A stretch of DNA of 64,000 nucleotides, taken from positions 2,240,001 to 2,304,000 of the forward strand of contig OZ244922.1 of the NCBI GenBank assembly GCA_965221905.1. The letters are read 5' to 3'. The notes beneath the pieces were generated by a model that did no database searches, was not told the DNA's origin, and saw only the letters and a program-made list of their open reading frames with translations. Position numbers and translations under genes: made by a program. This DNA comes from Chloroflexota bacterium (lineage in GTDB: Bacteria > Chloroflexota > UBA11872 > VXOZ01). Numbering within the stretch: position 1 is the stretch's first letter; each line of letters begins with the position of its first letter. This document shows, in pieces, positions 1 through 64,000 of this stretch.

Positions 1-2
1 AC

Positions 3-149
3 GCGTTTGGGCCCATCGTCGGAGGGTACGTGGGCGCTGTCTTCGGTATACGCGCGGTCTTTGTTGCCGCAGCCGGCGCGCTCATGTTAGCGGCCCTATG
101 GCTCGTGCTGCGAGTAGATCACTTTTCACCACCAGATGCGGAAGACTGA
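3..149 (+). CDS. C-terminal end of an MFS-type transporter (partial, runs off the left edge)
   Basis: Frame 3 reads AFGPIVGGYVGAVFGIRAVFVAAAGALMLAALWLVLR...AED then TGA; a GPxxGG motif followed by a hydrophobic helix is typical of MFS TM11-12. Confidence 0.65.
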   Translation, partial: AFGPIVGGYVGAVFGIRAVFVAAAGALMLAALWLVLRVDHFSPPDAED

Positions 150-229
150 CCGGCCAATGCTGGCGAGGGGCCACTGTGCGCCCTGAATTCGCTTGTGAGT
201 CACTCGGTCGCAGGCTATTACAGAGACTC

Positions 230-889
230 TCAAGCCTTACGTTTGCTCAGACACGCTCTTTCGCGGGCTGCGGCAAGTTCCTGCGGTGTGTTAATATTGC
301 TCGTGGAGGTGAGGTCAGGGTCAAAGCGTTGTACCTCAGCCACAGGAATCTTCCGCACGTGAAGTCTATCTATCAATCTTGTGAGCTTTAGGTCGCCGGC
401 CTGAAGCATATCCGCAGCCGCGGAAAGGCAACGCCGCCGGTAGACCGTGTGCAGTGTTTCCGGTTCACGGCGGACTACCGGCGCAACAGCGTCCCACTCT
501 TCTGTTGCGTAGTCTATGAGCGCCCGCAACAATCGTCCCTTCAGAAACGGCATGTCGCATGCTACCGCCAAGACCATTGGGGTCGATGCTGCCTGGAGGC
601 CGCTCACAAGGCCGGTGAGGCTTGAACCCACCGGCGAGATGTCCGGCACGACGGTAAATCCCACGAGGTCTGCGCGGTTTCCGACGACGATGACTTCATC
701 GCAAAGCGACGCGAGCACAGCGTGGACGTGATGCAGCAACGTCGTTGGACTGTTTTCGGATGGCCAAGGCAAGAGGGCCTTGTCCGCACCGAGCCTCTTG
801 CTCTTGCCTCCCGCCAGTATAAGTCCCGTTACACCGGTAGTCGCCAAGCCAGTTGCCTCCAAGTCATTGGGGATACTCCTAGATTGCAA
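230..889 (-). CDS. mobA: Molybdenum cofactor guanylyltransferase
   Basis: GLILAGGKSKRLGADKALL, AVACDMPFL and NINTPQEL motifs; divergent from the formate dehydrogenase cluster. Start uncertain. Confidence 0.9.
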   Translation of the reverse strand: MQSRSIPNDLEATGLATTGVTGLILAGGKSKRLGADKALLPWPSENSPTTLLHHVHAVLASLCDEVIVVGNRADLVGFTVVPDISPVGSSLTGLVSGLQAASTPMVLAVACDMPFLKGRLLRALIDYATEEWDAVAPVVRREPETLHTVYRRRCLSAAADMLQAGDLKLTRLIDRLHVRKIPVAEVQRFDPDLTSTSNINTPQELAAARERACLSKRKA

Positions 890-987
890 CGGCGTACGGC
901 ACGTATCTTATTATCACACGCCGGAGACTGCGCGGCTTACACGGGTCTCACGCGCAACTGCATGACTCCTTGAATTCTCCACATTCC

Positions 988-996
988 TGTTATACT
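988..996 (+). promoter_or_regulatory. Putative extended -10 promoter element for the fdh operon
   Basis: TGTTATACT (TGn-TATACT) about 50 nt upstream of ATG 1044. Confidence 0.4.
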
Positions 997-1043
997 GGAA
1001 AAACTGAATTGAAAGCGAGTGACAGCCTCTTAGGTTGAACGCT

Positions 1044-2951
1044 ATGGGCAAACGCAATGCAGTCCGTTTGACAGAACCCCTGGTGCGGGAAAGGGGAAGG
1101 CTCCGTCCGGCAAGCTGGGACGAAGCGCTTGATCGCGTCGCATCGGGCTTGCGTGGCGCAATCAAGAAACATGGGCCGCGCACTTTTGGGTTTTTCAGTT
1201 GCTCAAAAGCTACCAATGAGGTCAACTACCTCGCACAAAAGTTCTCGCGTGCCGTAATCGGCAGCAACAACATCGATAGTTGTAACCGCACCTGACACGC
1301 TCCCAGCGTCGTCGGTCTGGCGACAGTTTTCGGACTAGGCGGCGGGACAAGCTCATATCGCGAAATCGAAGAAACCGACGTCATCCTGCTGTGGGGATCG
1401 AACGCGCGGGATACCCATCCCATTTTCTTCCACCACCTGCTCAAAGGCGTACACAATGGCGCCAAGCTTTTTGTGATTGACCCCCGCCGCACGAGTTCTG
1501 CCGAGTGGGCAGACGTGTGGTTGGGAGTGGATGTGGGTTCAGACATCGCTCTTGCCAACGCCATGGGCAGGGAAATCATCGCGGCTGGCCTGGCAAATGA
1601 AGAGTTCATAGTTCACGCCACAAGCAACTTCGCCGCATATCAAGAGTCAGTGGAGCCGTATACGCTTGCCTATGCCGAGGAAATTACCGGCGTTCCAGCC
1701 GAAGTAATCCGCGAGACTGCCCTTGCCTACGCCAATGCCGGCCGCGCCCAAATCTGCTGGACTCTCGGTATTACTGAACATCACAACGCCGTTGACAATG
1801 TTGTAGCGATCATCAACCTTGCCTTGCTTACGGGGCACGTTGGGCGGTACGGATCGGGTATCAATCCGCTGCGGGGACAGAACAACGTGCAAGGCAGCGG
1901 GGATATGGGCGCGCTTCCCGACCGACTGCCCGGCTTTCAGCACGTCGAGAATGCGCCTTTGCGCGAGAAGTTCGAGCGCGTCTGGGGCACGCCCATTCCT
2001 GCCAAGAAGGGCTGGAACCTCACTGAGATGTTCCACGCTATGGAGCGGGGAGACTTGACCGCGCTCTACGTCCTCGGCGAGAACCCGGCACAGTCGGAGG
2101 CAGACCAGCATCGTACGATAAAACTGCTGCAAGGTCTCGACATTCTTGTGGTGCAAGACGTGCTCATGAACAAAACAGCCGAATTAGCTGACGTAGTCTT
2201 GCCCGCAGCCGCTAGTTGGTGTGAATCGGAGGGCACGGTCACCAATAGCGAAAGGCGGGTGCAACGAGTGCGCCGCGCTATGGAAGCCCCGCCTGGCGTT
2301 AGGGATGACATTACGATCCTGTGCGATGTGGCGCGGAGCTTGGACAGCGACCTGGGGCCGCCGGATGCGCAGACCATTTGGGATGAATTACGCAGCCTAA
2401 GCCCTTTTCACACCGGTATGAGCTACGAACGCATTGAGCGCATGGGGGGCATCCAGTGGCCTTGCTACGACGAATCACATCCCGGGGAACTCTATCTCCA
2501 CAGCCGACTGTGGGAAAGGCCCGTGATTGGGCCGCGAGCGCCGTTCTCTCCGGTGGCGTTCGAGCCGCCGGTAGAGCAGCTTGACGACCAATACCCCATT
2601 CGATTGACCACCGGCCGCCGCTTGGATTCCTTCAATACCGGCGTTCAGACAGCGGGCTACTCATCGCCATTGCGCCGGGGCGAGACGATAGACCTTTCTC
2701 CCGAAGACGGGCAGGGACTCGGTGTTGCGGAAGGCGAGACCGTGCGCATAAGTTCGCGCCGTGGGTCGGTGCAAGCGCCAGTCCGTTTTGATTCATCCTT
2801 GCGTCCCGGCCTCGCGTTCATGACTCCCCATTTTCCTAACGAGGTTGCAACCAATGAACTCACGATCGATGCTACCGACCCAAAGTCCGGCACCGCCGAG
2901 TTCAAAGCAACTGCAATTCGCGTAGAGAAGATCGGGGCCGCAGTCGGCTGA
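1044..2951 (+). CDS. fdhF: Selenocysteine-containing formate dehydrogenase, Mo/W-bisPGD catalytic subunit (lacks the N-terminal Fe4S4 domain)
   Basis: ORFs 1035..1295 and 1473..2951 are in the same frame. Reading through TGA 1293-1295 gives NNIDSCNRT-U-HAPSVVGL..., the FDH active-site Sec/Cys-His position. Also PLRGQNNVQG, EGTVTNSERRVQ, LTTGR and DPKSGTAEFK motifs. About 635 aa. Confidence 0.92.
1293..1324 (+). promoter_or_regulatory. Sec UGA codon plus bacterial SECIS-like hairpin
   Basis: UGA at 1293; stem GUCGUC (1308-1313) pairs with GGCGAC (1319-1324) around a GGUCU loop, similar in position and loop to the E. coli fdhF SECIS. Confidence 0.8.
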
Positions 2952-2995
2952 GACGAGGGCCCGCGCCTCCCGTCGAGCGCTCATAGGTATCGCCA

Positions 2996-4873
2996 ATGGA
3001 CCTACATCTCACCAGCGACACGCCCAACGAAGCAGAGCGATCAGCAGTTGATAGCGTGCTTGGCGCACCTGATTCAGGTTTGCCAGGCACAGAGAGTCCG
3101 GTCGATAGCGTAGGGCGCGTAAATTTAGCCGGACACGCCGCCCGAGCGAACCGGCACCTCCTGCTTCCTGTGCTGCATGCAATTCAAGAGCGCGTGGGCT
3201 GGATAAGCCCCGGCGCGCTTAATTACGCTTGTCGGCGACTGACTGTCCCGCCCACGGAAGCATATGGTGTGGCTACGTTCTACGCGCTTTTCTCGGTCCA
3301 GCCGAAGCCGCCGGTCGTCGCGCACGTTTGCGATGACATCGCGTGCATGGCAAACGGTGCGGAAGCCCTCTGTTCCGCAATGGCGGAACGCTACGGCGCT
3401 GCGGGTAGCACAGACACAGATAGCGATTTCACTTGGCACCGCAGCCCGTGCCTGGGCATGTGTGAGAGAGCGCCCGCGAGCATGATCACGACTGCCGGGG
3501 AAGTCCCGACCGCTACGGTGCTCGCGCCAACGGACGTATCGACCATTCAAGCGAGCCTTGCAGGCGAGACACACGCGGATCAAAGTACCGCTGAACCCAC
3601 TGGAGTACGCTCGGTACCGCAAGCAGGGAACAAAGAGCTTAGACTCTTGCGGCGTGTAGGCCGCATCGATCCGGACGACCTAGCAAGCTACCGCAATGCC
3701 GGTGGGTACCGGGCACTTGAACGCGCCTTGGCGATTGGGCCGGAACAGGTGGTGCGCGAGGTCGCTGCCTCCAAGCTGCTTGGTCGTGGCGGGGCGGCCT
3801 TTCCGGCAGGTGTGAAGTGGGAAGCCGTTGCCTCTGCTGAGGCCCAGCCCCACTACATGGTGTGCAACGCCGATGAATCCGAACCGGGCACCTTCAAAGA
3901 CCGGGTGGTCATGGAAGAGGACCCCTTCGCCGTGGTTGAGGCGATGACCGTCGCGGGTTTCGCAACCGGCTGTGAAAAAGGCTTCATCTACCTGCGTGGC
4001 GAGTATCCGTTAGCCCTGGAGCGCACGACAAATGCGCTCCAGCAAGCGCGCGCTTCAGGTTTGCTTGGCACAGCAATTCTTGGAAACGACGTGACCTTCG
4101 ATATAGAGATCAGGCGTGGCGCGGGAGCATACATCTGTGGCGAGGAAACCGCGCTATTCAACTCCATCGAAGGCTTTCGCGGCGAACCGCGCAACAAGCC
4201 GCCTTTCCCCACCGAGGTTGGGCTGTTCGGCAAGCCAACGCTTGTAAACAACGTCGAGACACTGATCAACGTGCTCGACGTCGTGCTAGAGGGCGGTGAC
4301 GCCTTCGCTTCAATTGGCACGGAGCACTCTACCGGCACGAAACTCTTTTGCCTCTCCGGACATGTAGCGCGTCCGGGTGTCTATGAAGTGCCGTTCGGTA
4401 CCACACTCGCCGCGCTGATCGACCTTGCCGGCGGAGTGGCCGGCAGCGGCGCACTGCAGGCAGTATTGCTGGGTGGAGCCGCCGGATCATTCCTTACTCC
4501 GCAAGAGCTGGATACACCGCTGACCTTCGAAGCGACACGCGAAATTGGCGCAACGCTCGGCTCAGGGGTTATTATGTTGTTCGACGACACTATCAATATG
4601 CAGAGCGTCCTCCTGCGTATCGCGGCCTTCTTCCGCGATGAGTCGTGCGGTCAGTGTGTGCCCTGCCGCGTGGGCACGGTGCGGCAGGAAGAGCTGCTCC
4701 ATAGACTTGTGGCCGGCAGGCCCATCGGCTCGGCAGATGAAGAGTTGCACCTTCTCAACGAAGTAGGACAAGCAATGCGTGACGCGTCTATTTGCGGTCT
4801 GGGCCAGACCGCATCGAGCGCAATCGAATCCGCTGTGGCTCGTATGGGCCAATTCAACGGAAGAAGCTACTGA
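2996..4873 (+). CDS. Fused NuoE/NuoF-like (FdsG/FdsB-type) NAD(H)-binding diaphorase subunit
   Basis: NuoE-type 2Fe-2S ligands CDDIAC...CLGMC; NuoF motifs GRGGAAFP, CNADESEPGTFKDR, YICGEETAL, CGQCVPCRVG and SICGLG. Confidence 0.9.
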   Translation: MDLHLTSDTPNEAERSAVDSVLGAPDSGLPGTESPVDSVGRVNLAGHAARANRHLLLPVLHAIQERVGWISPGALNYACRRLTVPPTEAYGVATFYALFSVQPKPPVVAHVCDDIACMANGAEALCSAMAERYGAAGSTDTDSDFTWHRSPCLGMCERAPASMITTAGEVPTATVLAPTDVSTIQASLAGETHADQSTAEPTGVRSVPQAGNKELRLLRRVGRIDPDDLASYRNAGGYRALERALAIGPEQVVREVAASKLLGRGGAAFPAGVKWEAVASAEAQPHYMVCNADESEPGTFKDRVVMEEDPFAVVEAMTVAGFATGCEKGFIYLRGEYPLALERTTNALQQARASGLLGTAILGNDVTFDIEIRRGAGAYICGEETALFNSIEGFRGEPRNKPPFPTEVGLFGKPTLVNNVETLINVLDVVLEGGDAFASIGTEHSTGTKLFCLSGHVARPGVYEVPFGTTLAALIDLAGGVAGSGALQAVLLGGAAGSFLTPQELDTPLTFEATREIGATLGSGVIMLFDDTINMQSVLLRIAAFFRDESCGQCVPCRVGTVRQEELLHRLVAGRPIGSADEELHLLNEVGQAMRDASICGLGQTASSAIESAVARMGQFNGRSY

Positions 4874-5880
4874 TGCCCACTGACCCTGAAAATGCAGTAG
4901 AAGAGCCGACCTGGCAATTCCTCAACCCAGTGCCGCGCGGACCGCTCCCCACAATCCCCGAAAAGGCGCCGGTGTCCGAGATTGAACTAACCATTGACGG
5001 CAAAGAAACGTCGGTGCCCGCCGGCACAACGTTGCTGCAAGCGGCCCAAAGTCTTGACATTGAAACGCCGACGCTCTGCTATCTGGAAAACCTGACTCCG
5101 GTCAATGTCTGTCGCGTCTGTGTGGTGGAACTTGAAGGTTCGCGCACCCTCGTACCCGCGTGCTCGCGAAAAGTTGAGCCGGGCATGCAGGTACAGACCG
5201 ACTCTCCCCGTGTCCGGCTGAGCCGCCGCATGGTGCTGGAGTTTCTCTCGTCGTCAGTTGATGTGTCAACGGCGCCGGAACTACAGCAATTCATGGAACA
5301 GTACGAGGCACGGCCGGAGCGGTACGGTCCGCCGGGGCCGCCGGCAGCAGCCGACGAGCGTGATTCTGCCGTTCCCGGCCATCATGCGGACCCTGACGAA
5401 GACACCGCGCAAACGGTCGAGCAGCCGGTGAAAATCGACAACGAGCTCTACATTCGTGACTACAGCAAGTGCATCCTCTGCTACAAGTGCGTGGAAGCGT
5501 GCGGCGAGGATGCCCAGAATACGTTCGCTATTGCGGTGGCCGGCCGCGGCTTTGAAGCCCGTATTTCTACAGAGTATACGGTGCCCCTGCCGGATTCAGC
5601 GTGCGTCTATTGCGGAAACTGTATCGCCGTCTGCCCGACGGGCGCTCTTATGTTCCGCAGTGAGTATGACATGCGCGCTACCGGAACCTGGGACGAATCG
5701 GCACAAAGCGAAACTGATACGATTTGTTCCTATTGCGGCGTGGGCTGCTCTCTCAGTCTGCACATTCAAGATAACGAAATCGTGAAAGTCATGTCGCCGC
5801 TGGAGAGTGAGGTCACCCAAGGGAATCTCTGCATTAAGGGACGGTTTGGCTGGCAGTTCATGCAACAGCCGAAGAAGTAA
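4873..5880 (+). CDS. Iron-sulfur subunit (2Fe-2S + 2x4Fe-4S + molybdopterin-oxidoreductase Fe4S4 domain), equivalent to the FdsA/NuoG N-terminus
   Basis: ATG overlaps the upstream TGA (TGATG). Motifs LCY...CRVC...C, CILCYKCVEAC, CVYCGNCIAVCP and C-terminal CSYCGVGC...NLCIKGRFG. Confidence 0.88.
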   Translation: MPTDPENAVEEPTWQFLNPVPRGPLPTIPEKAPVSEIELTIDGKETSVPAGTTLLQAAQSLDIETPTLCYLENLTPVNVCRVCVVELEGSRTLVPACSRKVEPGMQVQTDSPRVRLSRRMVLEFLSSSVDVSTAPELQQFMEQYEARPERYGPPGPPAAADERDSAVPGHHADPDEDTAQTVEQPVKIDNELYIRDYSKCILCYKCVEACGEDAQNTFAIAVAGRGFEARISTEYTVPLPDSACVYCGNCIAVCPTGALMFRSEYDMRATGTWDESAQSETDTICSYCGVGCSLSLHIQDNEIVKVMSPLESEVTQGNLCIKGRFGWQFMQQPKK

Positions 5881-5947
5881 GGCGTGCTTCAACCCTAAAC
5901 GTGGTCGACCGACGTAGAGCAGGCAGCAGACAATGCCTACCCTGAAG

Positions 5948-6823
5948 CTAAGGCGCTATACGCTCCGCTCCGGTGTACACGTTCATCGAGTTTTCGCGGA
6001 GAAAACCTACCAGTGTCATGCCTGAGTCAGCCGCCAGTTCCACGGCCAGGCTTGAAGGCGCTCCCACCGCGGCGACAACGGGCACACTCGCCATGAGGCA
6101 TTTCTGGACGATTTCAAAGCCCGCCCGGCCGCTAACGAGCACAATGCCGTCCTCAAGGGGAAGCAGTTCTTGGAACAGCGCTGCCCCTATCATCTTGTCC
6201 ACAGCGTTGTGGCGTCCGACGTCCTCCCGGAGCAAAATGAGTTCGCCCGCTGCATCAAAGAGCCCGGCAGCATGCAGAGCCCCGGTCCGATCAAAGGTGT
6301 CCTGCGCCGCGCGAAGCACAGCCGGCAGGCGATTGAGCACTCCCGGCGCGACACTGATCTCGCTCTGGATCGGTTCTGCTGCCAGTCGTACGGCGTCGAT
6401 GCTCGCTTTGCCACAGATACCGCAGCTCGAACTCGCCGAGAAGTTCCGCTGCCATCCTTCTTCCAAGAGGTTGCCCGTGCCATTGACGTAAGCCAAGACG
6501 ATGTTGTCGCGCTCTTCCTCCGTCTTACCGGGGCAATGACCGACCGACAGCAAAGCAGACGGCTCCGAGATTAGTCGTTCCGTCCACAGGAAGCCGGCGG
6601 CCAATTCCTCGTCGTTACCCGGCGTGCGCATCGTGACCGCAATGCTCTGCCCGTTCACCCGTATTTCCAGCGGCTCCTCGCGTGCCAATACGTCCGGGCT
6701 ATGCTGTACGCCCTCGGCGGACACTCTCGTTACCACCCACGAAGAAGTGGGCGCTTGCTTTTCAAGTTCCGTCCGTGCCACTAAGAGTCTCCTACTCCAA
6801 CGCACAACCCTAAAGCATGCCAA
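5948..6823 (-). CDS. fdhD: Formate dehydrogenase accessory sulfurtransferase
   Basis: EEPLEIRVNG, TMRTPGNDEELAAGFL, SSCGICGK, TGALHAAG and EDVGRHNAVDK. Start uncertain. Confidence 0.93.
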   Translation of the reverse strand: MACFRVVRWSRRLLVARTELEKQAPTSSWVVTRVSAEGVQHSPDVLAREEPLEIRVNGQSIAVTMRTPGNDEELAAGFLWTERLISEPSALLSVGHCPGKTEEERDNIVLAYVNGTGNLLEEGWQRNFSASSSCGICGKASIDAVRLAAEPIQSEISVAPGVLNRLPAVLRAAQDTFDRTGALHAAGLFDAAGELILLREDVGRHNAVDKMIGAALFQELLPLEDGIVLVSGRAGFEIVQKCLMASVPVVAAVGAPSSLAVELAADSGMTLVGFLRENSMNVYTGAERIAP

Positions 6824-6979
6824 CGTGGTCAGAGGCGCAAGTGCGGACTGACTTATGCACAGTTCCCCTATACACTATCCCATCAACCGGAGTCTCGCTA
6901 GTCCAATGTGCTATGCTGCAATCATCCAACCGCAAGGCGATTGGTTAACCTGAAGTCCGCTAACACTACCGGAATTGGC

Positions 6980-9133
6980 ATGGCACTAACGCAGATCAAC
7001 GGCCGCGTATATGATGCGGCATCGAATCGAGGGATCAAGGGAGTTTCGGTCTCTAACGGTGATGCCATTGCCCAGACAGATGCAGATGGCTGTTATTTCC
7101 TAGCTATCGAGCCTCAGCAAGACCGCTACGTCTTTATCTCGGTCCCTGAGGGCTACCGACCGCAAGAGCGCTTCTATGCGCTTATTGGCGACGAACCGTT
7201 CCGGGAGTCCCTCGACTTTCCCTTGATCCCTGCCCCGGAGCGGGCGCAGGACACGTTCCGTTTGGCCCATGTGTCCGATACCCACGTCGTTAATGACGAC
7301 AGCGGCGCGGTTTCGCAAGAGGTACTGGCGCAAGACCTCAAAGAACTCGTAGCAAGTACGGCGCCCGACTTGGTCGTGGTGACGGGCGACTTGACCAATA
7401 TGGGCACCGTTCCAGAATTGGAGAGCTACCGCGCGGCTATCGATTCCGTGCCCATGCCGGTGTTCTCGGTCTTCGGCGGGCATGACGGCAATATCGAACG
7501 CCGGTCAACCGCTGCGGATGCGCCGTGCACCCGCAATTTCGAAGCCACCCTGGGCCCAACCTACTATAGCTTCGATTGGGGTGGGTATCACTTCGTGATA
7601 TACGCGACCGAAGAGAGTTACTTTTCAGCCGCCGACCGCGCCCGCAAAGAGCGCTGGCTTGAGGCAGACCTTGCCCTGCAGGCGAGCGAGCGCCAGTCTG
7701 TGCTCTTGCTGCATACGGCGCCGGACGAGGGCTTGCTGGCGAAGTTTAGGCGGCACAATGGCGCGCTCGTCCTCCACGGCCATTGGCACTCCAGCAGAGT
7801 CTTCAATTTCGGCGAAACTGTTGTTGCCTCATCCTCGTCATTTTGCTTTGGCGGCATTGATACGCGGCCGCGGGGTAGTCGTATCGTTTCATTTTCTCCG
7901 CAAGGCATCCGGACGGCATTGCACGCTCGGGTTAGCACAGCCAATGACAAGAGCGAATCACACTATGCGACCCACCCGCAACCTGCCGACCAAGCGCCGG
8001 CACGAGTGACGCTTGGCGAGCAAACCCTCTCCCTTGCTTGGAAACACGAATTCGAGAGCCCGCTGCATCGCGCTGCGCCGGTCTATTTCAAGGGCAGCGT
8101 GCTTGTCAGCCTGCAGAGTGAGAGCTATCCCAGTCGCAGCGGCATTGCGTGTATAGACCTTGAGAACGGCGCAGAACGGTGGCACTACCCGACAGACGCG
8201 GCGATCAAGAATAGCTGCGCGGTTGTTGCAGGAAACGAAAAGAACTGGTGTGCAGCCCTAACCGTCACGGGCCAACTTCATCTCATCGACTTGGCGTCCG
8301 GAGATTGCGCGTGGACAGTCGAAATTCCCGCACACCCGCTGCGGTGGGTATACTCATCGCCTGCCCAAAATGGCAAGTCAATCTTTGCAGGATCGAAGGC
8401 GGGCTACGGCGCTTACGGGTTGGAAACCGGTAAGCAAGAATGGTACGTCGCACCGTCAGGCGGCGATGAATGGCCCTCCTACATTTGTCCCCAGATCTAC
8501 AAGAATGACCTTTGTATCGTGCTCGTGCAGCGCCGCGGTTTTCTCGCGCTAGACATGAGTGACGGAAGAATTGTCTGGGAACAAGACTTGCCGGTAGAGT
8601 ACTTCTGCGCCTCGCCGGTGCTTGCGGGCGATCTGGTCGTGGTTGGTCCTGCATCGCCTCATACGGGGGCAAGTCTAACGGGAGGTCAGCAGGGAGACCT
8701 CGCCGTGCTTGAAGCGGCTACGGGGGAAATCGTTGCTCACTATCCGCGAGCATTACCGGGATACGCCACAGGAATCTCGGTCGCAGAGGGCCGCATCTAT
8801 GCTGCCACCGCCGCGGGCTCCGTACACTGCCACGATTTGCATACGGGCACGCTGCTTTGGCAGTTTCAGTCCGGTGACGACTTACTGGATATGACACCGT
8901 ACCGGCGCGCAGTCCAGTCGTTGCTTGCCGCGCCTGTGCCATTGCACGGACACGTCCTCGTTGGAGGCTGCGACGGCTGGCTCTATGTGCTGGACAGTAC
9001 GACCGGCGCCTGCACCGACCGCGTTAACCTAGGTGCGCCGATCACGGCGCCGCCGTGCATTACGCCGGATGGATTCTGCGTAGGCACCTACGCTGGAACG
9101 CTGTATTCTTATCGTTCCGAACGTAAGCCCTAA
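6980..9133 (+). CDS. Calcineurin-like metallophosphoesterase fused to a PQQ-like beta-propeller
   Basis: N-terminal GVSVSNG..TDADG domain; SDTH, TGDLTN, GGHD and HGHWH motifs; C-terminal repeats of the type D..TG...W. Confidence 0.8.
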   Translation: MALTQINGRVYDAASNRGIKGVSVSNGDAIAQTDADGCYFLAIEPQQDRYVFISVPEGYRPQERFYALIGDEPFRESLDFPLIPAPERAQDTFRLAHVSDTHVVNDDSGAVSQEVLAQDLKELVASTAPDLVVVTGDLTNMGTVPELESYRAAIDSVPMPVFSVFGGHDGNIERRSTAADAPCTRNFEATLGPTYYSFDWGGYHFVIYATEESYFSAADRARKERWLEADLALQASERQSVLLLHTAPDEGLLAKFRRHNGALVLHGHWHSSRVFNFGETVVASSSSFCFGGIDTRPRGSRIVSFSPQGIRTALHARVSTANDKSESHYATHPQPADQAPARVTLGEQTLSLAWKHEFESPLHRAAPVYFKGSVLVSLQSESYPSRSGIACIDLENGAERWHYPTDAAIKNSCAVVAGNEKNWCAALTVTGQLHLIDLASGDCAWTVEIPAHPLRWVYSSPAQNGKSIFAGSKAGYGAYGLETGKQEWYVAPSGGDEWPSYICPQIYKNDLCIVLVQRRGFLALDMSDGRIVWEQDLPVEYFCASPVLAGDLVVVGPASPHTGASLTGGQQGDLAVLEAATGEIVAHYPRALPGYATGISVAEGRIYAATAAGSVHCHDLHTGTLLWQFQSGDDLLDMTPYRRAVQSLLAAPVPLHGHVLVGGCDGWLYVLDSTTGACTDRVNLGAPITAPPCITPDGFCVGTYAGTLYSYRSERKP

Positions 9134-9855
9134 AGTTGGCTGGGCAGCAGGCGCATGTCGGGCACATAGGCGCGTGAGGGAAGAGAAGCCACCAGCAGGG
9201 CAGCTTTAGCCACGTCTTCCGGCTCCAGCGCCTTGGCCAAGACCTCCGGCGGCGTAGGAGTCGGCCGCTTCTCAACCAACGGCGTATTGCATAGACCGGG
9301 AAAGATCACCGTCACACGGATGCCGTTCTCTTTCTCTTCCTCCATCGTGCCGTAGGCCAGCCCCGCCACGCCGTGCTTCGTGGCTTGGTATGCCACGCCG
9401 GATACGTCAGGCCGCTGGACCGCGCCGGAAGAAAAGTGGACGATGAGTCCCTGGCCCTGCGAGCGCATCTGCGGGAGCACTGCGCGGGTTAGATTGAAAG
9501 CCGCCGAAAGATTCACGGAGAGCATCATGTCCCAATCAACAGGATCGAGCACGGTCAGCGCGCGCTGTTTGAGATTGGTGCCAACGCTGTTTATGAGAGT
9601 ATCGACCCTGCCATAGTTTTCCACCGCCGTTTCCACAAGCGACTGTGCGGCCGCACCGTCGGTGGCATCAGTGGGAACGGCAAGCGCCTTGCCGCCGGCC
9701 GCGCTGATCTCTCCCACGAGCTTTTCTAGCGCATCAGCTCTGCGGGCGCCCAGCACAACCGTTGCCCCCTGAGCGGCAAATAGCTGCGCGGTGGCCGCAC
9801 CCATGCCGCTACTCGCGCCCGCTATGATTGCTATCTTCCCGCTAAGCATCTCCAT
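9130..9855 (-). CDS. Short-chain dehydrogenase/reductase
   Basis: AGASSGMG Rossmann motif and catalytic YQATK. Confidence 0.9.
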   Translation of the reverse strand: MEMLSGKIAIIAGASSGMGAATAQLFAAQGATVVLGARRADALEKLVGEISAAGGKALAVPTDATDGAAAQSLVETAVENYGRVDTLINSVGTNLKQRALTVLDPVDWDMMLSVNLSAAFNLTRAVLPQMRSQGQGLIVHFSSGAVQRPDVSGVAYQATKHGVAGLAYGTMEEEKENGIRVTVIFPGLCNTPLVEKRPTPTPPEVLAKALEPEDVAKAALLVASLPSRAYVPDMRLLPSQL

Positions 9856-10244
9856 CCCAAATCTCCTCTATACTATGCTGACTGGCATTTTGATCGGGTC
9901 TCCGCGCAAGTACCGCCACAAATGAGTGGCACTACCGTGACATCTCTTGGAAGTCATCTCTCTCGAGCGCGAGCCCAAAGGTGACTATACCGCATTTGTG
10001 CTACGGGTTCTAAGGTACAAGAGTTTAGTTGGACCTTGGGGCAAGAGGAGCAATTGGCCGGGAGACATTCACGATCACGCGTGGGCTGTTCCCTATCCGC
10101 CGAGTGCGCGGCAGTCCTGGTCGAATCCTCAGACCTGTGAAATCGTAATCTTGATTACGCATGCAACGAGCGGAGTGTGGTATTTTGAACACTGAATGAC
10201 ACGAATGACGCAATCATTGATCCCTAAGCGCGAGGTGGGCAGGA

Positions 10245-10790
10245 ATGAAGCGCGGGCCGCTCCGCACACTCGTAATCGTCCTATCGATTTTGGTAGCCAC
10301 GATAGCTGTGTCATTACTCTTGCAATTACGGGACTCGCTCCTTGACCGGCTGCCCGGCCTCCCAGAGTCGGCGCCGACTCAGGGCGCCGAGATGCCGGAC
10401 TTTACGCTGCAAACGGTGGATGGGGAAACCGTATCCCTCAGCGACTATCGCGGACAGCCGGTGGTGCTTAACTTCTGGGCGACGTGGTGCACGCCCTGCC
10501 GGGAGGAGATGCCCTTACTGCAGGAAACCTACGAGGCACATCAAGATGCGGGTTTAGTGGTGCTCGGCGTCAATGTGCGCGAGACCCCCGAAGCCGTCGC
10601 GCGCTTCTTGAAAGAGGTTGACGTTGACTTTCCAGTCGTGCTTGATACCGACTCTGCCGTAGTCAATCGCTATCTTGTTAATAGTCTGCCCATGACGTTC
10701 TTTATCGACCGCGAAGGCAGGCTCAGGACTCTCGTTGTGGGCGGAATGAGTAAGAAAGTCCTGGACGAGCGACTGGCAAGAATTCTTTGA
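10245..10790 (+). CDS. TlpA/ResA-family membrane-anchored thiol-disulfide oxidoreductase
   Basis: N-terminal TM helix; PDFTL and NFWATWCTPCREEMP (CxxC). Confidence 0.92.
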   Translation: MKRGPLRTLVIVLSILVATIAVSLLLQLRDSLLDRLPGLPESAPTQGAEMPDFTLQTVDGETVSLSDYRGQPVVLNFWATWCTPCREEMPLLQETYEAHQDAGLVVLGVNVRETPEAVARFLKEVDVDFPVVLDTDSAVVNRYLVNSLPMTFFIDREGRLRTLVVGGMSKKVLDERLARIL

Positions 10791-10986
10791 ACCTACATTG
10801 CCAGTCGCCGAGAGCTCCTGCAGCTTTCCGCATATCCGACACTGCACAACCGCTCCCGCCTCCCATGAGAGCCTCCCAGGGCGAGAATGGGCAGTCCCCC
10901 TCTCGATGCATTATTGAGAAGCTAGCCGCGCGCGGTTCGCATGCTCCATAATGTGAGAAAACCACATCCACCTTGTAAGAATTGGA

Positions 10987-12066
10987 GTGCAGCGCATGGA
11001 CGACCGGAAATTGCGTGTTGGCATTATTGGCGCGGGAGGCATTGCCCGCGGCGCCCATGTACCCGGATATCGCAGTTCAGGGCGCGCTGACGTCAAAGCG
11101 GTCTGCGATGTGAATGCGGAAGCGGCGCGAGCATTTGCGGAGACGCAGAACGTACCCCGTCACTACGGTAGCGTGGCAGCAATGTTGGCGCAGGAAGAGT
11201 TAGACGTCGTCAGCATCTGCACCTCGAATGATGCGCATCATCCTGCCGCCATGGCTGCCATAGCACGTGGGCTTCACGTATTTTGCGAGAAGCCGCTGGC
11301 GCTGAATTTTGCGCAAGCGCGGGAAATGTATGAGGCGGCCCAGTCGCAGGGAGTCGTAACCGGCATCAACTTCACCTACCGGACTACTCCTGCTGCCCGC
11401 TACCTCAAGGAGCTAACGGACCAGAGTCTATTTGGCGAAGTCAAGCACTGCAGCATTGAGTACTACCAGAGCTACTCTGTGCAACCGGGCCGCTCCCTCG
11501 AGTGGCGTTTTCAAAGGAAGCTCACAGGCACCGGTGCTTTGGCAGATCTTGGCTCGCACGCCACCGATCTCGTACTATGGCTGAATGGCGGCATTGCCGG
11601 CGTGCGCGGTCACATGGCGACGTTTATTCATGAACGTCCGCTGCAAGATGGCTCCGGCATGGGCCCTGTGGACGTAGACGACTCCACAACGTTCCTCGCC
11701 GAGTACGAGAATGGCGCTACCGGCGTAGTCGACGCCACGCGCTTCGCCACGGGCCGCTCTAACCACCAACGAATCTCGATCTATGGGGACACGGGATCTC
11801 TAGTCTTTCAAAACGGACCTGAGCCCCGCATCGAGGTTGCCGTTGAGCCATTCAGCCGGGATGGTTCCGCCGTGCTCGTACCCGTGCCGTCGCGCCTGGT
11901 AGGCAGCCCTCGCTCGCACGTACCGTCCTTCGTCAACACTATCCTTGACGGCGCGCCGGTTGACTTTCCTACCTTTGCGGACGGACTCCGCACCCAGGAA
12001 GTGCTCGAGGCCGCCGAAGTTTCCCACAGCGAAGATCGGTGGATTTCTCTGCCTTTGCCTCGGTGA
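10987..12066 (+). CDS. Gfo/Idh/MocA family oxidoreductase
   Basis: VGIIGAGGIA, HVFCEKPLA and GALADLGSH. Start may be ATG 10996. Confidence 0.9.
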   Translation: MQRMDDRKLRVGIIGAGGIARGAHVPGYRSSGRADVKAVCDVNAEAARAFAETQNVPRHYGSVAAMLAQEELDVVSICTSNDAHHPAAMAAIARGLHVFCEKPLALNFAQAREMYEAAQSQGVVTGINFTYRTTPAARYLKELTDQSLFGEVKHCSIEYYQSYSVQPGRSLEWRFQRKLTGTGALADLGSHATDLVLWLNGGIAGVRGHMATFIHERPLQDGSGMGPVDVDDSTTFLAEYENGATGVVDATRFATGRSNHQRISIYGDTGSLVFQNGPEPRIEVAVEPFSRDGSAVLVPVPSRLVGSPRSHVPSFVNTILDGAPVDFPTFADGLRTQEVLEAAEVSHSEDRWISLPLPR

Positions 12067-12154
12067 GCGCCGACACTGTAGAAAGCAGCAAGTCTCTCCT
12101 CGCCGCCTACTTTGATCGAACCTCACCGAGGCAGCTGCCGCCGGTAGGTCGATC

Positions 12155-12420
12155 ATGGCATTTGTCCTTGAGTCGGGTACACAGATCGTTGGGAAGTTGA
12201 ACAAAACGACCATTGAGTTTCGCGCCGAGCGGTACTTCTGCGTTCTCTGGCCGGTCAAACACCACATTTCCTTCTGGATCTTCAACAACGGCGAGAATTG
12301 AGGACCAAAAGTCACGCCCGCAGGGCAAGGGACGCGCATCCTACGTAAAGCTAAGGACTCCCAGCGACGTTGACGACACACTCCGGGACCTGGTGAAAAA
12401 AGCATATCGGACCGAAGTGC
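12155..12420 (+). pseudogene. Probable frameshifted small DUF5655/DUF1801-like gene remnant
   Basis: MAFVLESGTQIVGKLNKTTIEFRAERYFCVLWPVKHHISFWIFN (stop 12299-12301) appears to continue in another frame as RIEDQK...YVKLRTPSDVDDTLRDLVKKAY, which resembles the DUF5655-type C-terminus. Family recalled, not searched. Confidence 0.35.
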
Positions 12421-12497
12421 TCCGCCGGCCGCAACTTCCCCGACGCTGCCCTAACACGGAGAACCCGCCAACACTCCCGTGCGCGAAGTGGGCGGCC

Positions 12498-13376
12498 CTA
12501 CGTGGCTTGGGATACCTCTCCCGCCCCATTGACGGAGCGCAGATTCACATCCCGCTGCGGGAAGGGAATCTCAATGCCTTTCTCGCGGAAAGTCTCACTG
12601 ACCGTGTGGTGCAGGTCGCTCACGGTCTGAAGGCGATCGCTCAAGTCGGCTACCCACGCCATGACCCAGAAGTCGAGGGCGGATTCGCCAAACGAACGAA
12701 AGAACACGCGCGGTTCCGGTTCATCGAGAACTGCCGGATGGTTGCTCACTGTGCCAAGAAGCAACTCCTCCACCAGTCTCGTATCTCCCGAATACGAGAC
12801 GTTCACGTTAAAGTCGAACCGGATCCGCCGATCATCGAGAGACCAATTGGTCACGAGGCAAGAAAGGAGATCGGCATTCGGCACCACTGCTTGCGTGTGG
12901 TCGAACTTGCGCAAGGTCGTTGCCCGGGCGCCGAGGTGCTCAACGGTGCCAAGTTGCCCGTTCACTTCTATGACGTCCCCAATCCCAACCTTTATAGGAC
13001 GTTCCGCGAGCAGTATCAAGCCCGAAACAAAGTTGTTGACGATGCTCTGCAAACCGAAGCCAATGCCTATTCCCAGCGCGCCCAGTACCACCAATACGGA
13101 ATCAAGATCGAACCCCAGCGTGCGAAACCCAATGTAGGACCCAACGATAACTATCAGGTAGTGGATCATTGCGCCAAACGCGTACTTTGCCGGAGCGTCC
13201 GGCTGATCGTCCGAAGTGGCACGTTCCTGGAAAATCCGACGTACTCGCCGTGCAATAGCCCACGTCACGCCCAGGATGATTACCAGAACGATGATGTTCT
13301 TTATGTCAACCGTCGTGGCACTGACCGTGAATAGGGTAATGTTGAGAAAATGCCAAAGGGTTTCCAAGGTCTCCAC
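12498..13376 (-). CDS. Small-conductance mechanosensitive channel (MscS family)
   Basis: GALGIGIGFGLQSIVNNFVSGLILL, VVPNADL, VTNWS and GIEIPFPQRDV. Confidence 0.93.
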   Translation of the reverse strand: METLETLWHFLNITLFTVSATTVDIKNIIVLVIILGVTWAIARRVRRIFQERATSDDQPDAPAKYAFGAMIHYLIVIVGSYIGFRTLGFDLDSVLVVLGALGIGIGFGLQSIVNNFVSGLILLAERPIKVGIGDVIEVNGQLGTVEHLGARATTLRKFDHTQAVVPNADLLSCLVTNWSLDDRRIRFDFNVNVSYSGDTRLVEELLLGTVSNHPAVLDEPEPRVFFRSFGESALDFWVMAWVADLSDRLQTVSDLHHTVSETFREKGIEIPFPQRDVNLRSVNGAGEVSQAT

Positions 13377-13507
13377 ACACGCCTCCTTGCACTAGCGCGA
13401 CAGTGTGGCTAGGGATTCTGACGTCATTGGATCGAATCAGGGAGCGCGTCCCATCGCAATCCCCGTTGTAAGAACTGGTTGTAAGAACTGGATGTAGCCG
13501 GAGTGTG

Positions 13508-14932
13508 TTACTGCCACTCACTTGGGAGGGTCTGCCGCTCCAAGATAAAGCCGAGCAATGAGTGAAGTTTACGCAGAGCATCCGGAACTGGGCCGTGCCC
13601 CCCATTCATCATCGTGTGATAATGATGTGCTATCACCGGGCTGTAGAGCGGAAACGTGGCTGTAATCGGCAGCGAGCGCTGTGGGTAAGTCTCGCTGAGC
13701 AAAGTCGCAATATAGTGGGGCTCAATGCGACTCGACGCAAGCACCTCCGACAGTACCGGCAGCGCTTGCTCACTCTCGAGCACATGCCCTTGAACCTCTG
13801 AGCGCATTGCCCAGGTAACGAATTCCCACGCGGCATCGATTTGCTCTGTACCGGTTACGATGGCTAAACCGTCGTAGAGCGCCAACGTCTGGCTCTCTCC
13901 TCCTCCAATGGGAAAGAGCGGTTTCGCCCGCCAAGTAACGTCCCCTGAGCGTAAGCGATACATGTCACGAGGGGTTCCGAGAAACATGGCTAGCCTGTTG
14001 CTCGCAAAGTGTTGCACATAGGTGTCGGAGGAAAACTCTCCCACTTGCGGCGCAACGTGGAGAGCGTGTCGCCAGTCCTGCAGAATCTGGTAGGACCTCT
14101 CTACTTCCGGTAATTCTAGGGTGCTAAATCTGCCAGTCTCATCCAGCACGTCGCCTCCACCGCTCCACAGCCACGGTAACGAATGAAACCATGAATCCGG
14201 GAATCCAATTCCCGCTTTGCTCAAGCGATTGTCCGGCCCGATCTGCGCTAGTTGCAGCGCTGCCTCATGTGCTGTCTCGAGTGTCCAGCGCTCTTGGTTA
14301 AGGTGATCGGACAAGCCACTTTCCCGCAGCATGTCAACATTGACAAAGAGAAGTCTTGGATTGCTGCGCCAGGGCAGGCCATAGTGATCGCCCACACCGG
14401 TCCGCTTTGCTTCCGGATAGTAGCGAAAGGCTTTCAGCGCTGCGGTCGGTATGTCGCTCGTCGTGTAGCCATCAAGCCACTTACTAGCAAACGTCTGAAT
14501 GTTGACGTACAAATTGCGCTCTACCCAGTGCGGGAAGAACATGTCCTGAATTGAGGCTACAGCCGGAGGAATGCCCGCCGCAGCCGATATGGCTACCATC
14601 TCTTCAACAGGTCGTTGGTAGAATTCTTGGCTGAGTTGAATGTGGGGCAGGTCCGCCTCAAGTTGCTGTCGGATGGTGAACCAAAGACGCCGTTCTAGCG
14701 GGTCATCCCAGGCAAAGTGCCACAGTACTACCGGTTCTTTCGGCGCGGGAGATGATATTGACGAATGAGTTTCACGCGTTGCCTGGCCTAGAGGCAGCCG
14801 AGAGCCGGAACCCCGGGGTACCGCAGAAGAAGCCGGCTGGAAAGAAGAATCATTCGGCTGACTGCAAGTTAGCAGGAGCGGTGGAAGACCAAGTGAAGCG
14901 GCAAGAAAGTGGCGACGGGTAATGCGCGGCAT
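13508..14932 (-). CDS. Carbohydrate ABC-type extracellular solute-binding protein with Tat signal (probable lipoprotein)
   Basis: TRRHFL twin-arginine motif and LLTC lipobox-like site; YGLPW...LFVNVDML and AAWEFVTW family-1 SBP motifs. Confidence 0.8.
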   Translation of the reverse strand: MPRITRRHFLAASLGLPPLLLTCSQPNDSSFQPASSAVPRGSGSRLPLGQATRETHSSISSPAPKEPVVLWHFAWDDPLERRLWFTIRQQLEADLPHIQLSQEFYQRPVEEMVAISAAAGIPPAVASIQDMFFPHWVERNLYVNIQTFASKWLDGYTTSDIPTAALKAFRYYPEAKRTGVGDHYGLPWRSNPRLLFVNVDMLRESGLSDHLNQERWTLETAHEAALQLAQIGPDNRLSKAGIGFPDSWFHSLPWLWSGGGDVLDETGRFSTLELPEVERSYQILQDWRHALHVAPQVGEFSSDTYVQHFASNRLAMFLGTPRDMYRLRSGDVTWRAKPLFPIGGGESQTLALYDGLAIVTGTEQIDAAWEFVTWAMRSEVQGHVLESEQALPVLSEVLASSRIEPHYIATLLSETYPQRSLPITATFPLYSPVIAHHYHTMMNGGHGPVPDALRKLHSLLGFILERQTLPSEWQ

Positions 14933-15091
14933 GAATCGTTACAAAGGGCAGGTTGTAGGGAGAATCTAAACGAGGCAATGGAGGACGATAGGGGATCTGC
15001 TAATTAGCATACCATGAATTGCAGATAGGCGCTAGGCGCAACCGTGTATTGCCTTGCGCTTTCCTTGCAAAATTGCAGTCGCGAGACTCAT

Positions 15092-15131
15092 CTAAGCGGT
15101 CGCTTTCAGCCCTAAGCGATCGCTTTCAGCC
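15092..15131. repeat. Two tandem 20-bp direct repeats with a palindromic core
   Basis: CTAAGCGGTCGCTTTCAGCC / CTAAGCGATCGCTTTCAGCC (one mismatch); the second unit contains the perfect palindrome AAGCGATCGCTT. Confidence 0.85.
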
Positions 15132-15410
15132 CGGCAGACTGCGCTAGAGTGGGTGATTTAACTGCGCGGCACTCTAGTACAGCGCGAAAACACACGGTCT
15201 CCGTGCGGCGCACACATTTCCGCAGAAGGGCACTAGTGCCCGCCAGTGCTCGCCGGCTTTCGCTAAACGCCGCAATTAGAGCGAGCAGAGCCAAAGCAAA
15301 CAAGGCCTGCACAGCCCTTACAACACAGGCCGCTCCAAGAAATGCGAATGCCCTACCTGCTTTGCGAATTCGCTAGACGATTCCGATGCGTTCTATCTCC
15401 TACTCAGCCC

Positions 15411-17531
15411 TTACTTTCGATCGGCCCAAGCTATGAGCGCAGCGAGCGCTTCAGTGCGCGTAGCACGCGAATGGATTTTTAAGCGCTTCCGCGCGTCGAG
15501 CCGCTTGAACATCAAGGCAGCCGGCGCAAACGTATCCTCAGAATCCTGCTGACCTACGGCCTCAGCCATGGCGTCCACCGGATTGACGATGGTGGTGATG
15601 CGCGGAGCCAACGCGCCAACCAGGCTCGGCAAGTCGTAGTGCAATAGGACACCGGGAAGGAAGCTGCTTGCGGGCACGGTATACTGGCCTGCGCGCGTAA
15701 TGTGACGATATGAAGCAAGCGTCTCATGCGTCGCCACTGCCTGGATTCGTTCGTCAAGGGTAGCGGCGTGGAGCGCCACCAGCCCGCCGCCGCCGTGGCC
15801 GAGCACTGCGATACGTTCCGTGTTCACGTCGGGCCGCTCAACTACCTGGTCGACACAGCGAATTGCATCGACCACGCGTTGCGTCAGCGGCCATTCGCCA
15901 AGGAAGTAGCCCAGGTACGCCAAGCGAGAGTCAGTCCCCAGCAGAGCGACATCGCTGGGCGTGTACTTGACCTGCGCACTCCAGCGGGTCTCGCCCCAGC
16001 CGCGTAAGTCCATTGCAAAGACCATGCTCCCGGCACGCGCCAATTCGGCGGCAATGCCACTCTCATGGGCTTCAACATCCTTGCCGCCATCATGCACATA
16101 GATAATCGCGGGATGCGGGCCCTCACCCGGCGGATGAAAGGCCAGGCCGGGCACAGGCAAGTCCACTTCGCTCTCGAAGTACACCTCCTCAACCTGAAGC
16201 CCGCCCACAGTCCGTGTCCCCACGGTCTGCATGGCGCCGGCCGCGGATTTCCCTGTGTAATCAAGCACCGAACGTGCTGCTTCGCGAATGTCCTTACGGT
16301 ACCGCTCGGCATCCTTCTGCTTATCCAATGCGGGAACCGCAGGCGAAAGCTCTTGTACGCGTCGTTCGTTTAGAGAAACAACCGTCTCGTTCCGGTCGCT
16401 CAGAATCGCTTGCCCGGACGTGGTGCACCAGAGGGTCTCCGGCGATTCAGGCGTAAAGGGACCTTCTGTCACCGCTCCCGGTTCATCCTTCAACCAGCGA
16501 TTGAACCACGCGTACATTTCCTCGCGCATCGGCTGGTTATAGTCATGATGGGCCGGCGCCTCAACCATGTTTGCCCGCTCCGGCACACCTAACGCCGAGT
16601 AGCAGTCGAGCACGTCCGCATACACGTCACGCGCGCCAATCAAGGGGAAGAAGTCGTAGGTGGTCGAAGTGATTTGCATTGGCAGCGGCGCGCGGGACAT
16701 CAGGAGGTCCGCCATTTCCAGGTCATTGGGATAGCTGCCGGCAGGGTCTTGACAGGGATCGCCGATCTGCCCTTTCGAGTGCATCCGCTCATACGTGGCC
16801 GTAGAGCACACCGGTACCGCCGCCTTGATGCGGTCATCGAACGCGGTTAAGAACATGGTGTACGTGCCCCCGCCCGACGCCCCGGTACAGCCAATGCGGC
16901 TTGAGTCCACGTCGCTGCGCATTTCCAAGTAATCAAGCATCCGCACGCCGTCCCACACCATGTGGTTGATCACTGTCTGACCGACGAGCCAGCAGGGCAG
17001 GCAAGCGCCCGCGTGTTGCTCGGTGCTGCTAACCACTGGGTTTGTGTTCGTGGCGGTATCCCAGATCTGACTGCGCTCGCCCTGTCCGATGGGATCGTAT
17101 AGGAGCGCAACGTACCCGTGCCGAGCAAGGCCGATACCGCGCGCTTGCACTACCGCTTCCGCCTTGCCGTCCGCCCAGTGACCCAATGGGTTCAGCACTG
17201 CCGGTAGGGGCTCTGTGACCTCCGGCGGTCGATAGAGGTTTACGGTGACCGGAAAACCAGGCTGGCTCTCGATGAGCAACTTCTCAACTACGTAGCCGTC
17301 ACGCTCGAGGATGCCGACAAGCTTTGGATTCAGCGGCGTCCGCTCCGGGAATTGTCCCAGGGAGAGACGGAAGTTTTCGCGCACGGCCTGCAAGTGCGCT
17401 TGCCAGTCTTCCGCGGTCTTGAAAGAGCGCAACTTGCGCTTTCGCCGCCAATAGTGTTCACGCGCCTCCCGCAAGAGATAGCCATAGTAGGCCTCATCCG
17501 CCCCACTAACGCGCCCGCTCAGTACTGCCAT
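15411..17531 (-). CDS. Two-domain alpha/beta hydrolase (acetyl xylan esterase-like)
   Basis: ERTPLNP, YDPIGQGER and GCTGASGGG nucleophile elbow; the second hydrolase domain has DLRGWGET and GHGGGG (no Ser). Confidence 0.8.
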   Translation of the reverse strand: MAVLSGRVSGADEAYYGYLLREAREHYWRRKRKLRSFKTAEDWQAHLQAVRENFRLSLGQFPERTPLNPKLVGILERDGYVVEKLLIESQPGFPVTVNLYRPPEVTEPLPAVLNPLGHWADGKAEAVVQARGIGLARHGYVALLYDPIGQGERSQIWDTATNTNPVVSSTEQHAGACLPCWLVGQTVINHMVWDGVRMLDYLEMRSDVDSSRIGCTGASGGGTYTMFLTAFDDRIKAAVPVCSTATYERMHSKGQIGDPCQDPAGSYPNDLEMADLLMSRAPLPMQITSTTYDFFPLIGARDVYADVLDCYSALGVPERANMVEAPAHHDYNQPMREEMYAWFNRWLKDEPGAVTEGPFTPESPETLWCTTSGQAILSDRNETVVSLNERRVQELSPAVPALDKQKDAERYRKDIREAARSVLDYTGKSAAGAMQTVGTRTVGGLQVEEVYFESEVDLPVPGLAFHPPGEGPHPAIIYVHDGGKDVEAHESGIAAELARAGSMVFAMDLRGWGETRWSAQVKYTPSDVALLGTDSRLAYLGYFLGEWPLTQRVVDAIRCVDQVVERPDVNTERIAVLGHGGGGLVALHAATLDERIQAVATHETLASYRHITRAGQYTVPASSFLPGVLLHYDLPSLVGALAPRITTIVNPVDAMAEAVGQQDSEDTFAPAALMFKRLDARKRLKIHSRATRTEALAALIAWADRK

Positions 17532-17704
17532 GAGAACACTCCTCTTCCCGCAGTGCGACCGAGAAATCCCGTCATGCTTACATCGTGGCTCTGGCTAAGA
17601 GGGTACGTGCAAGAATGCTAACGCGCAACCCTCTATTCAGGTTGTGCACTGAGGATACAACGGCTTGGATACGGTGAGCAAAGTATGATACTATCTCACC
17701 CGTC

Positions 17705-18967
17705 ATGACGCGACCTCTCCCAAGCGATATTCGCGACTATATCGAACGTGAAGCCACCGCAGTTGCGGACTGGCTCTATGAAATGTGTGCTCTAGAGAGC
17801 AAACTCGGCAACGAGGCAGCAACGCGCGTGGAAGTGATGAACGCTTTTCAGAGCCTGGGTCTCGCTGTAGAGGAAGTGCCCTTTCCACAAGACATTGCTG
17901 CGAATCCGCATCACATTCCGGTGCCCGAACTCGACCAATGCCCCGACCACGTACGCGCCAATGTGCTTGCCACGCGACCGGGCAGCGGCGGCGGCCGCAG
18001 TCTCATATTGCAGACCCACCTGGATGTCGTACCGAATAGCGAGGGGCAGCGTTACGAACGCATTCAGGACCCTGAGCGCGGCGAGATCATCTACGCCCGC
18101 GGCAGCAACGACGCCAAAGGGCAAGTAGCGGCGCTGCTGCTCGTCATGCGCGCGTTGGCGCACTTTGGGATTCCGCTTGCGGGCGATCTGGCCCTGCAAT
18201 TGGTCACAGAAGAGGAAGTAGGCGGCAACGGCGCGCTGGCCTTCATTCACGCGGGACTTCGGGCCGATGGCGTGGTGGTCATGGAACCCTCCTTGGCCCA
18301 GATCCATCCGGCCAATCGCGGCGCTCTCTGGTTTCAAATTGGCATCGAAGGCGTCAGCATGCACATGGGGCGGATGCACGAAGGCGTCAGCGCAATTGAC
18401 AAGGGCATTGCCCTCATCGCCAGCTTCAAGGAATACGAGAAAGAGTTGGTGGCAATGAGTAAGGGGTATCGCGGCTTTGAGCGCTACGATCACCCGGTGC
18501 AACTAAACGTCGGCATCTTCCAGGGCGGTCACTGGCCGAGCGCCGTGGCGGGTGAGGCGACCATCGAAGGCGGTGTCGGCTTCTTGCCGAATAAGGCCAT
18601 GGAAGACGTGCGGGCAGACTTGGAGCGCATCGTCGCAAGCCACCCGGACGAGTGGATTCGGAATCACACGACGATCGAATTTAAGAAGCTGCGCAACGAC
18701 TCTTTCGAGATACCTTATGACCACCCGCTCCCTACAATGCTGTACGCGGCCGCGCGCGACGCGGGACTGCAGAGCGAGGTCTTTGGCTGGAATGTCTCCT
18801 GCGATGCGCGGCTCTATTCCCGCGTTGGTGGGCTCCCCGTCGTCGTCTTCGGCCCGGGCGACCTTGCCACCGCACATGGTCCCCATGAGCACTTCGCAGT
18901 TGCAGACATGGTAGACGCCGCCTGCGCTCTGACCCATTTCGTGCAGGAGTGGTGCGGTACGTGTTAG
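17705..18967 (+). CDS. M20 family metallo-amidohydrolase (ArgE/DapE-like deacylase)
   Basis: THLDVVP, ARGSNDAKG, EEEVGGNG, VMEP and GPGD..AHGPHE. Confidence 0.9.
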   Translation: MTRPLPSDIRDYIEREATAVADWLYEMCALESKLGNEAATRVEVMNAFQSLGLAVEEVPFPQDIAANPHHIPVPELDQCPDHVRANVLATRPGSGGGRSLILQTHLDVVPNSEGQRYERIQDPERGEIIYARGSNDAKGQVAALLLVMRALAHFGIPLAGDLALQLVTEEEVGGNGALAFIHAGLRADGVVVMEPSLAQIHPANRGALWFQIGIEGVSMHMGRMHEGVSAIDKGIALIASFKEYEKELVAMSKGYRGFERYDHPVQLNVGIFQGGHWPSAVAGEATIEGGVGFLPNKAMEDVRADLERIVASHPDEWIRNHTTIEFKKLRNDSFEIPYDHPLPTMLYAAARDAGLQSEVFGWNVSCDARLYSRVGGLPVVVFGPGDLATAHGPHEHFAVADMVDAACALTHFVQEWCGTC

Positions 18968-18980
18968 GCATCGAAACCCC

Positions 18981-19001
18981 CCGGCACTGCTGCCGGTTAT
19001 T
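18981..19001 (+). terminator. Possible intrinsic terminator or short palindromic element
   Basis: CCGGCA-ctgc-TGCCGG followed by TTATT, just after the M20 gene stop. Confidence 0.35.
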
Positions 19002-19016
19002 CCCGAAAAGAGGCGT

Positions 19017-19661
19017 ATGTCTCGCATAGAGCAGAACAGCGAGGATAGCCGTAGAATCTGGGAAGCGCTGGCGTTCATCCTTCATCGCGTCTACGAACCG
19101 CTGGAAGAAGCTGCGGCAGGATGGGCGATCATAGGGAGCGCCGCCTCGGCGCTACAGGACATAGCGGTCAGCCCAAACGAGCTACGCATACTTACAACGC
19201 CCGATGCGTTCGACGTCTGGGCCAGCCATCTCTGGGACTGGCTGGACGAGGAACCGGACGTCCGCGATCCTGATCACGTCAAGCTTACTTTGACGGTTGA
19301 ACTGGCACCGGTGACGATTTTCGTTCGCGAGCCTCGCGAGAACGAGCAAGGTATACTGCTAGAGGGCGTGGGGGGTGCGTTATGGGACGTAATCGGCAGA
19401 GTGCGCTTCCAGAATTGGCTGGTGCCGGTTGTGCCGCTTGAGGTGCAATTTGCGACAACAGTTGGGCGGATGGTTCGTAACCAATCCCAGCGCTCGTGGC
19501 AGCAATTGGCCGGCAAGATGGCACAGGCGCTCTACGCCAACGGCTACTATCGCGAACTCGTTGAAGAAGCGCTCAATCCCTATGGAGAGCAGGTCGGCAA
19601 CGCAGCCATTGACCTGATCCAAGCACAAGCTGCGCCACGACCGTCACGTTCGGTACGCTGA
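19017..19661 (+). CDS. Hypothetical protein with a degenerate nucleotidyltransferase-like N-terminus
   Basis: WAIIGSAASALQDIAVSPNELRIL resembles hG[GS]...P.DhDh but with the acidic residues altered; RBS GAGG upstream. Confidence 0.55.
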   Translation: MSRIEQNSEDSRRIWEALAFILHRVYEPLEEAAAGWAIIGSAASALQDIAVSPNELRILTTPDAFDVWASHLWDWLDEEPDVRDPDHVKLTLTVELAPVTIFVREPRENEQGILLEGVGGALWDVIGRVRFQNWLVPVVPLEVQFATTVGRMVRNQSQRSWQQLAGKMAQALYANGYYRELVEEALNPYGEQVGNAAIDLIQAQAAPRPSRSVR

Positions 19662-19791
19662 GTACGGGCTGGATGAGCATGGCGTACGACGTTCTGCGTG
19701 CGGCCTCTTCGGGCAATCAGGTCGTGCAGCGCAGAAGCAACATGCGCTCCTAACTTGCGGCGGGTGAAGAGAAGAAGGAGAAACTATCCTC

Positions 19792-20874
19792 ATGGCAGAC
19801 GCTATTCGAATCGGTGTAATTGGCACCGGTGTATTTGGAATCAGTCACCTGCGCGTCTTCAAGCAGGCGCAGAATGAAGGCCGCACCGTGCTGGTGGCGG
19901 CTTGCTCCTCTGGACGAGATCCGGCGCGGGACCAGGAACGCAAAGAGGAATTTGGCATCCCCATCTACACCGACTGGAGAGAGATGCTCGACAATGAGTC
20001 GCTGGATGCCGTGACCATCGTCACACCGGACCACCTCCATCGTGAGATGACCATCGAGGCGGCCAACCGGGGCCTGCACGTCCTGGTAGAGAAGCCGCTG
20101 GACGTAACCAGTGCCGGCTGCCGCGAGATCGTGGACGCTTGCAAGGCCAACCAAGTATTCCTCCAGGTAGACTTCCACAAGCGCTACGACCCTTACCACT
20201 TGGCCCTCGAACGGCAGTGCAACGACGGCACGCTTGGTGAGGTGCTTTATGGATACGTGCACATGGAAGACAAGATCGTCGTACCGCGCGATTGGTTTCC
20301 CCATTGGGCCGGTTCAACCAGTCCCGCTTGGTTCCTGGGCGTGCACTTCTACGACCTCGTGCGCTGGTGCATCAAGAAGGATGCAACCAAAGTCTATGCT
20401 ACCGGCCGGAAGAAGAAGCTCGCTGCTCTCGGTATCGACACCTTCGATTGCATTCAGGCCAAAGTAGAATTCGAAGGCGGCGCCAGCGTCTTCTTTGATA
20501 ACGGGTGGGTGCTCCCCGACACATTTGAAGCCATCGTAAACCAGTCAATCCGCCTGGTCGGCACTGAAGGGTTTGCGGAGGTCGACAGCCAGAACCGCGG
20601 CATGGAAGCCGCAAGCTACAAAGACGGCATGCGCACGTATAATGAGGCGTTCATGCGTGAAGAGGAAGACAAGCACGGTCAGGTCGTCTACCGCGGCTAC
20701 GGCTACGAGAGCATTCTAGATTTCGTCGACAATCTTGAATTTCTGCAAGAAGGCGGCACCATAGACCAATTAGAAGGCAGATACCCCAGTGGTGAGGATG
20801 CACTCGAAGTTACGCGGATCGCAGAGGCGGTTCACCAAAGCATTGACAGCGGATCGATTGTATCTCTGAAGTAA
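19792..20874 (+). CDS. Gfo/Idh/MocA family oxidoreductase
   Basis: IGVIGTG, TPDHLH, HVLVEKPL and DFHKRYDP; RBS AAGGAG. Confidence 0.9.
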   Translation: MADAIRIGVIGTGVFGISHLRVFKQAQNEGRTVLVAACSSGRDPARDQERKEEFGIPIYTDWREMLDNESLDAVTIVTPDHLHREMTIEAANRGLHVLVEKPLDVTSAGCREIVDACKANQVFLQVDFHKRYDPYHLALERQCNDGTLGEVLYGYVHMEDKIVVPRDWFPHWAGSTSPAWFLGVHFYDLVRWCIKKDATKVYATGRKKKLAALGIDTFDCIQAKVEFEGGASVFFDNGWVLPDTFEAIVNQSIRLVGTEGFAEVDSQNRGMEAASYKDGMRTYNEAFMREEEDKHGQVVYRGYGYESILDFVDNLEFLQEGGTIDQLEGRYPSGEDALEVTRIAEAVHQSIDSGSIVSLK

Positions 20875-20886
20875 GAGTAGCAAAAT

Positions 20887-21456
20887 ATGGAGCAGTACTT
20901 CCCAGGTTTTTACTGTTGGCAGGGCCAATACCGTCCTGGACGCGAGGCCTACAGTGTCTGGGTGGAAGGCGAGAGCGAAAACGTCCTCATCGATCCCTTT
21001 ACACCGGATGAGGGTCTCAGCCGGTTCAGTCATCCGAGCAAAGCCATCATTGTGCTGCTGACTACCGGCAACCATGAACGCGATGCTTACTCCTGCAAGC
21101 TCGCGCTACGGGCTGAGATTTGGGCCCCGGAAGCGGCATTGAGCGATATGGATATGGTGCCTGACCGGGTCTTTAGCAGTGACGATGAGCTCCCGTGCGG
21201 CATTCAGGCGTACCACCTAGAAGGCTCCCATTCGGAAGGCGAGACCGCTCTGCTCGTGCCCCGCGGCCCAGGCGTGCTCGTGATTGGCGATGGGCTGGTC
21301 GCACGCCCCGATGCAGAATGGCGCGTGTTTCAACCGCATGAGCGCGATGCCCTGCAGTCGTTACGAGATGAGGCGTTCGACGCAATTGTCACGTCTCATG
21401 GCGCGCCGGTGCTCTCCGGTGCGAAAGCAGGCCTACACGCATTCTTGGAGGCGTAG
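20887..21456 (+). CDS. Metallo-beta-lactamase-fold protein
   Basis: VLIDP, TTGNHERD, GSHSEGE, IGD and SHG motifs. Confidence 0.7.
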   Translation: MEQYFPGFYCWQGQYRPGREAYSVWVEGESENVLIDPFTPDEGLSRFSHPSKAIIVLLTTGNHERDAYSCKLALRAEIWAPEAALSDMDMVPDRVFSSDDELPCGIQAYHLEGSHSEGETALLVPRGPGVLVIGDGLVARPDAEWRVFQPHERDALQSLRDEAFDAIVTSHGAPVLSGAKAGLHAFLEA

Positions 21457-21532
21457 CGCCTACAGGGTACGAATTGGGAGAAGTAGTGATATTCATTACT
21501 AATAATGCTAATTAGGCTAACTTCACTAATCT

Positions 21533-21541
21533 TGCTATAAT
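21533..21541 (+). promoter_or_regulatory. Extended -10 promoter (TGCTATAAT), likely leaderless transcript
   Basis: Perfect TATAAT at 21536-21541 with TG at 21533-34; ATG 21548 begins 7 nt after the hexamer; no Shine-Dalgarno. Confidence 0.6.
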
Positions 21542-21547
21542 GTGAGC

Positions 21548-22738
21548 ATGGATCCTATTCAGAACCCATACGCACCCGGAGCAGGCACACGGCCGCCGGA
21601 ACTTGCCGGCCGAGGAGAAATCCGCGAAACCGCGCGAATTGCCTTGGAGCGCATTCGGAGAGGACGCTCCAGCAAGAGCATTATCTTGGTTGGTTTACGG
21701 GGCGTTGGCAAGACAGTACTGCTCAACCTAATACAGGAGGACGCTGCAAAGCGCAACATCTACACCGCAGAGATCGAAGCACCGGAACATCGTTCACTGC
21801 CTGCCACGCTAGCACCCTATTTGCGGAGGATAGTGCTACAACTCTCACGGAAAGAGTCATCACGGGAGCTTGCGCAACGCGCTCTGCGCGGGGTTGCCGG
21901 GTTTGTTAGCGCACTCAAAGTAAAGTACCACGATATTGAAGTTGGCCTTGACTTCCCACCCGAACCCGGCCTTGCTGACAACGGCGACCTGGAGGCCGAC
22001 CTACAGGACTTGCTTGGTGTCATTGGCGAAGCTGCACGTGCGGCGGGAAGCTGCGTAGCCCTCTTTGTCGACGAGATTCAATACGTACGCGAGGAAGAGT
22101 TGGCTGCCTTGATCATTGCCTTGCACCGCACAGCCCAGCGTCAGTTGCCCGTAACCCTTATTGGAGCCGGGCTGCCCCAGGTGCGGGGCCGCACCGGTAA
22201 AGCAAAGTCTTACGCTGAAAGGCTCTTCGACTTTCCCGAAGTCGCAGCGCTCTCACCCGCAGATGCCAGAAGCGCAATTGCCAATCCGGCACAAGCAGAA
22301 GGCGTATTGATCGAAGACGACGCACTTGATGCCATCGTGTCACAAACGAGAGGCTACCCCTATTTCCTGCAGGAGTGGGGCAAGCAGGTATGGGACTCAG
22401 CCGACTCCTCTCCCATAGACGCTTCCGTCGTACGCAACGCTGCCAAGCAGGCAATTGAGAGTCTTGACCGGAGCTTCTTCCGCGTCAGGTTTGATAGACT
22501 AACACCAGCAGAGCGTCGGTATCTCCGCGCCATGGCAGAACTAGGTCCAGGGCCGCATCGTTCTGGCGCCATTGCTCAAATACTAGGCCGGTCGGTATCA
22601 TCTTTGGCTCCGACGCGCGATAACTTGATCAATAAGGGCATGGTTTGGAGCCCAGGGCACGGGGACACAGACTTTACTGTACCGATGTTCGATGAGTTTA
22701 TGCTGCGCACGATGCCCGCGGGTAGCGGTGATAACTAG
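21548..22738 (+). CDS. AAA_16-like P-loop ATPase with C-terminal winged-helix region
   Basis: NPYAPGAG..P.LAGR, Walker A GLRGVGKT, Walker B LFVDEIQ, GYPYFLQ and FTVPMF. Confidence 0.85.
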   Translation: MDPIQNPYAPGAGTRPPELAGRGEIRETARIALERIRRGRSSKSIILVGLRGVGKTVLLNLIQEDAAKRNIYTAEIEAPEHRSLPATLAPYLRRIVLQLSRKESSRELAQRALRGVAGFVSALKVKYHDIEVGLDFPPEPGLADNGDLEADLQDLLGVIGEAARAAGSCVALFVDEIQYVREEELAALIIALHRTAQRQLPVTLIGAGLPQVRGRTGKAKSYAERLFDFPEVAALSPADARSAIANPAQAEGVLIEDDALDAIVSQTRGYPYFLQEWGKQVWDSADSSPIDASVVRNAAKQAIESLDRSFFRVRFDRLTPAERRYLRAMAELGPGPHRSGAIAQILGRSVSSLAPTRDNLINKGMVWSPGHGDTDFTVPMFDEFMLRTMPAGSGDN

Positions 22739-22893
22739 AGCCGTTGCTGTTCTGAACGCCGGGAAATCAACACAGGCCTTGATGACAAGATAGCACGATA
22801 AGATTTGCGCGAGGTTGCAAGATACGGCATACATGCACCGAGCAAACAGTTCATGAAAGTCGTCACGCGACGAGTGTCACAGGAGGAAGACCA

Positions 22894-24243
22894 ATGAAAA
22901 CTAGTGCCCGCCTACGCGGCCCAGTGATCAACACCGAGTTGCCCGGCCCACGTTCCCAGGAATTGATGGCGATTTCTGAAAAATACGAGCCCAAGTCTTC
23001 CAGTGAACAGGTGCCGATTGTGTGGAAGCATGCCGAAGGCGTCTGGGCCACCGACATGGACGACAACACGTTCTTGGACTTCACCAGCGGCGTGCTCGTT
23101 GCAAACGCAGGACACAGCCACCCACGCCTCGTGCGTGCTATGCAAGAACAGGCAGAGAAAGCCGTCAACACGTACGACTTTCTAAACGAGTGGCGCCCGC
23201 AACTTGCCAAGAAGCTTGTAGAGATCACGCCGCCGAACCTCACCCGCGCGATTGTGCTCTCCACCGGGGCAGAGACTATCGAAACGGCTATGAAGATTGC
23301 GCGCCTCTATACCGGCAAGCACGAGATCGTGGCGTTCCATGGCGCCTTTCATGGGCGCACCTTTGGTGCGATGTCGGTAAATGGCAAGCGATCCAGCCCC
23401 GGTATTAAGGGGTTTGGGCCATTCTTGCCCGGCGTCGTCTTTGCGCCTTTCCCCTACCCCTACCGCAGCATTCTCTGCCGCGGCCATGAAGACGAGTGCA
23501 GCGAACGCTGCTTCGAGTACTTCAAGTGGATCATCGAGACCGAGTCCGAAAAAGACATCGCCGCGGTGCTGGTGGAGACCTACCAGGGTTCAGCCGGTTC
23601 GATTATTGCGCCCAAGGATTGGCTGCAGAATATTGCACAGTGGTGCAAGGAGAACGGGGCGCTGCTCATCATCGATGAGGTGCAAGCCTCGTTTGGGCGG
23701 ACCGGCAAGCTATTCGGCTTCGAGCACTACGGTATTGAGCCGAATCTGCTCTGCCTGGGCAAAGGCATCTCATCCACCGTACCGGTCTCGGCTGTTGTAG
23801 GTGAAGAAGACATCATGAATACTTTGACTCCCGGGTCGGTTTCCAGCACCCACGGCGGCAATGCCTTTTCCAGCCGCGTCGCTCTGGAAAACATCAACGT
23901 GATTTTGGAAGAGAAACTGCCCGAGAATGCCGCCCACATTGGTGCATTGCTCGACGCGCGTTTCCGCTCTATGCAAAGCAAGTACCCCGTCATTGGTGAG
24001 GTGCGCGGTCTTGGCTTGGTCTTCGGCATCGAGTTCGTCAAAGACCCCGAGACCCGTGAGCCGGCACCTGAAATGACCCAGGCCATCATAGACGAAGCCT
24101 TTCAGCGCGGGATCGTGATGATCGCACCGATTGGGTTCTACGGCAATGTAATACGCATCGCCCCGCCGCTCGTCATGACGGAGGAAGAGGCGCAACTGGG
24201 CGCGGACCTGCTCGAAGAGGCGATTGCGGCCGTAGTCGGTTGA
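22894..24243 (+). CDS. Class III PLP-dependent aminotransferase (GabT-like)
   Basis: FLDFTSGVLV, FHGRT, IIDEVQASFGRTG, LGKGI and THGGN; RBS GGAGG. Confidence 0.92.
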   Translation: MKTSARLRGPVINTELPGPRSQELMAISEKYEPKSSSEQVPIVWKHAEGVWATDMDDNTFLDFTSGVLVANAGHSHPRLVRAMQEQAEKAVNTYDFLNEWRPQLAKKLVEITPPNLTRAIVLSTGAETIETAMKIARLYTGKHEIVAFHGAFHGRTFGAMSVNGKRSSPGIKGFGPFLPGVVFAPFPYPYRSILCRGHEDECSERCFEYFKWIIETESEKDIAAVLVETYQGSAGSIIAPKDWLQNIAQWCKENGALLIIDEVQASFGRTGKLFGFEHYGIEPNLLCLGKGISSTVPVSAVVGEEDIMNTLTPGSVSSTHGGNAFSSRVALENINVILEEKLPENAAHIGALLDARFRSMQSKYPVIGEVRGLGLVFGIEFVKDPETREPAPEMTQAIIDEAFQRGIVMIAPIGFYGNVIRIAPPLVMTEEEAQLGADLLEEAIAAVVG

Positions 24244-24327
24244 TGCGAAGAACGCGAGAGATATCAATTGCGAAGTCCGTCAGAATCTCAAAGATCCTTT
24301 CATTTGGCTTGCTGGATGGTCCGTACA

Positions 24328-24353
24328 TGGTTCGACAAGCTCACCACGAACGG
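24328..24353 (-). repeat. Half copy of a REP-like palindromic dispersed repeat
   Basis: TGGTTCGACAAGCTCACCACGAACGG is the exact 26-bp reverse complement of 55711-55736. Confidence 0.85.
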
Positions 24354-24383
24354 ACGGCACTCCGATACACTCAGAGCGATCGT

Positions 24384-24459
24384 TTGGAAGACTGACTGGC
24401 AATTGAAAGATAGACTGGTAATTGGAAGATTGATTGGCTATTGGAAGACTGGCTGGCTA
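24384..24459. repeat. Tandem array of 4 x 19-bp imperfect direct repeats
   Basis: TTGGAAGACTGACTGGCAA / TTGAAAGATAGACTGGTAA / TTGGAAGATTGATTGGCTA / TTGGAAGACTGGCTGGCTA, with no spacers. Confidence 0.9.
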
Positions 24460-24509
24460 ACAGAATGGAACGAGCCAGTGCTAGTTTACTCTGAATAGGA
24501 GAAGACATT

Positions 24510-24932
24510 ATGTCAGACCTGCTTACTACCGATTTCAACTACCTTGCCATCCTCGTGGCAGGCATTTCCAACATGGTAATCGGGTTCTTGTGGTACGGGC
24601 CAATATTTGGAAAGATGTGGATGGGCTTGATTGGCAAGACTGCTGACGAACTGAGTTCAAACCCTATTATCTATGTTGTCTCCTTCTTGCTCTCGCTCTT
24701 GATGGCGGTCGTGCTCTCCATCTTCATTCACCACGTCAACGCGAGCATCCAGTCGATGACTCTTCTCATCGGCCTTCTCGTGGCCCTGCTTGCATGGGTT
24801 GGCTTCGTCGGCCCGGCGACGTTTCAGAACAACATGTACTCAGGGATCTCGAAGCGGCTCTTTGTGATTGACTATGGCTACGTGTTGGTCGCTTTACTGG
24901 TCCAAGGAGCTATCATCGGCGTGTGGCGCTGA
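24510..24932 (+). CDS. DUF1761-family membrane protein
   Basis: NYLAILVAG...IGFLWYGPIFGKMWM and IDYGY; four hydrophobic helices; RBS AGGAG. Confidence 0.85.
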   Translation: MSDLLTTDFNYLAILVAGISNMVIGFLWYGPIFGKMWMGLIGKTADELSSNPIIYVVSFLLSLLMAVVLSIFIHHVNASIQSMTLLIGLLVALLAWVGFVGPATFQNNMYSGISKRLFVIDYGYVLVALLVQGAIIGVWR

Positions 24933-24987
24933 AGCAGGAAAGTTCAGCGCTTCGACTACTTTCACCACTTTGCGCTTGAGCAACACC

Positions 24988-25772
24988 ATAGACGACACCG
25001 AGATTACAAGAGTGCAGTCCAACACCCTCCCCTAGCATGGCGATGCCAGAGCGACCATCGAAGCCCTGCTTCCACTCCTCATCGAGGCCGGGGCGAGAGG
25101 TCGCTCGTCGCCCGCCGAAGCGGTGAGCGCGGCACGCCGCCTGATCGCCTATCACGACATCAGGCTCAAGGAACCCAGTATCCGATTCTGGATACAATGC
25201 GAAACTGCATCCCGGAAGATACCTTCATCGTCTGGGATGTCATCCAGTTCGGCTACTACGCCCGCACCAACTACCAAGTGAACCATCCCAAGACCTTCAT
25301 CGATTCCGGCTACTCATTCAACCTCGGATTTTCCTTCCCTGCAGCCATGGGCGTGAAGGTAGCTGAACCCAACCGCCCCGTGGTGTGTGTCATTGGAGAC
25401 GGCGGATTCATGTTTAATTCCCCGGAACTTTCTACGTCGGTCCGGTACGGAATCAATACAACAACCGTCGTCTTCCGAGACGACTCTTACGGCAACGTTG
25501 CCTACGACCTGGACGAGTTCTTTGGCGGATCATACGAAACCGAATTGCTTAACCCGGACCTCGTCGCGTTCGCCGAGTTATTCGGTGCGATCGGCATGCG
25601 GGCGAACGACCCCATGGAGCTGGAAACGCTGCTTCCGCTTGCGCTGGAACGCCAAGCGCCGGTTGTCATTGACGTACCTGTCGGCAACATGCCTCTGCCG
25701 CGCGCTAAGCTGTTGGAGCATCTCCCCTCTGTGCCCTGGGTTGTGCCTCAGGAAGGGCTGATTGAGTCTTAA
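24988..25772 (+). pseudogene. Truncated thiamine-pyrophosphate enzyme (acetolactate synthase-like) pseudogene
   Basis: IDDTEITRVQSNTLP*HGDARATIEALL (TAG 25033-25035), frameshift near 25176 (KEP to QYPILDTMRN), then TPP C-domain GDGGFMF...DDSYGNV; N-terminal domain absent. Confidence 0.8.
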
Positions 25773-25997
25773 GTGACTGCAATTGGGCACTGCCGGGGGG
25801 TTTCCCACAAGGGGAGTCTATCTGGCAGCACTATCTGGATCCGGCTCGGCACAGAGACTAAAATGTGTGCCAACTCCGGGAGAGGCGCTGGAGCTGCTGC
25901 GCCACTGTTGGTTCGCGCTCGGAGCTTATTCCAATCTGGTGATTCGTGTTAGCGGCAAGTTGGCGGTGGGTAGAGGTCCATAGCTGACGGTCAAGCG

Positions 25998-27542
25998 CTA
26001 TTCACGGAGCGCCTTCATCACTAACGGGATCTCGCTGAGCAAGTCCGAGGCTAACAATCCGCTTGCGCCCAGGCGAGAACGCACCCGTTCGCCGGTTTCA
26101 CCGTGAATGAAGGCTCCCGCCACCGCTGCCTCTTGCGGACTGACGGCCTGTGCAAGCAAGCCAGCTATGATTCCTGCCAGCACGTCGCCGGTACCAGCAG
26201 TCGCGAGGGCCGGATTGCGGTGAGGGTTGATGTAGGTCGTGCCGTCAGGCGCCGCGGCAATGCTCGGCGCGCCTTTCGCCAAAACCACAACCCCCCATTC
26301 AGCCGCGCACTGCGGCGCCAACTGCAGCCGCTCCGCATCTACGGCCGCGGCCGGTTGCTGGAGAAGGCGGCCGAGCTCACCGGCGTGGGGCGTGAGAATC
26401 GTGTGGGTTGGCAGAGCATCGCCCAAGTCTAGTCCGGCAAGCGCATTGATGCCGTCGGCGTCAAGCACCAGCGGCGGCGAATCTGCGGCACGATGGAGTT
26501 CGCCCACAAGCTCACGCACGAATTCATACGTCTTAGGATCATCGCCCAAACCACAGCCCATAAGCAACGCGCGGTACCGCGGCAGCGCTTGCTTGATCGG
26601 TCCTAGGGCATCAGGAGTGAGATGTCCGGCTTCATCGGGAAGCGGCAAGAACGTGCACTCAGTGGCTTTCGCCGCAACTATGGGGTGGAGTGAAGCAGGC
26701 AATGCTAGGGTAACGAGACCCGCGCCGGCGCGCGCCGCTGCCGCTGCACTTAGATAGGCTGCCCCGACATAACGCGTAGACCCGGCCACGACCAGCACGC
26801 GACCAAAAGAGCCTTTATGCGCGGTAACAGGGCGTGCTGGCAAGAAGCCCCGCACCTGAGAAGCCGTTGTGCGTTGAAGCGGTAAGGGGTCTGCCCACTC
26901 GTGCGGGATTCCTATGTCCGCAATGAATACCTCACCGGCACAGTCAGCACCTTTGCCGACAAAGCAGCCGGGCTTTGAAAGGCCCGTGGCCAGAGTGAAG
27001 TGCGCCTGGAATGCCTGCGCATCCGCTTCGCCGGTATCCGCATTGATCCCGCTGGGAATATCCACTGCCACGCGAAGCACCTCCGGTGAGAGCCCCCTAT
27101 GCAGTACGGTGAGCACTTCAAGAACGCTGCCACGGAGGGGTGGCGTCGCGCCTGTCCCAAGCAACGCGTCCAGCACACTGTCCGCTGTTGCCAACCATTG
27201 ATCGAGAAGCTGCGCACTGTCGCTTTCTCCGTGACTAGCTACGGGGATGCCAACGGCCAGTGCCCGCGTGAGGTTTACGTCATTGGTGCGACCACGGGTG
27301 AGGTAGACAAAGGGTTTAATTCCAGCCCGCTGGAGGTGATAGGCAGCCACTAAGCCGTCGCCGCCGTTGTTGCCTGAGCCGGCGAGGATGAGCACCCGAT
27401 TCCCGGTAACAACCTGCCCCTTCTGCCTGAGCAATGACGCAATGTTGTATCCGGCAAGTTCCATGAGGGTGCGTTCATCCATGCCGAGGGCGCCGGCATC
27501 AGCCTCCAGTCTTCGCATTGCCGCAGTGTGGGCCAGTTTCAC
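25998..27542 (-). CDS. nnr: Bifunctional NAD(P)H-hydrate epimerase/dehydratase (NnrE-NnrD)
   Basis: LMELAG, GSGNNGGDG, DALLGTG, VDIPSG, HKGSFGRV, DADG, TPHAGE and ATAGTGDVLAG. Confidence 0.95.
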   Translation of the reverse strand: MKLAHTAAMRRLEADAGALGMDERTLMELAGYNIASLLRQKGQVVTGNRVLILAGSGNNGGDGLVAAYHLQRAGIKPFVYLTRGRTNDVNLTRALAVGIPVASHGESDSAQLLDQWLATADSVLDALLGTGATPPLRGSVLEVLTVLHRGLSPEVLRVAVDIPSGINADTGEADAQAFQAHFTLATGLSKPGCFVGKGADCAGEVFIADIGIPHEWADPLPLQRTTASQVRGFLPARPVTAHKGSFGRVLVVAGSTRYVGAAYLSAAAAARAGAGLVTLALPASLHPIVAAKATECTFLPLPDEAGHLTPDALGPIKQALPRYRALLMGCGLGDDPKTYEFVRELVGELHRAADSPPLVLDADGINALAGLDLGDALPTHTILTPHAGELGRLLQQPAAAVDAERLQLAPQCAAEWGVVVLAKGAPSIAAAPDGTTYINPHRNPALATAGTGDVLAGIIAGLLAQAVSPQEAAVAGAFIHGETGERVRSRLGASGLLASDLLSEIPLVMKALRE

Positions 27543-27819
27543 TCTTTAGGCTCCTCAGCGCCTGTTTCGCATTACTTCAAAGCGATAATCGGCAGTGCAG
27601 ACTCATGCACCTGCTCACCATTTTCAAAGACGCGATCTCTCATAGTGATACGTGACAACGGCCTAAGCAAAGAGTGCGTCGACAACATGCGGCTACCCGC
27701 TCTTCTCAAATCAATGACGAATCAGCCGCAAACAGAAAGAGCTCTGTTTTTTCAAGGATGGGCCTAAAAAAGCTTGAGGTTGGCCTCATCTCTGCCATAA
27801 CCTACCTGCCCTCTCAACG

Positions 27820-28665
27820 CTACGTAGCCACCACAACCGCCATGGCAAGGTCGCGGCTGTGGCTCAAACTAACAGCAAAGTAACGCAGATTTAACGCACG
27901 CGCACGCGCCGCCGCCGCTCCATGCAGGTAAACCAACGGCTTGCCGCGCACATCGGGCAGAATTTCCATTTCGCGCCAGCGAATGCCCCAAATACCGGTG
28001 CCCAATGCTTTCGAGACCGCCTCCTTCGCCGCAAAACGCGCCGCAAGTTCCGGTACTCGGCCGCGATAGAGCGCCTGCTCCGCTTCCGTATAAACGCGTC
28101 GAAGAAACCGCTCTCCGTAGCGCTCGACAATGCGAGCAATCCGTGGAATCTCTACTATGTCGACACCAGTGCTAGGCCCGCCTTCCGCAGGCAGCAAACT
28201 TGCTTCGCTCGTACCAGATGGTGAAGGACGGATTAGTCCTCTTCCCGCAATCGTATCAGCAACAATACTTTTCGCGAAAATCTCAGCTTCACCGTCCTCT
28301 GCATCGACAATCACCGCGCGTCGAACGATTCCTTGAGAACGTGTCGGTTTCTGCAAGAGAAAGAGATAGAGTGGAGCTGCAATCTGATTGAAGGCGGTCA
28401 GCAGTGAGGACACGTCTTCCAAATGCGGCCAGACAACCACGCTTGTTCCACCGTGCGCCGCAATTCTCTCAGCGCTTGCCGCCATTGTTTCGGCAAGCCA
28501 CGACACCCCTCTACTACCTACTTCCCCCCGGCTAGAGTCTGTTACTTGGTTTCCAATGGGGGCAAAGTAGCCCGGCATCAACACCGCAGTCTGCGCCAAT
28601 CGTCGTGCAATTGCCTTGCCAAACTGCGCGCCCAACGCAGCATCTCCGGCCAAGACGACAATCAT
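27820..28665 (-). CDS. acpS: Holo-ACP synthase with an about 160-aa N-terminal extra domain
   Basis: C-terminal GVDIVEI.RI, ARFAAKEAVSKALGTG, GKP and VSLSHS; the start overlaps the upstream stop, which supports the long N-terminus. Confidence 0.85.
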   Translation of the reverse strand: MIVVLAGDAALGAQFGKAIARRLAQTAVLMPGYFAPIGNQVTDSSRGEVGSRGVSWLAETMAASAERIAAHGGTSVVVWPHLEDVSSLLTAFNQIAAPLYLFLLQKPTRSQGIVRRAVIVDAEDGEAEIFAKSIVADTIAGRGLIRPSPSGTSEASLLPAEGGPSTGVDIVEIPRIARIVERYGERFLRRVYTEAEQALYRGRVPELAARFAAKEAVSKALGTGIWGIRWREMEILPDVRGKPLVYLHGAAAARARALNLRYFAVSLSHSRDLAMAVVVAT

Positions 28666-29900
28666 TCCCCAACCAGGCTTACATGTTGGATCGCGCCATC
28701 ATACGACCACCCGGTTGACACTATTTCTACCGTGCGGATAAATGTTGGTCGTGGCGTCAATTCGACTAGGTCGATTTCATAAACGTACCACTCGTCCCGA
28801 GGCACGATTGTTGCGCCTCTAGTGGAATACCGCTCATCCGTAGGCAAATCGTAATAGAAACCGTGGTACCAAGGTGTCTCACCGCCGGAAATGTTCCGGA
28901 AGAGAACACGCACCATAATCGGGTATTCTGTTCCGGCAGTCCCACCGCCGGGAAGACTCTGATATATCGCCTTCACCCGCACCGTCAGAATTAGCTCTTC
29001 GAAGTCCCACACGGGGCGGTTGATCTGCTGCACGAGAATAGTGTGGCCGTTTCCGTCACCTGTACGCTTGAAGTAAACACCGTCTGACTGCGGCGTGATG
29101 ATGCCCCTGGGAGGGCGTTCGGAACGATCCTCTTCCCTCCAAGTGTCCTCCCAATCCGGCGAAAGCGCCGTAAAGTCGCCCATCTGGATCAGGTCTTGTG
29201 GGGCTGGCAGCGGCTCCGCGGGCAAGCGGCCGTCCTCCGTTGTCGCCCGCTCTCCGGCAGAGAGCGCCAACAACCGCTGACCGTCACTCACCACCGCGTT
29301 GCCTAAGCGGGCAGCAAGTGAATCGCGAGATTCCGAAATCACCTCGACGGCGAAACTACCTTCCTGCAATGTGGCCAAGAGCGTCGGTGTGCGTACCAGG
29401 AAAGTGCGCTTTTCGGGTGCTAAGACTGGCGCGACAGCTATGCGGCTATACCCCTCCACCTGCTCTACCAGGATTTGCATCTTCTCAGGCCTATACCGCA
29501 CAAGATTGGACGCAACAAGCCTTACCTCACTATCCGGGTACAAATGAATAGTACTGCCGTCCGGCATTTCCAAGAACGCTCGAGCAGTCTCGTGGGTACT
29601 GATGCTATCCCCTGGGTTGAGATGGGTTGCCTCAGATCGCACGACCCAACTCGGTGAACCCGCCGTGAGAACATATACTTGACCGCTTATGACGCGCACC
29701 GGCACCGATACGTCTTGCCGAATGCGCTCAATGGCCCAATCAACTGCGAGCGGGACAGTAAAGACAAGGAGCAAGAAGACAAGAAAGCTGACGATCAGTG
29801 TCGCCCAGGCCAACCGCTGCAGCTCGCGGTATTGACGGCTTGCAGACACCTGTGTAGCGATGAACTGTTGCATGCTATTGCCTGATTTGAAACTCAGCAA
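28662..29900 (-). CDS. Membrane-anchored FecR-domain protein
   Basis: N-terminal TM helix; LNPGDSIST...AFLEMPDGSTIHLYPDSEV and VRTPT FecR-like motifs; C-terminal beta-sandwich-like region. Start may be slightly downstream. Confidence 0.7.
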   Translation of the reverse strand: MLSFKSGNSMQQFIATQVSASRQYRELQRLAWATLIVSFLVFLLLVFTVPLAVDWAIERIRQDVSVPVRVISGQVYVLTAGSPSWVVRSEATHLNPGDSISTHETARAFLEMPDGSTIHLYPDSEVRLVASNLVRYRPEKMQILVEQVEGYSRIAVAPVLAPEKRTFLVRTPTLLATLQEGSFAVEVISESRDSLAARLGNAVVSDGQRLLALSAGERATTEDGRLPAEPLPAPQDLIQMGDFTALSPDWEDTWREEDRSERPPRGIITPQSDGVYFKRTGDGNGHTILVQQINRPVWDFEELILTVRVKAIYQSLPGGGTAGTEYPIMVRVLFRNISGGETPWYHGFYYDLPTDERYSTRGATIVPRDEWYVYEIDLVELTPRPTFIRTVEIVSTGWSYDGAIQHVSLVGE

Positions 29901-30168
29901 AAGCCCCTGAAGTTGATCCGAAAGACGAATCTACAGACTCCACCCGGCTCAGCAAGGGTCCGTTGCTGAGCCGCTGCAACAAGGTCCCTAGAGCGGCAGC
30001 CGGCCCCTCGGCGAGAACCTCTACACTACCGTCGCTCTCTTCGTTGCGCACGTACCCTACCAGCCCAAGCCGTGCCGCGGCGTGCGCAACGTACTGGCGA
30101 TAGCCTACGCCTTGCACTCTACCATATTCACGAGCGCATAGCCGTCGCTGATCGAAGGGCTTGCTCAT
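29875..30168 (-). CDS. acyP: Acylphosphatase
   Basis: GRVQGVGYR, GYVRN..DGSVEVLAEG and GP..SRV. Confidence 0.93.
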   Translation of the reverse strand: MSKPFDQRRLCAREYGRVQGVGYRQYVAHAAARLGLVGYVRNEESDGSVEVLAEGPAAALGTLLQRLSNGPLLSRVESVDSSFGSTSGAFAEFQIRQ

Positions 30169-30204
30169 GCTTCCTCCGAGCGAGCATGTACCAGCCCGCT
30201 TGGC

Positions 30205-31185
30205 CTACGCGTTATCCAGACCGAGTTCTTGGCGAACTTCCTTGACAGCTTCCACAATGACTCCAAGCTTGGCTTGCGCCTCGTCCACTGTGCGTGTCTT
30301 GAGGCCGCAATCGGGGTCGATGTAGAGTCGATCGGCGGGCACTACGTCCAGACCCTTGTATATGCCGGCCTTCACTTGCTCTTTGTCCTCTATGACGTGG
30401 CTGTGCACGTCCACCACGCCCATTGCCAGTTTCTTGGTGAACGGCGCCTGCTGCTCGAAGAGCTCGAGCAGATCAAAGTCGCTATTCGCCATCTCCAAGT
30501 CGATAACATCAACCGGAATATCGAGCATCTTGGGATAGATGGCCTCGAAGTCGCCGTAGCAGATGTGCGTTCCTGTCATGGCGGTCAATCCCTCTACGAC
30601 TACTGCCATTGCCCGGATTGCCAACGGTAAGTCTTCGGGTCGCGTGGAAACCGCCGGCTCATCAATCTGAATGAATTTCGCCCCCGCCTTCTCTAAGTCC
30701 ACCACCTCTTCGTGAAGCACCTCGGCCATGGCGAGCACGAATTCTTCCTGGGTGTCATAGTAATTGTTATAAGACCACTCCGCCATCGTGTACGGGCCGG
30801 TTATTATCCCCTTTACGGGCTTGTCGGTCAGACTTTGGGCGTACTGCCACCAGTCGAGCGAAAAAGACTTTACTCGCTTCAGCGGTCCGACCGCGATCGG
30901 CTTGCGGTAGTAGCGATTGCCGTACGACCGCACCAGACCGCTAATCTCCATCCCATCCATCATTTCGGCAAAGAAAGTTGCCATATCGCCCCGGTACATC
31001 TCGGCGTCCACGACAATATCGAGACCCAACTCATTTTGGTATTCCATCCAGAACTGCGTATGCTGGCGCTCCAATGCCTCCAATTCTTCATGCGGTAATC
31101 TACCTCGCGCAAAGTTGGTACGCGCTTTGACGAGTGCCTGCGGCTTAGGCAAACTTCCAACCTGGGTTGTCCATAGACCTTCCAT
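30205..31185 (-). CDS. Cobalamin-independent methionine synthase, catalytic Zn-binding half (split MetE C-half)
   Basis: TTQVGSLPKP, VRSYGNRYYRKP, TGPYT and QIDEP; Zn ligands THICYG, DLE and PDCGLKT. Confidence 0.88.
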   Translation of the reverse strand: MEGLWTTQVGSLPKPQALVKARTNFARGRLPHEELEALERQHTQFWMEYQNELGLDIVVDAEMYRGDMATFFAEMMDGMEISGLVRSYGNRYYRKPIAVGPLKRVKSFSLDWWQYAQSLTDKPVKGIITGPYTMAEWSYNNYYDTQEEFVLAMAEVLHEEVVDLEKAGAKFIQIDEPAVSTRPEDLPLAIRAMAVVVEGLTAMTGTHICYGDFEAIYPKMLDIPVDVIDLEMANSDFDLLELFEQQAPFTKKLAMGVVDVHSHVIEDKEQVKAGIYKGLDVVPADRLYIDPDCGLKTRTVDEAQAKLGVIVEAVKEVRQELGLDNA

Positions 31186-31187
31186 CG

Positions 31188-32165
31188 TTAAGCGACTGCC
31201 TCCTGAGCTTTCTTGACAGCACGAACCATGTTTTCCAGTTTGTCGTATGCGGTTTCTCTCGTTAGAAACTCCAAACCGGTGTTCGGGCTAATGGCTAAGC
31301 GGTCTTCAGCAACGTATTGTGTTGCCCATTGTGCGGTCTGAAGCACAGCTTCGTCGGTTTCCATGCGCACGTTGCGCGCGTCGACAATTCCCAGGATAAG
31401 GTCTCTATCATCGGGGAAGTCAGGCACCAACGCCTTATTCTGCTTGCCATGTACCATGTCAAGCCCAAATCCTTGGAACGGCAAGGCAAAGAAGTCAGGC
31501 AGACCGACCGCGTCCCCAAAGTCGGTACGTAGTAAAGTTTTCGCTCCCACGCCATCCATGAGCACGTCCATCGCCTCACGGAAGAGTCCCCAGTCATCTT
31601 TGTGCCTATGCCACACGATGGCTGGCTCATCTACTTGGATCAGCACAGGATCGGTCGCGGCCAACGCTTTCATTTCGTGGTTCAGCGCCCGCGCTGTGTC
31701 GAGTACAAGCGACTTCAGGTCTGTGTACACGCCGAGCAGCGAGAGTTTCGCGACGGTATAGGGGCCGGTGACAACCGGCTTTACCGGTCGCGAGGCATGT
31801 TCGCGCGCAAACTCGTAGTCACGAACGAGAATAGGCCCTTGCCACTCTATGCTCGCCGTCGCTTCCGGTTGGCGGTAGAAGGTGTTGGTATCGAAGTAGC
31901 GAATGAGGCCGCCAACCTCATAGCCTTGCAGCTTGCCGGCGATGTAGGTAACCGGATCCTGCCATTGAATCTGTCCGTCCGTTATTATGTCAATTCCGGC
32001 CCGTTCCTGCTCGCTTATTGCTTCCACCGTAACTATATCCGCTGCCGCAGCGAGCTCATCTACCGTAATCCTTCCCCTGTCATAGGATGCAATGGCACGA
32101 CGCAGTGTCTGCCCACCAGTCCTATTTGCGATTTTTGGATAATTTCCTGGAACCGTGCTGATCAT
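31188..32165 (-). CDS. MetE N-terminal-half homolog (non-catalytic partner of split MetE)
   Basis: GNYPKI, TDGQIQW, RYFDTNTFYRQP, TGPYT and GIVDARN; the Zn-ligand positions are replaced (RTDFGD, PNTGLEFL). Confidence 0.85.
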   Translation of the reverse strand: MISTVPGNYPKIANRTGGQTLRRAIASYDRGRITVDELAAAADIVTVEAISEQERAGIDIITDGQIQWQDPVTYIAGKLQGYEVGGLIRYFDTNTFYRQPEATASIEWQGPILVRDYEFAREHASRPVKPVVTGPYTVAKLSLLGVYTDLKSLVLDTARALNHEMKALAATDPVLIQVDEPAIVWHRHKDDWGLFREAMDVLMDGVGAKTLLRTDFGDAVGLPDFFALPFQGFGLDMVHGKQNKALVPDFPDDRDLILGIVDARNVRMETDEAVLQTAQWATQYVAEDRLAISPNTGLEFLTRETAYDKLENMVRAVKKAQEAVA

Positions 32166-32640
32166 CTACTACTCCTGTTGCTCGACACTCTATCTCCTAG
32201 CTCTATGGTATGGCACAGTGTGGCAAATTTCAAAATTCCCATTGGGCACCTCTAAACCTGCACTAGTTTAAAGAGGAGGGCACATGCTTCTTACGTGGTA
32301 TCGGATGGCACAGGACGATGACTTTTCTTGCGTGATGCGCTATATGACGGTCGGTCATAGTGCCGACAACAGCGATTTCAAATCTCAAGCGGCCTGCCTT
32401 CAATCTCCGTTCAATTTCATGCGGTGACAGAGCAAACGCTCTCAGCTATGCTAGGTATACGCCTATGCGAGGCATATGTAAGTGCGAGGCGTACGCGAAG
32501 CGCAATGGTTACAGCCGCAGCAGAATCTGCACTACCAATCATCTTGCTCACGGACTCTGAGGGTAGACTTCGGATGGTGCTCGGTGCTGTGGTGTTCTCT
32601 GCCGCGACCTGTCGTCGAAAAAGTTATGACAAGGAAAGGA

Positions 32641-33795
32641 ATGCCCGCCGTGCGGATTACCGACGTTGAAACCTACATACTCGGGGACAACTGGCGCAAC
32701 ATAGTTTTCGCGCGTGTGATCACCGATGAAGGGCTCTATGGGATCGGCGAAGCAACACTCCAAAACCGTGATGAAGCTGTGGTTGCGTATCTTCAAGCGG
32801 CTAAGAATCGGCACATTATCGGCAGCGATCCATTCAACATCGAAGACCTCTGGCTGCGCATGTACCGCGATGACTTTTGGCGGGGTGGGCCGGTTGCCAA
32901 CACGGCCCTAAGTGCGGTGGAAATTGCCTGCTGGGACATTGTGGGCAAAGCGCTTGGCGTACCGGTTTACCGTCTCCTGGGCGGCCAGTGCCATGAGCGA
33001 CTCAAGGCGTATGCCAACGGGTGGTACACCGGCGAGCGTACGCCCGAGGACTTTGCCAGACGCGCAAAAGGCGTAGTGGCAAAGGGCTATCGCGCCCTAA
33101 AGGTTGATCCCTTCGGCGCAGGCACTTACGAGATGGAAGCCGACGAGAAACGCCATTCCATTGCGCTCGTTGAAGCAATCCGGGACGCCGTCGGACCCGA
33201 TGTGGAGATCTTCATTGAAATGCACGGCCGCTTTAGCCCCGCAACGGCGATCGAGATCGCTCGTGAACTTGAGCCTTTCAAGCCTGGATGGGTAGAAGAG
33301 CCGGTTCCCCCGGAAGACCAGGATGCGCTGGAGCGGGCAGCGCGTGACATACACGTGCCGGTGGCCACGGGAGAACGACTGTTCACACGCTATGACTACG
33401 CGCGCTTCTTTAAGAACAACGTAGTTGACATCATTCAGCCGGATATTATCCACGCCGGCGGCATCATGGAGCTCAAGAAGATTGCGGCCATGGCCGATGC
33501 CCACTACGTGATGGTAGCGCCGCACTGTTCCAACGGCCCCGCCTGTACCGCGGCGAGCGTGCACTTCGACTTCTGCACAACGAACGTGAAAATTCAGGAG
33601 TGCTTCGACGACTTTGCTCCCGATTTCGTGCGCGAGGCGGTACCCGGTTTCCCGCGAGTCAAGGATGGGTATTTCTCACCGCCGGAAGCGCCGGGCCTTG
33701 GGATTGATCTCAATCTCGACGTAATCGAGGAACATCCCTACCGATTCGGCCACTTCAACCTATTCGCAGACGACTGGCAGCGCCGCGCCTACTAG
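32641..33795 (+). CDS. Mandelate racemase/MLE-family acid-sugar dehydratase (galactonate dehydratase-like)
   Basis: WDIVGKALGVPVYRLLGG, AYANGW, KVD, EMHGR, WVEEP, TGER, QPD and APH. Confidence 0.9.
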   Translation: MPAVRITDVETYILGDNWRNIVFARVITDEGLYGIGEATLQNRDEAVVAYLQAAKNRHIIGSDPFNIEDLWLRMYRDDFWRGGPVANTALSAVEIACWDIVGKALGVPVYRLLGGQCHERLKAYANGWYTGERTPEDFARRAKGVVAKGYRALKVDPFGAGTYEMEADEKRHSIALVEAIRDAVGPDVEIFIEMHGRFSPATAIEIARELEPFKPGWVEEPVPPEDQDALERAARDIHVPVATGERLFTRYDYARFFKNNVVDIIQPDIIHAGGIMELKKIAAMADAHYVMVAPHCSNGPACTAASVHFDFCTTNVKIQECFDDFAPDFVREAVPGFPRVKDGYFSPPEAPGLGIDLNLDVIEEHPYRFGHFNLFADDWQRRAY

Positions 33796-33891
33796 GTACG
33801 CAGAATTAGCCCAAACGTTGAGTCTGGCGATTGGGCTTGCAAAGTCTACAAGACCCATGAATTTGCGCATGTTCACTTGGAAGGAGTTCGT

Positions 33892-35064
33892 ATGACCTAC
33901 GACCTGGTGCTTCGCAACGGCGACATCATCGATCCCGGAGAGAGACAGCGCTTCTCTGGAGACATTGGCATTGCCGACGGCAAGATTGCTGCCATAGCTG
34001 CAGGAACGCTGGCCGGCACGGGTGCGCAGGAGATAGACGTCACCGGTCAACTCGTCACGCCCGGACTGGTGGACTTGCACGGGCACTGCTACTGGGGCGT
34101 AGGGGGCACGGGGCTCGATCCGGACCTCGTTGGCGCGCGCCATGGCGTGACCACCTGGATCGATCCCGGCAGCAGCGGCGCAGCTACCTTTCCAGGCTTC
34201 AAGCGATTCATCATCGAACCTTCGCAGGTGCGCGTGGTCCCTTTGCTGAATCTCAGTGCTAAGGGCCTGGTGCATTGCCAGGAGGTTGGCGAACTAAATA
34301 ATATGACTTATGTCGACACGGAACTCAACGCCGCCACCCTGGAGATGCACCGCGGCCTCATCGCCGGCATTAAGATTCGCGCCGGCCGTTCCAGCACCGG
34401 GCAGACTGGAATGATGGCTCTGTGGGTAGGGCGCGAAATCTGCGATCAGTTCTCACTACCTTTGATGGTCCACATCTCCATGCCGGCGCCCACCTTGCAA
34501 GAATTGCTTCCCATACTGCGGGCGGGCGACATCGTTACGCACTGCTTTCATGGCAAGCCTGGCGGCATCTTGATGCGGGGCGAAGTGCGTGACGAGGCAT
34601 GGGCAGCGCGCGAACGAGGCGTGCTCTTCGACGTGGGTCACGGCAATAGCAGTTTTTCATTCCCTGTCACTGCCGCTGCCATGGAACAAGGGTTTCCACC
34701 CGATTCCATCAGCACCGACCTGCATCAGAGGAGCATTCGCACGTCGGCAAAGAGCTTTCCCTACGTGATGTCAAAGTTCCTTGCCCTCGGCATGGACATG
34801 GAGACCGTGGTCCGGCTCAGCACATTAATTCCCGCGCAGTCGGTAGGATACGACCACGTTTGCGGTCGGCTTAGCGTCGGCGCTCCGGCGGACATTGCGG
34901 TCTTCCGGGTCGACGAAGGCAATTTCACCTTCTTGGATCCACAGGGCGAGAAACGAGATGGCAGACAGCAGTTAGAAAATACCCACACCATTGCGAACGG
35001 TGTGTTGCTGGATCGGAGCCGCGATCCGCTCGCTGACGAGCCGTTTCCTCTGTCGACTATTTGA
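33892..35064 (+). CDS. Amidohydrolase/deacetylase family metallohydrolase (dihydroorotase-like fold)
   Basis: PGLVDLHGH, GIKIR, LMVHI, GDIVTHCFHG, FDVGHG and SISTDLH; RBS AAGGAG. Confidence 0.88.
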   Translation: MTYDLVLRNGDIIDPGERQRFSGDIGIADGKIAAIAAGTLAGTGAQEIDVTGQLVTPGLVDLHGHCYWGVGGTGLDPDLVGARHGVTTWIDPGSSGAATFPGFKRFIIEPSQVRVVPLLNLSAKGLVHCQEVGELNNMTYVDTELNAATLEMHRGLIAGIKIRAGRSSTGQTGMMALWVGREICDQFSLPLMVHISMPAPTLQELLPILRAGDIVTHCFHGKPGGILMRGEVRDEAWAARERGVLFDVGHGNSSFSFPVTAAAMEQGFPPDSISTDLHQRSIRTSAKSFPYVMSKFLALGMDMETVVRLSTLIPAQSVGYDHVCGRLSVGAPADIAVFRVDEGNFTFLDPQGEKRDGRQQLENTHTIANGVLLDRSRDPLADEPFPLSTI

Positions 35065-35122
35065 TGCGTCGCGCGCACCTTCGTGGGCAGGCCTTCTGCC
35101 GCCCCGCAATGGGATAAATGCT

Positions 35123-36673
35123 ATGCAGTTCAAGTTTCTCCACACTGCAGACATTCATCTCGGCTACCAACAATATGGTCTGAGCGAGCGCTACGACGAC
35201 TTCACCGAGGCGTTCCGGTGGATAGTGGATACTGCCCTGGACGAGCGCGTTGACTTTCTCCTCATTGCAGGGGACCTCTTCGAGAAACGCACCCTCGACC
35301 CACGCACGCTCCTCATCGCCGTCACCGAGTTCGAACGACTGAAAGCCGCGGGAATTCCAGTCGTCGCTATCGAAGGAAACCACGAACGCACGTACGGCGA
35401 AATCCTTTCTTGGATGGAGTACCTAAACCAGAGCCGGCTCCTCTATCTGCTTGATTGTTCCCGCCACGAACAGGGTTGGATGCCGCAGCCATGGGACGAC
35501 GCGGAGCGCACCGGCGGGTACGTGGACATTGCAGGTGCCCGGATTTACGGCCTTAAGTATCAGGGCGCTGAGACCGGCAGGGCTCTAAACGAGATTGGCG
35601 CCGCCATCGCCGCTGCACCACCTCCTGACGGCGTGTTCTCAATCTTCCTGGCCCACACCTCGGTTGAAGGATACTACGACAAAGGGCACCCGTTTGCGCG
35701 CCAACAAGACCTAAGTACTCTCCGGCAGTGCATAGATTATCTTGCGCTCGGTCATGTTCACGTTCCATATCGAGGCACGCTGGGCGACGGGGAGTGGCTC
35801 TTCAATCCAGGGTGCCCGGAGTCTTGGAGCAGCGAAGAGTGGCAGTATGGCAACAAAGGCGCACTCCTCGTGAAGGTAGATACCAGCCGCACACCGGCAT
35901 TTTGCGCTGACCCGCTCAACTACCCATATCGCCGACCCTTTGTTCGCATCGTGCAAGAGCTCGATGCCTGTCCGTCTCCAAGCACACTCTTGGAGCTTCT
36001 TGAGAAGAAAGTGCAACGGGAACCTGTGCCTAACACGCTTACAGAAACGCCTCAACGAGCGGCGACAACGCACTCGGCGCATGGCATCGCTTCTCAGTTA
36101 CAGAAATCTCCCGTCGTCGATATCGTGCTCACGGGTGTTGCCCGCTTCTCGCGCACGGAAATTAACACTGAGGCCATTGAGCAATTGGCAAGGAACTACC
36201 TCAATCCTCTGGTTGTGCGCCTCCGGTCGTCGCTGCAGGAAGCTCTTGCCAACACGATAGAAGACGGCGACATGCATGATCGGGACGTGCTGGAACGATT
36301 GGTTCTCGAGACTCTCATCGCGGCCGACGATCGCTTTGCCTCCACGGCGGCAGACACCACGCAAATTGCAATGGCCCTCAAGCAGATGGTACTCGACGGC
36401 GTCACGAGCGGCGAGATTGCGGAGGAAGTGGGACGACGTTTGCGGTCGCAGCGACAAGCGTCAGGAACCGACGCAGAATCGGCGCCAGCTACAGTGGAGA
36501 GCGGACAGAGCGCTTCTGAGGATCGGAGCGCAGACGCCAGAGCTGCGGAGTTTATGTCTGCAAGTATAGGTGAGAGCCACGCAAATGACGAGCGCCTCCG
36601 GCACTACGTCCAACAGGACAATCTCTTCGGTTCCAGTCCTGCAAGCAAAGAGACCCCAAAGACTACGGACTAA
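35123..36673 (+). CDS. sbcD: Mre11/SbcD nuclease
   Basis: HTADIHLG, AGDLFE, EGNHE, AHT, ALGHVH and NPGCPE; long low-complexity C-terminal tail. Confidence 0.9.
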   Translation: MQFKFLHTADIHLGYQQYGLSERYDDFTEAFRWIVDTALDERVDFLLIAGDLFEKRTLDPRTLLIAVTEFERLKAAGIPVVAIEGNHERTYGEILSWMEYLNQSRLLYLLDCSRHEQGWMPQPWDDAERTGGYVDIAGARIYGLKYQGAETGRALNEIGAAIAAAPPPDGVFSIFLAHTSVEGYYDKGHPFARQQDLSTLRQCIDYLALGHVHVPYRGTLGDGEWLFNPGCPESWSSEEWQYGNKGALLVKVDTSRTPAFCADPLNYPYRRPFVRIVQELDACPSPSTLLELLEKKVQREPVPNTLTETPQRAATTHSAHGIASQLQKSPVVDIVLTGVARFSRTEINTEAIEQLARNYLNPLVVRLRSSLQEALANTIEDGDMHDRDVLERLVLETLIAADDRFASTAADTTQIAMALKQMVLDGVTSGEIAEEVGRRLRSQRQASGTDAESAPATVESGQSASEDRSADARAAEFMSASIGESHANDERLRHYVQQDNLFGSSPASKETPKTTD

Positions 36674-36679
36674 CTCCCG

Positions 36680-39595
36680 ATGCGCATTACGGAAGTCTCT
36701 CTTACGAATATCAAGAGTTACCAGGAAGCGACTGTGCGGTTTCCATTGGGCACTATTGCCATTTCCGGCCCTAACGGGGCGGGCAAGAGCACCATTCTGG
36801 AAGCCATCGGCTTTGCGTTATTCGATTGTCTCCCCTATCGCAACCAACGGGAATTTATGCGCCATAATGCCACGGAGGCGGATGTGCGCGTGTCGTTTCT
36901 GTCGCGCCTCGATGAGTGTGAGTATCAGGCCGTGCGGACGTTGCGGCGTACGACAGGCAGCGCGGAATCCGTCACGTCAACCTACTTCGTTCACAGCTTT
37001 AATTCCAATTCAAGGGTCGCCCAGCAAAAGCAGGATGTGCTGGATTTCCTGCGCAACCACATCGGTTTGGATGATTACGACGACCTGGCGCGCGTTTTCG
37101 ATAATGTCCTTGGTGTGCCGCAGGGGCGTTTGACAGCAGACTTCCTGCTCACGCCCGGTCAGCGCAAAGACACGTTTGATCCCCTCCTCCGTGTTGATGC
37201 TTACCGCCATGTCTACGACAAGCTCCGGGACGTTTTGGACGTAATGCAAGGGAACATCTCCGAGCAGGAACGCCGCGTCTCCGCGCTGGAACCCGAGGCC
37301 GCGCGACTGCCCGAACAGGTCACAGCGCTCGCCCAGTATGAGAAGCAGTACGTGGAATCTGCCGCGCAAGCACAGTTGCTCACCGCAACCCAGGCGCGTC
37401 TGCAAGGGGAATTGAAAGGGTTGGAAACGCAACGCCGGACTTTGGAGCAGCAACGGGACATCGTCCGGCAACTCACGCAACAGCAGCAGAACCTGCAGAA
37501 GCGCCTCGTGGAAGAGCAAAAACAGGTCGAAACTGCCAAGAGAGCCGCAGATCGGATGCAGAGCGCGGCCGCAGGCTACACTGCCTATCGCAAAGCACGA
37601 GAAACGTTGGCGGCCCTCGAAGAAGAGCGCAAAGCTGCCGAATCCTTACGCCAGGGCAAACACAACGCTGAAAGGAAGCTAGTCGCTCTACAGACACGGC
37701 AAGCCGCGCTGGAGAAGGGCGTGAAAGAGGCAAGTCAAGCTAAAGAGAGTCGCACCGCCCTGGCGCCAAAGGTTGCGGAGCAAGAACGCCTTGAAACGCT
37801 CGCTCTCGAATTCAGCCGGAGCCTTGGGAGTGCCCGGCAGTACGGTCGCCAGGTAACGCAAGCTCTACAGCGGGTCGCTGCCAGTGACTCTGGCGAGCTA
37901 TTTCCGCATGCAGACAAGCCCTTGCCCAGAGAAGCGAGCGAAGACGCCGTATTCGTGCAAGCGCGCCTATCGGAGCAGCATGAGAAGTTGCAGGGCGTCG
38001 GCCTATGGCTCGCACAACGCGCAGATCTGCGGAAGCGTTACCGTCAGTCGATACAAATGCGCGATGAGACTGCCGCAGATGTGGCACGCTGCCGGGCTCT
38101 CCTGGAAACCGCCTCCCAACTTGACGGCCTCACGCAGCAACTGCAGTTGGTGCAGGAAAAGATCGGCGCCTATCAAGCGCAGCGTCGCTTCAATGAGCAG
38201 TCACAGCGGATGGCTAAAAACGGCCTTTGCCCGTTCTTCCAAGATCAATGCCCGAAGGTGGACGATGGGCATAGCCTCATTCCCGTGATTGCCACCCTCG
38301 TTCGCGACTTCACCGACCACACCGCTCAGGCGACGGTTGAGCGGAACAAGCTCGAGAGTGAGGTAGCGCTCGCAAGCGATGCGCAGAAGCAGGTTAACCG
38401 CCTCGCCGACTTGGAGCCCCGCTTGCGGCAACTCGAGGAGGACCTCCTGGGCCTGGCCCAACAAGAACAAGACTTGACCCAGCGCATCGCCGCAAGCTTG
38501 CAAGAGGTCTGGCCTCCCCAAGCGATTGCTGCGGCGATTGCCTCGCTCGAAGCCAGGGAGAAGACCCTTGCGCGAGAACTGGAGGACCTGGGTAATCCCC
38601 GCCAGATAGCCGAGCGCTTGTTCGGCGCGGCCGGCGAATATGAACAGCGCATGCAGACGCTTGCCTCGGTATCCAGAGAACATCAGCGAGTCGAGGAGGA
38701 ACTGGCCCGCATTGAAGAACGCCTGAAACCATATTTCGACCTCGAACACCGGGTTACGGAAGAACGCCGGAGCATGAACGCGCACCGCGAAGAACACGAT
38801 ACGTATCTGCGCTTCCAGCAAACGGCAGCCGACCTCCCGCGCCGGGAAGAAGCCAGGGCAGCGCTTGCGGGCGACATTGAGAAAAACGCGCACGCAGTCT
38901 CAGAAGCTGGGGGACTGCTCGAAGAGTACGAGGCATCCTGGGACCCGGCCGCATTGGCTGGTGTGCAAGCAAACTTGAGCAAAACCCAAGGTGAGTTGGG
39001 CGCGGCAAACGAGCGTATCCGCCAGTTCGGCGCGTTGATCGCACAGGCAGAGCAGGATATCGCCAAGCTGAAGCAAACAGCGCGCGCGTTGCGGGAAGCC
39101 AAACAGGCTCAGGCCGAGGCGCAAGAGGTAAGGACTGTTACCAGTTTCCTGCGCAACGTGATACGCGACGCCGGGCCGCACATCACACGGCACCTCATCC
39201 AGCAGATATCCGCGGAAGCCAACACGCTCTTTAGCGAGATCATGGGGGATGCCTCCGCGGAGCTCTCACTTACGGAAGACTATGACATCCTGTTAGAACA
39301 ACACGGGCACCGGCGCGCGTTTGCACAGCTTTCCGGCGGCGAGCAGATGAGCGCGGCATTGGCCGTACGCCTGGGCTTGTTGCGCCAACTCTCCGACATC
39401 AACATTGCCTTCTTCGATGAACCAACCCAGAATATGGATTCTGAACGCCGCCGCAATCTTGCCGAACAGCTTGAGCGGGTGACAGGATTTCACCAGCTTT
39501 TCGTCATAAGCCACGATGATACGTTCGAACCGATGGTCTCGACCGTGCTGCGCGTGCGCAAGGAGAACGGCGCAAGCACAGTAGAGCAGGTGTAG
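36680..39595 (+). CDS. sbcC: Rad50/SbcC SMC-like ATPase
   Basis: Walker A GPNGAGKST, Q-loop VPQG, long coiled coil with central CPFFQDQCP, signature LSGGEQ, Walker B FFDEPT and H-loop ISHD. Confidence 0.92.
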   Translation: MRITEVSLTNIKSYQEATVRFPLGTIAISGPNGAGKSTILEAIGFALFDCLPYRNQREFMRHNATEADVRVSFLSRLDECEYQAVRTLRRTTGSAESVTSTYFVHSFNSNSRVAQQKQDVLDFLRNHIGLDDYDDLARVFDNVLGVPQGRLTADFLLTPGQRKDTFDPLLRVDAYRHVYDKLRDVLDVMQGNISEQERRVSALEPEAARLPEQVTALAQYEKQYVESAAQAQLLTATQARLQGELKGLETQRRTLEQQRDIVRQLTQQQQNLQKRLVEEQKQVETAKRAADRMQSAAAGYTAYRKARETLAALEEERKAAESLRQGKHNAERKLVALQTRQAALEKGVKEASQAKESRTALAPKVAEQERLETLALEFSRSLGSARQYGRQVTQALQRVAASDSGELFPHADKPLPREASEDAVFVQARLSEQHEKLQGVGLWLAQRADLRKRYRQSIQMRDETAADVARCRALLETASQLDGLTQQLQLVQEKIGAYQAQRRFNEQSQRMAKNGLCPFFQDQCPKVDDGHSLIPVIATLVRDFTDHTAQATVERNKLESEVALASDAQKQVNRLADLEPRLRQLEEDLLGLAQQEQDLTQRIAASLQEVWPPQAIAAAIASLEAREKTLARELEDLGNPRQIAERLFGAAGEYEQRMQTLASVSREHQRVEEELARIEERLKPYFDLEHRVTEERRSMNAHREEHDTYLRFQQTAADLPRREEARAALAGDIEKNAHAVSEAGGLLEEYEASWDPAALAGVQANLSKTQGELGAANERIRQFGALIAQAEQDIAKLKQTARALREAKQAQAEAQEVRTVTSFLRNVIRDAGPHITRHLIQQISAEANTLFSEIMGDASAELSLTEDYDILLEQHGHRRAFAQLSGGEQMSAALAVRLGLLRQLSDINIAFFDEPTQNMDSERRRNLAEQLERVTGFHQLFVISHDDTFEPMVSTVLRVRKENGASTVEQV

Positions 39596-39681
39596 CACCG
39601 AGATACAACACTATGCAGTCCTTATACTGAACAAAGAATCCCTGGAGATTCGTCAAAGTCGCGCCAAATTGGGCGCGGTCC

Positions 39682-40920
39682 GTGCTGTTCGAGAACTCGG
39701 CGCAAAAAGCGGAGACAATCGTGTTCTATCGAGACAAGATAATTCAGGCACTCAACGACAAGCGGGCCGCGCTCACGGAACTGGACGCAGAGCAACAAAT
39801 GCGCCTGAATGAGCTCTACGCCGCGCGCGATGCGCTTGCCGGTGTTTCCGCCGCCGAACTATGTGAGCGACTTGCCCCGGAAGCCGCGCCGGGCGCGCGG
39901 CCTACCGAAGAGTTCGACAGACAGCCGGACCTCCGCATCCAATTTCCGGAAGTCTGGGAGAATGTGGCCGCAATGCGGCACTGGGCGGCAGAAACGCTTG
40001 CCAACGTCACCGTTTGTGCCGTTGACGGCAGCCAATTACCAGCTACCAAGGATTTTCCTTTGCCGGTAGCCGCCATTCAGATCGCTTGGTTTGCCAATCC
40101 CCATCAGGCGAATGGCGCCTACGAAAAAGATGCACATGTCGAAGTGCTAACACCACGCGATCTTGGCGATGACGACGGCGATTCAAACCTTTGGGTTGCC
40201 TTGCGTCGCTATGAGCTTGAAGTGGCTCGGATCAACACGTTCATGCGGGAAAATTGCGGCAAGGGCGAGCGGGCAGTTGCGCTCTTCGACGGCTCGCTCA
40301 CAGTCTCATTTGCTGGGGGCCTGCCTGAGGAAGTGCGCAGTCGGTATCGTGCGGCAGCAGTGAACATGCTGCGGACTTCAGAGGAGTGCCGGGTACCCCT
40401 TATTGCCTACATCGATCGGTCACGGGCACGTGACTTCACGAGGATGCTCTGCTACTTCCATGGCGTCAGTCTCTCCAATGCCTCACTCATCAGTGACCCT
40501 GCCCTGTTGGATGATCGGAACGGTGACGGGATACCTTGGCGGCAGACCGCGTTTCTGTGCCAGCGGCAAGATGTTACACAGGATGGCAACTACACCGATA
40601 ATGAGACAGGCAAGAGCTACAGCAATGAAATCTGCTTCACTTATCTAAAGATCAACCGCTCACCCCCGTCGCGACTGGAATTTCCGGCGTGGCTGCTTCG
40701 TGCCGGTGAGCTGGACCGCGTGATAGACTGGGTGCGAGCCGAGGCCATCGTGGGCGGCGGTTATCCCTACGCGATACAAGCGGCCGATGCCGCCGCAGTC
40801 ATCGACTTTAGGGACCGGCAGCGGTACCAGCGCGCGCTTGAGGAATTTGGGGAGCGCCACGACATACGCACCATGCAGGCATCCGCGAAGCAGGCGAGTA
40901 AGGAACGGCGGCGGTCCTAA
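39682..40920 (+). CDS. nurA: NurA-family DNA double-strand-break resection nuclease
   Basis: AVDGSQ, LFDGSL, RLEFPAW and GYPYAIQAAD motifs; follows mre11-rad50. Start could be near 39721. Confidence 0.88.
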   Translation: MLFENSAQKAETIVFYRDKIIQALNDKRAALTELDAEQQMRLNELYAARDALAGVSAAELCERLAPEAAPGARPTEEFDRQPDLRIQFPEVWENVAAMRHWAAETLANVTVCAVDGSQLPATKDFPLPVAAIQIAWFANPHQANGAYEKDAHVEVLTPRDLGDDDGDSNLWVALRRYELEVARINTFMRENCGKGERAVALFDGSLTVSFAGGLPEEVRSRYRAAAVNMLRTSEECRVPLIAYIDRSRARDFTRMLCYFHGVSLSNASLISDPALLDDRNGDGIPWRQTAFLCQRQDVTQDGNYTDNETGKSYSNEICFTYLKINRSPPSRLEFPAWLLRAGELDRVIDWVRAEAIVGGGYPYAIQAADAAAVIDFRDRQRYQRALEEFGERHDIRTMQASAKQASKERRRS

Positions 40921-40932
40921 GAGGCTGGAGCG

Positions 40933-41535
40933 ATGAAGCAAAGAGCTATCGGACGCATCGTCAAGTCTAACTCCCACACGGACTACGTGTGCCAGGTCTA
41001 TGCCCCCAATGAGACGGCATACGACCCTCAGCCCAACGACTACGCCTTCGGCCGCTTTGTAAAAGCACCCATCGACGCAACAGGTGAACGCGAGGCCGTT
41101 GGCATCGTGTACGACACAATCCTTCTGAACCCGGAGTACGGCAGTATCGGTCCTCGCTTGAACCCTCCAAGCGAACAATTGGTGCTCTCCCCGGACTACC
41201 TTGTAGAGAAGGCCACTGCAGTCGGCATCATCATTGTCGGGCTAATCGACGGTGACACTATCGAGCACGGCGTCATTCCGCTCTCACTTCCCGTAGACGC
41301 CGAAGTTTCCAGCATTAGCAATGACGAAATACAGAGTTTCCATCAAGTGGGAGGGAAACTGTCGCTCGGCTATCTCCCCCACCTCATTTCGCACGAAAGC
41401 CCCCTGGTCACTGAACTCAGTCTCGCTGTATTTCGCCAGCTTCACGCGCTCTTTCCAGAGCCCGGCGACCGGCGTCTACTGAGCACACTCGCCGCCCACT
41501 TCACTTGGCAAGCGCGAGTAACACCGCTAGGCTAG
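40933..41535 (+). CDS. Stand-alone HAS-barrel-like protein (HerA N-terminal barrel homolog, no ATPase domain)
   Basis: IGRIVKSNSHTDYVCQVY...FGRFVK...VGIVYDT beta-barrel pattern; no Walker motifs; directly after nurA. Confidence 0.65.
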   Translation: MKQRAIGRIVKSNSHTDYVCQVYAPNETAYDPQPNDYAFGRFVKAPIDATGEREAVGIVYDTILLNPEYGSIGPRLNPPSEQLVLSPDYLVEKATAVGIIIVGLIDGDTIEHGVIPLSLPVDAEVSSISNDEIQSFHQVGGKLSLGYLPHLISHESPLVTELSLAVFRQLHALFPEPGDRRLLSTLAAHFTWQARVTPLG

Positions 41536-41606
41536 GTGTGCTTGCATTGAGCAGCAGGTGGAGGCTCACTTAACATTCCCGCAGTAAGTAAGGCGCCCAG
41601 CTCTTC

Positions 41607-42008
41607 CTAGTATTGCGTCGGCCAAACGCCGGGAACGCGGTATGCCTCGTGTTCACCCGGCCACGGCGGCATTGTGACTATCACGAATCGCAGCGGATGG
41701 TCTCCCGTTGTTCTGAATTGAAAGTGGGCGCCGACGGGGATCGAGAGGCTCGCGCCCGCAGCCACGTCCACAACCCGCTCCTCGCCACCCTTGCGCCGCC
41801 AGACTTGGCCCGTTCCCTCGAGGAAGTACCACACCTCTTCTACTGTCCTGTGCGCTACCGCCGCTGAAGTCTCTCCCGGGTTCAGCGTGCAGTGCACCAT
41901 ACTGCCGCGGCTCGTTGTAGACAGCAGCCGAATTTCGGACCCATCCGGCGCGAGCGTATCGTACTCCTTGGCGAGTTCCGTGTAATCCAGTTCTTGGTTC
42001 ATGCCCAT
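41607..42008 (-). CDS. Cupin-domain protein
   Basis: APDGSEIRLL, H..VEEVWYFLEG.G, IPVGAHFQFR and MPPWPG. Confidence 0.85.
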   Translation of the reverse strand: MGMNQELDYTELAKEYDTLAPDGSEIRLLSTTSRGSMVHCTLNPGETSAAVAHRTVEEVWYFLEGTGQVWRRKGGEERVVDVAAGASLSIPVGAHFQFRTTGDHPLRFVIVTMPPWPGEHEAYRVPGVWPTQY

Positions 42009-42357
42009 TGCCTCCTTCGACTCCTCCTGGGTGTAAGTCTGGCTGCATTCATGGCAGCAAAGCTGATTAGTGCCTTCGTAGCTCCATCAAGATTAAGTCA
42101 CGAGTGATGCGGCCTTGGTCGCTCTTGCGAAATCCATGCCTTCTTGAGAAGCTTCTCCAGGAAAGGTATCTGCGCCAAAACTGAAGGCACAGGCCTCAAA
42201 TGACGTAAAAGGTCGAAACGGCTGTGTAGGCAGTCGTGACCGCTCACTGCAAGACGCGTGCTGTACTATACTATCCGTTAGGATATCAAGGACCTTTGAT
42301 GAAGCCAGTGTGACGTCGAGTGAATCCGAGCTTGTATAGACTACGAACGGATTCTGG

Positions 42358-45300
42358 GTGGTACCTGACGAATCAAGCCGGCTTTTGTTCCGTTGCCTCA
42401 GTCTAGACCTGGAAATTAGCACTCGCGACGACCGCATCTACGCGTTAGCCGGAGTGCGCCCAGACACCGGCAAGTCTCTTGTCTTCCCCTCAGAAGGCCA
42501 GAGCATAACCGCCGCATTGTCTAGGCTAGACAATCTCAGTGGGGGCGCGGACTTTCTGCTAGGCCACAATCTGATCGCCTTCGATTTGCCAAAGCTGCAA
42601 GCTGCCAATCCCAGCTTACGGCTGTTGCGGCTGCCCGCCGTGGATACCCTTCGCCTCAATCCCCTCGCCTTCCCGCGCAATCCGTATCACCACCTGGTCA
42701 AGCATTACCAAGACGGGCAACTCAGGCGGGGGAAAATTAACGATCCGGAACTGGACGCGCGACTAACGTTGGAGGTCTTTAGCGACCAGCAAAAGGCCCT
42801 GCGCGCTGCGCCGGCCGACCTGCTAACAGCCTGGCATTGGCTGACGAGTGTACAAGATGGCACAGGATTCGATTGGGTATTCACGTTGCTCCGAGGCTCA
42901 GGCAGGCCCTCCGATTCTGAGGCGCATGAAGCAATTCGCAGACGGCTGACCGGCAACGCCTGCGTGACTCATGGGAATGAGGCCATAGCGAATGCATCCT
43001 GCCACGGCTGGCCACTAGCCTATGCGCTGGCCTGGCTGTCAGTGGCTGGCAGCAATTCGGTCATGCCGCCCTGGGTGCGGCACCAGTTTCCCGAAGCGGG
43101 ACACCTGGTGAGGCAGCTGCGCGACATCGCGTGTGCGGATTCTGCCTGCAACTGGTGCCAGGAACGGCACAACGCCCGCAAGGAACTTACTCGCTGGTTC
43201 GGCTTCACCGAATTCCGTCCCGAGCCGACGGATGAGTCCGGCCGGCCCATGCAGCAGTCTATTGTCGTAGCTGCCTTGGCGGGAGAACATCTGCTCGGGA
43301 TCCTGCCCACCGGCGCCGGCAAGTCGCTGTGCTACCAGATACCGGCGCTTTCCCGTTACGACAAGACCGGCGCATTGACGGTAGTGATTTCTCCTTTGGT
43401 CGCCCTAATGGCCGACCAGGTGGCGGGACTTGAAGCAAGAGGAGTCGATTCTTGCGTTACCATAAACGGTCTCTTGTCCATGCCAGAGCGGAGCGATGCG
43501 CTTGATCGGGTACGGCTCGGGGATGCCGGCATCCTCATCATATCACCCGAGCAGCTTCGCAGCGTCAGTGTGCGCCGTGTCTTGAGCCAACGTGAAATCG
43601 GCGCGTGGGTGCTAGACGAGGCCCACTGTCTCTCGAAGTGGGGGCACGCCTTCCGTCCCGACTATCGGTACGTTGGGCGATTCATACGCAAGAGGGCAGG
43701 GGAAGAGCCGATTCCGCCGGTGCTGTGCCTAACAGCGACTGCCAAGCCTGATGTCATAGCGGAACTCGTTGACTACTTTCAGAAAGAGCTAAATATCAGC
43801 TTGAAAGTCTTCGACGGCGGCGCGCGACGCACCAACCTAGAATTCGTGGTGGTACAAACAAGCGTTGGAGAGAAGCTCGCCCACATTCACCAAATCCTTA
43901 CGTCTGATCTACCAGATGATGAGTCGGGCGGGGCCATCGTGTACTGCGCGACGCAGCGACAAGCTAGAGAAGTCGCCGAGTTCCTGCAGGAAAAGGGGGT
44001 CGAGTCAGACTTCTTTCACGCGGGCCTGCCGCCGGAAACCAAGAAGGACGTCCAGCAGCGCTTCATCCATGGCGGTTTGCAGGTCATAGTCGCTACCAAC
44101 GCCTTCGGCATGGGAATCGATAAGCCGGACGTGCGGCTAGTGATCCACGCCGACATGCCGGGTTCCTTAGAGAACTATCTGCAGGAGGCGGGACGTGCGG
44201 GACGAGATCAGCGGGCGGCCCGCTGCGTGCTTCTCTACACAATGGAGGACGTGGAGCGCCAATTCGGTATGTCAGCCCGCTCACGGCTCACACGACGAGA
44301 AATCCACGGCGTCCTGCGCGCTCTGCGGAATCTGGACCGAAAGAAGCGCTTGGGAGGCGAGGTGGTGGCCACCGCCGGTGAGATCCTTGGTGAGGACGAC
44401 GAGAAGGCATTTCAGCGAGACTCCGCCACTGACGACACGCGCACGCGGACCGCGGTAGCTTGGCTGGAGGAATCTGAGCTACTGAACCGAGAAGAAAACC
44501 ACGTACAGATCTTTCCTTCCTCTCTACGGGTCAGTTCAGTGAGCGAAGCAAGTGCCAAGCTCAAGAAGGCCCACATTAGGGATGACTACCGCCGACATTT
44601 AATGACCATCTCAGAGGCGCTGATCGATGCGGATTCCGACGATGGCATCTCCACAGACGAACTCATGGCCGCATCGGGATTGAACTCAGAGGGTGTGCGA
44701 GCCGCACTGTACGACCTGGAGCGAATGGGTATTGCCAGTAACGATACGGTGTTGACCGCCTTCGTGCACGCAGGGGTGCAACGGGCTTCCCGCCAACGCT
44801 TCGAGCAAGCGGCAAATCTGGAGAAGGCCCTGATCGACCTCCTACAAGAGACAGCACCGGATATGGAAAAGGGGGACTCGTCAACGCTGCATCTGCGTGT
44901 GGCGACCCAAAGACTGAAGGACGAAGGTCATGCCTTTGCTCTGCCGGAATTCGTGCGTCGGATAATCCGCAGCATTGCCGCCGACGGGCGGGGCGAAGGT
45001 GGGGGTGGAGGAAGTCTTGGCGTGCGCGGGCGGGACAGGGAGACCCTGCAGGTAACCCTGCAACGCGACTGGAGTAGCTTGAAGAAGACCGCCGAATTGC
45101 GTCGTGCAGCCGCCAAGCGACTACTCGATCATCTGCTTGCCATTCTGCCTTCGGGAAGCCGCGGCACAGATCTGTTAGTCGAGACAACGTTGGGAAAGCT
45201 ACTGGCGGCCATCAGGTCTGACTTGACACTAACAAACGCAGTCAAGGACCCCGGCAAACTAACGGATCGCGCGCTGCTATGGCTGCACGAGCAGGAAGTC

Positions 45301-47484
45301 ATCCGCCTAAACAAGGGCTTAACCGTGTTTCGCCCGGCCATGACCATCCGCTTGCAGCCGGAGCGGCGCGGCTTCGCCCAGGCCGACTATACATCCCTCA
45401 AGCTTCATTACGACGAGCAAGTATTGCAGATTCACGTGATGGCGGAATACGTGCAGCAGGGCCTAGCGGCCATGGCGGATGCGCTGCGATTGGCCATGGA
45501 CTATTTCAGCTTGCGCAGAGAAGATTTCCTGCGTCGATGGCTGCCAGATCGAGACCAGGAGTTTTCCCGTCAGACCACACCGGAATCGTGGCAAGCCATC
45601 GTCGAAAGTCTAAGAAACCCAATCCAAAGAAGAATTGTTGCGGACGATAGAGAACAGACGAATGTCTTGGTGCTTGCCGGCCCCGGCTCGGGCAAAACAC
45701 GAGTGCTCGTGCATCGTATTGCCTACCTGATACGCGTCAGGCGCGAGAACCCTCGCAGCATCCTAGCTCTCTCCTACAATCGGCATGCCGCGGTCGAGAT
45801 TCGCCGCCGCCTTGCAGAACTCATTGGTGACGACGCCCGGGGCGTGATTGTGCTCACCTGCCACGCGCTCGCCATGCGGCTGGTTGGCGCGAGCTTTACA
45901 GGGCGTGCGAATAGCCTGAGCGAAGGAGATTTCCAGACTATCCTGAAACAGGCAGTGGACCTGCTCCGCGGGGAAGGATTGGAGCCGGATGAAGCTGATG
46001 AGTATCGAGCGCGGCTGCTGGCGGGTTTTCGCTGGATACTCGTTGACGAATACCAGGATAGTGGACCGGACCAATATGCGCTGATTTCCGCACTGGCGGG
46101 GAGAACGCTTTCCGAGGAAGACGATAAGATCAGTCTATTTGCGGTGGGTGACGACGATCAGAACATATACGCTTTCAATGGCTCTTCGGTGGAGTTCATC
46201 CGTCGCTTCGAAGAGGACTATGCAGCTAGACCCACGTTCCTCACTGACAACTATCGCTCTACAGCCAACATCATCGAGGCGGCCAATAGGGTAATTTAGC
46301 CGGCGCACCAGCGAATGAAGACCGGGCATCCAATTCACGTCAATCGAGCGCGCGCAAAGGACTCGCCTGGCGGCACGTGGGCTGGATTTGATCCGGTCGC
46401 CAGGGGTCGAGTCCTGATGCTGGAAACTGGAGACACCCCAATCTCCCAAGCACAGGCGGTCGTTGCTGACCTCAAGCGAATGGCAGGCCTTTCGCCCACC
46501 TGGGACTGGTCCGACTGCGCGGTGATCGCGCGCGAATGGAGTTATCTGGACCCAGTGCGCAGCCTTTGCGAACTTGAAGGCATTCCCGTGCAAATGGCAA
46601 ACGAGGAATTCACGGGCGTCTGGCATCTGCGGGAAACGCAAGCGCTTGTGAATTGGCTGCGCGGCAGAGAATCCCGCTTAGTGACGAGCGCCGGTCTGGA
46701 GGATTGGATAGCTCAGCAGCCATCAGGCATTTGGAATGAATTGTTGCTGGAAGCCATAGCCGAATTCGCGCTGGAGACAAGCGGCACGGAATCACCGGTG
46801 GATAACTTCATCGAGTGGCTGGCAGAGTGGGCACGGGAAGTGCGCCGCCGCCAGCGAGGGCTGTTGCTGCTCACCGCTCATCGCGCCAAAGGCTTAGAAT
46901 TCAATCACGTCGTCGTGCTCGCCGGCGGCTGGGGCCGCGTAGGCCGTGACGAGGACGTCGATGCTCCACGCAGACTCTATTATGTGGCGATGACCCGCGC
47001 GCGGCAGACTCTCACCCTTGCGCAACTTTCAGGAGATCAGCCATTCCAGGCAGCCTTTTCCGGCCTGCCATCGGTACAGCCTCGCAAGCCACTCCGCAAC
47101 CTTCCTCCGGCACGGCCGGAACTGACCCGTCAGTATCGGCGGCTCAGCCTGCGCGACATCTTTCTGAGCTTTCCCGCGTACAAGCCCTCCGGTCATCCGG
47201 TTCACCACGCCATTGCAGCGCTCTCGCCCGGAGATTCGTTGGATTTGCAGTCCGGTCCAAAACGCTGGGAGCTCTTGGATCGCGAGGGGACGGTCGTCGG
47301 GCAACTCGCAAGTAATTTCGCGCCACCCGATGGCATGAGCTGCACCTCTGCTACGGTTCTAGCGATCGTTACATGGGACAAAGAGAAGTCCGAGCCGCAA
47401 TTCCAAGGCAACTTTCGCTGCGAAAACTGGGAAGTCGTAGTACCGGAGTTGGTATTCGAGCCAGAGCGCCAGTCGGCGAACTGA
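42358..47484 (+). pseudogene. DEDD-exonuclease-like + RecQ + UvrD helicase fusion (about 1708 aa) interrupted by a single in-frame TAG at 46297-46299
   Basis: SLDLEI...GHNLIAFD...VDTL; RecQ PTGAGKSLCYQ, DEAH, ATNAFGMGIDK and QEAGRAGRD; UvrD AGPGSGKT, DEYQD, VGDDDQNIY and NYRS. ORF 46315..47484 is in the same frame and supplies TAHRAKGLEF and RRLYYVAMTRAR. Confidence 0.88.
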
Positions 47485-47907
47485 CTTGTGCTTCTGATGC
47501 AATTGTCCAATTCCGTTTCGGTCTGTGAATTTGGAAGTGAATCGGCTTTCACGTTATCGCCCTGGGAGACTTTCATATTTGGAGAGTCCGGAGTGTCGCT
47601 CTGCCTGCAGGCGCCACTCGGATAGTGGCGGTCCATGCGGGCAATGCAGGAACAGTTAGAAGCGTAGGGCGAGTTGATTCTAATTCTCGCTTTCAGCTTG
47701 TCCGGCTTACTCTCAAAGCCCAGGACCGCAACGACGCCTGCCCTTTAGCGTCCCCCTGCGTGGCGCCCGGCAAGGGACAGTCTACAGTGCGATCTTCGGT
47801 GTCCCTTGCGCAACTTGGCTGTGATATCCTACCTTCTGAGGCAACCTCTCGATACGGAATTCAGCGTCGAATTCAGGGGGGTTGGACTTTCAGGAGTTTT
47901 AGCTGCT

Positions 47908-49824
47908 ATGGGACCCTTCCTCGAAAGATGGCGCCGTATCGGCACGCGCCTGTATCTGGCTTTGGGAATTGCCGTAATCCTAACTCTGATTTCCGGTGCA
48001 GTAGGAGTCTTCTATTTCGAGCAGAGCGGCGACCTGAATTACCAGGTGCGGAATGAGTCCGTGCCGGCGCTGGAAGCAACATGGACTGTCGCTCGAGAGA
48101 CGGAGCGTTTGCGAAATCTGGGACTGGGATTGGCAGCCGAGCCTGATTTGGGGTTCCAAGGCTTGGCGAGGGGCACTGTGGTCGACTCCTTGGAACGGCT
48201 GGACTCTGCCTTGAATGTGGTGAGCGGCGTAGCAGAACTATCGGCGGAGGCGCAGGTAGTAAGCGATGCGGCATACGACCTAGCCGACGTAATAGACAAT
48301 CTGGAACGAAACCGTGAAGCGTTGCTGGGCACAAACCGGGTTGCCGCCGACTATCGTTTGATTCTGGCCACGAGCAGGTCGGACGCAGGTGAGTCCGAGG
48401 CGGCATTGTCGGTGCTGCGACAGGTGCTGGAGGCTAAAGACGAGACAGAATTGCAGAGACTGTGGGACGAATTTACAAGGCTGTACGCCACCGGCATAGA
48501 CCCGAGAGTGGCATCTCTGGGGGAGGGCCAGGGCGTATTCTATGTCCGCAGCCTTCAACTGGCACTGGAAGCAAACACAAGAGACCTCGCTGCATCATTT
48601 GAAGCGTCTAGTGTGACTCTGGAAAACGCGGTTTCCCGTCTACTGGCGGCGTCCCAGTCCCATTCCGCGGAGTCACTTGGACTGGCGGTCGGCAGCTTTG
48701 ACGAAGGACGGACCCTCTTGACGGCCATTAGCGTTATCAGCGTGATCGTGGCGACGCTGGCAGCATGGCTATGGGTGGGAAACGGCATGGTGCGGCGACT
48801 CTCGCGCATGTCGGAGCGCATGCGGCGCATGGCAGAGGGAGACTTGGAAACTCCGGTCCCGGAAGTGGGGCAAGATGAGATTGGTGAGTTGGCAAGCGCG
48901 CTGGAAGTGTTCCGCGAACAAGCGCTGGAAGTCCAACGCCTCAACCTCGTTGAGAAGCTTTATGAAGAGCTGCGCCAGACCAATGATGAGTTGAAACGGA
49001 CCCAAGCGCGCCTCATCGCCCAGGAGAAACTTGCCGCCCTTGGTGAGCTGGTCTCCGGGGTCGCCCACGAAATGAGGAACCCGTTGAACTTTGTCAACAA
49101 CTTCTCCGAAGGAACGCTTGAACTTTACAGCGAACTAAAGGAGATGTTGGACACATATCGGGATAAGATGTCGGCTGATGATTCGGCGCTGCTGGACGAT
49201 ATCAGTGAGGAGATGAACACAAGCCTCAACCGCGTTCTTTCGAACGGGGGACGCGCGCTGGCCATCGTGGAGCGAATGCGGGGTCTGGGAGTAGTGGGCG
49301 GAGATCCGGTGATGACCGAGTTGAACGGCATTCTGCGCGATGCGGTGCAAGCGGGATGCAACAACTATAGCGCCGACGTAGCGGACTTCACCGTGCGGAC
49401 GGTCTTCGACTTAGATCCGGCGGTGGGAGAACTATCCCTGGTTGAGACAGACTTTGGTGAAGCAATGTTGAACTTGGTGAGAAACGCCTGCTATGCCATG
49501 GAACTGAAGAAAGAAGCATCCGATGTAGCGTATGAGCCGATTCTGGCGGTCTCGTCGCGCTTAGTCAACGACATGGTGGAAATCCGAGTCCGCGACAACG
49601 GCACCGGTATCAAGGATGACGTTCTCAGCCAGATATTCAATCCCTTCTTCTCAACTCGGGAAGGCGTTTCAGGCGCCGGGCTCGGACTTCCCATCGCCGC
49701 TGACGTTGCCCGCAGGTTTGGAGGCGACCTGTCTGTGGACACAGTTTACGGTGAGTACACTGAATTCGCCATGTTACTACCGACGACTACGACTGCTCCA
49801 ACGGAGACCGGCTCACTGGTCTAG
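47908..49824 (+). CDS. Membrane sensor histidine kinase (helical extracytoplasmic domain, HAMP, HisKA, HATPase)
   Basis: Two TM helices; HAMP EGDL...DEIGELA; H-box VAHEMRNPLN; NLVRNA, DNGTGI, FNPFFST and GAGLGL. Confidence 0.92.
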   Translation: MGPFLERWRRIGTRLYLALGIAVILTLISGAVGVFYFEQSGDLNYQVRNESVPALEATWTVARETERLRNLGLGLAAEPDLGFQGLARGTVVDSLERLDSALNVVSGVAELSAEAQVVSDAAYDLADVIDNLERNREALLGTNRVAADYRLILATSRSDAGESEAALSVLRQVLEAKDETELQRLWDEFTRLYATGIDPRVASLGEGQGVFYVRSLQLALEANTRDLAASFEASSVTLENAVSRLLAASQSHSAESLGLAVGSFDEGRTLLTAISVISVIVATLAAWLWVGNGMVRRLSRMSERMRRMAEGDLETPVPEVGQDEIGELASALEVFREQALEVQRLNLVEKLYEELRQTNDELKRTQARLIAQEKLAALGELVSGVAHEMRNPLNFVNNFSEGTLELYSELKEMLDTYRDKMSADDSALLDDISEEMNTSLNRVLSNGGRALAIVERMRGLGVVGGDPVMTELNGILRDAVQAGCNNYSADVADFTVRTVFDLDPAVGELSLVETDFGEAMLNLVRNACYAMELKKEASDVAYEPILAVSSRLVNDMVEIRVRDNGTGIKDDVLSQIFNPFFSTREGVSGAGLGLPIAADVARRFGGDLSVDTVYGEYTEFAMLLPTTTTAPTETGSLV

Positions 49825-49887
49825 ACAAGTGCCGCCGGCACTAACTCACTCAGGCGCCACTACCGTTGCAGGATGCCTGCGCTCGCC

Positions 49888-51096
49888 TCAACGCCTGCGC
49901 AGAATCAGGTGAGCGAAGACACCAATGGCGAAGATGAATGCCAAGCCCTGGATAGCCATCAGGGTCACACGCCTGCGTGGCGTTGATGCAATGCCTCCCA
50001 GCGTATTGCGGATGCGGGGCAGGGCGTCACCTACCACGGGGACAGCAGGCAGATCCAAGTCGCGTCGATCAGGCTGCAACTCCGGTTCGACTGTGGCCTG
50101 TTCATCCGGCCCCGTTGTCGAACCGGCAGCAGACTCGGCCGCGAAAGCGGCACCAGTCTCGGCCGTGGGTGTGGCAACCGTCTCGGCCCTAGGGGTCGCA
50201 ATGGGTGCGACTGTGGGCACAGCCTTGAGTGTTTGAGTTGGTGTTGGCGTGGGCGCCGGCGTCGGTGTGGGGGTAGGCGTCGGCGGGGGTGGCGGCGGCG
50301 GAATTGGTGTAGGTGTAGGTGTAGGCACGGGCGCGGGCGCGGGCGTGGGTGGGGGCGGGGGAATCGGTGTGGGCCTCGGCGTTGGTGTGGGTGTGGGCGG
50401 CGGCGGTGGGACCGGCGTTGGCGGAGGAATTGGCGTGGGTGAAATAACCGGTATGGCAGTGGGCGTAGGCGTGGGTGTTGGCGTTGGAGTCGGGGTAGGC
50501 GGCGGTGGCGGAATCGGCGTTGGGATAGGAGTTGGCGTGGGTGCAATTATTGGGGTGGCAGTAGGCGTAGGCGTGGGTGTTGGCGTTGGAGTCGGGGTAG
50601 GCGGCGGTGGCGGAATCGGCGTTGGGATAGGAGTTGGTGACGGTGTTGGCGTCCGAGGGGGACCATCACTCTTGTAACTCACCGTTTCACTGGATGGAGA
50701 GCCTACGCTATAGCCATCCTTTTCATCATCAAATAGAGAATTTATCTCGATTCGGATCGTCCGATTTCCCTTATCCTCCAGACCATAGCTGCCTGATTTG
50801 CAGGTGTCACCGACACGGAATACGAAGGCAATCAGCGCAGCAGCGTAGCCATCTTCCGTCGAATCGAACACGATGACCCCACCTCTGACCTGATCCGGTT
50901 CCGATGTGATAACCGGACTAATGCATACTGAGTACCTGATTTGTGTCCCATCCTGATACGCGCCACCCATTTTTACCGAATACTCTTCTCCAAATACAAC
51001 GTTGTCGGGCTGAAGAGCAAGGGCAGAGACAGCAATGCAAAGAGCCAGGACGATCCGCTTGGCAAAAGGGGATTTGAGGTGACTCAAAAACCGCAA
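49888..51096 (-). CDS. Surface protein with signal peptide, small N-terminal domain, Pro/Thr stalk and C-terminal TM plus RRR
   Basis: [15 protein letters not shown] signal-like segment; about 140 aa of PT/PP repeats; C-terminal hydrophobic helix ending in RRR. Confidence 0.75.
50462..50637. repeat. Exact 74-bp direct repeat (102-bp period) inside the Pro/Thr stalk
   Basis: 50462-50535 equals 50564-50637 (GGCGTAGGCGTGGGTGTTGG...GGGATAGGAGTTGG). Confidence 0.85.
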
Positions 51097-51726
51097 GAGT
51101 TGACCCTTTTCACTTCACCTTGCGTTACGGCATTGTAAACTGTGCTGAAAAGGTATCGGCATAGACATGGCTGAGAGTGCGCCGCAGCTCAAGACAACGT
51201 CGTCCGGTCGCCTGCAACAATTCTGCTCCGCTGCCGTCAATATGCCACAAGGGCCGAATAGACGGCTTTCGGATTACTCCGAAGAACTACCTCCAAGCCA
51301 ATGTGCGAGCTAGAGTTGATTCCGCTCTTTCCGTGTCGTCGCACGAAGCCCGTGCTCTCCTGGAGAGAGCAAAGCTCTGGACCGTGTTGCACGGCAGAGG
51401 CACAATGAATTCACCTCTATTCCGTGTGCAGTGTACCATGATGCCACGGCGTATCGGCGATGGCGGGCAGGCTTCAAGACCATCTGGTGTCAACCTGTCA
51501 CACTCCTAATACTAGTACTTCTAGTTCAGCTTTCCAGTCATGCCGGTTTAGCCCGTACTTGTACACTCGTTCTCACATGATGTGCTATCCCAAGGGTGCG
51601 GGTGCCGTTCAAGGGCAGATCGAGCACAATAACATCAATCCACTGCCATTACCTGATAACAGGCGCCGCTGGTCAATTCCTTACGTCCTGGCATACGACG
51701 GTAAGTATGAGTGGAGGGCCTTGCCC

Positions 51727-51774
51727 CGACGCCTGGCGACGCCTGGCGTCGCCTGGCGTCGCCTGGCGTCGCCT
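51727..51774. repeat. 10-bp tandem repeat (GCCTGGCGWC) x4 in the putative promoter of the PLD-NTPase gene
   Basis: cgac-GCCTGGCGAC-GCCTGGCGTC-GCCTGGCGTC-GCCTGGCGTC-gcct, directly before TATACT (51780-51785). Confidence 0.9.
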
Positions 51775-51823
51775 TGCATTATACTATCGGCACGGGAGAC
51801 CTTTTTCCCTCGAGGAGGCCGTG

Positions 51824-53881
51824 ATGCCGATAGGCGAGCCCGGACAAATAGAAAACCGCGGATTCGAATTTGACGACGGTAGCGGGCTGCGGGTGGCGCA
51901 GGTCCGCTTTGAGTCTGAATCCAAGTTCTCTTGGTCGCTGTTCGACGGCTACGACCGCATCCGCATTCTCACCTATTCCGCAGGGGTTGGCGCGATCGTG
52001 CGGCTGCTTGAAAGGCATGGCTTTAGCGATTTCGAGTGCGTATTTGGGTGCGAGAGCACGCTGCGCACACTGAAGGACATCATGGCATTCCAGCAGGTGG
52101 CCATCAGCGACACCCGGGCCGCCATCAAGAACCTATCGGACGAACGCCACGCCTTCATTCTCAGCCGCGTCAGGGAAGGGCAAGCCCGCTTTTGGGTGCT
52201 GCGCAAACAGATCGCCCACGCCAAACTCTACCTGCTTGAGAACACGGAGACCGGTAGCACCCGTACCCTTGTAGGCTCCGCGAACCTATCGGAGACAGCC
52301 TTTGGGGGACACCAATTAGAGACACTGCTCTGCTTCGACAATGATGACGCTGCGTGGCGGCACTACCTTGGCATGTATGAATCCATCAGGGACCGGGCGT
52401 CGGATGAAATACCCCTGCCACCTGAACGGATCGAGAATTCGGAGATAACGCTGCAGGAAGTGCCGGTGCTCGATCCTGAAGATATTTCCAACTTGGTAAT
52501 TGAACCATCGGAAGGCGAGCTAGGCCAAGGCGATGGCGCCCACATCGCCGTTCCCGCGCAAATAGAGCGCATTGAGAAGATGAAAGCGGCGATTCCGCCG
52601 GTGGTAGCGAACCTGATGCCGCCGCTGCGTAACGGCAGACAGCACGTGACCCCCGATATCAGGCGCAAGATCGTGCGGGAGTCCAGCCGCATTCGCACTG
52701 TGCAAAACGAGGAAGACGCCGACCATCGAGAACTATCCATCGACAGGGACACAAAGAGCGTACTGCTCCTCGGCGATCCGTATTCCCTCGAAGCCGATCT
52801 CACCGCCGCGAAGAAAGACGCAGCCTTGCTGGTGGAGTTCTTCAGCAACTACGAGGGTACGTTCGAAGGCGGTATGGGGGTTGAGCGGCTCCAGCGAGAC
52901 TACTTCATCCTCTGGTCGTGGCTCTACTTCTCGCCCTTCATGTGCGACATGCGCACGCTGGCGGGCCACCAGGGGGACATCTTTCGGTTCCCGTCGTTCG
53001 CCATCGTCTACGGCAAGCCGTCTTGCGGCAAGTCCAGCCTGATCGAGACTCTCATGACTTCCATGTTCGGCAAGCCCTATAGCATCGATAAGCGCGAGTT
53101 CACCCGGGCCAGACTGAGAGACCTTCAGTACGCGTACAAGCGATTCCCCGCCGTGTTCGACGATATCGGCAGGTCGGCAATTCGGAGCCACGGCGAGGAT
53201 GTCATCAAGGACGAGAACCCGCCACGGGTCCCGGAATACCCCTGTTTCGTGCTCTCGATGAATCAAGAGCTGAAGGCCTTTACCGATCAGATCGTCAAGC
53301 GCAGCCTGATGATCTACACCACCACGGCGCTTCCCTCCTACAAGGATAAGCTGCGCCACGATTTGCACCTGAAGATACAGGAAGTGCGCCGCAGCCTCTC
53401 CACGCATCTCTATCGCGAATACCTGCGCAGGGCGCTCGCTCAACTTGACGAAGACCCCCAACCCGATGACTGGCTCGCGTTCTCCTCAACCATCCTCGCC
53501 GGGTTGATTGGCGAATTGCTGGACGACAATCCACCGCAATGGTGCGCGCCCATTACGTGGGATGAATACGCGGACAAACGCCACGAGCGGGTCAAGTCTC
53601 AGCTCGAGCACCTCCTGCGGCCCGCCACCCGGATAAAGAAGGAGGGCGACCGGCCCACCGGCTGGATTCTGGAGGCGGAAAAGGTCATCGTCATCGAGCA
53701 GAAAGACACCTTCGGAAGGCGCGAGTTCGACTGGGAAAACGTGCCCTCCACCCTCATCGACGACAACGCCAGCGTCGGCGGCCGCACCGTGCTCAACCGC
53801 AAAGAACTGGAAGAATTCCTAGACAGGAAGCTTACCGGGGGAGGAATTCGATTCCTGGATAAGCTGTTTGGTCGGAGTTGA
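51824..53881 (+). CDS. PLD-family (HxK, NgoFVII-like) nuclease domain fused to a P-loop NTPase
   Basis: RBS GAGGAGG at 51812; HAKLYLL...VGSANLS PLD motif; Walker A YGKPSCGKSS and Walker B PAVFDDIG; about 685 aa. Confidence 0.8.
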   Translation: MPIGEPGQIENRGFEFDDGSGLRVAQVRFESESKFSWSLFDGYDRIRILTYSAGVGAIVRLLERHGFSDFECVFGCESTLRTLKDIMAFQQVAISDTRAAIKNLSDERHAFILSRVREGQARFWVLRKQIAHAKLYLLENTETGSTRTLVGSANLSETAFGGHQLETLLCFDNDDAAWRHYLGMYESIRDRASDEIPLPPERIENSEITLQEVPVLDPEDISNLVIEPSEGELGQGDGAHIAVPAQIERIEKMKAAIPPVVANLMPPLRNGRQHVTPDIRRKIVRESSRIRTVQNEEDADHRELSIDRDTKSVLLLGDPYSLEADLTAAKKDAALLVEFFSNYEGTFEGGMGVERLQRDYFILWSWLYFSPFMCDMRTLAGHQGDIFRFPSFAIVYGKPSCGKSSLIETLMTSMFGKPYSIDKREFTRARLRDLQYAYKRFPAVFDDIGRSAIRSHGEDVIKDENPPRVPEYPCFVLSMNQELKAFTDQIVKRSLMIYTTTALPSYKDKLRHDLHLKIQEVRRSLSTHLYREYLRRALAQLDEDPQPDDWLAFSSTILAGLIGELLDDNPPQWCAPITWDEYADKRHERVKSQLEHLLRPATRIKKEGDRPTGWILEAEKVIVIEQKDTFGRREFDWENVPSTLIDDNASVGGRTVLNRKELEEFLDRKLTGGGIRFLDKLFGRS

Positions 53882-54567
53882 AGATGAATCAGACTGAGCC
53901 CAATTCATTGCGCCCTGGAGATGCGACGCATCTGGCTCATGCTCCCTTGAAAACAACCAGCCTGCCGGCCGAGTGGGGCGCCGCGAGGAACTGCATAGCC
54001 CTGAATTCAGATTGTTTGGTGGGCCAAGGCGTACCGATTTGCGAACTTTTCGCTGGGAAGTTCGATTGTAGCATCGTGGGCGACTATTCACCACATTTTT
54101 TCATGCGATGAGTCACTCAGCCACCGACTCGTCGTTGTGCCAAACGGAGCCGAGCACCAGTCCACCGTGCTCGACTGACGACTACGGAACGCCCGTCTGT
54201 TGGCAACCCGCGCATCGGAATGCCGACACACCATGAGCGCAATCCGTTTCGTCCGCTTACGGAGCTTGCTCTTTGACCTGAACCTTCCTCACTGCTACCT
54301 TAGACTTGGATGTTTGCGGGTGGGTCACTGTGGACCGAAGGGTCGGAAACGCGCCTAGAGCAAACCGAGAAATTGTCCCTCACCCTGTTCATGACTCTCA
54401 GCTACGACTCCGCATTCGCAGTATAGCGCGCTACTTCCCCATGGATGAGGCATATTGCTATGAACTGCGACACAGAGTTTGGACGGGAAACTTCCGTCAG
54501 GCCAGTAATTCATTGGTGCAATAGGGCCATCTCGTATAGGCAATTTACCTTGAGGAGACGATATTAG

Positions 54568-55557
54568 ATGGAGAACGCCATTCACACCGCAGAGGGCTAC
54601 ACGGATCGAATACGACAAGAGCTCGAAAACTGCCTTATTGAGACGAATCTTTCTCAAGGTGAGAAGTTTGAAGCCAAAGTACGGGATCGATACGATCTTG
54701 GGGATCGTTTGGTACTCATCACCACCGACCGACAGAGTGCCTTCGACCGGGTGCTGGCCGCTATCCCCTTCAAGGGGCAGGTCCTCAACATGACGAGCGC
54801 ATGGTGGTTCGAACAGACCCGCCATATTGTGCCAAATCAGGTTTTGTCCATCCCCGATCCAAACGTCACAATTGCTAAGAAATGTACTGTCTTCCCGATT
54901 GAGTTCGTGGTGCGTGGATACATCACCGGAACCACGAGCACCTCCCTCTGGACGGTCTACCAGAGTGGTCAGCGTCACTACTGTGGCATTGATTTGCCCG
55001 ACGGCCTGGTGAAAAACCAGAAGCTCCCGACGAATTACCTCACACCGACCATCAAGGACGAGGACCACGACCTTCCGATCAGCCCTGACGAGATCGTGTC
55101 CGAGAACTGGATGACGGCCGAGGATTGGGAACAATGTAGCCGCATCGCACAGGAACTTTTCGCTTTCGGTCAAGCCAAGGCCGCCGAGTATGGCCTGATT
55201 CTCGTCGATACCAAATATGAGATGGGCCGTGACGAGAACGGTGAGATCCTTCTGATCGATGAGATCCATACCCCTGACTCCAGTCGCTACTGGATCGCCG
55301 ACACTTATCAACAGCGCATGCGGGAGGGACAGGAACCCGACAACGTCGACAAAGAATTCCTCCGGCTCTGGTTCACGGAGAACTGCAACCCCTACGAAGA
55401 TGACGTCCTGCCACCGGCGCCGGATGACCTTGTAATCGAACTCTCAAGTCGCTACATCTACCTTTACGAGACGATCACCGGTCGCTCTTTCGAGTTTCCG
55501 GAGGCGGACCAACCGATCGAGACACGTTTGGAAAACAACCTTGAAGGAATCGCTTGA
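54568..55557 (+). CDS. purC: Phosphoribosylaminoimidazole-succinocarboxamide (SAICAR) synthase, long form
   Basis: KVRDRY, TDRQSAFD, IPFKGQVLN, EFVVRGY, LVDTKYEMG, DEIHTPDSSRYW and DKEFLR; RBS GAGGAG. Confidence 0.95.
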   Translation: MENAIHTAEGYTDRIRQELENCLIETNLSQGEKFEAKVRDRYDLGDRLVLITTDRQSAFDRVLAAIPFKGQVLNMTSAWWFEQTRHIVPNQVLSIPDPNVTIAKKCTVFPIEFVVRGYITGTTSTSLWTVYQSGQRHYCGIDLPDGLVKNQKLPTNYLTPTIKDEDHDLPISPDEIVSENWMTAEDWEQCSRIAQELFAFGQAKAAEYGLILVDTKYEMGRDENGEILLIDEIHTPDSSRYWIADTYQQRMREGQEPDNVDKEFLRLWFTENCNPYEDDVLPPAPDDLVIELSSRYIYLYETITGRSFEFPEADQPIETRLENNLEGIA

Positions 55558-55710
55558 AGATATGCGGAGGACAATAGGGCCGATGTGATTCTCCTTCCAC
55601 TTCAATTGACGGAAAGCCCTATCCAACAAGCAAGAAGTGTAGGCTGATCAGGCGCTCAACTTAACCGAGCCGGCATTTTTTCTTAGAAGGTGTCCAATAG
55701 GTCGCCTGAT

Positions 55711-55769
55711 CCGTTCGTGGTGAGCTTGTCGAACCAAGAACGACCCTTCGACAGGCTCAGGGTGAACGG
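55711..55769. repeat. REP-like palindromic element
   Basis: CCGTTCGTGGTGAGCTTGTCGAA...TTCGACAGGCTCAGGGTGAACGG imperfect inverted repeat; a half copy lies at 24328-24353. Confidence 0.8.
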
Positions 55770-55890
55770 AGTTCTTACACACCATTGGAGTTCTAGCGTC
55801 GCAAACACCGTTACCTCTTCTCTGACGGTTCGTCGCCGGGGCTCGTCAAGTTGGCTTGATAGTTAAGCCGAAATTGAATCGAGCGAAAAA

Positions 55891-56550
55891 GTGAAGAGAT
55901 TTATCCTCTTTGACCATGATGGCGTTCTGGTGGATACCGAATTCTGGTATTACAAGGCCGGAGAGCGCGCCCTGGCTGACATTGGATTTATTTTGGATAG
56001 AGATCAATACGTCCGAGACATGACCCAGGGATTGGCCACCTGGGGCCAAGCTAGAGCGGCAGGTATTGATGAACAGACTATCAGCAGGCAGCGTGAAGTC
56101 CGTAATGTCTATTATCAGAAATATCTTAGAACAGAAGACATCGAAATCAAGGGTGTCTTGGAAACGCTGGACGTACTCGCAGCTGAGCACAGGATGGCCG
56201 TAATTACTACCTCCAAACCACCTGATTTCGCCTTAATACACGATAGGCGATCCATTCTGGATCATATGGAATTCTATTTTACTCGGGAGGATTACGAGCG
56301 AGCTAAACCACATCCCGAACCCTATCTGAGAGGGCTCCAACGCTTTGGTGCTACTGCCGCTGAAACGGTTGTTGTTGAAGACTCGGCGAGAGGGATGAAC
56401 TCGGCAATTGCGGCGGGTATTGACTGCATCGTGGTCGCGAACGAGTTCACTGCAGCTCACGATTTATCCAAAGCGACTGCCAAGGTTGCTACGTTTAGGG
56501 AACTGCCATCTGCAATAAGGGGCTTGGACAATTTACCCGCGCGACGCTGA
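55891..56550 (+). CDS. HAD-family phosphatase (beta-PGM/CbbY-like)
   Basis: FDHDGVLVDTE, ITTS, KPHPEPYL and VEDSARG. Confidence 0.9.
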   Translation: MKRFILFDHDGVLVDTEFWYYKAGERALADIGFILDRDQYVRDMTQGLATWGQARAAGIDEQTISRQREVRNVYYQKYLRTEDIEIKGVLETLDVLAAEHRMAVITTSKPPDFALIHDRRSILDHMEFYFTREDYERAKPHPEPYLRGLQRFGATAAETVVVEDSARGMNSAIAAGIDCIVVANEFTAAHDLSKATAKVATFRELPSAIRGLDNLPARR

Positions 56551-56596
56551 AGAGCGCGCGCCTGCCAAAAGCGTTTGGCCTTAGAAATCGAGAGTC

Positions 56597-56765
56597 ATGA
56601 ATCAGCAAACGCAGAAGCAACCCGCCGAATCGCCGGCCGAAAGCTATGAATATCAGATGGTACCGGCCATATTTGCCCCTTGGGTGCCGGCCCAACTGGG
56701 CTTTGCAGCGCCACAGATTGGCGGAATTTTCCTGGATGTCGCGTGTGGTACTGGCGTTTTCACGC
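56597..56765 (+). pseudogene. N-terminal remnant of a class I SAM-dependent methyltransferase
   Basis: AESYEYQMVPAIFAPW...FLDVACGTGVFTR (motif I), after which similarity ends. Confidence 0.65.
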
Positions 56766-56972
56766 GAAGTTGCCGAGGCTTTGGACCTCATCGTGGAGTT
56801 CCGTGAGCGTAAGGAGAAGCTGGAGATTGCCGCAGAAGAAGCGAGGAGCTTGCCCAGGAAGCGGTGGCAACTCCTGGATAGCGCCGATGCCTTCGCCACT
56901 TTCGCCGAGGAGATGGACGAGATTCTCAAGGACAACGCCTACGGAATTCTCTTGCGCTTCAAGAGAAAGTGA
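56766..56972 (+). pseudogene. Putative C-terminal remnant of a large serine recombinase
   Basis: EFRERKEKLEIAAEEARSL...LLDSADAFATFAEEMDEILK resembles the coiled-coil C-terminal region of Chloroflexota recombinase-family proteins (recalled, not searched). Confidence 0.45.
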
Positions 56973-57007
56973 CCTGGGCAGATGGTTGAGGGGCAGATCA
57001 ACTGGGC

Positions 57008-57745
57008 CTATCTAGTTGGGTACCGAGCGTTCGGGCCTTCAAGGATGGCGCGCTGGGAATCGGTCAGGTCTGCATAGTCATTGGGGTCCAGGTAGCTGGC
57101 CGACCATGAGAGCGGGTGCGGGCTGTACTTGAAGAAGATGGTGCGGCGCTCGTCAGCGCCGTTCCAGGGAAGGGTGCCGTGGGTAAGGGCCTCAGTGAAG
57201 ATGATGGCGGTGCCGGCGGGTCCGGTTACCCGCTCCACGAAAGGGCCCGGCTCGTCCATCACTTTCCACTCATCGGGGAACTTGTAGTTGCTCTTGTGCG
57301 AGCCTGGCACGCAGCCGAAGCCGCCGTCCATGGGGCCAACATCCTTCAAATTGTAGGCAACCACGGATAGGCCGTTATGCATCATCCCGTTCTGGAAGCG
57401 GTAGTAGAACGTGGGCTTGAAGGGGGCACCACCGCCGTGGAGGCTCGTTCCGATCGGGCCCTTGCCTGACCTGATGACATCGAGATAAACGTGGTCGAGC
57501 CTGAACTGATCGCCAAGCAGTTCGGCCAGGTAGGGTGTGATGGCCGGATTGTCGATTAGGTCGCGGTAGTCCTTGGACCAGTCGAGCAGGGGCGCAAACC
57601 TGTGGGTGCGCATGTCCGTTGGGCACTCAGTTGCGATGTGCTCGTCGAGCACGCTGTTGAGCTGGGCGATCTTCTCAGGTGACAATGCTCCCGGCACAAC
57701 AAGGTAGCCTTGAAGGTCGAACATGTAGCGCTCGTGGTCGTTCAT
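57008..57745 (-). CDS. Phytanoyl-CoA dioxygenase (PhyH) family Fe(II)/2-oxoglutarate oxygenase
   Basis: FDLQGYLVV, LHGG, GGFGCVPGSHKSN, AGTAIIFTEALTHG and RRTIFFKY. Confidence 0.88.
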   Translation of the reverse strand: MNDHERYMFDLQGYLVVPGALSPEKIAQLNSVLDEHIATECPTDMRTHRFAPLLDWSKDYRDLIDNPAITPYLAELLGDQFRLDHVYLDVIRSGKGPIGTSLHGGGAPFKPTFYYRFQNGMMHNGLSVVAYNLKDVGPMDGGFGCVPGSHKSNYKFPDEWKVMDEPGPFVERVTGPAGTAIIFTEALTHGTLPWNGADERRTIFFKYSPHPLSWSASYLDPNDYADLTDSQRAILEGPNARYPTR

Positions 57746-58159
57746 GAGTTGTCTCCCTGTTACATGTTATCTGGAATCAATGGCTAGAGCCTTTATGCCA
57801 TGTTCCTTCCAGGCCCTGTTTCTAGCCTACGTCGACCGCCTCGATGGTCCACCAAGAGTCGGCAACTCAATACCTACCTTGCCACTCTGGAGGACCAATC
57901 GCAATAACCTGGTTTCGATCTCTGTAACCGAGGTCATGCCAAGACAGCAGACATGCACTTGAGTGGCGTCCAAGATTTGCTTTCGAGCGGGCGCCCCTCT
58001 AACTTCCCTTACACGGTTCCGTTCTTACCCTCCGTATTGTCACATCCCTGGGAAACTATCTCAAAATGGTCAGCCGCCACTGTCGGCGGAACCACAGGTC
58101 AAGTCTGGTCAAATGCAACCGTGGAATAGTTCGAGTCCCTTCAGGTCTTAGCTATGAAC

Positions 58160-58236
58160 TGGTGGGCAAGAGAGGACTCGAACCTCCGACCTCCACGATG
58201 TCAACGTGGCGCTCTAACCGGCTGAGCTACTTGCCC
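58160..58236 (-). tRNA. tRNA-Val (anticodon GAC)
   Basis: Minus strand GGGCAAGTAGCTCAGCCGGTTAGAGCGCCACGTTGACATCGTGGAGGTCGGAGGTTCGAGTCCTCTCTTGCCCACCA: acceptor stem GGGCAAG/CTTGCCC, anticodon stem CCACG/CGTGG with loop TTGACAT, T-loop GTTCGA, encoded CCA. Confidence 0.97.
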
Positions 58237-58326
58237 TTCATCTATGGCGGAGTATAGCATGGGACCAGTGCCTGAGCAATCGGCAGCGACCTGCCGCCAG
58301 CCTTGTTTTCCCTGCTTGTCAAGAGT

Positions 58327-58542
58327 CTAGCGCAATGTTACTAGCACCTCGTTAGGGCGAAACCAGGGAATGGTGAACAAAGGGTCATAGATCGCGATTC
58401 TCCAATCACTTTGGTGCTCTAGCCCCTGCACGCGCAGCCAGTCTTCCAACCTAGCTCTCTCAGTTTTGGCACTGTTGTTGAATGAAATACCCTTGAAGCA
58501 AATGCCGGCGATTTCGCGACGTTCGACCTCGCGCATGGTCAC
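58327..58542 (-). pseudogene. C-terminal fragment of a SOUL/heme-binding family protein
   Basis: ...F.G...L.DWL...GL...AIYDPLFTIPWFRPNEVLV resembles the SOUL C-terminal YNPPWT.P..RRNEV motif; the N-terminal part is missing. Confidence 0.6.
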
Positions 58543-58549
58543 ACTTCTG

Positions 58550-58729
58550 TTGCACAGGACTGGCGCCGTTTCGTACGTATTCTTCGGCTTCCGTCCCCGC
58601 TATCCCGCCAACTAGACTCATGGGGATCGTGTCGCAAACACTGGCCTGCCCAGGGCCGAAGTCAATCTCCTGCACGAACGATTCGATGAACGGTAGTTGC
58701 ACCGTCAGCTCGTTCACCTTCTGGTACAT
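58550..58729 (-). pseudogene. Second putative serine-recombinase C-terminal remnant
   Basis: NELTVQLPFIESFVQEIDFGPGQASVCDTIPM resembles the recombinase C-terminal ELT...FI.SFVKEI.V.PG.A.I.YTIPM pattern (recalled, not searched). Confidence 0.45.
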
Positions 58730-59166
58730 GCCTACGCACACAGGCGACCTGCTTGCACCGAATCGATCGGCCCGGTTTGGCCGACACCGGGCCGAAGAAG
58801 CCCGCCGGAACCCGCGTCCTTGTGATTGAGCGGCATCGCAGCCGCCGCGACCTCTGCCCAATACCCCTCGGCCAAGTCTCCCCAAGCCAAGTTTTCACCA
58901 AACTCGGTAGACGCAATTTAATCCACTTCGTCAATCGTCGTAACAGCCGCTGCACAGGCGCTCGCGGGCAGCCATCGGCTGTGAACCGCCAGACTACCGT
59001 GCCGCTCATTCTGTGTGATCAAGAAACAAATACGGTTTGCAGGTCGGTCAAAGCTTCCGCCCTTCCAAGGGCAGTTCCGCCGCCACATTAGTAGCTTGTG
59101 CGCGCCCACACACATGTGCACAAGCGATTTTTGACAGTCATTAAGGAAAATGTACATAATGCGATC

Positions 59167-60543
59167 ATGATCGACAGCGATGTGCAGCGTTCCAGGGCAG
59201 CCCAAGTGGGTTTCCTAATGAGGTCTTAACGCCAATCCTTCTCCCAGGGAGAGGGCCGGCGAGGGTTGACTCAGAAAGCACTGCTGGAGCGCATGGCGTC
59301 GGTGGACGGGGAATACGCAGAGCGGTACAGTCATGCCACAGTCTCGCGGTGGGAATCGGGTGGTACCCGCCCTACACTTCAGCGGCTGAAGGTCTTTGGT
59401 ACGGCACTCAACTTGTCGCAGCCAGAGGTAGCCGGCCTGATACTGCTGGCAGGGCTCGCGCCCGACTTTCAAACTGCAACGGAGCAGGTCACCGTGAGCA
59501 GTGGTACCGACGCCATTAGCAATGTAGGAATAGTAGACGAAATTTCTGCCCGTGTTGTTGGGGAGAATGAAAGGGCTTGGGCAACCGAGAGCGCCTCGTC
59601 AATTCTTAGGGATGTGATCCGTTTTGGGCTTCTCAGGTTCCTGCTGCTTGGGATATGCATAGTAGGCGGTGGGTATGGCTTGTCACTCTTTGGCTGGAAC
59701 GACGTCTGGATGCCCATAGTCTACGTAGCTTGCATAACGGGTCTCGTGCTGGCGCAAGGCTTTTTGCTGCCGGATCATGACGCTGACCTCAGGGATTTCT
59801 TCTGGATCTCACTGTTTTTTCTGTTGACCACTCCCTTGCTGCAGTTCGCCCCTATTCGCATGGACCACTACAACTTTCATACGATTGAGAGTTTTGCCGG
59901 CACACAGATGCCTTACATGCTCGCCCTCTTGGTGAACCTGCTGGTCTCATCTGCCGCCGGGCTTATATTTCATCTGCTATGGAAGAGGCAATACGCCTGT
60001 GTCAGGGGAAGGAGCAACGCCCTCCGGCGGGCGACCTGGGTTGCACTGCCACCGGTGGTTTTCGTATATGCAGTGATCATGGTCATTACCAACATTTCGG
60101 TATCGATACAACTGGCCGTCCTGCTACCAGTGTTGGCTGCAGTCTTTACAATGTTGTTGGTCTTGCGTGACCCCTCTGTCAATACCAGTGATCGGGACCG
60201 ACGGTTCCTCCTCTCTACTACGATGGCAGTAGCTTTGGTCTCAACGACCTTGGGAATCATTACCATCCTGTCGATTTACGTCTCGCCGGATTTGCCTGTA
60301 GTTCTGCCGGACCATAATCTGCTACGTTCTTGGGAAATCAATTTTGCAGAGCTGGGCTATACTCGAGGAGAGGCGCTGGACCGCGTGAACCTAGGATACA
60401 TGTGGCACGCGATGTGCGTCTTCGTCTACATGGTCTTTGTCGTTGGCGGCAATCTAGTTGTCACCATTTACCAGATGGATGACGACCAGCGGCAATTGGG
60501 TACCCTAGGGCTTCCACAGCCCAATTTCAAGGTCATGGCATAA
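59167..60543 (+). pseudogene. XRE-like HTH plus multi-pass membrane protein; in-frame TAA at 59227-59229 (or an intact shorter gene from TTG 59266)
   Basis: ATG 59167 gives MIDSDVQRSRAAQVGFLMRS*RQSFSQGEGRRGLTQKALL, continuous with the HTH SHATVSRWESGGTRP, followed by about 8 hydrophobic segments. Confidence 0.65.
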
Positions 60544-62906
60544 TGCGAGCCGACGAACTGGCGAAAGAAAATGAGACGCTGCGGGACCGCCTGTCCAAGT
60601 TGAGCGAGGCCAGCCTTCGCATCAATGAGAACCTGGAATTCGAGACGGTATTGCAGGGCATCCTTGACAACGCCCTGTCGCTGGCGGACGCCCGGTACGG
60701 CGTGATTACCCTCCTCGGCGAATCGGGTCAGTTGCGGGACTTTATTGCCTCCTGGCTTACTCCGGCAGAGTCCCTGGAGCTGTGGGACTTGCCGGACGGG
60801 ACTAAATTCTTTGAGTATCTCAACAGTCTCTCGGAGCCGCTGAGGGTCCAAGACTTCCAGGACCACATACGGTCGCAGGGCCTCTCCGGGATTGACCCTT
60901 CTGCCGTGTGGGCGATTCCTCCCAAGTCCTTCCTAGGGGTGCCGCTGCGCCACCGAGGCGAATGCGTTGGCTGCATATACGTTGGCGGGAAGAAAGCCGG
61001 CAAGGAGTTTACTGCCGAGGACGAGGAAACCCTGGTCATGTTCGCTTCGCAGGCAGCGCTCGTGATCGCAAACGCCCGCCGCTACCGAGACGAGCAGCGG
61101 GCCAAAGCCAACCTGGAGACCTTGATAAACACTGCTCCAGTGGGCGTCGCAGTGTTCGACGCAAGGACGGGAGCCCCAGTTTCGTTCAACGGGGAGGCTG
61201 TAAGAATTCTCGATGACCTGCGGACTCCGGACCATCCTCCCGAGAAACTTCTCGAAATACTGACATTTCGCCGGGCTGACGGGCGGGAGACTTCACTCGC
61301 AGAGTTTTCCCTGGCACAGGCCTTGAAGAATGCCGAGACAGTACGCGCGGAGACTATCGTCATCAAGGTCCCAGATGGCAGATCGGTGACAACACTTATC
61401 AGCGCCACGCCCATCCATTCGGAGGACGGAGAGGTCGAGACGGTTATCGTAACGGTTCAGGACATGACGCCGCTGGAGGAGCTGGAGCGGCTGCGCGCCG
61501 AGTTCCTGGGCATGGTGGGCCATGAACTCCGGACGCCTCTGACCTCAATCAAGGGCTCCGCCACCACCTTGCTGGAAGCCGCGTCCTCTCTCGATCCGGC
61601 CGAGATGCTTCAGTTCCACCGGATCATCAACGAGCAGGCCGACTACATGCGGGACCTGATCAGCGACCTCATCGACGTTGTGCGAATTGAGACGGGAACA
61701 CTGTCCGTCAAACCCGAGCCTGCGGAGGTCCCCAGACTGGTGGACGAGGCTAGGAATATCTTCCTCAGCGCGGGCGGTCGGAACAATATACGTATCAACC
61801 TTCCGCCGGACCTCCCTCAGGTCATGGCGGATAGGCGGCGCATCGTCCAGGTCATTACCAACCTCCTTTCCAACGCCTCAAGAAACTCCAACGAATCGTC
61901 CAGTATTCGGGTTAGCGCTGAACGAGAGGCCGTCCATGTCGCTGTCTCCGTCGCTGATGACGGCAGAGGCATGTCCGCCGAGCGCCTACCTCACCTATTC
62001 GGAAAGTTTTCCAACATCGAGGACCAGGGACGTAGCCGCGACCTGGGCCTGGGATTAGCCATCTGCAAGGGGATTGTGGAGGCTCACGGGGGCCGCATTT
62101 GGGCCGAGAGCGACGGGCCGGGCCTGGGCAGCCGTTTTACGTTCACAATTCCGTTGCCCGATGAGGCCGCGACGAGCGGAGCCGCCGCGCGGGACTCGAC
62201 CCATTCACAGCGGACAAAGAAGAGTGGAAAGACGCGCGTCCTTGCAGTGGATGACGACCCCCGGACACTGAAGCAGGTTCGTGACACGCTCTCGAATGCG
62301 GGCTGCGAGCCAATCGTGACCGGTGACCCCGATGAAGTATTATCCCTTTTGGAAGCCAACGAACCTCAAGTGGTTTTACTCGACCTGATGCTGCCGGGCA
62401 CCGACGGCATCGAGCTGATGAAAGACATCCTCGCCGTCCAAGACGTGCCGGTTATTTTCTTGTCCGCGTACGGCCAGGATGAAGTAATCGCCAGGGCCTT
62501 CGAAATGGGAGCCGTCGATTACATGGTCAAGCCCTTCTCACCCTCGGAGTTGGTGGCGAGGGTCAAAGCCGCCCGGCGCAAGCAGGCAGAGCCGTCTAAG
62601 CCCTTTGTTTTGGGGGATCTTGCCATCGACTACGCCACACGAAAAGTGGCCGTCGCCGGACGCCCGGTGGAGCTGACAGCCATTGAATATCGGCTGCTGG
62701 TCGAGTTGTCGGTTAACGCCGGAATCGCATTGACTCACGAGCAGCTACTGCAGCGGATCTGGAGCCTGGGCAGAGCCGGAGATGCCCGGCCCATGCGCAC
62801 GGCCGTTAAGAACCTCCGCCGCAAGCTGGGCGACGAAGTGATCAGTCCCAAGTACATTTTCACCGTGCCGCGCGTAGGTTATCGCATGGCAAAGGCTGAG
62901 GAGTAA
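60543..62906 (+). CDS. Hybrid signalling protein: GAF-PAS-HisKA-HATPase-REC-OmpR-type wHTH
   Basis: GAF FLGVPL...FTAEDEETL; PAS; H-box GHELRTPLTSIKG; NLLSNA and DDGRG; REC AVDDD, LLDLMLPG and KPF; wHTH LTAIEYRLL...LRRKLG...VGYRM. ATG overlaps the upstream TAA. Confidence 0.9.
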   Translation: MRADELAKENETLRDRLSKLSEASLRINENLEFETVLQGILDNALSLADARYGVITLLGESGQLRDFIASWLTPAESLELWDLPDGTKFFEYLNSLSEPLRVQDFQDHIRSQGLSGIDPSAVWAIPPKSFLGVPLRHRGECVGCIYVGGKKAGKEFTAEDEETLVMFASQAALVIANARRYRDEQRAKANLETLINTAPVGVAVFDARTGAPVSFNGEAVRILDDLRTPDHPPEKLLEILTFRRADGRETSLAEFSLAQALKNAETVRAETIVIKVPDGRSVTTLISATPIHSEDGEVETVIVTVQDMTPLEELERLRAEFLGMVGHELRTPLTSIKGSATTLLEAASSLDPAEMLQFHRIINEQADYMRDLISDLIDVVRIETGTLSVKPEPAEVPRLVDEARNIFLSAGGRNNIRINLPPDLPQVMADRRRIVQVITNLLSNASRNSNESSSIRVSAEREAVHVAVSVADDGRGMSAERLPHLFGKFSNIEDQGRSRDLGLGLAICKGIVEAHGGRIWAESDGPGLGSRFTFTIPLPDEAATSGAAARDSTHSQRTKKSGKTRVLAVDDDPRTLKQVRDTLSNAGCEPIVTGDPDEVLSLLEANEPQVVLLDLMLPGTDGIELMKDILAVQDVPVIFLSAYGQDEVIARAFEMGAVDYMVKPFSPSELVARVKAARRKQAEPSKPFVLGDLAIDYATRKVAVAGRPVELTAIEYRLLVELSVNAGIALTHEQLLQRIWSLGRAGDARPMRTAVKNLRRKLGDEVISPKYIFTVPRVGYRMAKAEE

Positions 62907-63253
62907 GTACCCGTCATGCCTGGTGGGCGTGGCGAGGGAATCCACTACCAAACCGTCTAACCTCTCTCTTGATTCACTATAGCGCCTTCCCGCTAAGAAC
63001 CAGGGCCCAGTCGCTAGTCTCGCATCGGATTTCAGCGAAGCCTCGCCACAATCGGCGCGCTCTGAAAATGACGCTCTCAGTTATGTCCCGTCCGTGGAGT
63101 GTCGCGATGCGAGGCAACCCGGTGTATCCGGCAGAATTGAGCGCGCCATAGTTGGTCTTGGCTATCGGCTTTGTAGCGTTCCGGATCCCGGCTTGGCGCG
63201 CTTCCGCCTCAGTCGCGTCAAAAGGGAGCGCCAAGCCCTGTTTTAGCCGGGAG

Positions 63254-64000
63254 TTACGGACTTACGCGGTCGTAGTTAGACCTAGGACCCGGACCGGCCT
63301 CGTTGATCGCCTTCACACGGTAGGTGTGGCGGGTCCCGGCGGTCACGTCTCTGTCAATAAAGGTCGTAGCCGTACTGCCGGTGTTCTCCACGTAGACAAT
63401 CAAGTTATCCTCCCCCATGGCAGGCCGGCGCCGCAAGATTTGGTATCCAGTGACGCTGTAATCATCGGGCGCATCCCACGTAAGTGTGATCGAGCCGTCG
63501 GAGTTCGCCGTCACCGACAGGTTCTGCGGTGCCGGTGGGGGCTCCGCCGCTTCCTCCTGGTCATCGATAATGGAGACAGTGGCCTCGGCAGTGCTCCCTG
63601 CGGTTACGCCGGTTGGGAATGTCCCGAACGTCAGTTTCACACTTTCTCCGTCGTCGTTGTCGTTGTCGGTGGCAGCGGAGAAGGTAATCGCCTTCTCCGT
63701 TTCACCACTAGCCAACGTCACGCTGCTCGGAACGCCGGAATAGTCGGAGTTGGATGCCCCGGCTTGGCCGGTCTTGGTGATCGGAATGGCGACCGTGCGC
63801 TCAGGATCGGCGCTCAAAGTGACCTTCACTGTGACTGTCTTGCCCTCGTCCACAGTGTAGGTGCCTTGCTCAAAGCTCACACCCACCGCAGGTACGTCAT
63901 CGTCCGTGATGCTCACCGTTGTCTCGGCTGTGCTCCCCTCGCTTACGTTGATGGGGAGTGTCCCGAAGTCCAGCTTCACGCTCTCTCCGTCATCGTTAAT
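63254..64000 (-). CDS. C-terminal part of a large surface protein with Calx-beta-like repeats and a terminal fibronectin type III domain (partial, runs off the right edge)
   Basis: Repeated DDGESVKL.FGT.P...TVSI.DD units; FN3 PPAPQNL...LTWDAP...GYQILRR...YRVKAIN..G.G. Confidence 0.8.
   Translation of the reverse strand: MNDDGESVKLDFGTLPINVSEGSTAETTVSITDDDVPAVGVSFEQGTYTVDEGKTVTVKVTLSADPERTVAIPITKTGQAGASNSDYSGVPSSVTLASGETEKAITFSAATDNDNDDGESVKLTFGTFPTGVTAGSTAEATVSIIDDQEEAAEPPPAPQNLSVTANSDGSITLTWDAPDDYSVTGYQILRRRPAMGEDNLIVYVENTGSTATTFIDRDVTAGTRHTYRVKAINEAGPGPRSNYDRVSP

Follow-up and report, generated by a model that had tools for sequence, protein, structure and literature searches.

A stand-alone protein assigned to PF27394 that joins a PLD nuclease domain to a predicted SF3/MCM-like AAA+ motor is a candidate one-gene immune effector in a Chloroflexota genome

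The closest known counterpart of the protein considered here is AgaP, the PLD partner of a long-A pAgo in the haloarchaeal APAP system (Cheng et al. 2024, PMC11442185). AgaP restricts plasmid DNA via its PLD site and is toxic alone, and both its toxicity and plasmid restriction need the H/K residues of that site (PMC11442185). More distant points of comparison are the PLD restriction nucleases SauUSI, NgoAVII/CglI (R and N proteins) and MtsD of MANTIS, which likewise couple a metal-independent, single-HKD PLD nuclease to an NTP-driven motor; according to the MANTIS preprint, dimerisation of the PLD domains creates one active site in these enzymes, and the motors of SauUSI and MtsD are SF2 helicase-like ATPases. 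The mobile-element helicases Rep and Cch have been classified as SF3/SF6 (as given in PMC9371898). SNIPE is reported as a membrane-bound nuclease that cuts phage DNA during injection and comprises an N-terminal transmembrane helix, DUF4041 and a GIY-YIG nuclease; in that account, anchoring prevents autoimmune cleavage and, once the anchor is removed, the nuclease makes the protein toxic (PMC13190303). Finally, a single membrane-targeting copy is described as too weak in MinD, where ATP-dependent dimerisation supplies the affinity (PMC8155659).

We analysed a 64-kb window (the whole stretch of Chloroflexota DNA under study) that contains a gene at positions 51824..53881, stop codon included, encoding a protein of 685 aa (P0001) in an open reading frame without internal stops. 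Unless stated otherwise, the features of this gene and of its upstream region given below lie on the same (+) strand. A Shine-Dalgarno sequence read off the DNA, GAGGAGG (51812..51818), stands 5 nt before the ATG. A longer GTG-started frame from 51596 is not supported, most of the best 120 homologues being 685 aa long with 100% query coverage. The original prediction of a nuclease fused to an NTPase is borne out by both motifs and folds: P0001 is a stand-alone, partner-less protein assigned to PF27394, with a PLD domain, a middle domain, an AAA+ domain, a C-terminal domain and an amphipathic tail. Its full-length AlphaFold2 model has a mean pLDDT of 88.9, and no significant sequence similarity to any PDB chain was found. 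In an alignment of 49 full-length relatives (23-67% identity), H132, K134, S152, N154, S156, E166, G397, G402, K403, D447, N480 and R493 are invariant, and G151 is nearly so (at least 90%); because these residues persist across 49 diverse relatives, the motifs that they form are more than chance resemblances.

The single-HKD PLD nuclease domain (~aa 30-195, 51911..52408) is identified by Pfam, by Foldseek and by its invariant catalytic residues. The quoted motif HAKLYLL...GSANLS is indeed present as H132, K134 and G151-S152-A153-N154-L-S156, with the catalytic H132-x-K134 at 52217-52225 and G151-S-A-N154 at 52274-52285. There is one HKD motif per chain and its spacing is non-canonical, with 16 residues from K134 to G151 and E139 at the usual Asp position. 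On this domain, Pfam RE_NgoFVII reaches 23.8 bits, exactly its gathering score (E 3.2e-5), and PLDc_2 falls below its cut-off (E 1.3e-3). Fold matches include the NgoAVII R-protein (4rct, E 2.4e-5) and SauUSI (7clg_B, E 2.9e-3).

The 'P-loop NTPase' of the original prediction can be refined. Walker A (GKPSCGKS, aa 397-404, 53012-53035) and Walker B (VFDD, aa 444-447, 53153-53164) are both in place within a domain at ~aa 345-525 (52856..53398) whose predicted fold and invariant residues identify it as an SF3/MCM-like AAA+ helicase module. After Walker B follow an S-x-N element, S478-M-N480, with the sensor-1-like N480 (53261-53263), and, some 13 residues on, R493 (53300-53302), an arginine-finger candidate; the roles of N480 and R493 are assigned by position. 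We take this order of Walker A, Walker B, S-x-N (sensor 1) and Arg to be that of the SF3 motifs. In the PDB, Foldseek retrieves Cch (5dgk, 2e-6), 5j40 (2.8e-4), SV40 T-antigen (1svl, 2.1e-4), SaPIbov1 Rep (8tch, 2.2e-4) and the JCV helicase, ring-helicase matches with low TM-scores (0.14-0.32), as expected for a multi-domain query. The viral library (BFVD) returns 80 matches at E<=0.001, led by primase-helicases and including DUF927 primase-helicases, RepB and D5-like helicases. At the sequence level, Pfam RNA_helicase matches the motor weakly (E 0.013). Cch, SaPI Rep, SV40 large T and the D5/DUF927 primase-helicases are thus the best structural matches for residues ~200-685, and the alignment to Cch (5dgk_A) spans 642 columns.

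Between nuclease and ATPase lies a middle domain (~aa 245-340, 52556..52843) of folded helices and strands modelled with high pLDDT, which may be the counterpart of the N-terminal tier of ring helicases. Beyond the motor, a helical and small beta domain (~aa 528-666, 53405..53821; pLDDT 85.6 in a separate model) gives 0 PDB matches at E<=0.001 in Foldseek; Cch and SaPI Rep reappear for it at E 0.4-0.6 only, and an Atlas feature search with it returned nothing above 0.76. This domain therefore offers no clue to foreign-DNA recognition, which weighs against a role in defence.

This architecture departs from each of the described systems. Whereas SauUSI, NgoAVII/CglI and MtsD have SF2 helicase-like motors, that of P0001 is AAA+ and SF3/MCM-like as modelled. 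Unlike PLD restriction nucleases, P0001 has no matched B3-like or SRA-like DNA-reading domain, and unlike classical R-M nuclease subunits (Type II/III, NgoAVII/CglI type) it has neither a methylase nor an accessory ATPase partner. Where SF3/MCM-like helicases have a primase, an origin-binding domain or an HUH nuclease fused at the N-terminus, P0001 has a PLD nuclease, and it differs from replicative helicases in that most loci of its family have no associated replication module.

Homologue labels and Atlas neighbours place P0001 in PF27394 ('Aq_aa27'), a large uncharacterised family of 816 clusters at 50% identity in bacteria and archaea. Specifically, this assignment rests on the precomputed labels of homologues at 74-91% identity and on the Atlas neighbours, 97-98% of the members of the three best-scoring clusters carrying PF27394. 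Relatives at 64-76% identity occur in Latescibacterota. The family profile aligns over 559 columns (hhalign 99.6%, E 1.5e-24) with a 717-aa ORF adjoining a Piwi gene on Natrinema pellirubrum pNATPE02, whose residues H105, K107, E112, G119, S120, D122, G157, S158 and N160 agree with the published AgaP numbering (PMC11442185). In three further haloarchaeal plasmids, the homologue directly follows a Piwi gene. By these alignments, AgaP is the haloarchaeal branch of the PF27394 family and a full-length homologue of P0001, with PLD, middle, P-loop and C-terminal parts arranged in the same order and a basic amphipathic C-terminus. The two nonetheless differ in several respects. AgaP has a split motif, HxK(x)~49GSxN (PMC11442185), with ~50 residues from K to G against 16 in P0001, and the haloarchaeal AgaP-type sequences form a separate, long-branched clade. 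Walker A is canonical GK[ST] in P0001 and in 53/53 non-haloarchaeal aligned sequences, compared with GK-G in 5/5 haloarchaeal ones. An HMM built from 4 haloarchaeal pAgos matched nothing at E<=1e-3 among six-frame ORFs of the 64-kb window and of 80 related loci, and the Piwi domain is absent from 127 adjacent cluster representatives and from the neighbours in the window.

The likeliest reading, to which we give about an even chance, is that P0001 acts alone as a restriction-like immune effector, using ATP to attack invading DNA with its nuclease. How it would work is inferred throughout, from the substrate of the nuclease and the oligomeric state to helicase activity, binding to membranes and a defence phenotype. 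Subunits would assemble via their AAA+ domains, with ATP sites between them and invariant R493 acting as the arginine finger, and the motor would load on DNA and track along it. Because single-HKD PLD nucleases need a dimer, the N-terminal PLD domains are proposed to pair into one catalytic site, with which they would cut the DNA. The C-terminal helix would have a weak membrane affinity, effective only once the assembly gathers several tails, as in MinD, and would keep a self-toxic nuclease off the nucleoid and near DNA entry sites. Against a defensive function stands the finding that in structure the motor is closest to mobile-element replication helicases, not to defence proteins.

Genomic context bears on this reading in both directions. 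Right next to the gene lie those for a histidine kinase and a PT-rich membrane protein as well as purC, and the window itself does not constitute a defence island. Within the closest clade, the gene has diverged in step with the adjoining kinase and helicase, so that it looks like a stable, vertically inherited resident; both observations weigh against defence. Across the family, by contrast, the context is highly variable and of an accessory type, 1393 neighbour ORFs (from the 80 loci and the window stretch) falling into 990 clusters of which the largest has 12 members. A recognised defence or TA gene is directly adjacent in 17/80 related loci, a count without matched control, since the PADLOC scan covered 46/127 adjacent representatives and 0 distant controls. 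The adjacent kinds include a Type IIG enzyme, a Type I R subunit, GmrSD, Mrr/PDC-S02, PDC-S37/Hhe, BrxD, Drt8, a CBASS cyclase or E1-E2, REase-ARP, Uma2, HigB and PIN; a recombinase or transposase is directly adjacent in 10/80 loci. When defence and mobile genes were taken together by Pfam only, they made up 19/127 adjacent compared with 8/121 distant clusters (one-sided Fisher p=0.027; distant genes being at least 7 kb away), but enrichment of defence genes on their own is weak (11/127 versus 5/121, p=0.12) and argues against defence. Defence genes do often adjoin relatives, in support of the original prediction. On plasmids of Acetobacteraceae, the gene has TA modules around it and is separate from the Rep/Par genes of the plasmid itself. 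A search of 50,697 phage records with two queries gave no match.

The claim that this is an undescribed system stands only in part. The family has a name, PF27394, and its AgaP branch has been tested in APAP, whereas a comparison of P0001 with PADLOC-DB v2.0.0 gave no matching system model beyond weak domain-level similarities to ZacB (2e-5, PLD segment) and mad8 (0.0045, P-loop). Nor was the combination of an AAA+ motor with a PLD nuclease found among the systems of that database. Should the stand-alone form protect its host, it would represent a compact one-gene system built from a replicative-helicase-type AAA+ motor and a PLD nuclease.

The sequence quoted for the C-terminus was found at residues 672-685 (53837..53878), where GGGIRFLDKLFGRS forms a Gly-rich hinge followed by a cationic amphipathic helix, a candidate membrane-targeting sequence with a hydrophobic moment of 0.83 and a net charge of +2. 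The helix is modelled at 676-681 with low confidence (block pLDDT 60 and 54). The sequence of this tail is not conserved, yet its amphipathic, cationic character is. Specifically, last-16-residue segments with a maximal helical moment of at least 0.6, a net charge of at least +2 and at least 4 large hydrophobic residues occur in 51/83 full-length family representatives compared with 51/699 unrelated neighbour proteins, a difference whose significance is overstated because related sequences are not independent; 32/83 representatives have no such segment, and it appears in 110/1660 internal windows of family proteins. In the close clade, the tail follows the motif G-L-L-x-K-[IL]-L-G-R-R, and AgaP and 8/8 plasmid homologues have a tail of this amphipathic, cationic kind too. 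The likeness to the MinD membrane-targeting sequence, a short C-terminal cationic amphipathic helix after a flexible segment, is physico-chemical and involves no homology, so that a membrane-targeting role for the tail is an attractive inference only; a MinD-like tail, weak on its own, would suit an oligomer assembled by ATP. The original prediction of a membrane-tethered nuclease positioned to meet incoming DNA has a published precedent in SNIPE, a constitutively membrane-held nuclease with unrelated domains and a transmembrane anchor where P0001 has a candidate peripheral one, the C-terminal amphipathic helix.

It is conceivable, if the less probable course, that the tail is not a membrane anchor but a nucleic-acid-binding, partner-binding or ring-closing/autoinhibitory peptide. 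Peptides rich in Arg, Lys, Trp and Phe bind nucleic acids too, Arg and Trp dominate many family tails, model confidence is low at this end, and the tail is kept in the pAgo-associated AgaP, whose partner regulation is known (PMC11442185). However, the hydrophobic residues of the close clade recur at i, i+1, i+4 and i+5 after the Gly-rich hinge, as an interfacial helix needs, a repeat exceeding what a generic basic patch requires, and the feature is retained whatever the genomic partner.

A broader reading is one that we regard as speculative and rather unlikely to hold as a whole: PF27394 would be a widespread, ancient one-gene immune module in which ring assembly gates both nuclease and membrane location, and from which AgaP is derived. 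An ATP-driven SF3/MCM-like ring would pair PLD domains into active sites, and the same assembly would cluster weak MinD-like tails, so that activity of the complex would be confined to the membrane, the point of entry of foreign DNA. Self and non-self would be told apart by location, with neither methylase nor guide, and the AgaP branch would be a derived form with a changed Walker A (GK-G) that leaves the choice of target to Argonaute. Should the stand-alone form protect cells, it would also be a second, mechanistically different case of spatial self/non-self discrimination after SNIPE. AgaP would then be seen in a new light, since its ATPase-like half and its tail go unmentioned in the main text of its description, where the terms 'ATPase', 'Walker' and 'P-loop' do not occur (PMC11442185); this re-interpretation could in turn explain why AgaP is toxic alone. 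As the family comprises 816 clusters and has no sequence-detectable solved structure, one set of experiments would annotate many genes.

Among readings of the whole protein that compete with an immune effector cutting invading DNA as a restriction-like nuclease, the one that survives best, though improbable, is a Type IV-like, modification-dependent restriction enzyme in which, as in SauUSI, PLD nuclease and ATP motor work with a reader and the tail is incidental; a base modification, not location, would then mark DNA as foreign. The absence of a methylase favours it. The original prediction noted no neighbouring methyltransferase, and this holds: a scan of the 17 larger ORFs from 33877 to 64000 revealed no DNA methylase domain, no methylase is a conserved neighbour across the 80 related loci, and R-M genes are adjacent in only two of these, a self-contained Type IIG enzyme in L002 and a Type I system in L009. 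SauUSI is, moreover, among the fold matches (7clg_B, E 2.9e-3), and Type IV enzymes (GmrSD, Mrr-like) adjoin relatives in L027, L040 and L046. By contrast, the P0001 motor is AAA+ (SF3/MCM-like) and not SF2 as in SauUSI or MtsD, the C-terminal domain matches no known fold (0 at E<=0.001) and hence no known modified-base reader, though a reader of novel fold is conceivable, and the conserved tail would be left unexplained.

Slightly less probable still is a Rep-like initiator of replication or mobilisation, in which the PLD domain would nick via a covalent phospho-histidine and the SF3/MCM-like ring would unwind. The best fold matches, self-loading mobile-element helicases (Cch, SaPI Rep) and viral SF3 helicases, are what such a protein would have; in L018, L019 and L022 the gene has a Replic_Relax protein on one side and a large serine recombinase on the other, L022 and L067 carry TraG/TrwB-type genes, one clade has an N-terminal excisionase-type HTH_17, and an Arcobacter plasmid copy adjoins parAB. 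Yet mobile-element hallmarks are missing at most loci, carrier plasmids have their own Rep genes elsewhere, the phage records contain 0 matches, and a repeat search found no terminal repeats flanking the gene. In addition, the two genomes with two copies (74% versus 55% and 77% versus 54% identity to P0001) carry diverged copies and not recent duplicates, and AgaP, the homologue that has been tested, has a role in immunity (PMC11442185).

A comparably small chance attaches to an accessory role in DNA repair or end processing, alongside the upstream Mre11-Rad50-NurA-helicase machinery. The window does encode Mre11-like, Rad50-like and NurA proteins, a 200-aa ORF and a RecQ-UvrD fusion helicase at 34991-47484; part of this module, the helicase, lies <10 kb from the gene in 10/80 loci, with Rad50/NurA genes also within 10 kb in L002, L004 and L006 and the RecQ-UvrD helicase directly adjacent in L002, L006, L007 and L012. 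As an independent case, a PLD homologue on a Halobaculum plasmid is immediately followed by a metallophosphoesterase, an SMC ATPase, NurA and an ATP-binding protein, and a Haloferax plasmid carries Piwi and PLD genes, then UvrD, a PD-(D/E)XK nuclease and a helicase. The 10 bacterial loci are, however, one close clade (80-94% identity) and hence one evolutionary event, the remaining 70 loci have no association with the helicase, Rad50 or NurA, an accessory conflict gene would better account for the patchy distribution, plasmid presence and pAgo linkage of the family, and the module, whose SMC protein matches LmuB (1.4e-32) and mad3 (1.3e-29) in PADLOC, could equally belong to a defence island itself.

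Upstream of the gene, a 26-nt box with a TATACT hexamer (51780-51785) occupies 51773..51798 and is nearly invariant in 6/6 aligned upstream regions; it is kept in L005 and L006 despite unrelated sequence further upstream. Although a consensus sigma-70 scan detected no canonical promoter there, its conservation suggests that the box is probably the promoter or operator of the PLD/AAA+ gene. Just 5' of this promoter-like box is an unstranded tandem array (51727..51776) of ~4.5 copies of the 10-bp unit CGCCTGGCGT (TRF period 10, 97% matches), which can also be read as overlapping inverted repeats (repeat family D1, pairs I1-I3). An exact 20-mer of the array was absent from all 90 loci searched, and L001, L047 and L003 carry a shorter version of the array in the upstream alignment.

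The gene at window positions 51824-53881 (+) translates as an unbroken 685-codon frame, with GAGGAGG placed 5 nt ahead of its ATG. A longer start at GTG 51596, as far as which the frame stays open, is disfavoured because a length of 685 aa, with 100% query coverage, is shared by most of the 120 best homologues, and the same lengths bear out the ATG at 51824 chosen in the original prediction. The motifs quoted there are all present as well: H132-A-K134 and G151-S-A-N154-L-S156 of the PLD domain, G397-KPSC-G-K-S404 and V444-F-D-D447 of the P-loop, and the C-terminal tail G672-GGIRFLDKLFGRS685. Across 49 aligned full-length relatives, which are 23-67% identical to the query, H132, K134, S152, N154, S156, E166, G397, G402, K403, P442, D447, N480, R493 and D549 are invariant, indicating that the nuclease site and the nucleotide site are both under selection. 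Just upstream of the gene (51727-51798), about 4.5 copies of a 10-bp tandem repeat abut a strongly conserved 26-nt box with TATACT; the repeat is shorter in the aligned loci L001, L047 and L003, and the element could tune or switch expression. An Rfam scan of 49500-55000 returned no match. A transposon reading of the gene was dropped, as flanking terminal inverted repeats were not found.

Sequence searches with the window protein placed Pfam RE_NgoFVII exactly at its gathering score (E = 3.2e-5) and gave weak Pfam P-loop matches (RNA_helicase at 0.013 among them), while PADLOC returned only ZacB (2e-5, PLD segment) and mad8 (0.0045, P-loop). NCBIfam and PHROGs yielded no match, and no PDB chain was detected by sequence with either the single protein or the family profile. 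An AlphaFold2 model built on the 49-sequence alignment (mean pLDDT 88.9) matched by Foldseek the SCCmec Cch helicase (5dgk, E = 2e-6), the NgoAVII R-protein (4rct, 2.4e-5), the SV40 large-T helicase (1svl, 2.1e-4), the SaPIbov1 Rep helicase (8tch, 2.2e-4), SauUSI (7clg, 2.9e-3), and also the JC-virus helicase and many further AAA+ proteins in the PDB. A viral structure library gave 80 matches at E<=0.001, foremost DUF927/primase-helicases, 'replication protein B', ring-shaped helicases and D5-type ATPases. The ATPase motifs run from Walker A through Walker B to a strand ending in S-M-N480, with the invariant R493 13 residues on, an order that we take to represent SF3-type motifs. Fold matches and motif order together identify an SF3/MCM-like AAA+ helicase module: the ATPase that had been proposed as a P-loop NTPase is present and can be specified more exactly. 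Rep and Cch have been classed as SF3/SF6 helicases (PMC9371898).

The protein belongs to a large family. Of 8000 candidates scored in a word-indexed search, 967 reached E<=1e-3. Identity to the query is 74-91% among the first 120, which include three named proteins, each a 'phospholipase D family protein' from Chloroflexota/Chloroflexi MAGs. Exhaustive searching of 50%-identity representatives gave 816 clusters at E<=1e-3, of which 530 reach <=1e-10 and 205 reach <=1e-30; many represent full-length proteins (620-800 aa). Homologues carry the precomputed labels PF09565 and PF27394, the latter named 'Aq_aa27' in the Atlas (Pfam 38.1) with clusters from Pseudomonadota, Bacillota and Archaea; the putative membership of the window protein in PF27394 is based on these labels and on Atlas neighbours. 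A literature search on the name 'aq_aa27' returned unrelated papers only. Architectures vary at the N terminus, one clade having added an HTH_17 domain (excisionase/MerR-type) and one Bacillota Atlas cluster carrying HTH_3 in 89% of its members; fused forms exceeding 1200 aa were not found, which is weak evidence. The search for shorter forms gave 305 proteins at E<=1e-10, several of them N- and C-halves from contigs of equal length that may be frameshifted copies or assembly errors.

A characterized relative emerged from plasmids. By tblastn against 72,556 plasmids, the family was detected on 8 records with the window protein as query and on 25 with a distant member, while the same two queries matched none of 50,697 phage records. 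On plasmids of Haloferax alexandrinus, Natrarchaeobaculum sulfurireducens and Halomontanus rarus, the homologue directly follows a 'Piwi domain-containing protein' gene, as does a 717-aa ORF on Natrinema pellirubrum pNATPE02 (L090:4789-6942). Profile-profile comparison aligned the family with the Natrarchaeobaculum homologue (probability 99.6%, E = 1.8e-24, 570 columns) and with the Natrinema ORF (99.6%, 1.5e-24, 559 columns), in both cases from the PLD through to the C-terminal domain. The Natrinema ORF holds H105, K107, E112, G119, S120, D122, G157, S158 and N160, exactly the residues published for AgaP, the PLD partner of long-A pAgo in the haloarchaeal APAP system (PMC11442185). According to that study, agaP accompanies 28 of 63 ago genes in haloarchaea; by itself, AgaP is toxic to Haloarcula hispanica, the toxicity being abolished by H105A or K107A and suppressed by pAgo; and plasmid restriction by pAgo and AgaP requires the PLD site (Cheng et al. 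2024, PMC11442185). The words 'ATPase', 'Walker' and 'P-loop' do not occur in its main text. Earlier surveys list PLD proteins among pAgo-operon nucleases (PMC6299218); the 'Agap' of PMC11162769, where PLD or ATPase terms do not appear, is a different protein. In the pNATPE02 gene table, the agaP ORF is represented solely by its last 375 codons ('hypothetical protein', 5815-6942) together with small opposite-strand ORFs, so that the published AgaP is under-annotated there.

The window protein nevertheless differs from AgaP in several respects. A pAgo (Piwi) gene stands beside agaP and none stands beside the window gene: an HMM built from four haloarchaeal pAgos found no match at E<=1e-3 among six-frame ORFs of the whole window and 80 related loci, nor was a Piwi domain present among the window neighbours or 127 adjacent cluster representatives. 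A FastTree phylogeny of 58 family rows, flagged by the program for long-branch effects, separates the five haloarchaeal proteins on a long branch of their own, far from the window protein, which nests with two family proteins (P0123 and P0124). The gap from the PLD lysine to GSxN is about 50 residues in AgaP and 16 in the window protein, and Walker A ends in G-K-G in 5/5 haloarchaeal rows (L086-L090) versus G-K-[ST] in 53/53 others, which hints at altered or lost ATPase function in the pAgo-linked branch. Given the lack of a nearby pAgo, the separate clade and the Walker A and gap differences, the window gene is a stand-alone paralogue with an apparently intact motor, not an APAP component.

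The best-supported reading is that the window protein acts as an ATP-dependent, self-contained nuclease in conflict with foreign DNA. Its SF3/MCM-like ring would load on DNA, its paired PLD domains would cut, and its tail would provide avidity-dependent membrane association, or another restraint, preventing self-toxicity of the kind seen for AgaP alone. SNIPE, a membrane-held defence nuclease, offers a precedent for this concept: its membrane anchoring can serve as a self/non-self rule, and the nuclease is reported to turn toxic once the anchor is removed (PMC13190303). 

The tail is a recurrent family feature. In the last 40 residues of 82 full-length representatives, the C-terminal domain closes with a conserved E-x-F-[LF], after which most of the proteins finish in a short Arg/Lys- and Phe/Trp/Leu-rich stretch. 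Over the last 16 residues, 83 family members exceed 699 control C-termini in mean maximum 9-residue hydrophobic moment (0.68 versus 0.49), mean net charge (+3.3 versus +0.2) and mean number of aromatic residues (2.6 versus 1.1). The combination of a maximum helical hydrophobic moment >=0.6, a net charge >=+2 and at least 4 large hydrophobic residues occurs in 51/83 family members, 51/699 controls and 110/1660 internal windows, with p-values that overstate independence because the family sequences are related; the remaining 32/83 members lack the combination. Within the close clade (n=121), no part of the protein varies more in sequence than the tail, which nevertheless keeps the pattern G-[LF]-[LFW]-x-[KR]-[ILM]-[LF]-G-R-R behind a Gly/Arg-rich hinge, and the same ending occurs in AgaP and in 8/8 translated plasmid homologues. 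The original prediction likened the tail to the MinD amphipathic helix, and a membrane-targeting role would follow from that analogy: a single copy of the MinD helix binds too weakly, ATP-dependent dimerization being needed (PMC8155659), and such avidity logic would suit an ATP-assembled oligomer like the one proposed here. AlphaFold2 confidence in the tail is low, and a non-membrane function is a possible if somewhat doubtful alternative.

Another rival places specificity in the last folded domain (aa 528-666), which would confer modification-dependent (Type IV-like) recognition. Modelled separately (pLDDT 85.6), this domain gave no fold match at E<=0.001, and an Atlas feature search with it returned nothing useful, none above 0.76. 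We regard this form of recognition as unlikely.

The genomic context of relatives bears on the foreign-DNA reading. A genome scan confirmed 226 of 250 pattern matches as relatives, of which the best 80 were kept as loci, with a 13-sequence alignment as query (the 49-sequence alignment being too divergent). Nearly all of these 80 come from Chloroflexota or Dehalococcoidia MAGs (54-94% identity), four being labelled Latescibacterota (64-76%) and one Caldilineaceae, and two contigs each hold two diverged family copies. The 1393 ORFs called around the loci fall into 990 clusters, among which that of the target has 80 members and the largest neighbour cluster just 12. A defence or toxin-antitoxin gene is directly adjacent in 17/80 loci: a Type IIG enzyme (L002), a Type I R subunit (L009), a BrxD-like ATPase (L004), GmrSD (L027), Mrr/PDC-S02 (L040), a PDC-S37/Hhe-like helicase-nuclease (L047), a Drt8 fragment (L039), a CBASS cyclase directly downstream (L052, L053), a complete CBASS of patatin phospholipase, cyclase/CD-NTase and E1-E2 immediately upstream (L067, 744-9879, and L069), REase-ARP (L056), Uma2 (L068), HigB-like proteins (L012, L020, L043) and PIN (L038). 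L067 also encodes a 1016-aa ORC/Cdc6-like ATPase-TPR-SMODS fusion. By Pfam alone, 127 adjacent representatives include 11 defence-type and 8 mobile-type genes, versus 5 and 3 among 121 representatives of distant controls (on each side, the gene closest to a distance of 7 kb; one-sided Fisher p=0.12 for defence, p=0.12 for mobile, p=0.027 combined). Because PADLOC covered 46/127 adjacent representatives and 0 controls, the neighbour enrichment is suggestive, not strong.

A recombinase or transposase is adjacent in 10/80 loci, and in L063 a truncated family copy is followed by a Mu-type transposase. Plasmid copies from Acetobacter and Komagataeibacter lie amid VapC, BrnTA, MazEF and HicAB modules, apart from repA/parA, and on an Athalassotoga plasmid the gene adjoins a helicase-methyltransferase-helicase block. 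The Rep and Cch fold matches would fit a role as a Rep-like protein of mobile elements, which we consider quite improbable. In L018 (5507-14078), L019, L022 and L067 (13833-21954), the homologue sits between a Replic_Relax protein, preceded by an 894-aa protein with a weak mad8 match, and a large serine recombinase, with TraG/TrwB-type genes nearby in L022 and L067; these loci look like an integrative conjugative element that carries the family gene. On Thermus oshimai pTHEOS02 (L083, 5914-8972), the tblastn match falls in two pieces over three hypothetical proteins and a transposase, and the family copy is apparently split by the transposase-family gene.

Within the window, genes for an Mre11-like phosphoesterase, a Rad50-like SMC ATPase (PADLOC LmuB 1.4e-32, mad3 1.3e-29), NurA and a 200-aa ORF (34991-41535, +) precede a RecQ-like and UvrD-like fusion helicase (42358-47484, +), whose RecQ part is DpdF/PsyrT-like and UvrD part GajB-like by PADLOC. 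That the window protein works alongside this machinery is very doubtful. At least part of the arrangement lies next to the target in 10/80 loci, all from the closest clade, with the helicase present in those ten and Rad50/NurA genes too in three, and a Halobaculum plasmid (L086, 9144-14616) independently places the homologue immediately before metallophosphoesterase, SMC ATPase, NurA and ATP-binding genes, an association that is a lead for a repair-linked or island-linked reading, not evidence of a system. The window helicase has an in-frame TAG at 46297-46299, where relatives form a single ORF of about 1700-1750 aa and 6/6 matchable relatives (seven long copies examined) have a Glu codon; either a nonsense mutation or an error in sequencing could account for the TAG.

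ATP-driven PLD nucleases, AgaP and the membrane-held SNIPE are already known. SauUSI, NgoAVII/CglI and MANTIS MtsD have been described as PLD nucleases with ATP motors; MtsD was rejected as a family member, being a PLD + SF2 protein. Probably new here are the AAA+ module in the AgaP/Aq_aa27 family, the conserved amphipathic tail and the stand-alone bacterial form as a candidate: our literature search and PADLOC v2.0.0 revealed no recognition of the SF3/MCM-like module, no description of the tail and no test of the stand-alone form. Searches on PLD + SF3 helicase in defence and on NgoFVII + anti-phage returned one irrelevant paper and one general review-type paper, respectively.

The immediate neighbours of the gene, which is flanked by long non-coding stretches (727 bp and 686 bp), are a HAMP histidine kinase (47806-49824), a 402-aa protein (49888-51096, minus strand), purC (54568-55557), a HAD hydrolase and a PhyH dioxygenase. 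The 402-aa protein combines an N-terminal hydrophobic (signal) segment, a long Pro-Thr-rich repeat region (DNA repeats of 102 nt and less) and a hydrophobic anchor at the C terminus; it matched no Pfam, PADLOC or PHROGs family. Only four of the loci (L001, L003, L005 and L006) repeat the order target, purC, HAD, PhyH, and L047 shows part of it. Nucleotide identity to L001, L003 and L006 is about 100% from ~54000 to ~58200, 81-95% inside the target gene and lower upstream (65-95% overall left of the block), with the change falling at the 3' end of the gene. An explanation by faster evolution of the target gene was rejected, because its protein divergence matches that seen for the kinase and the helicase upstream; the anomaly may instead lie in the identical block downstream. 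This block of about 4.2 kb (intergenic DNA, purC, HAD and PhyH), common to three other species-representative genomes, may reflect recent transfer, a sweep or material common to the assemblies, and a tRNA-Val gene (58160-58236, minus strand) lies near its end.
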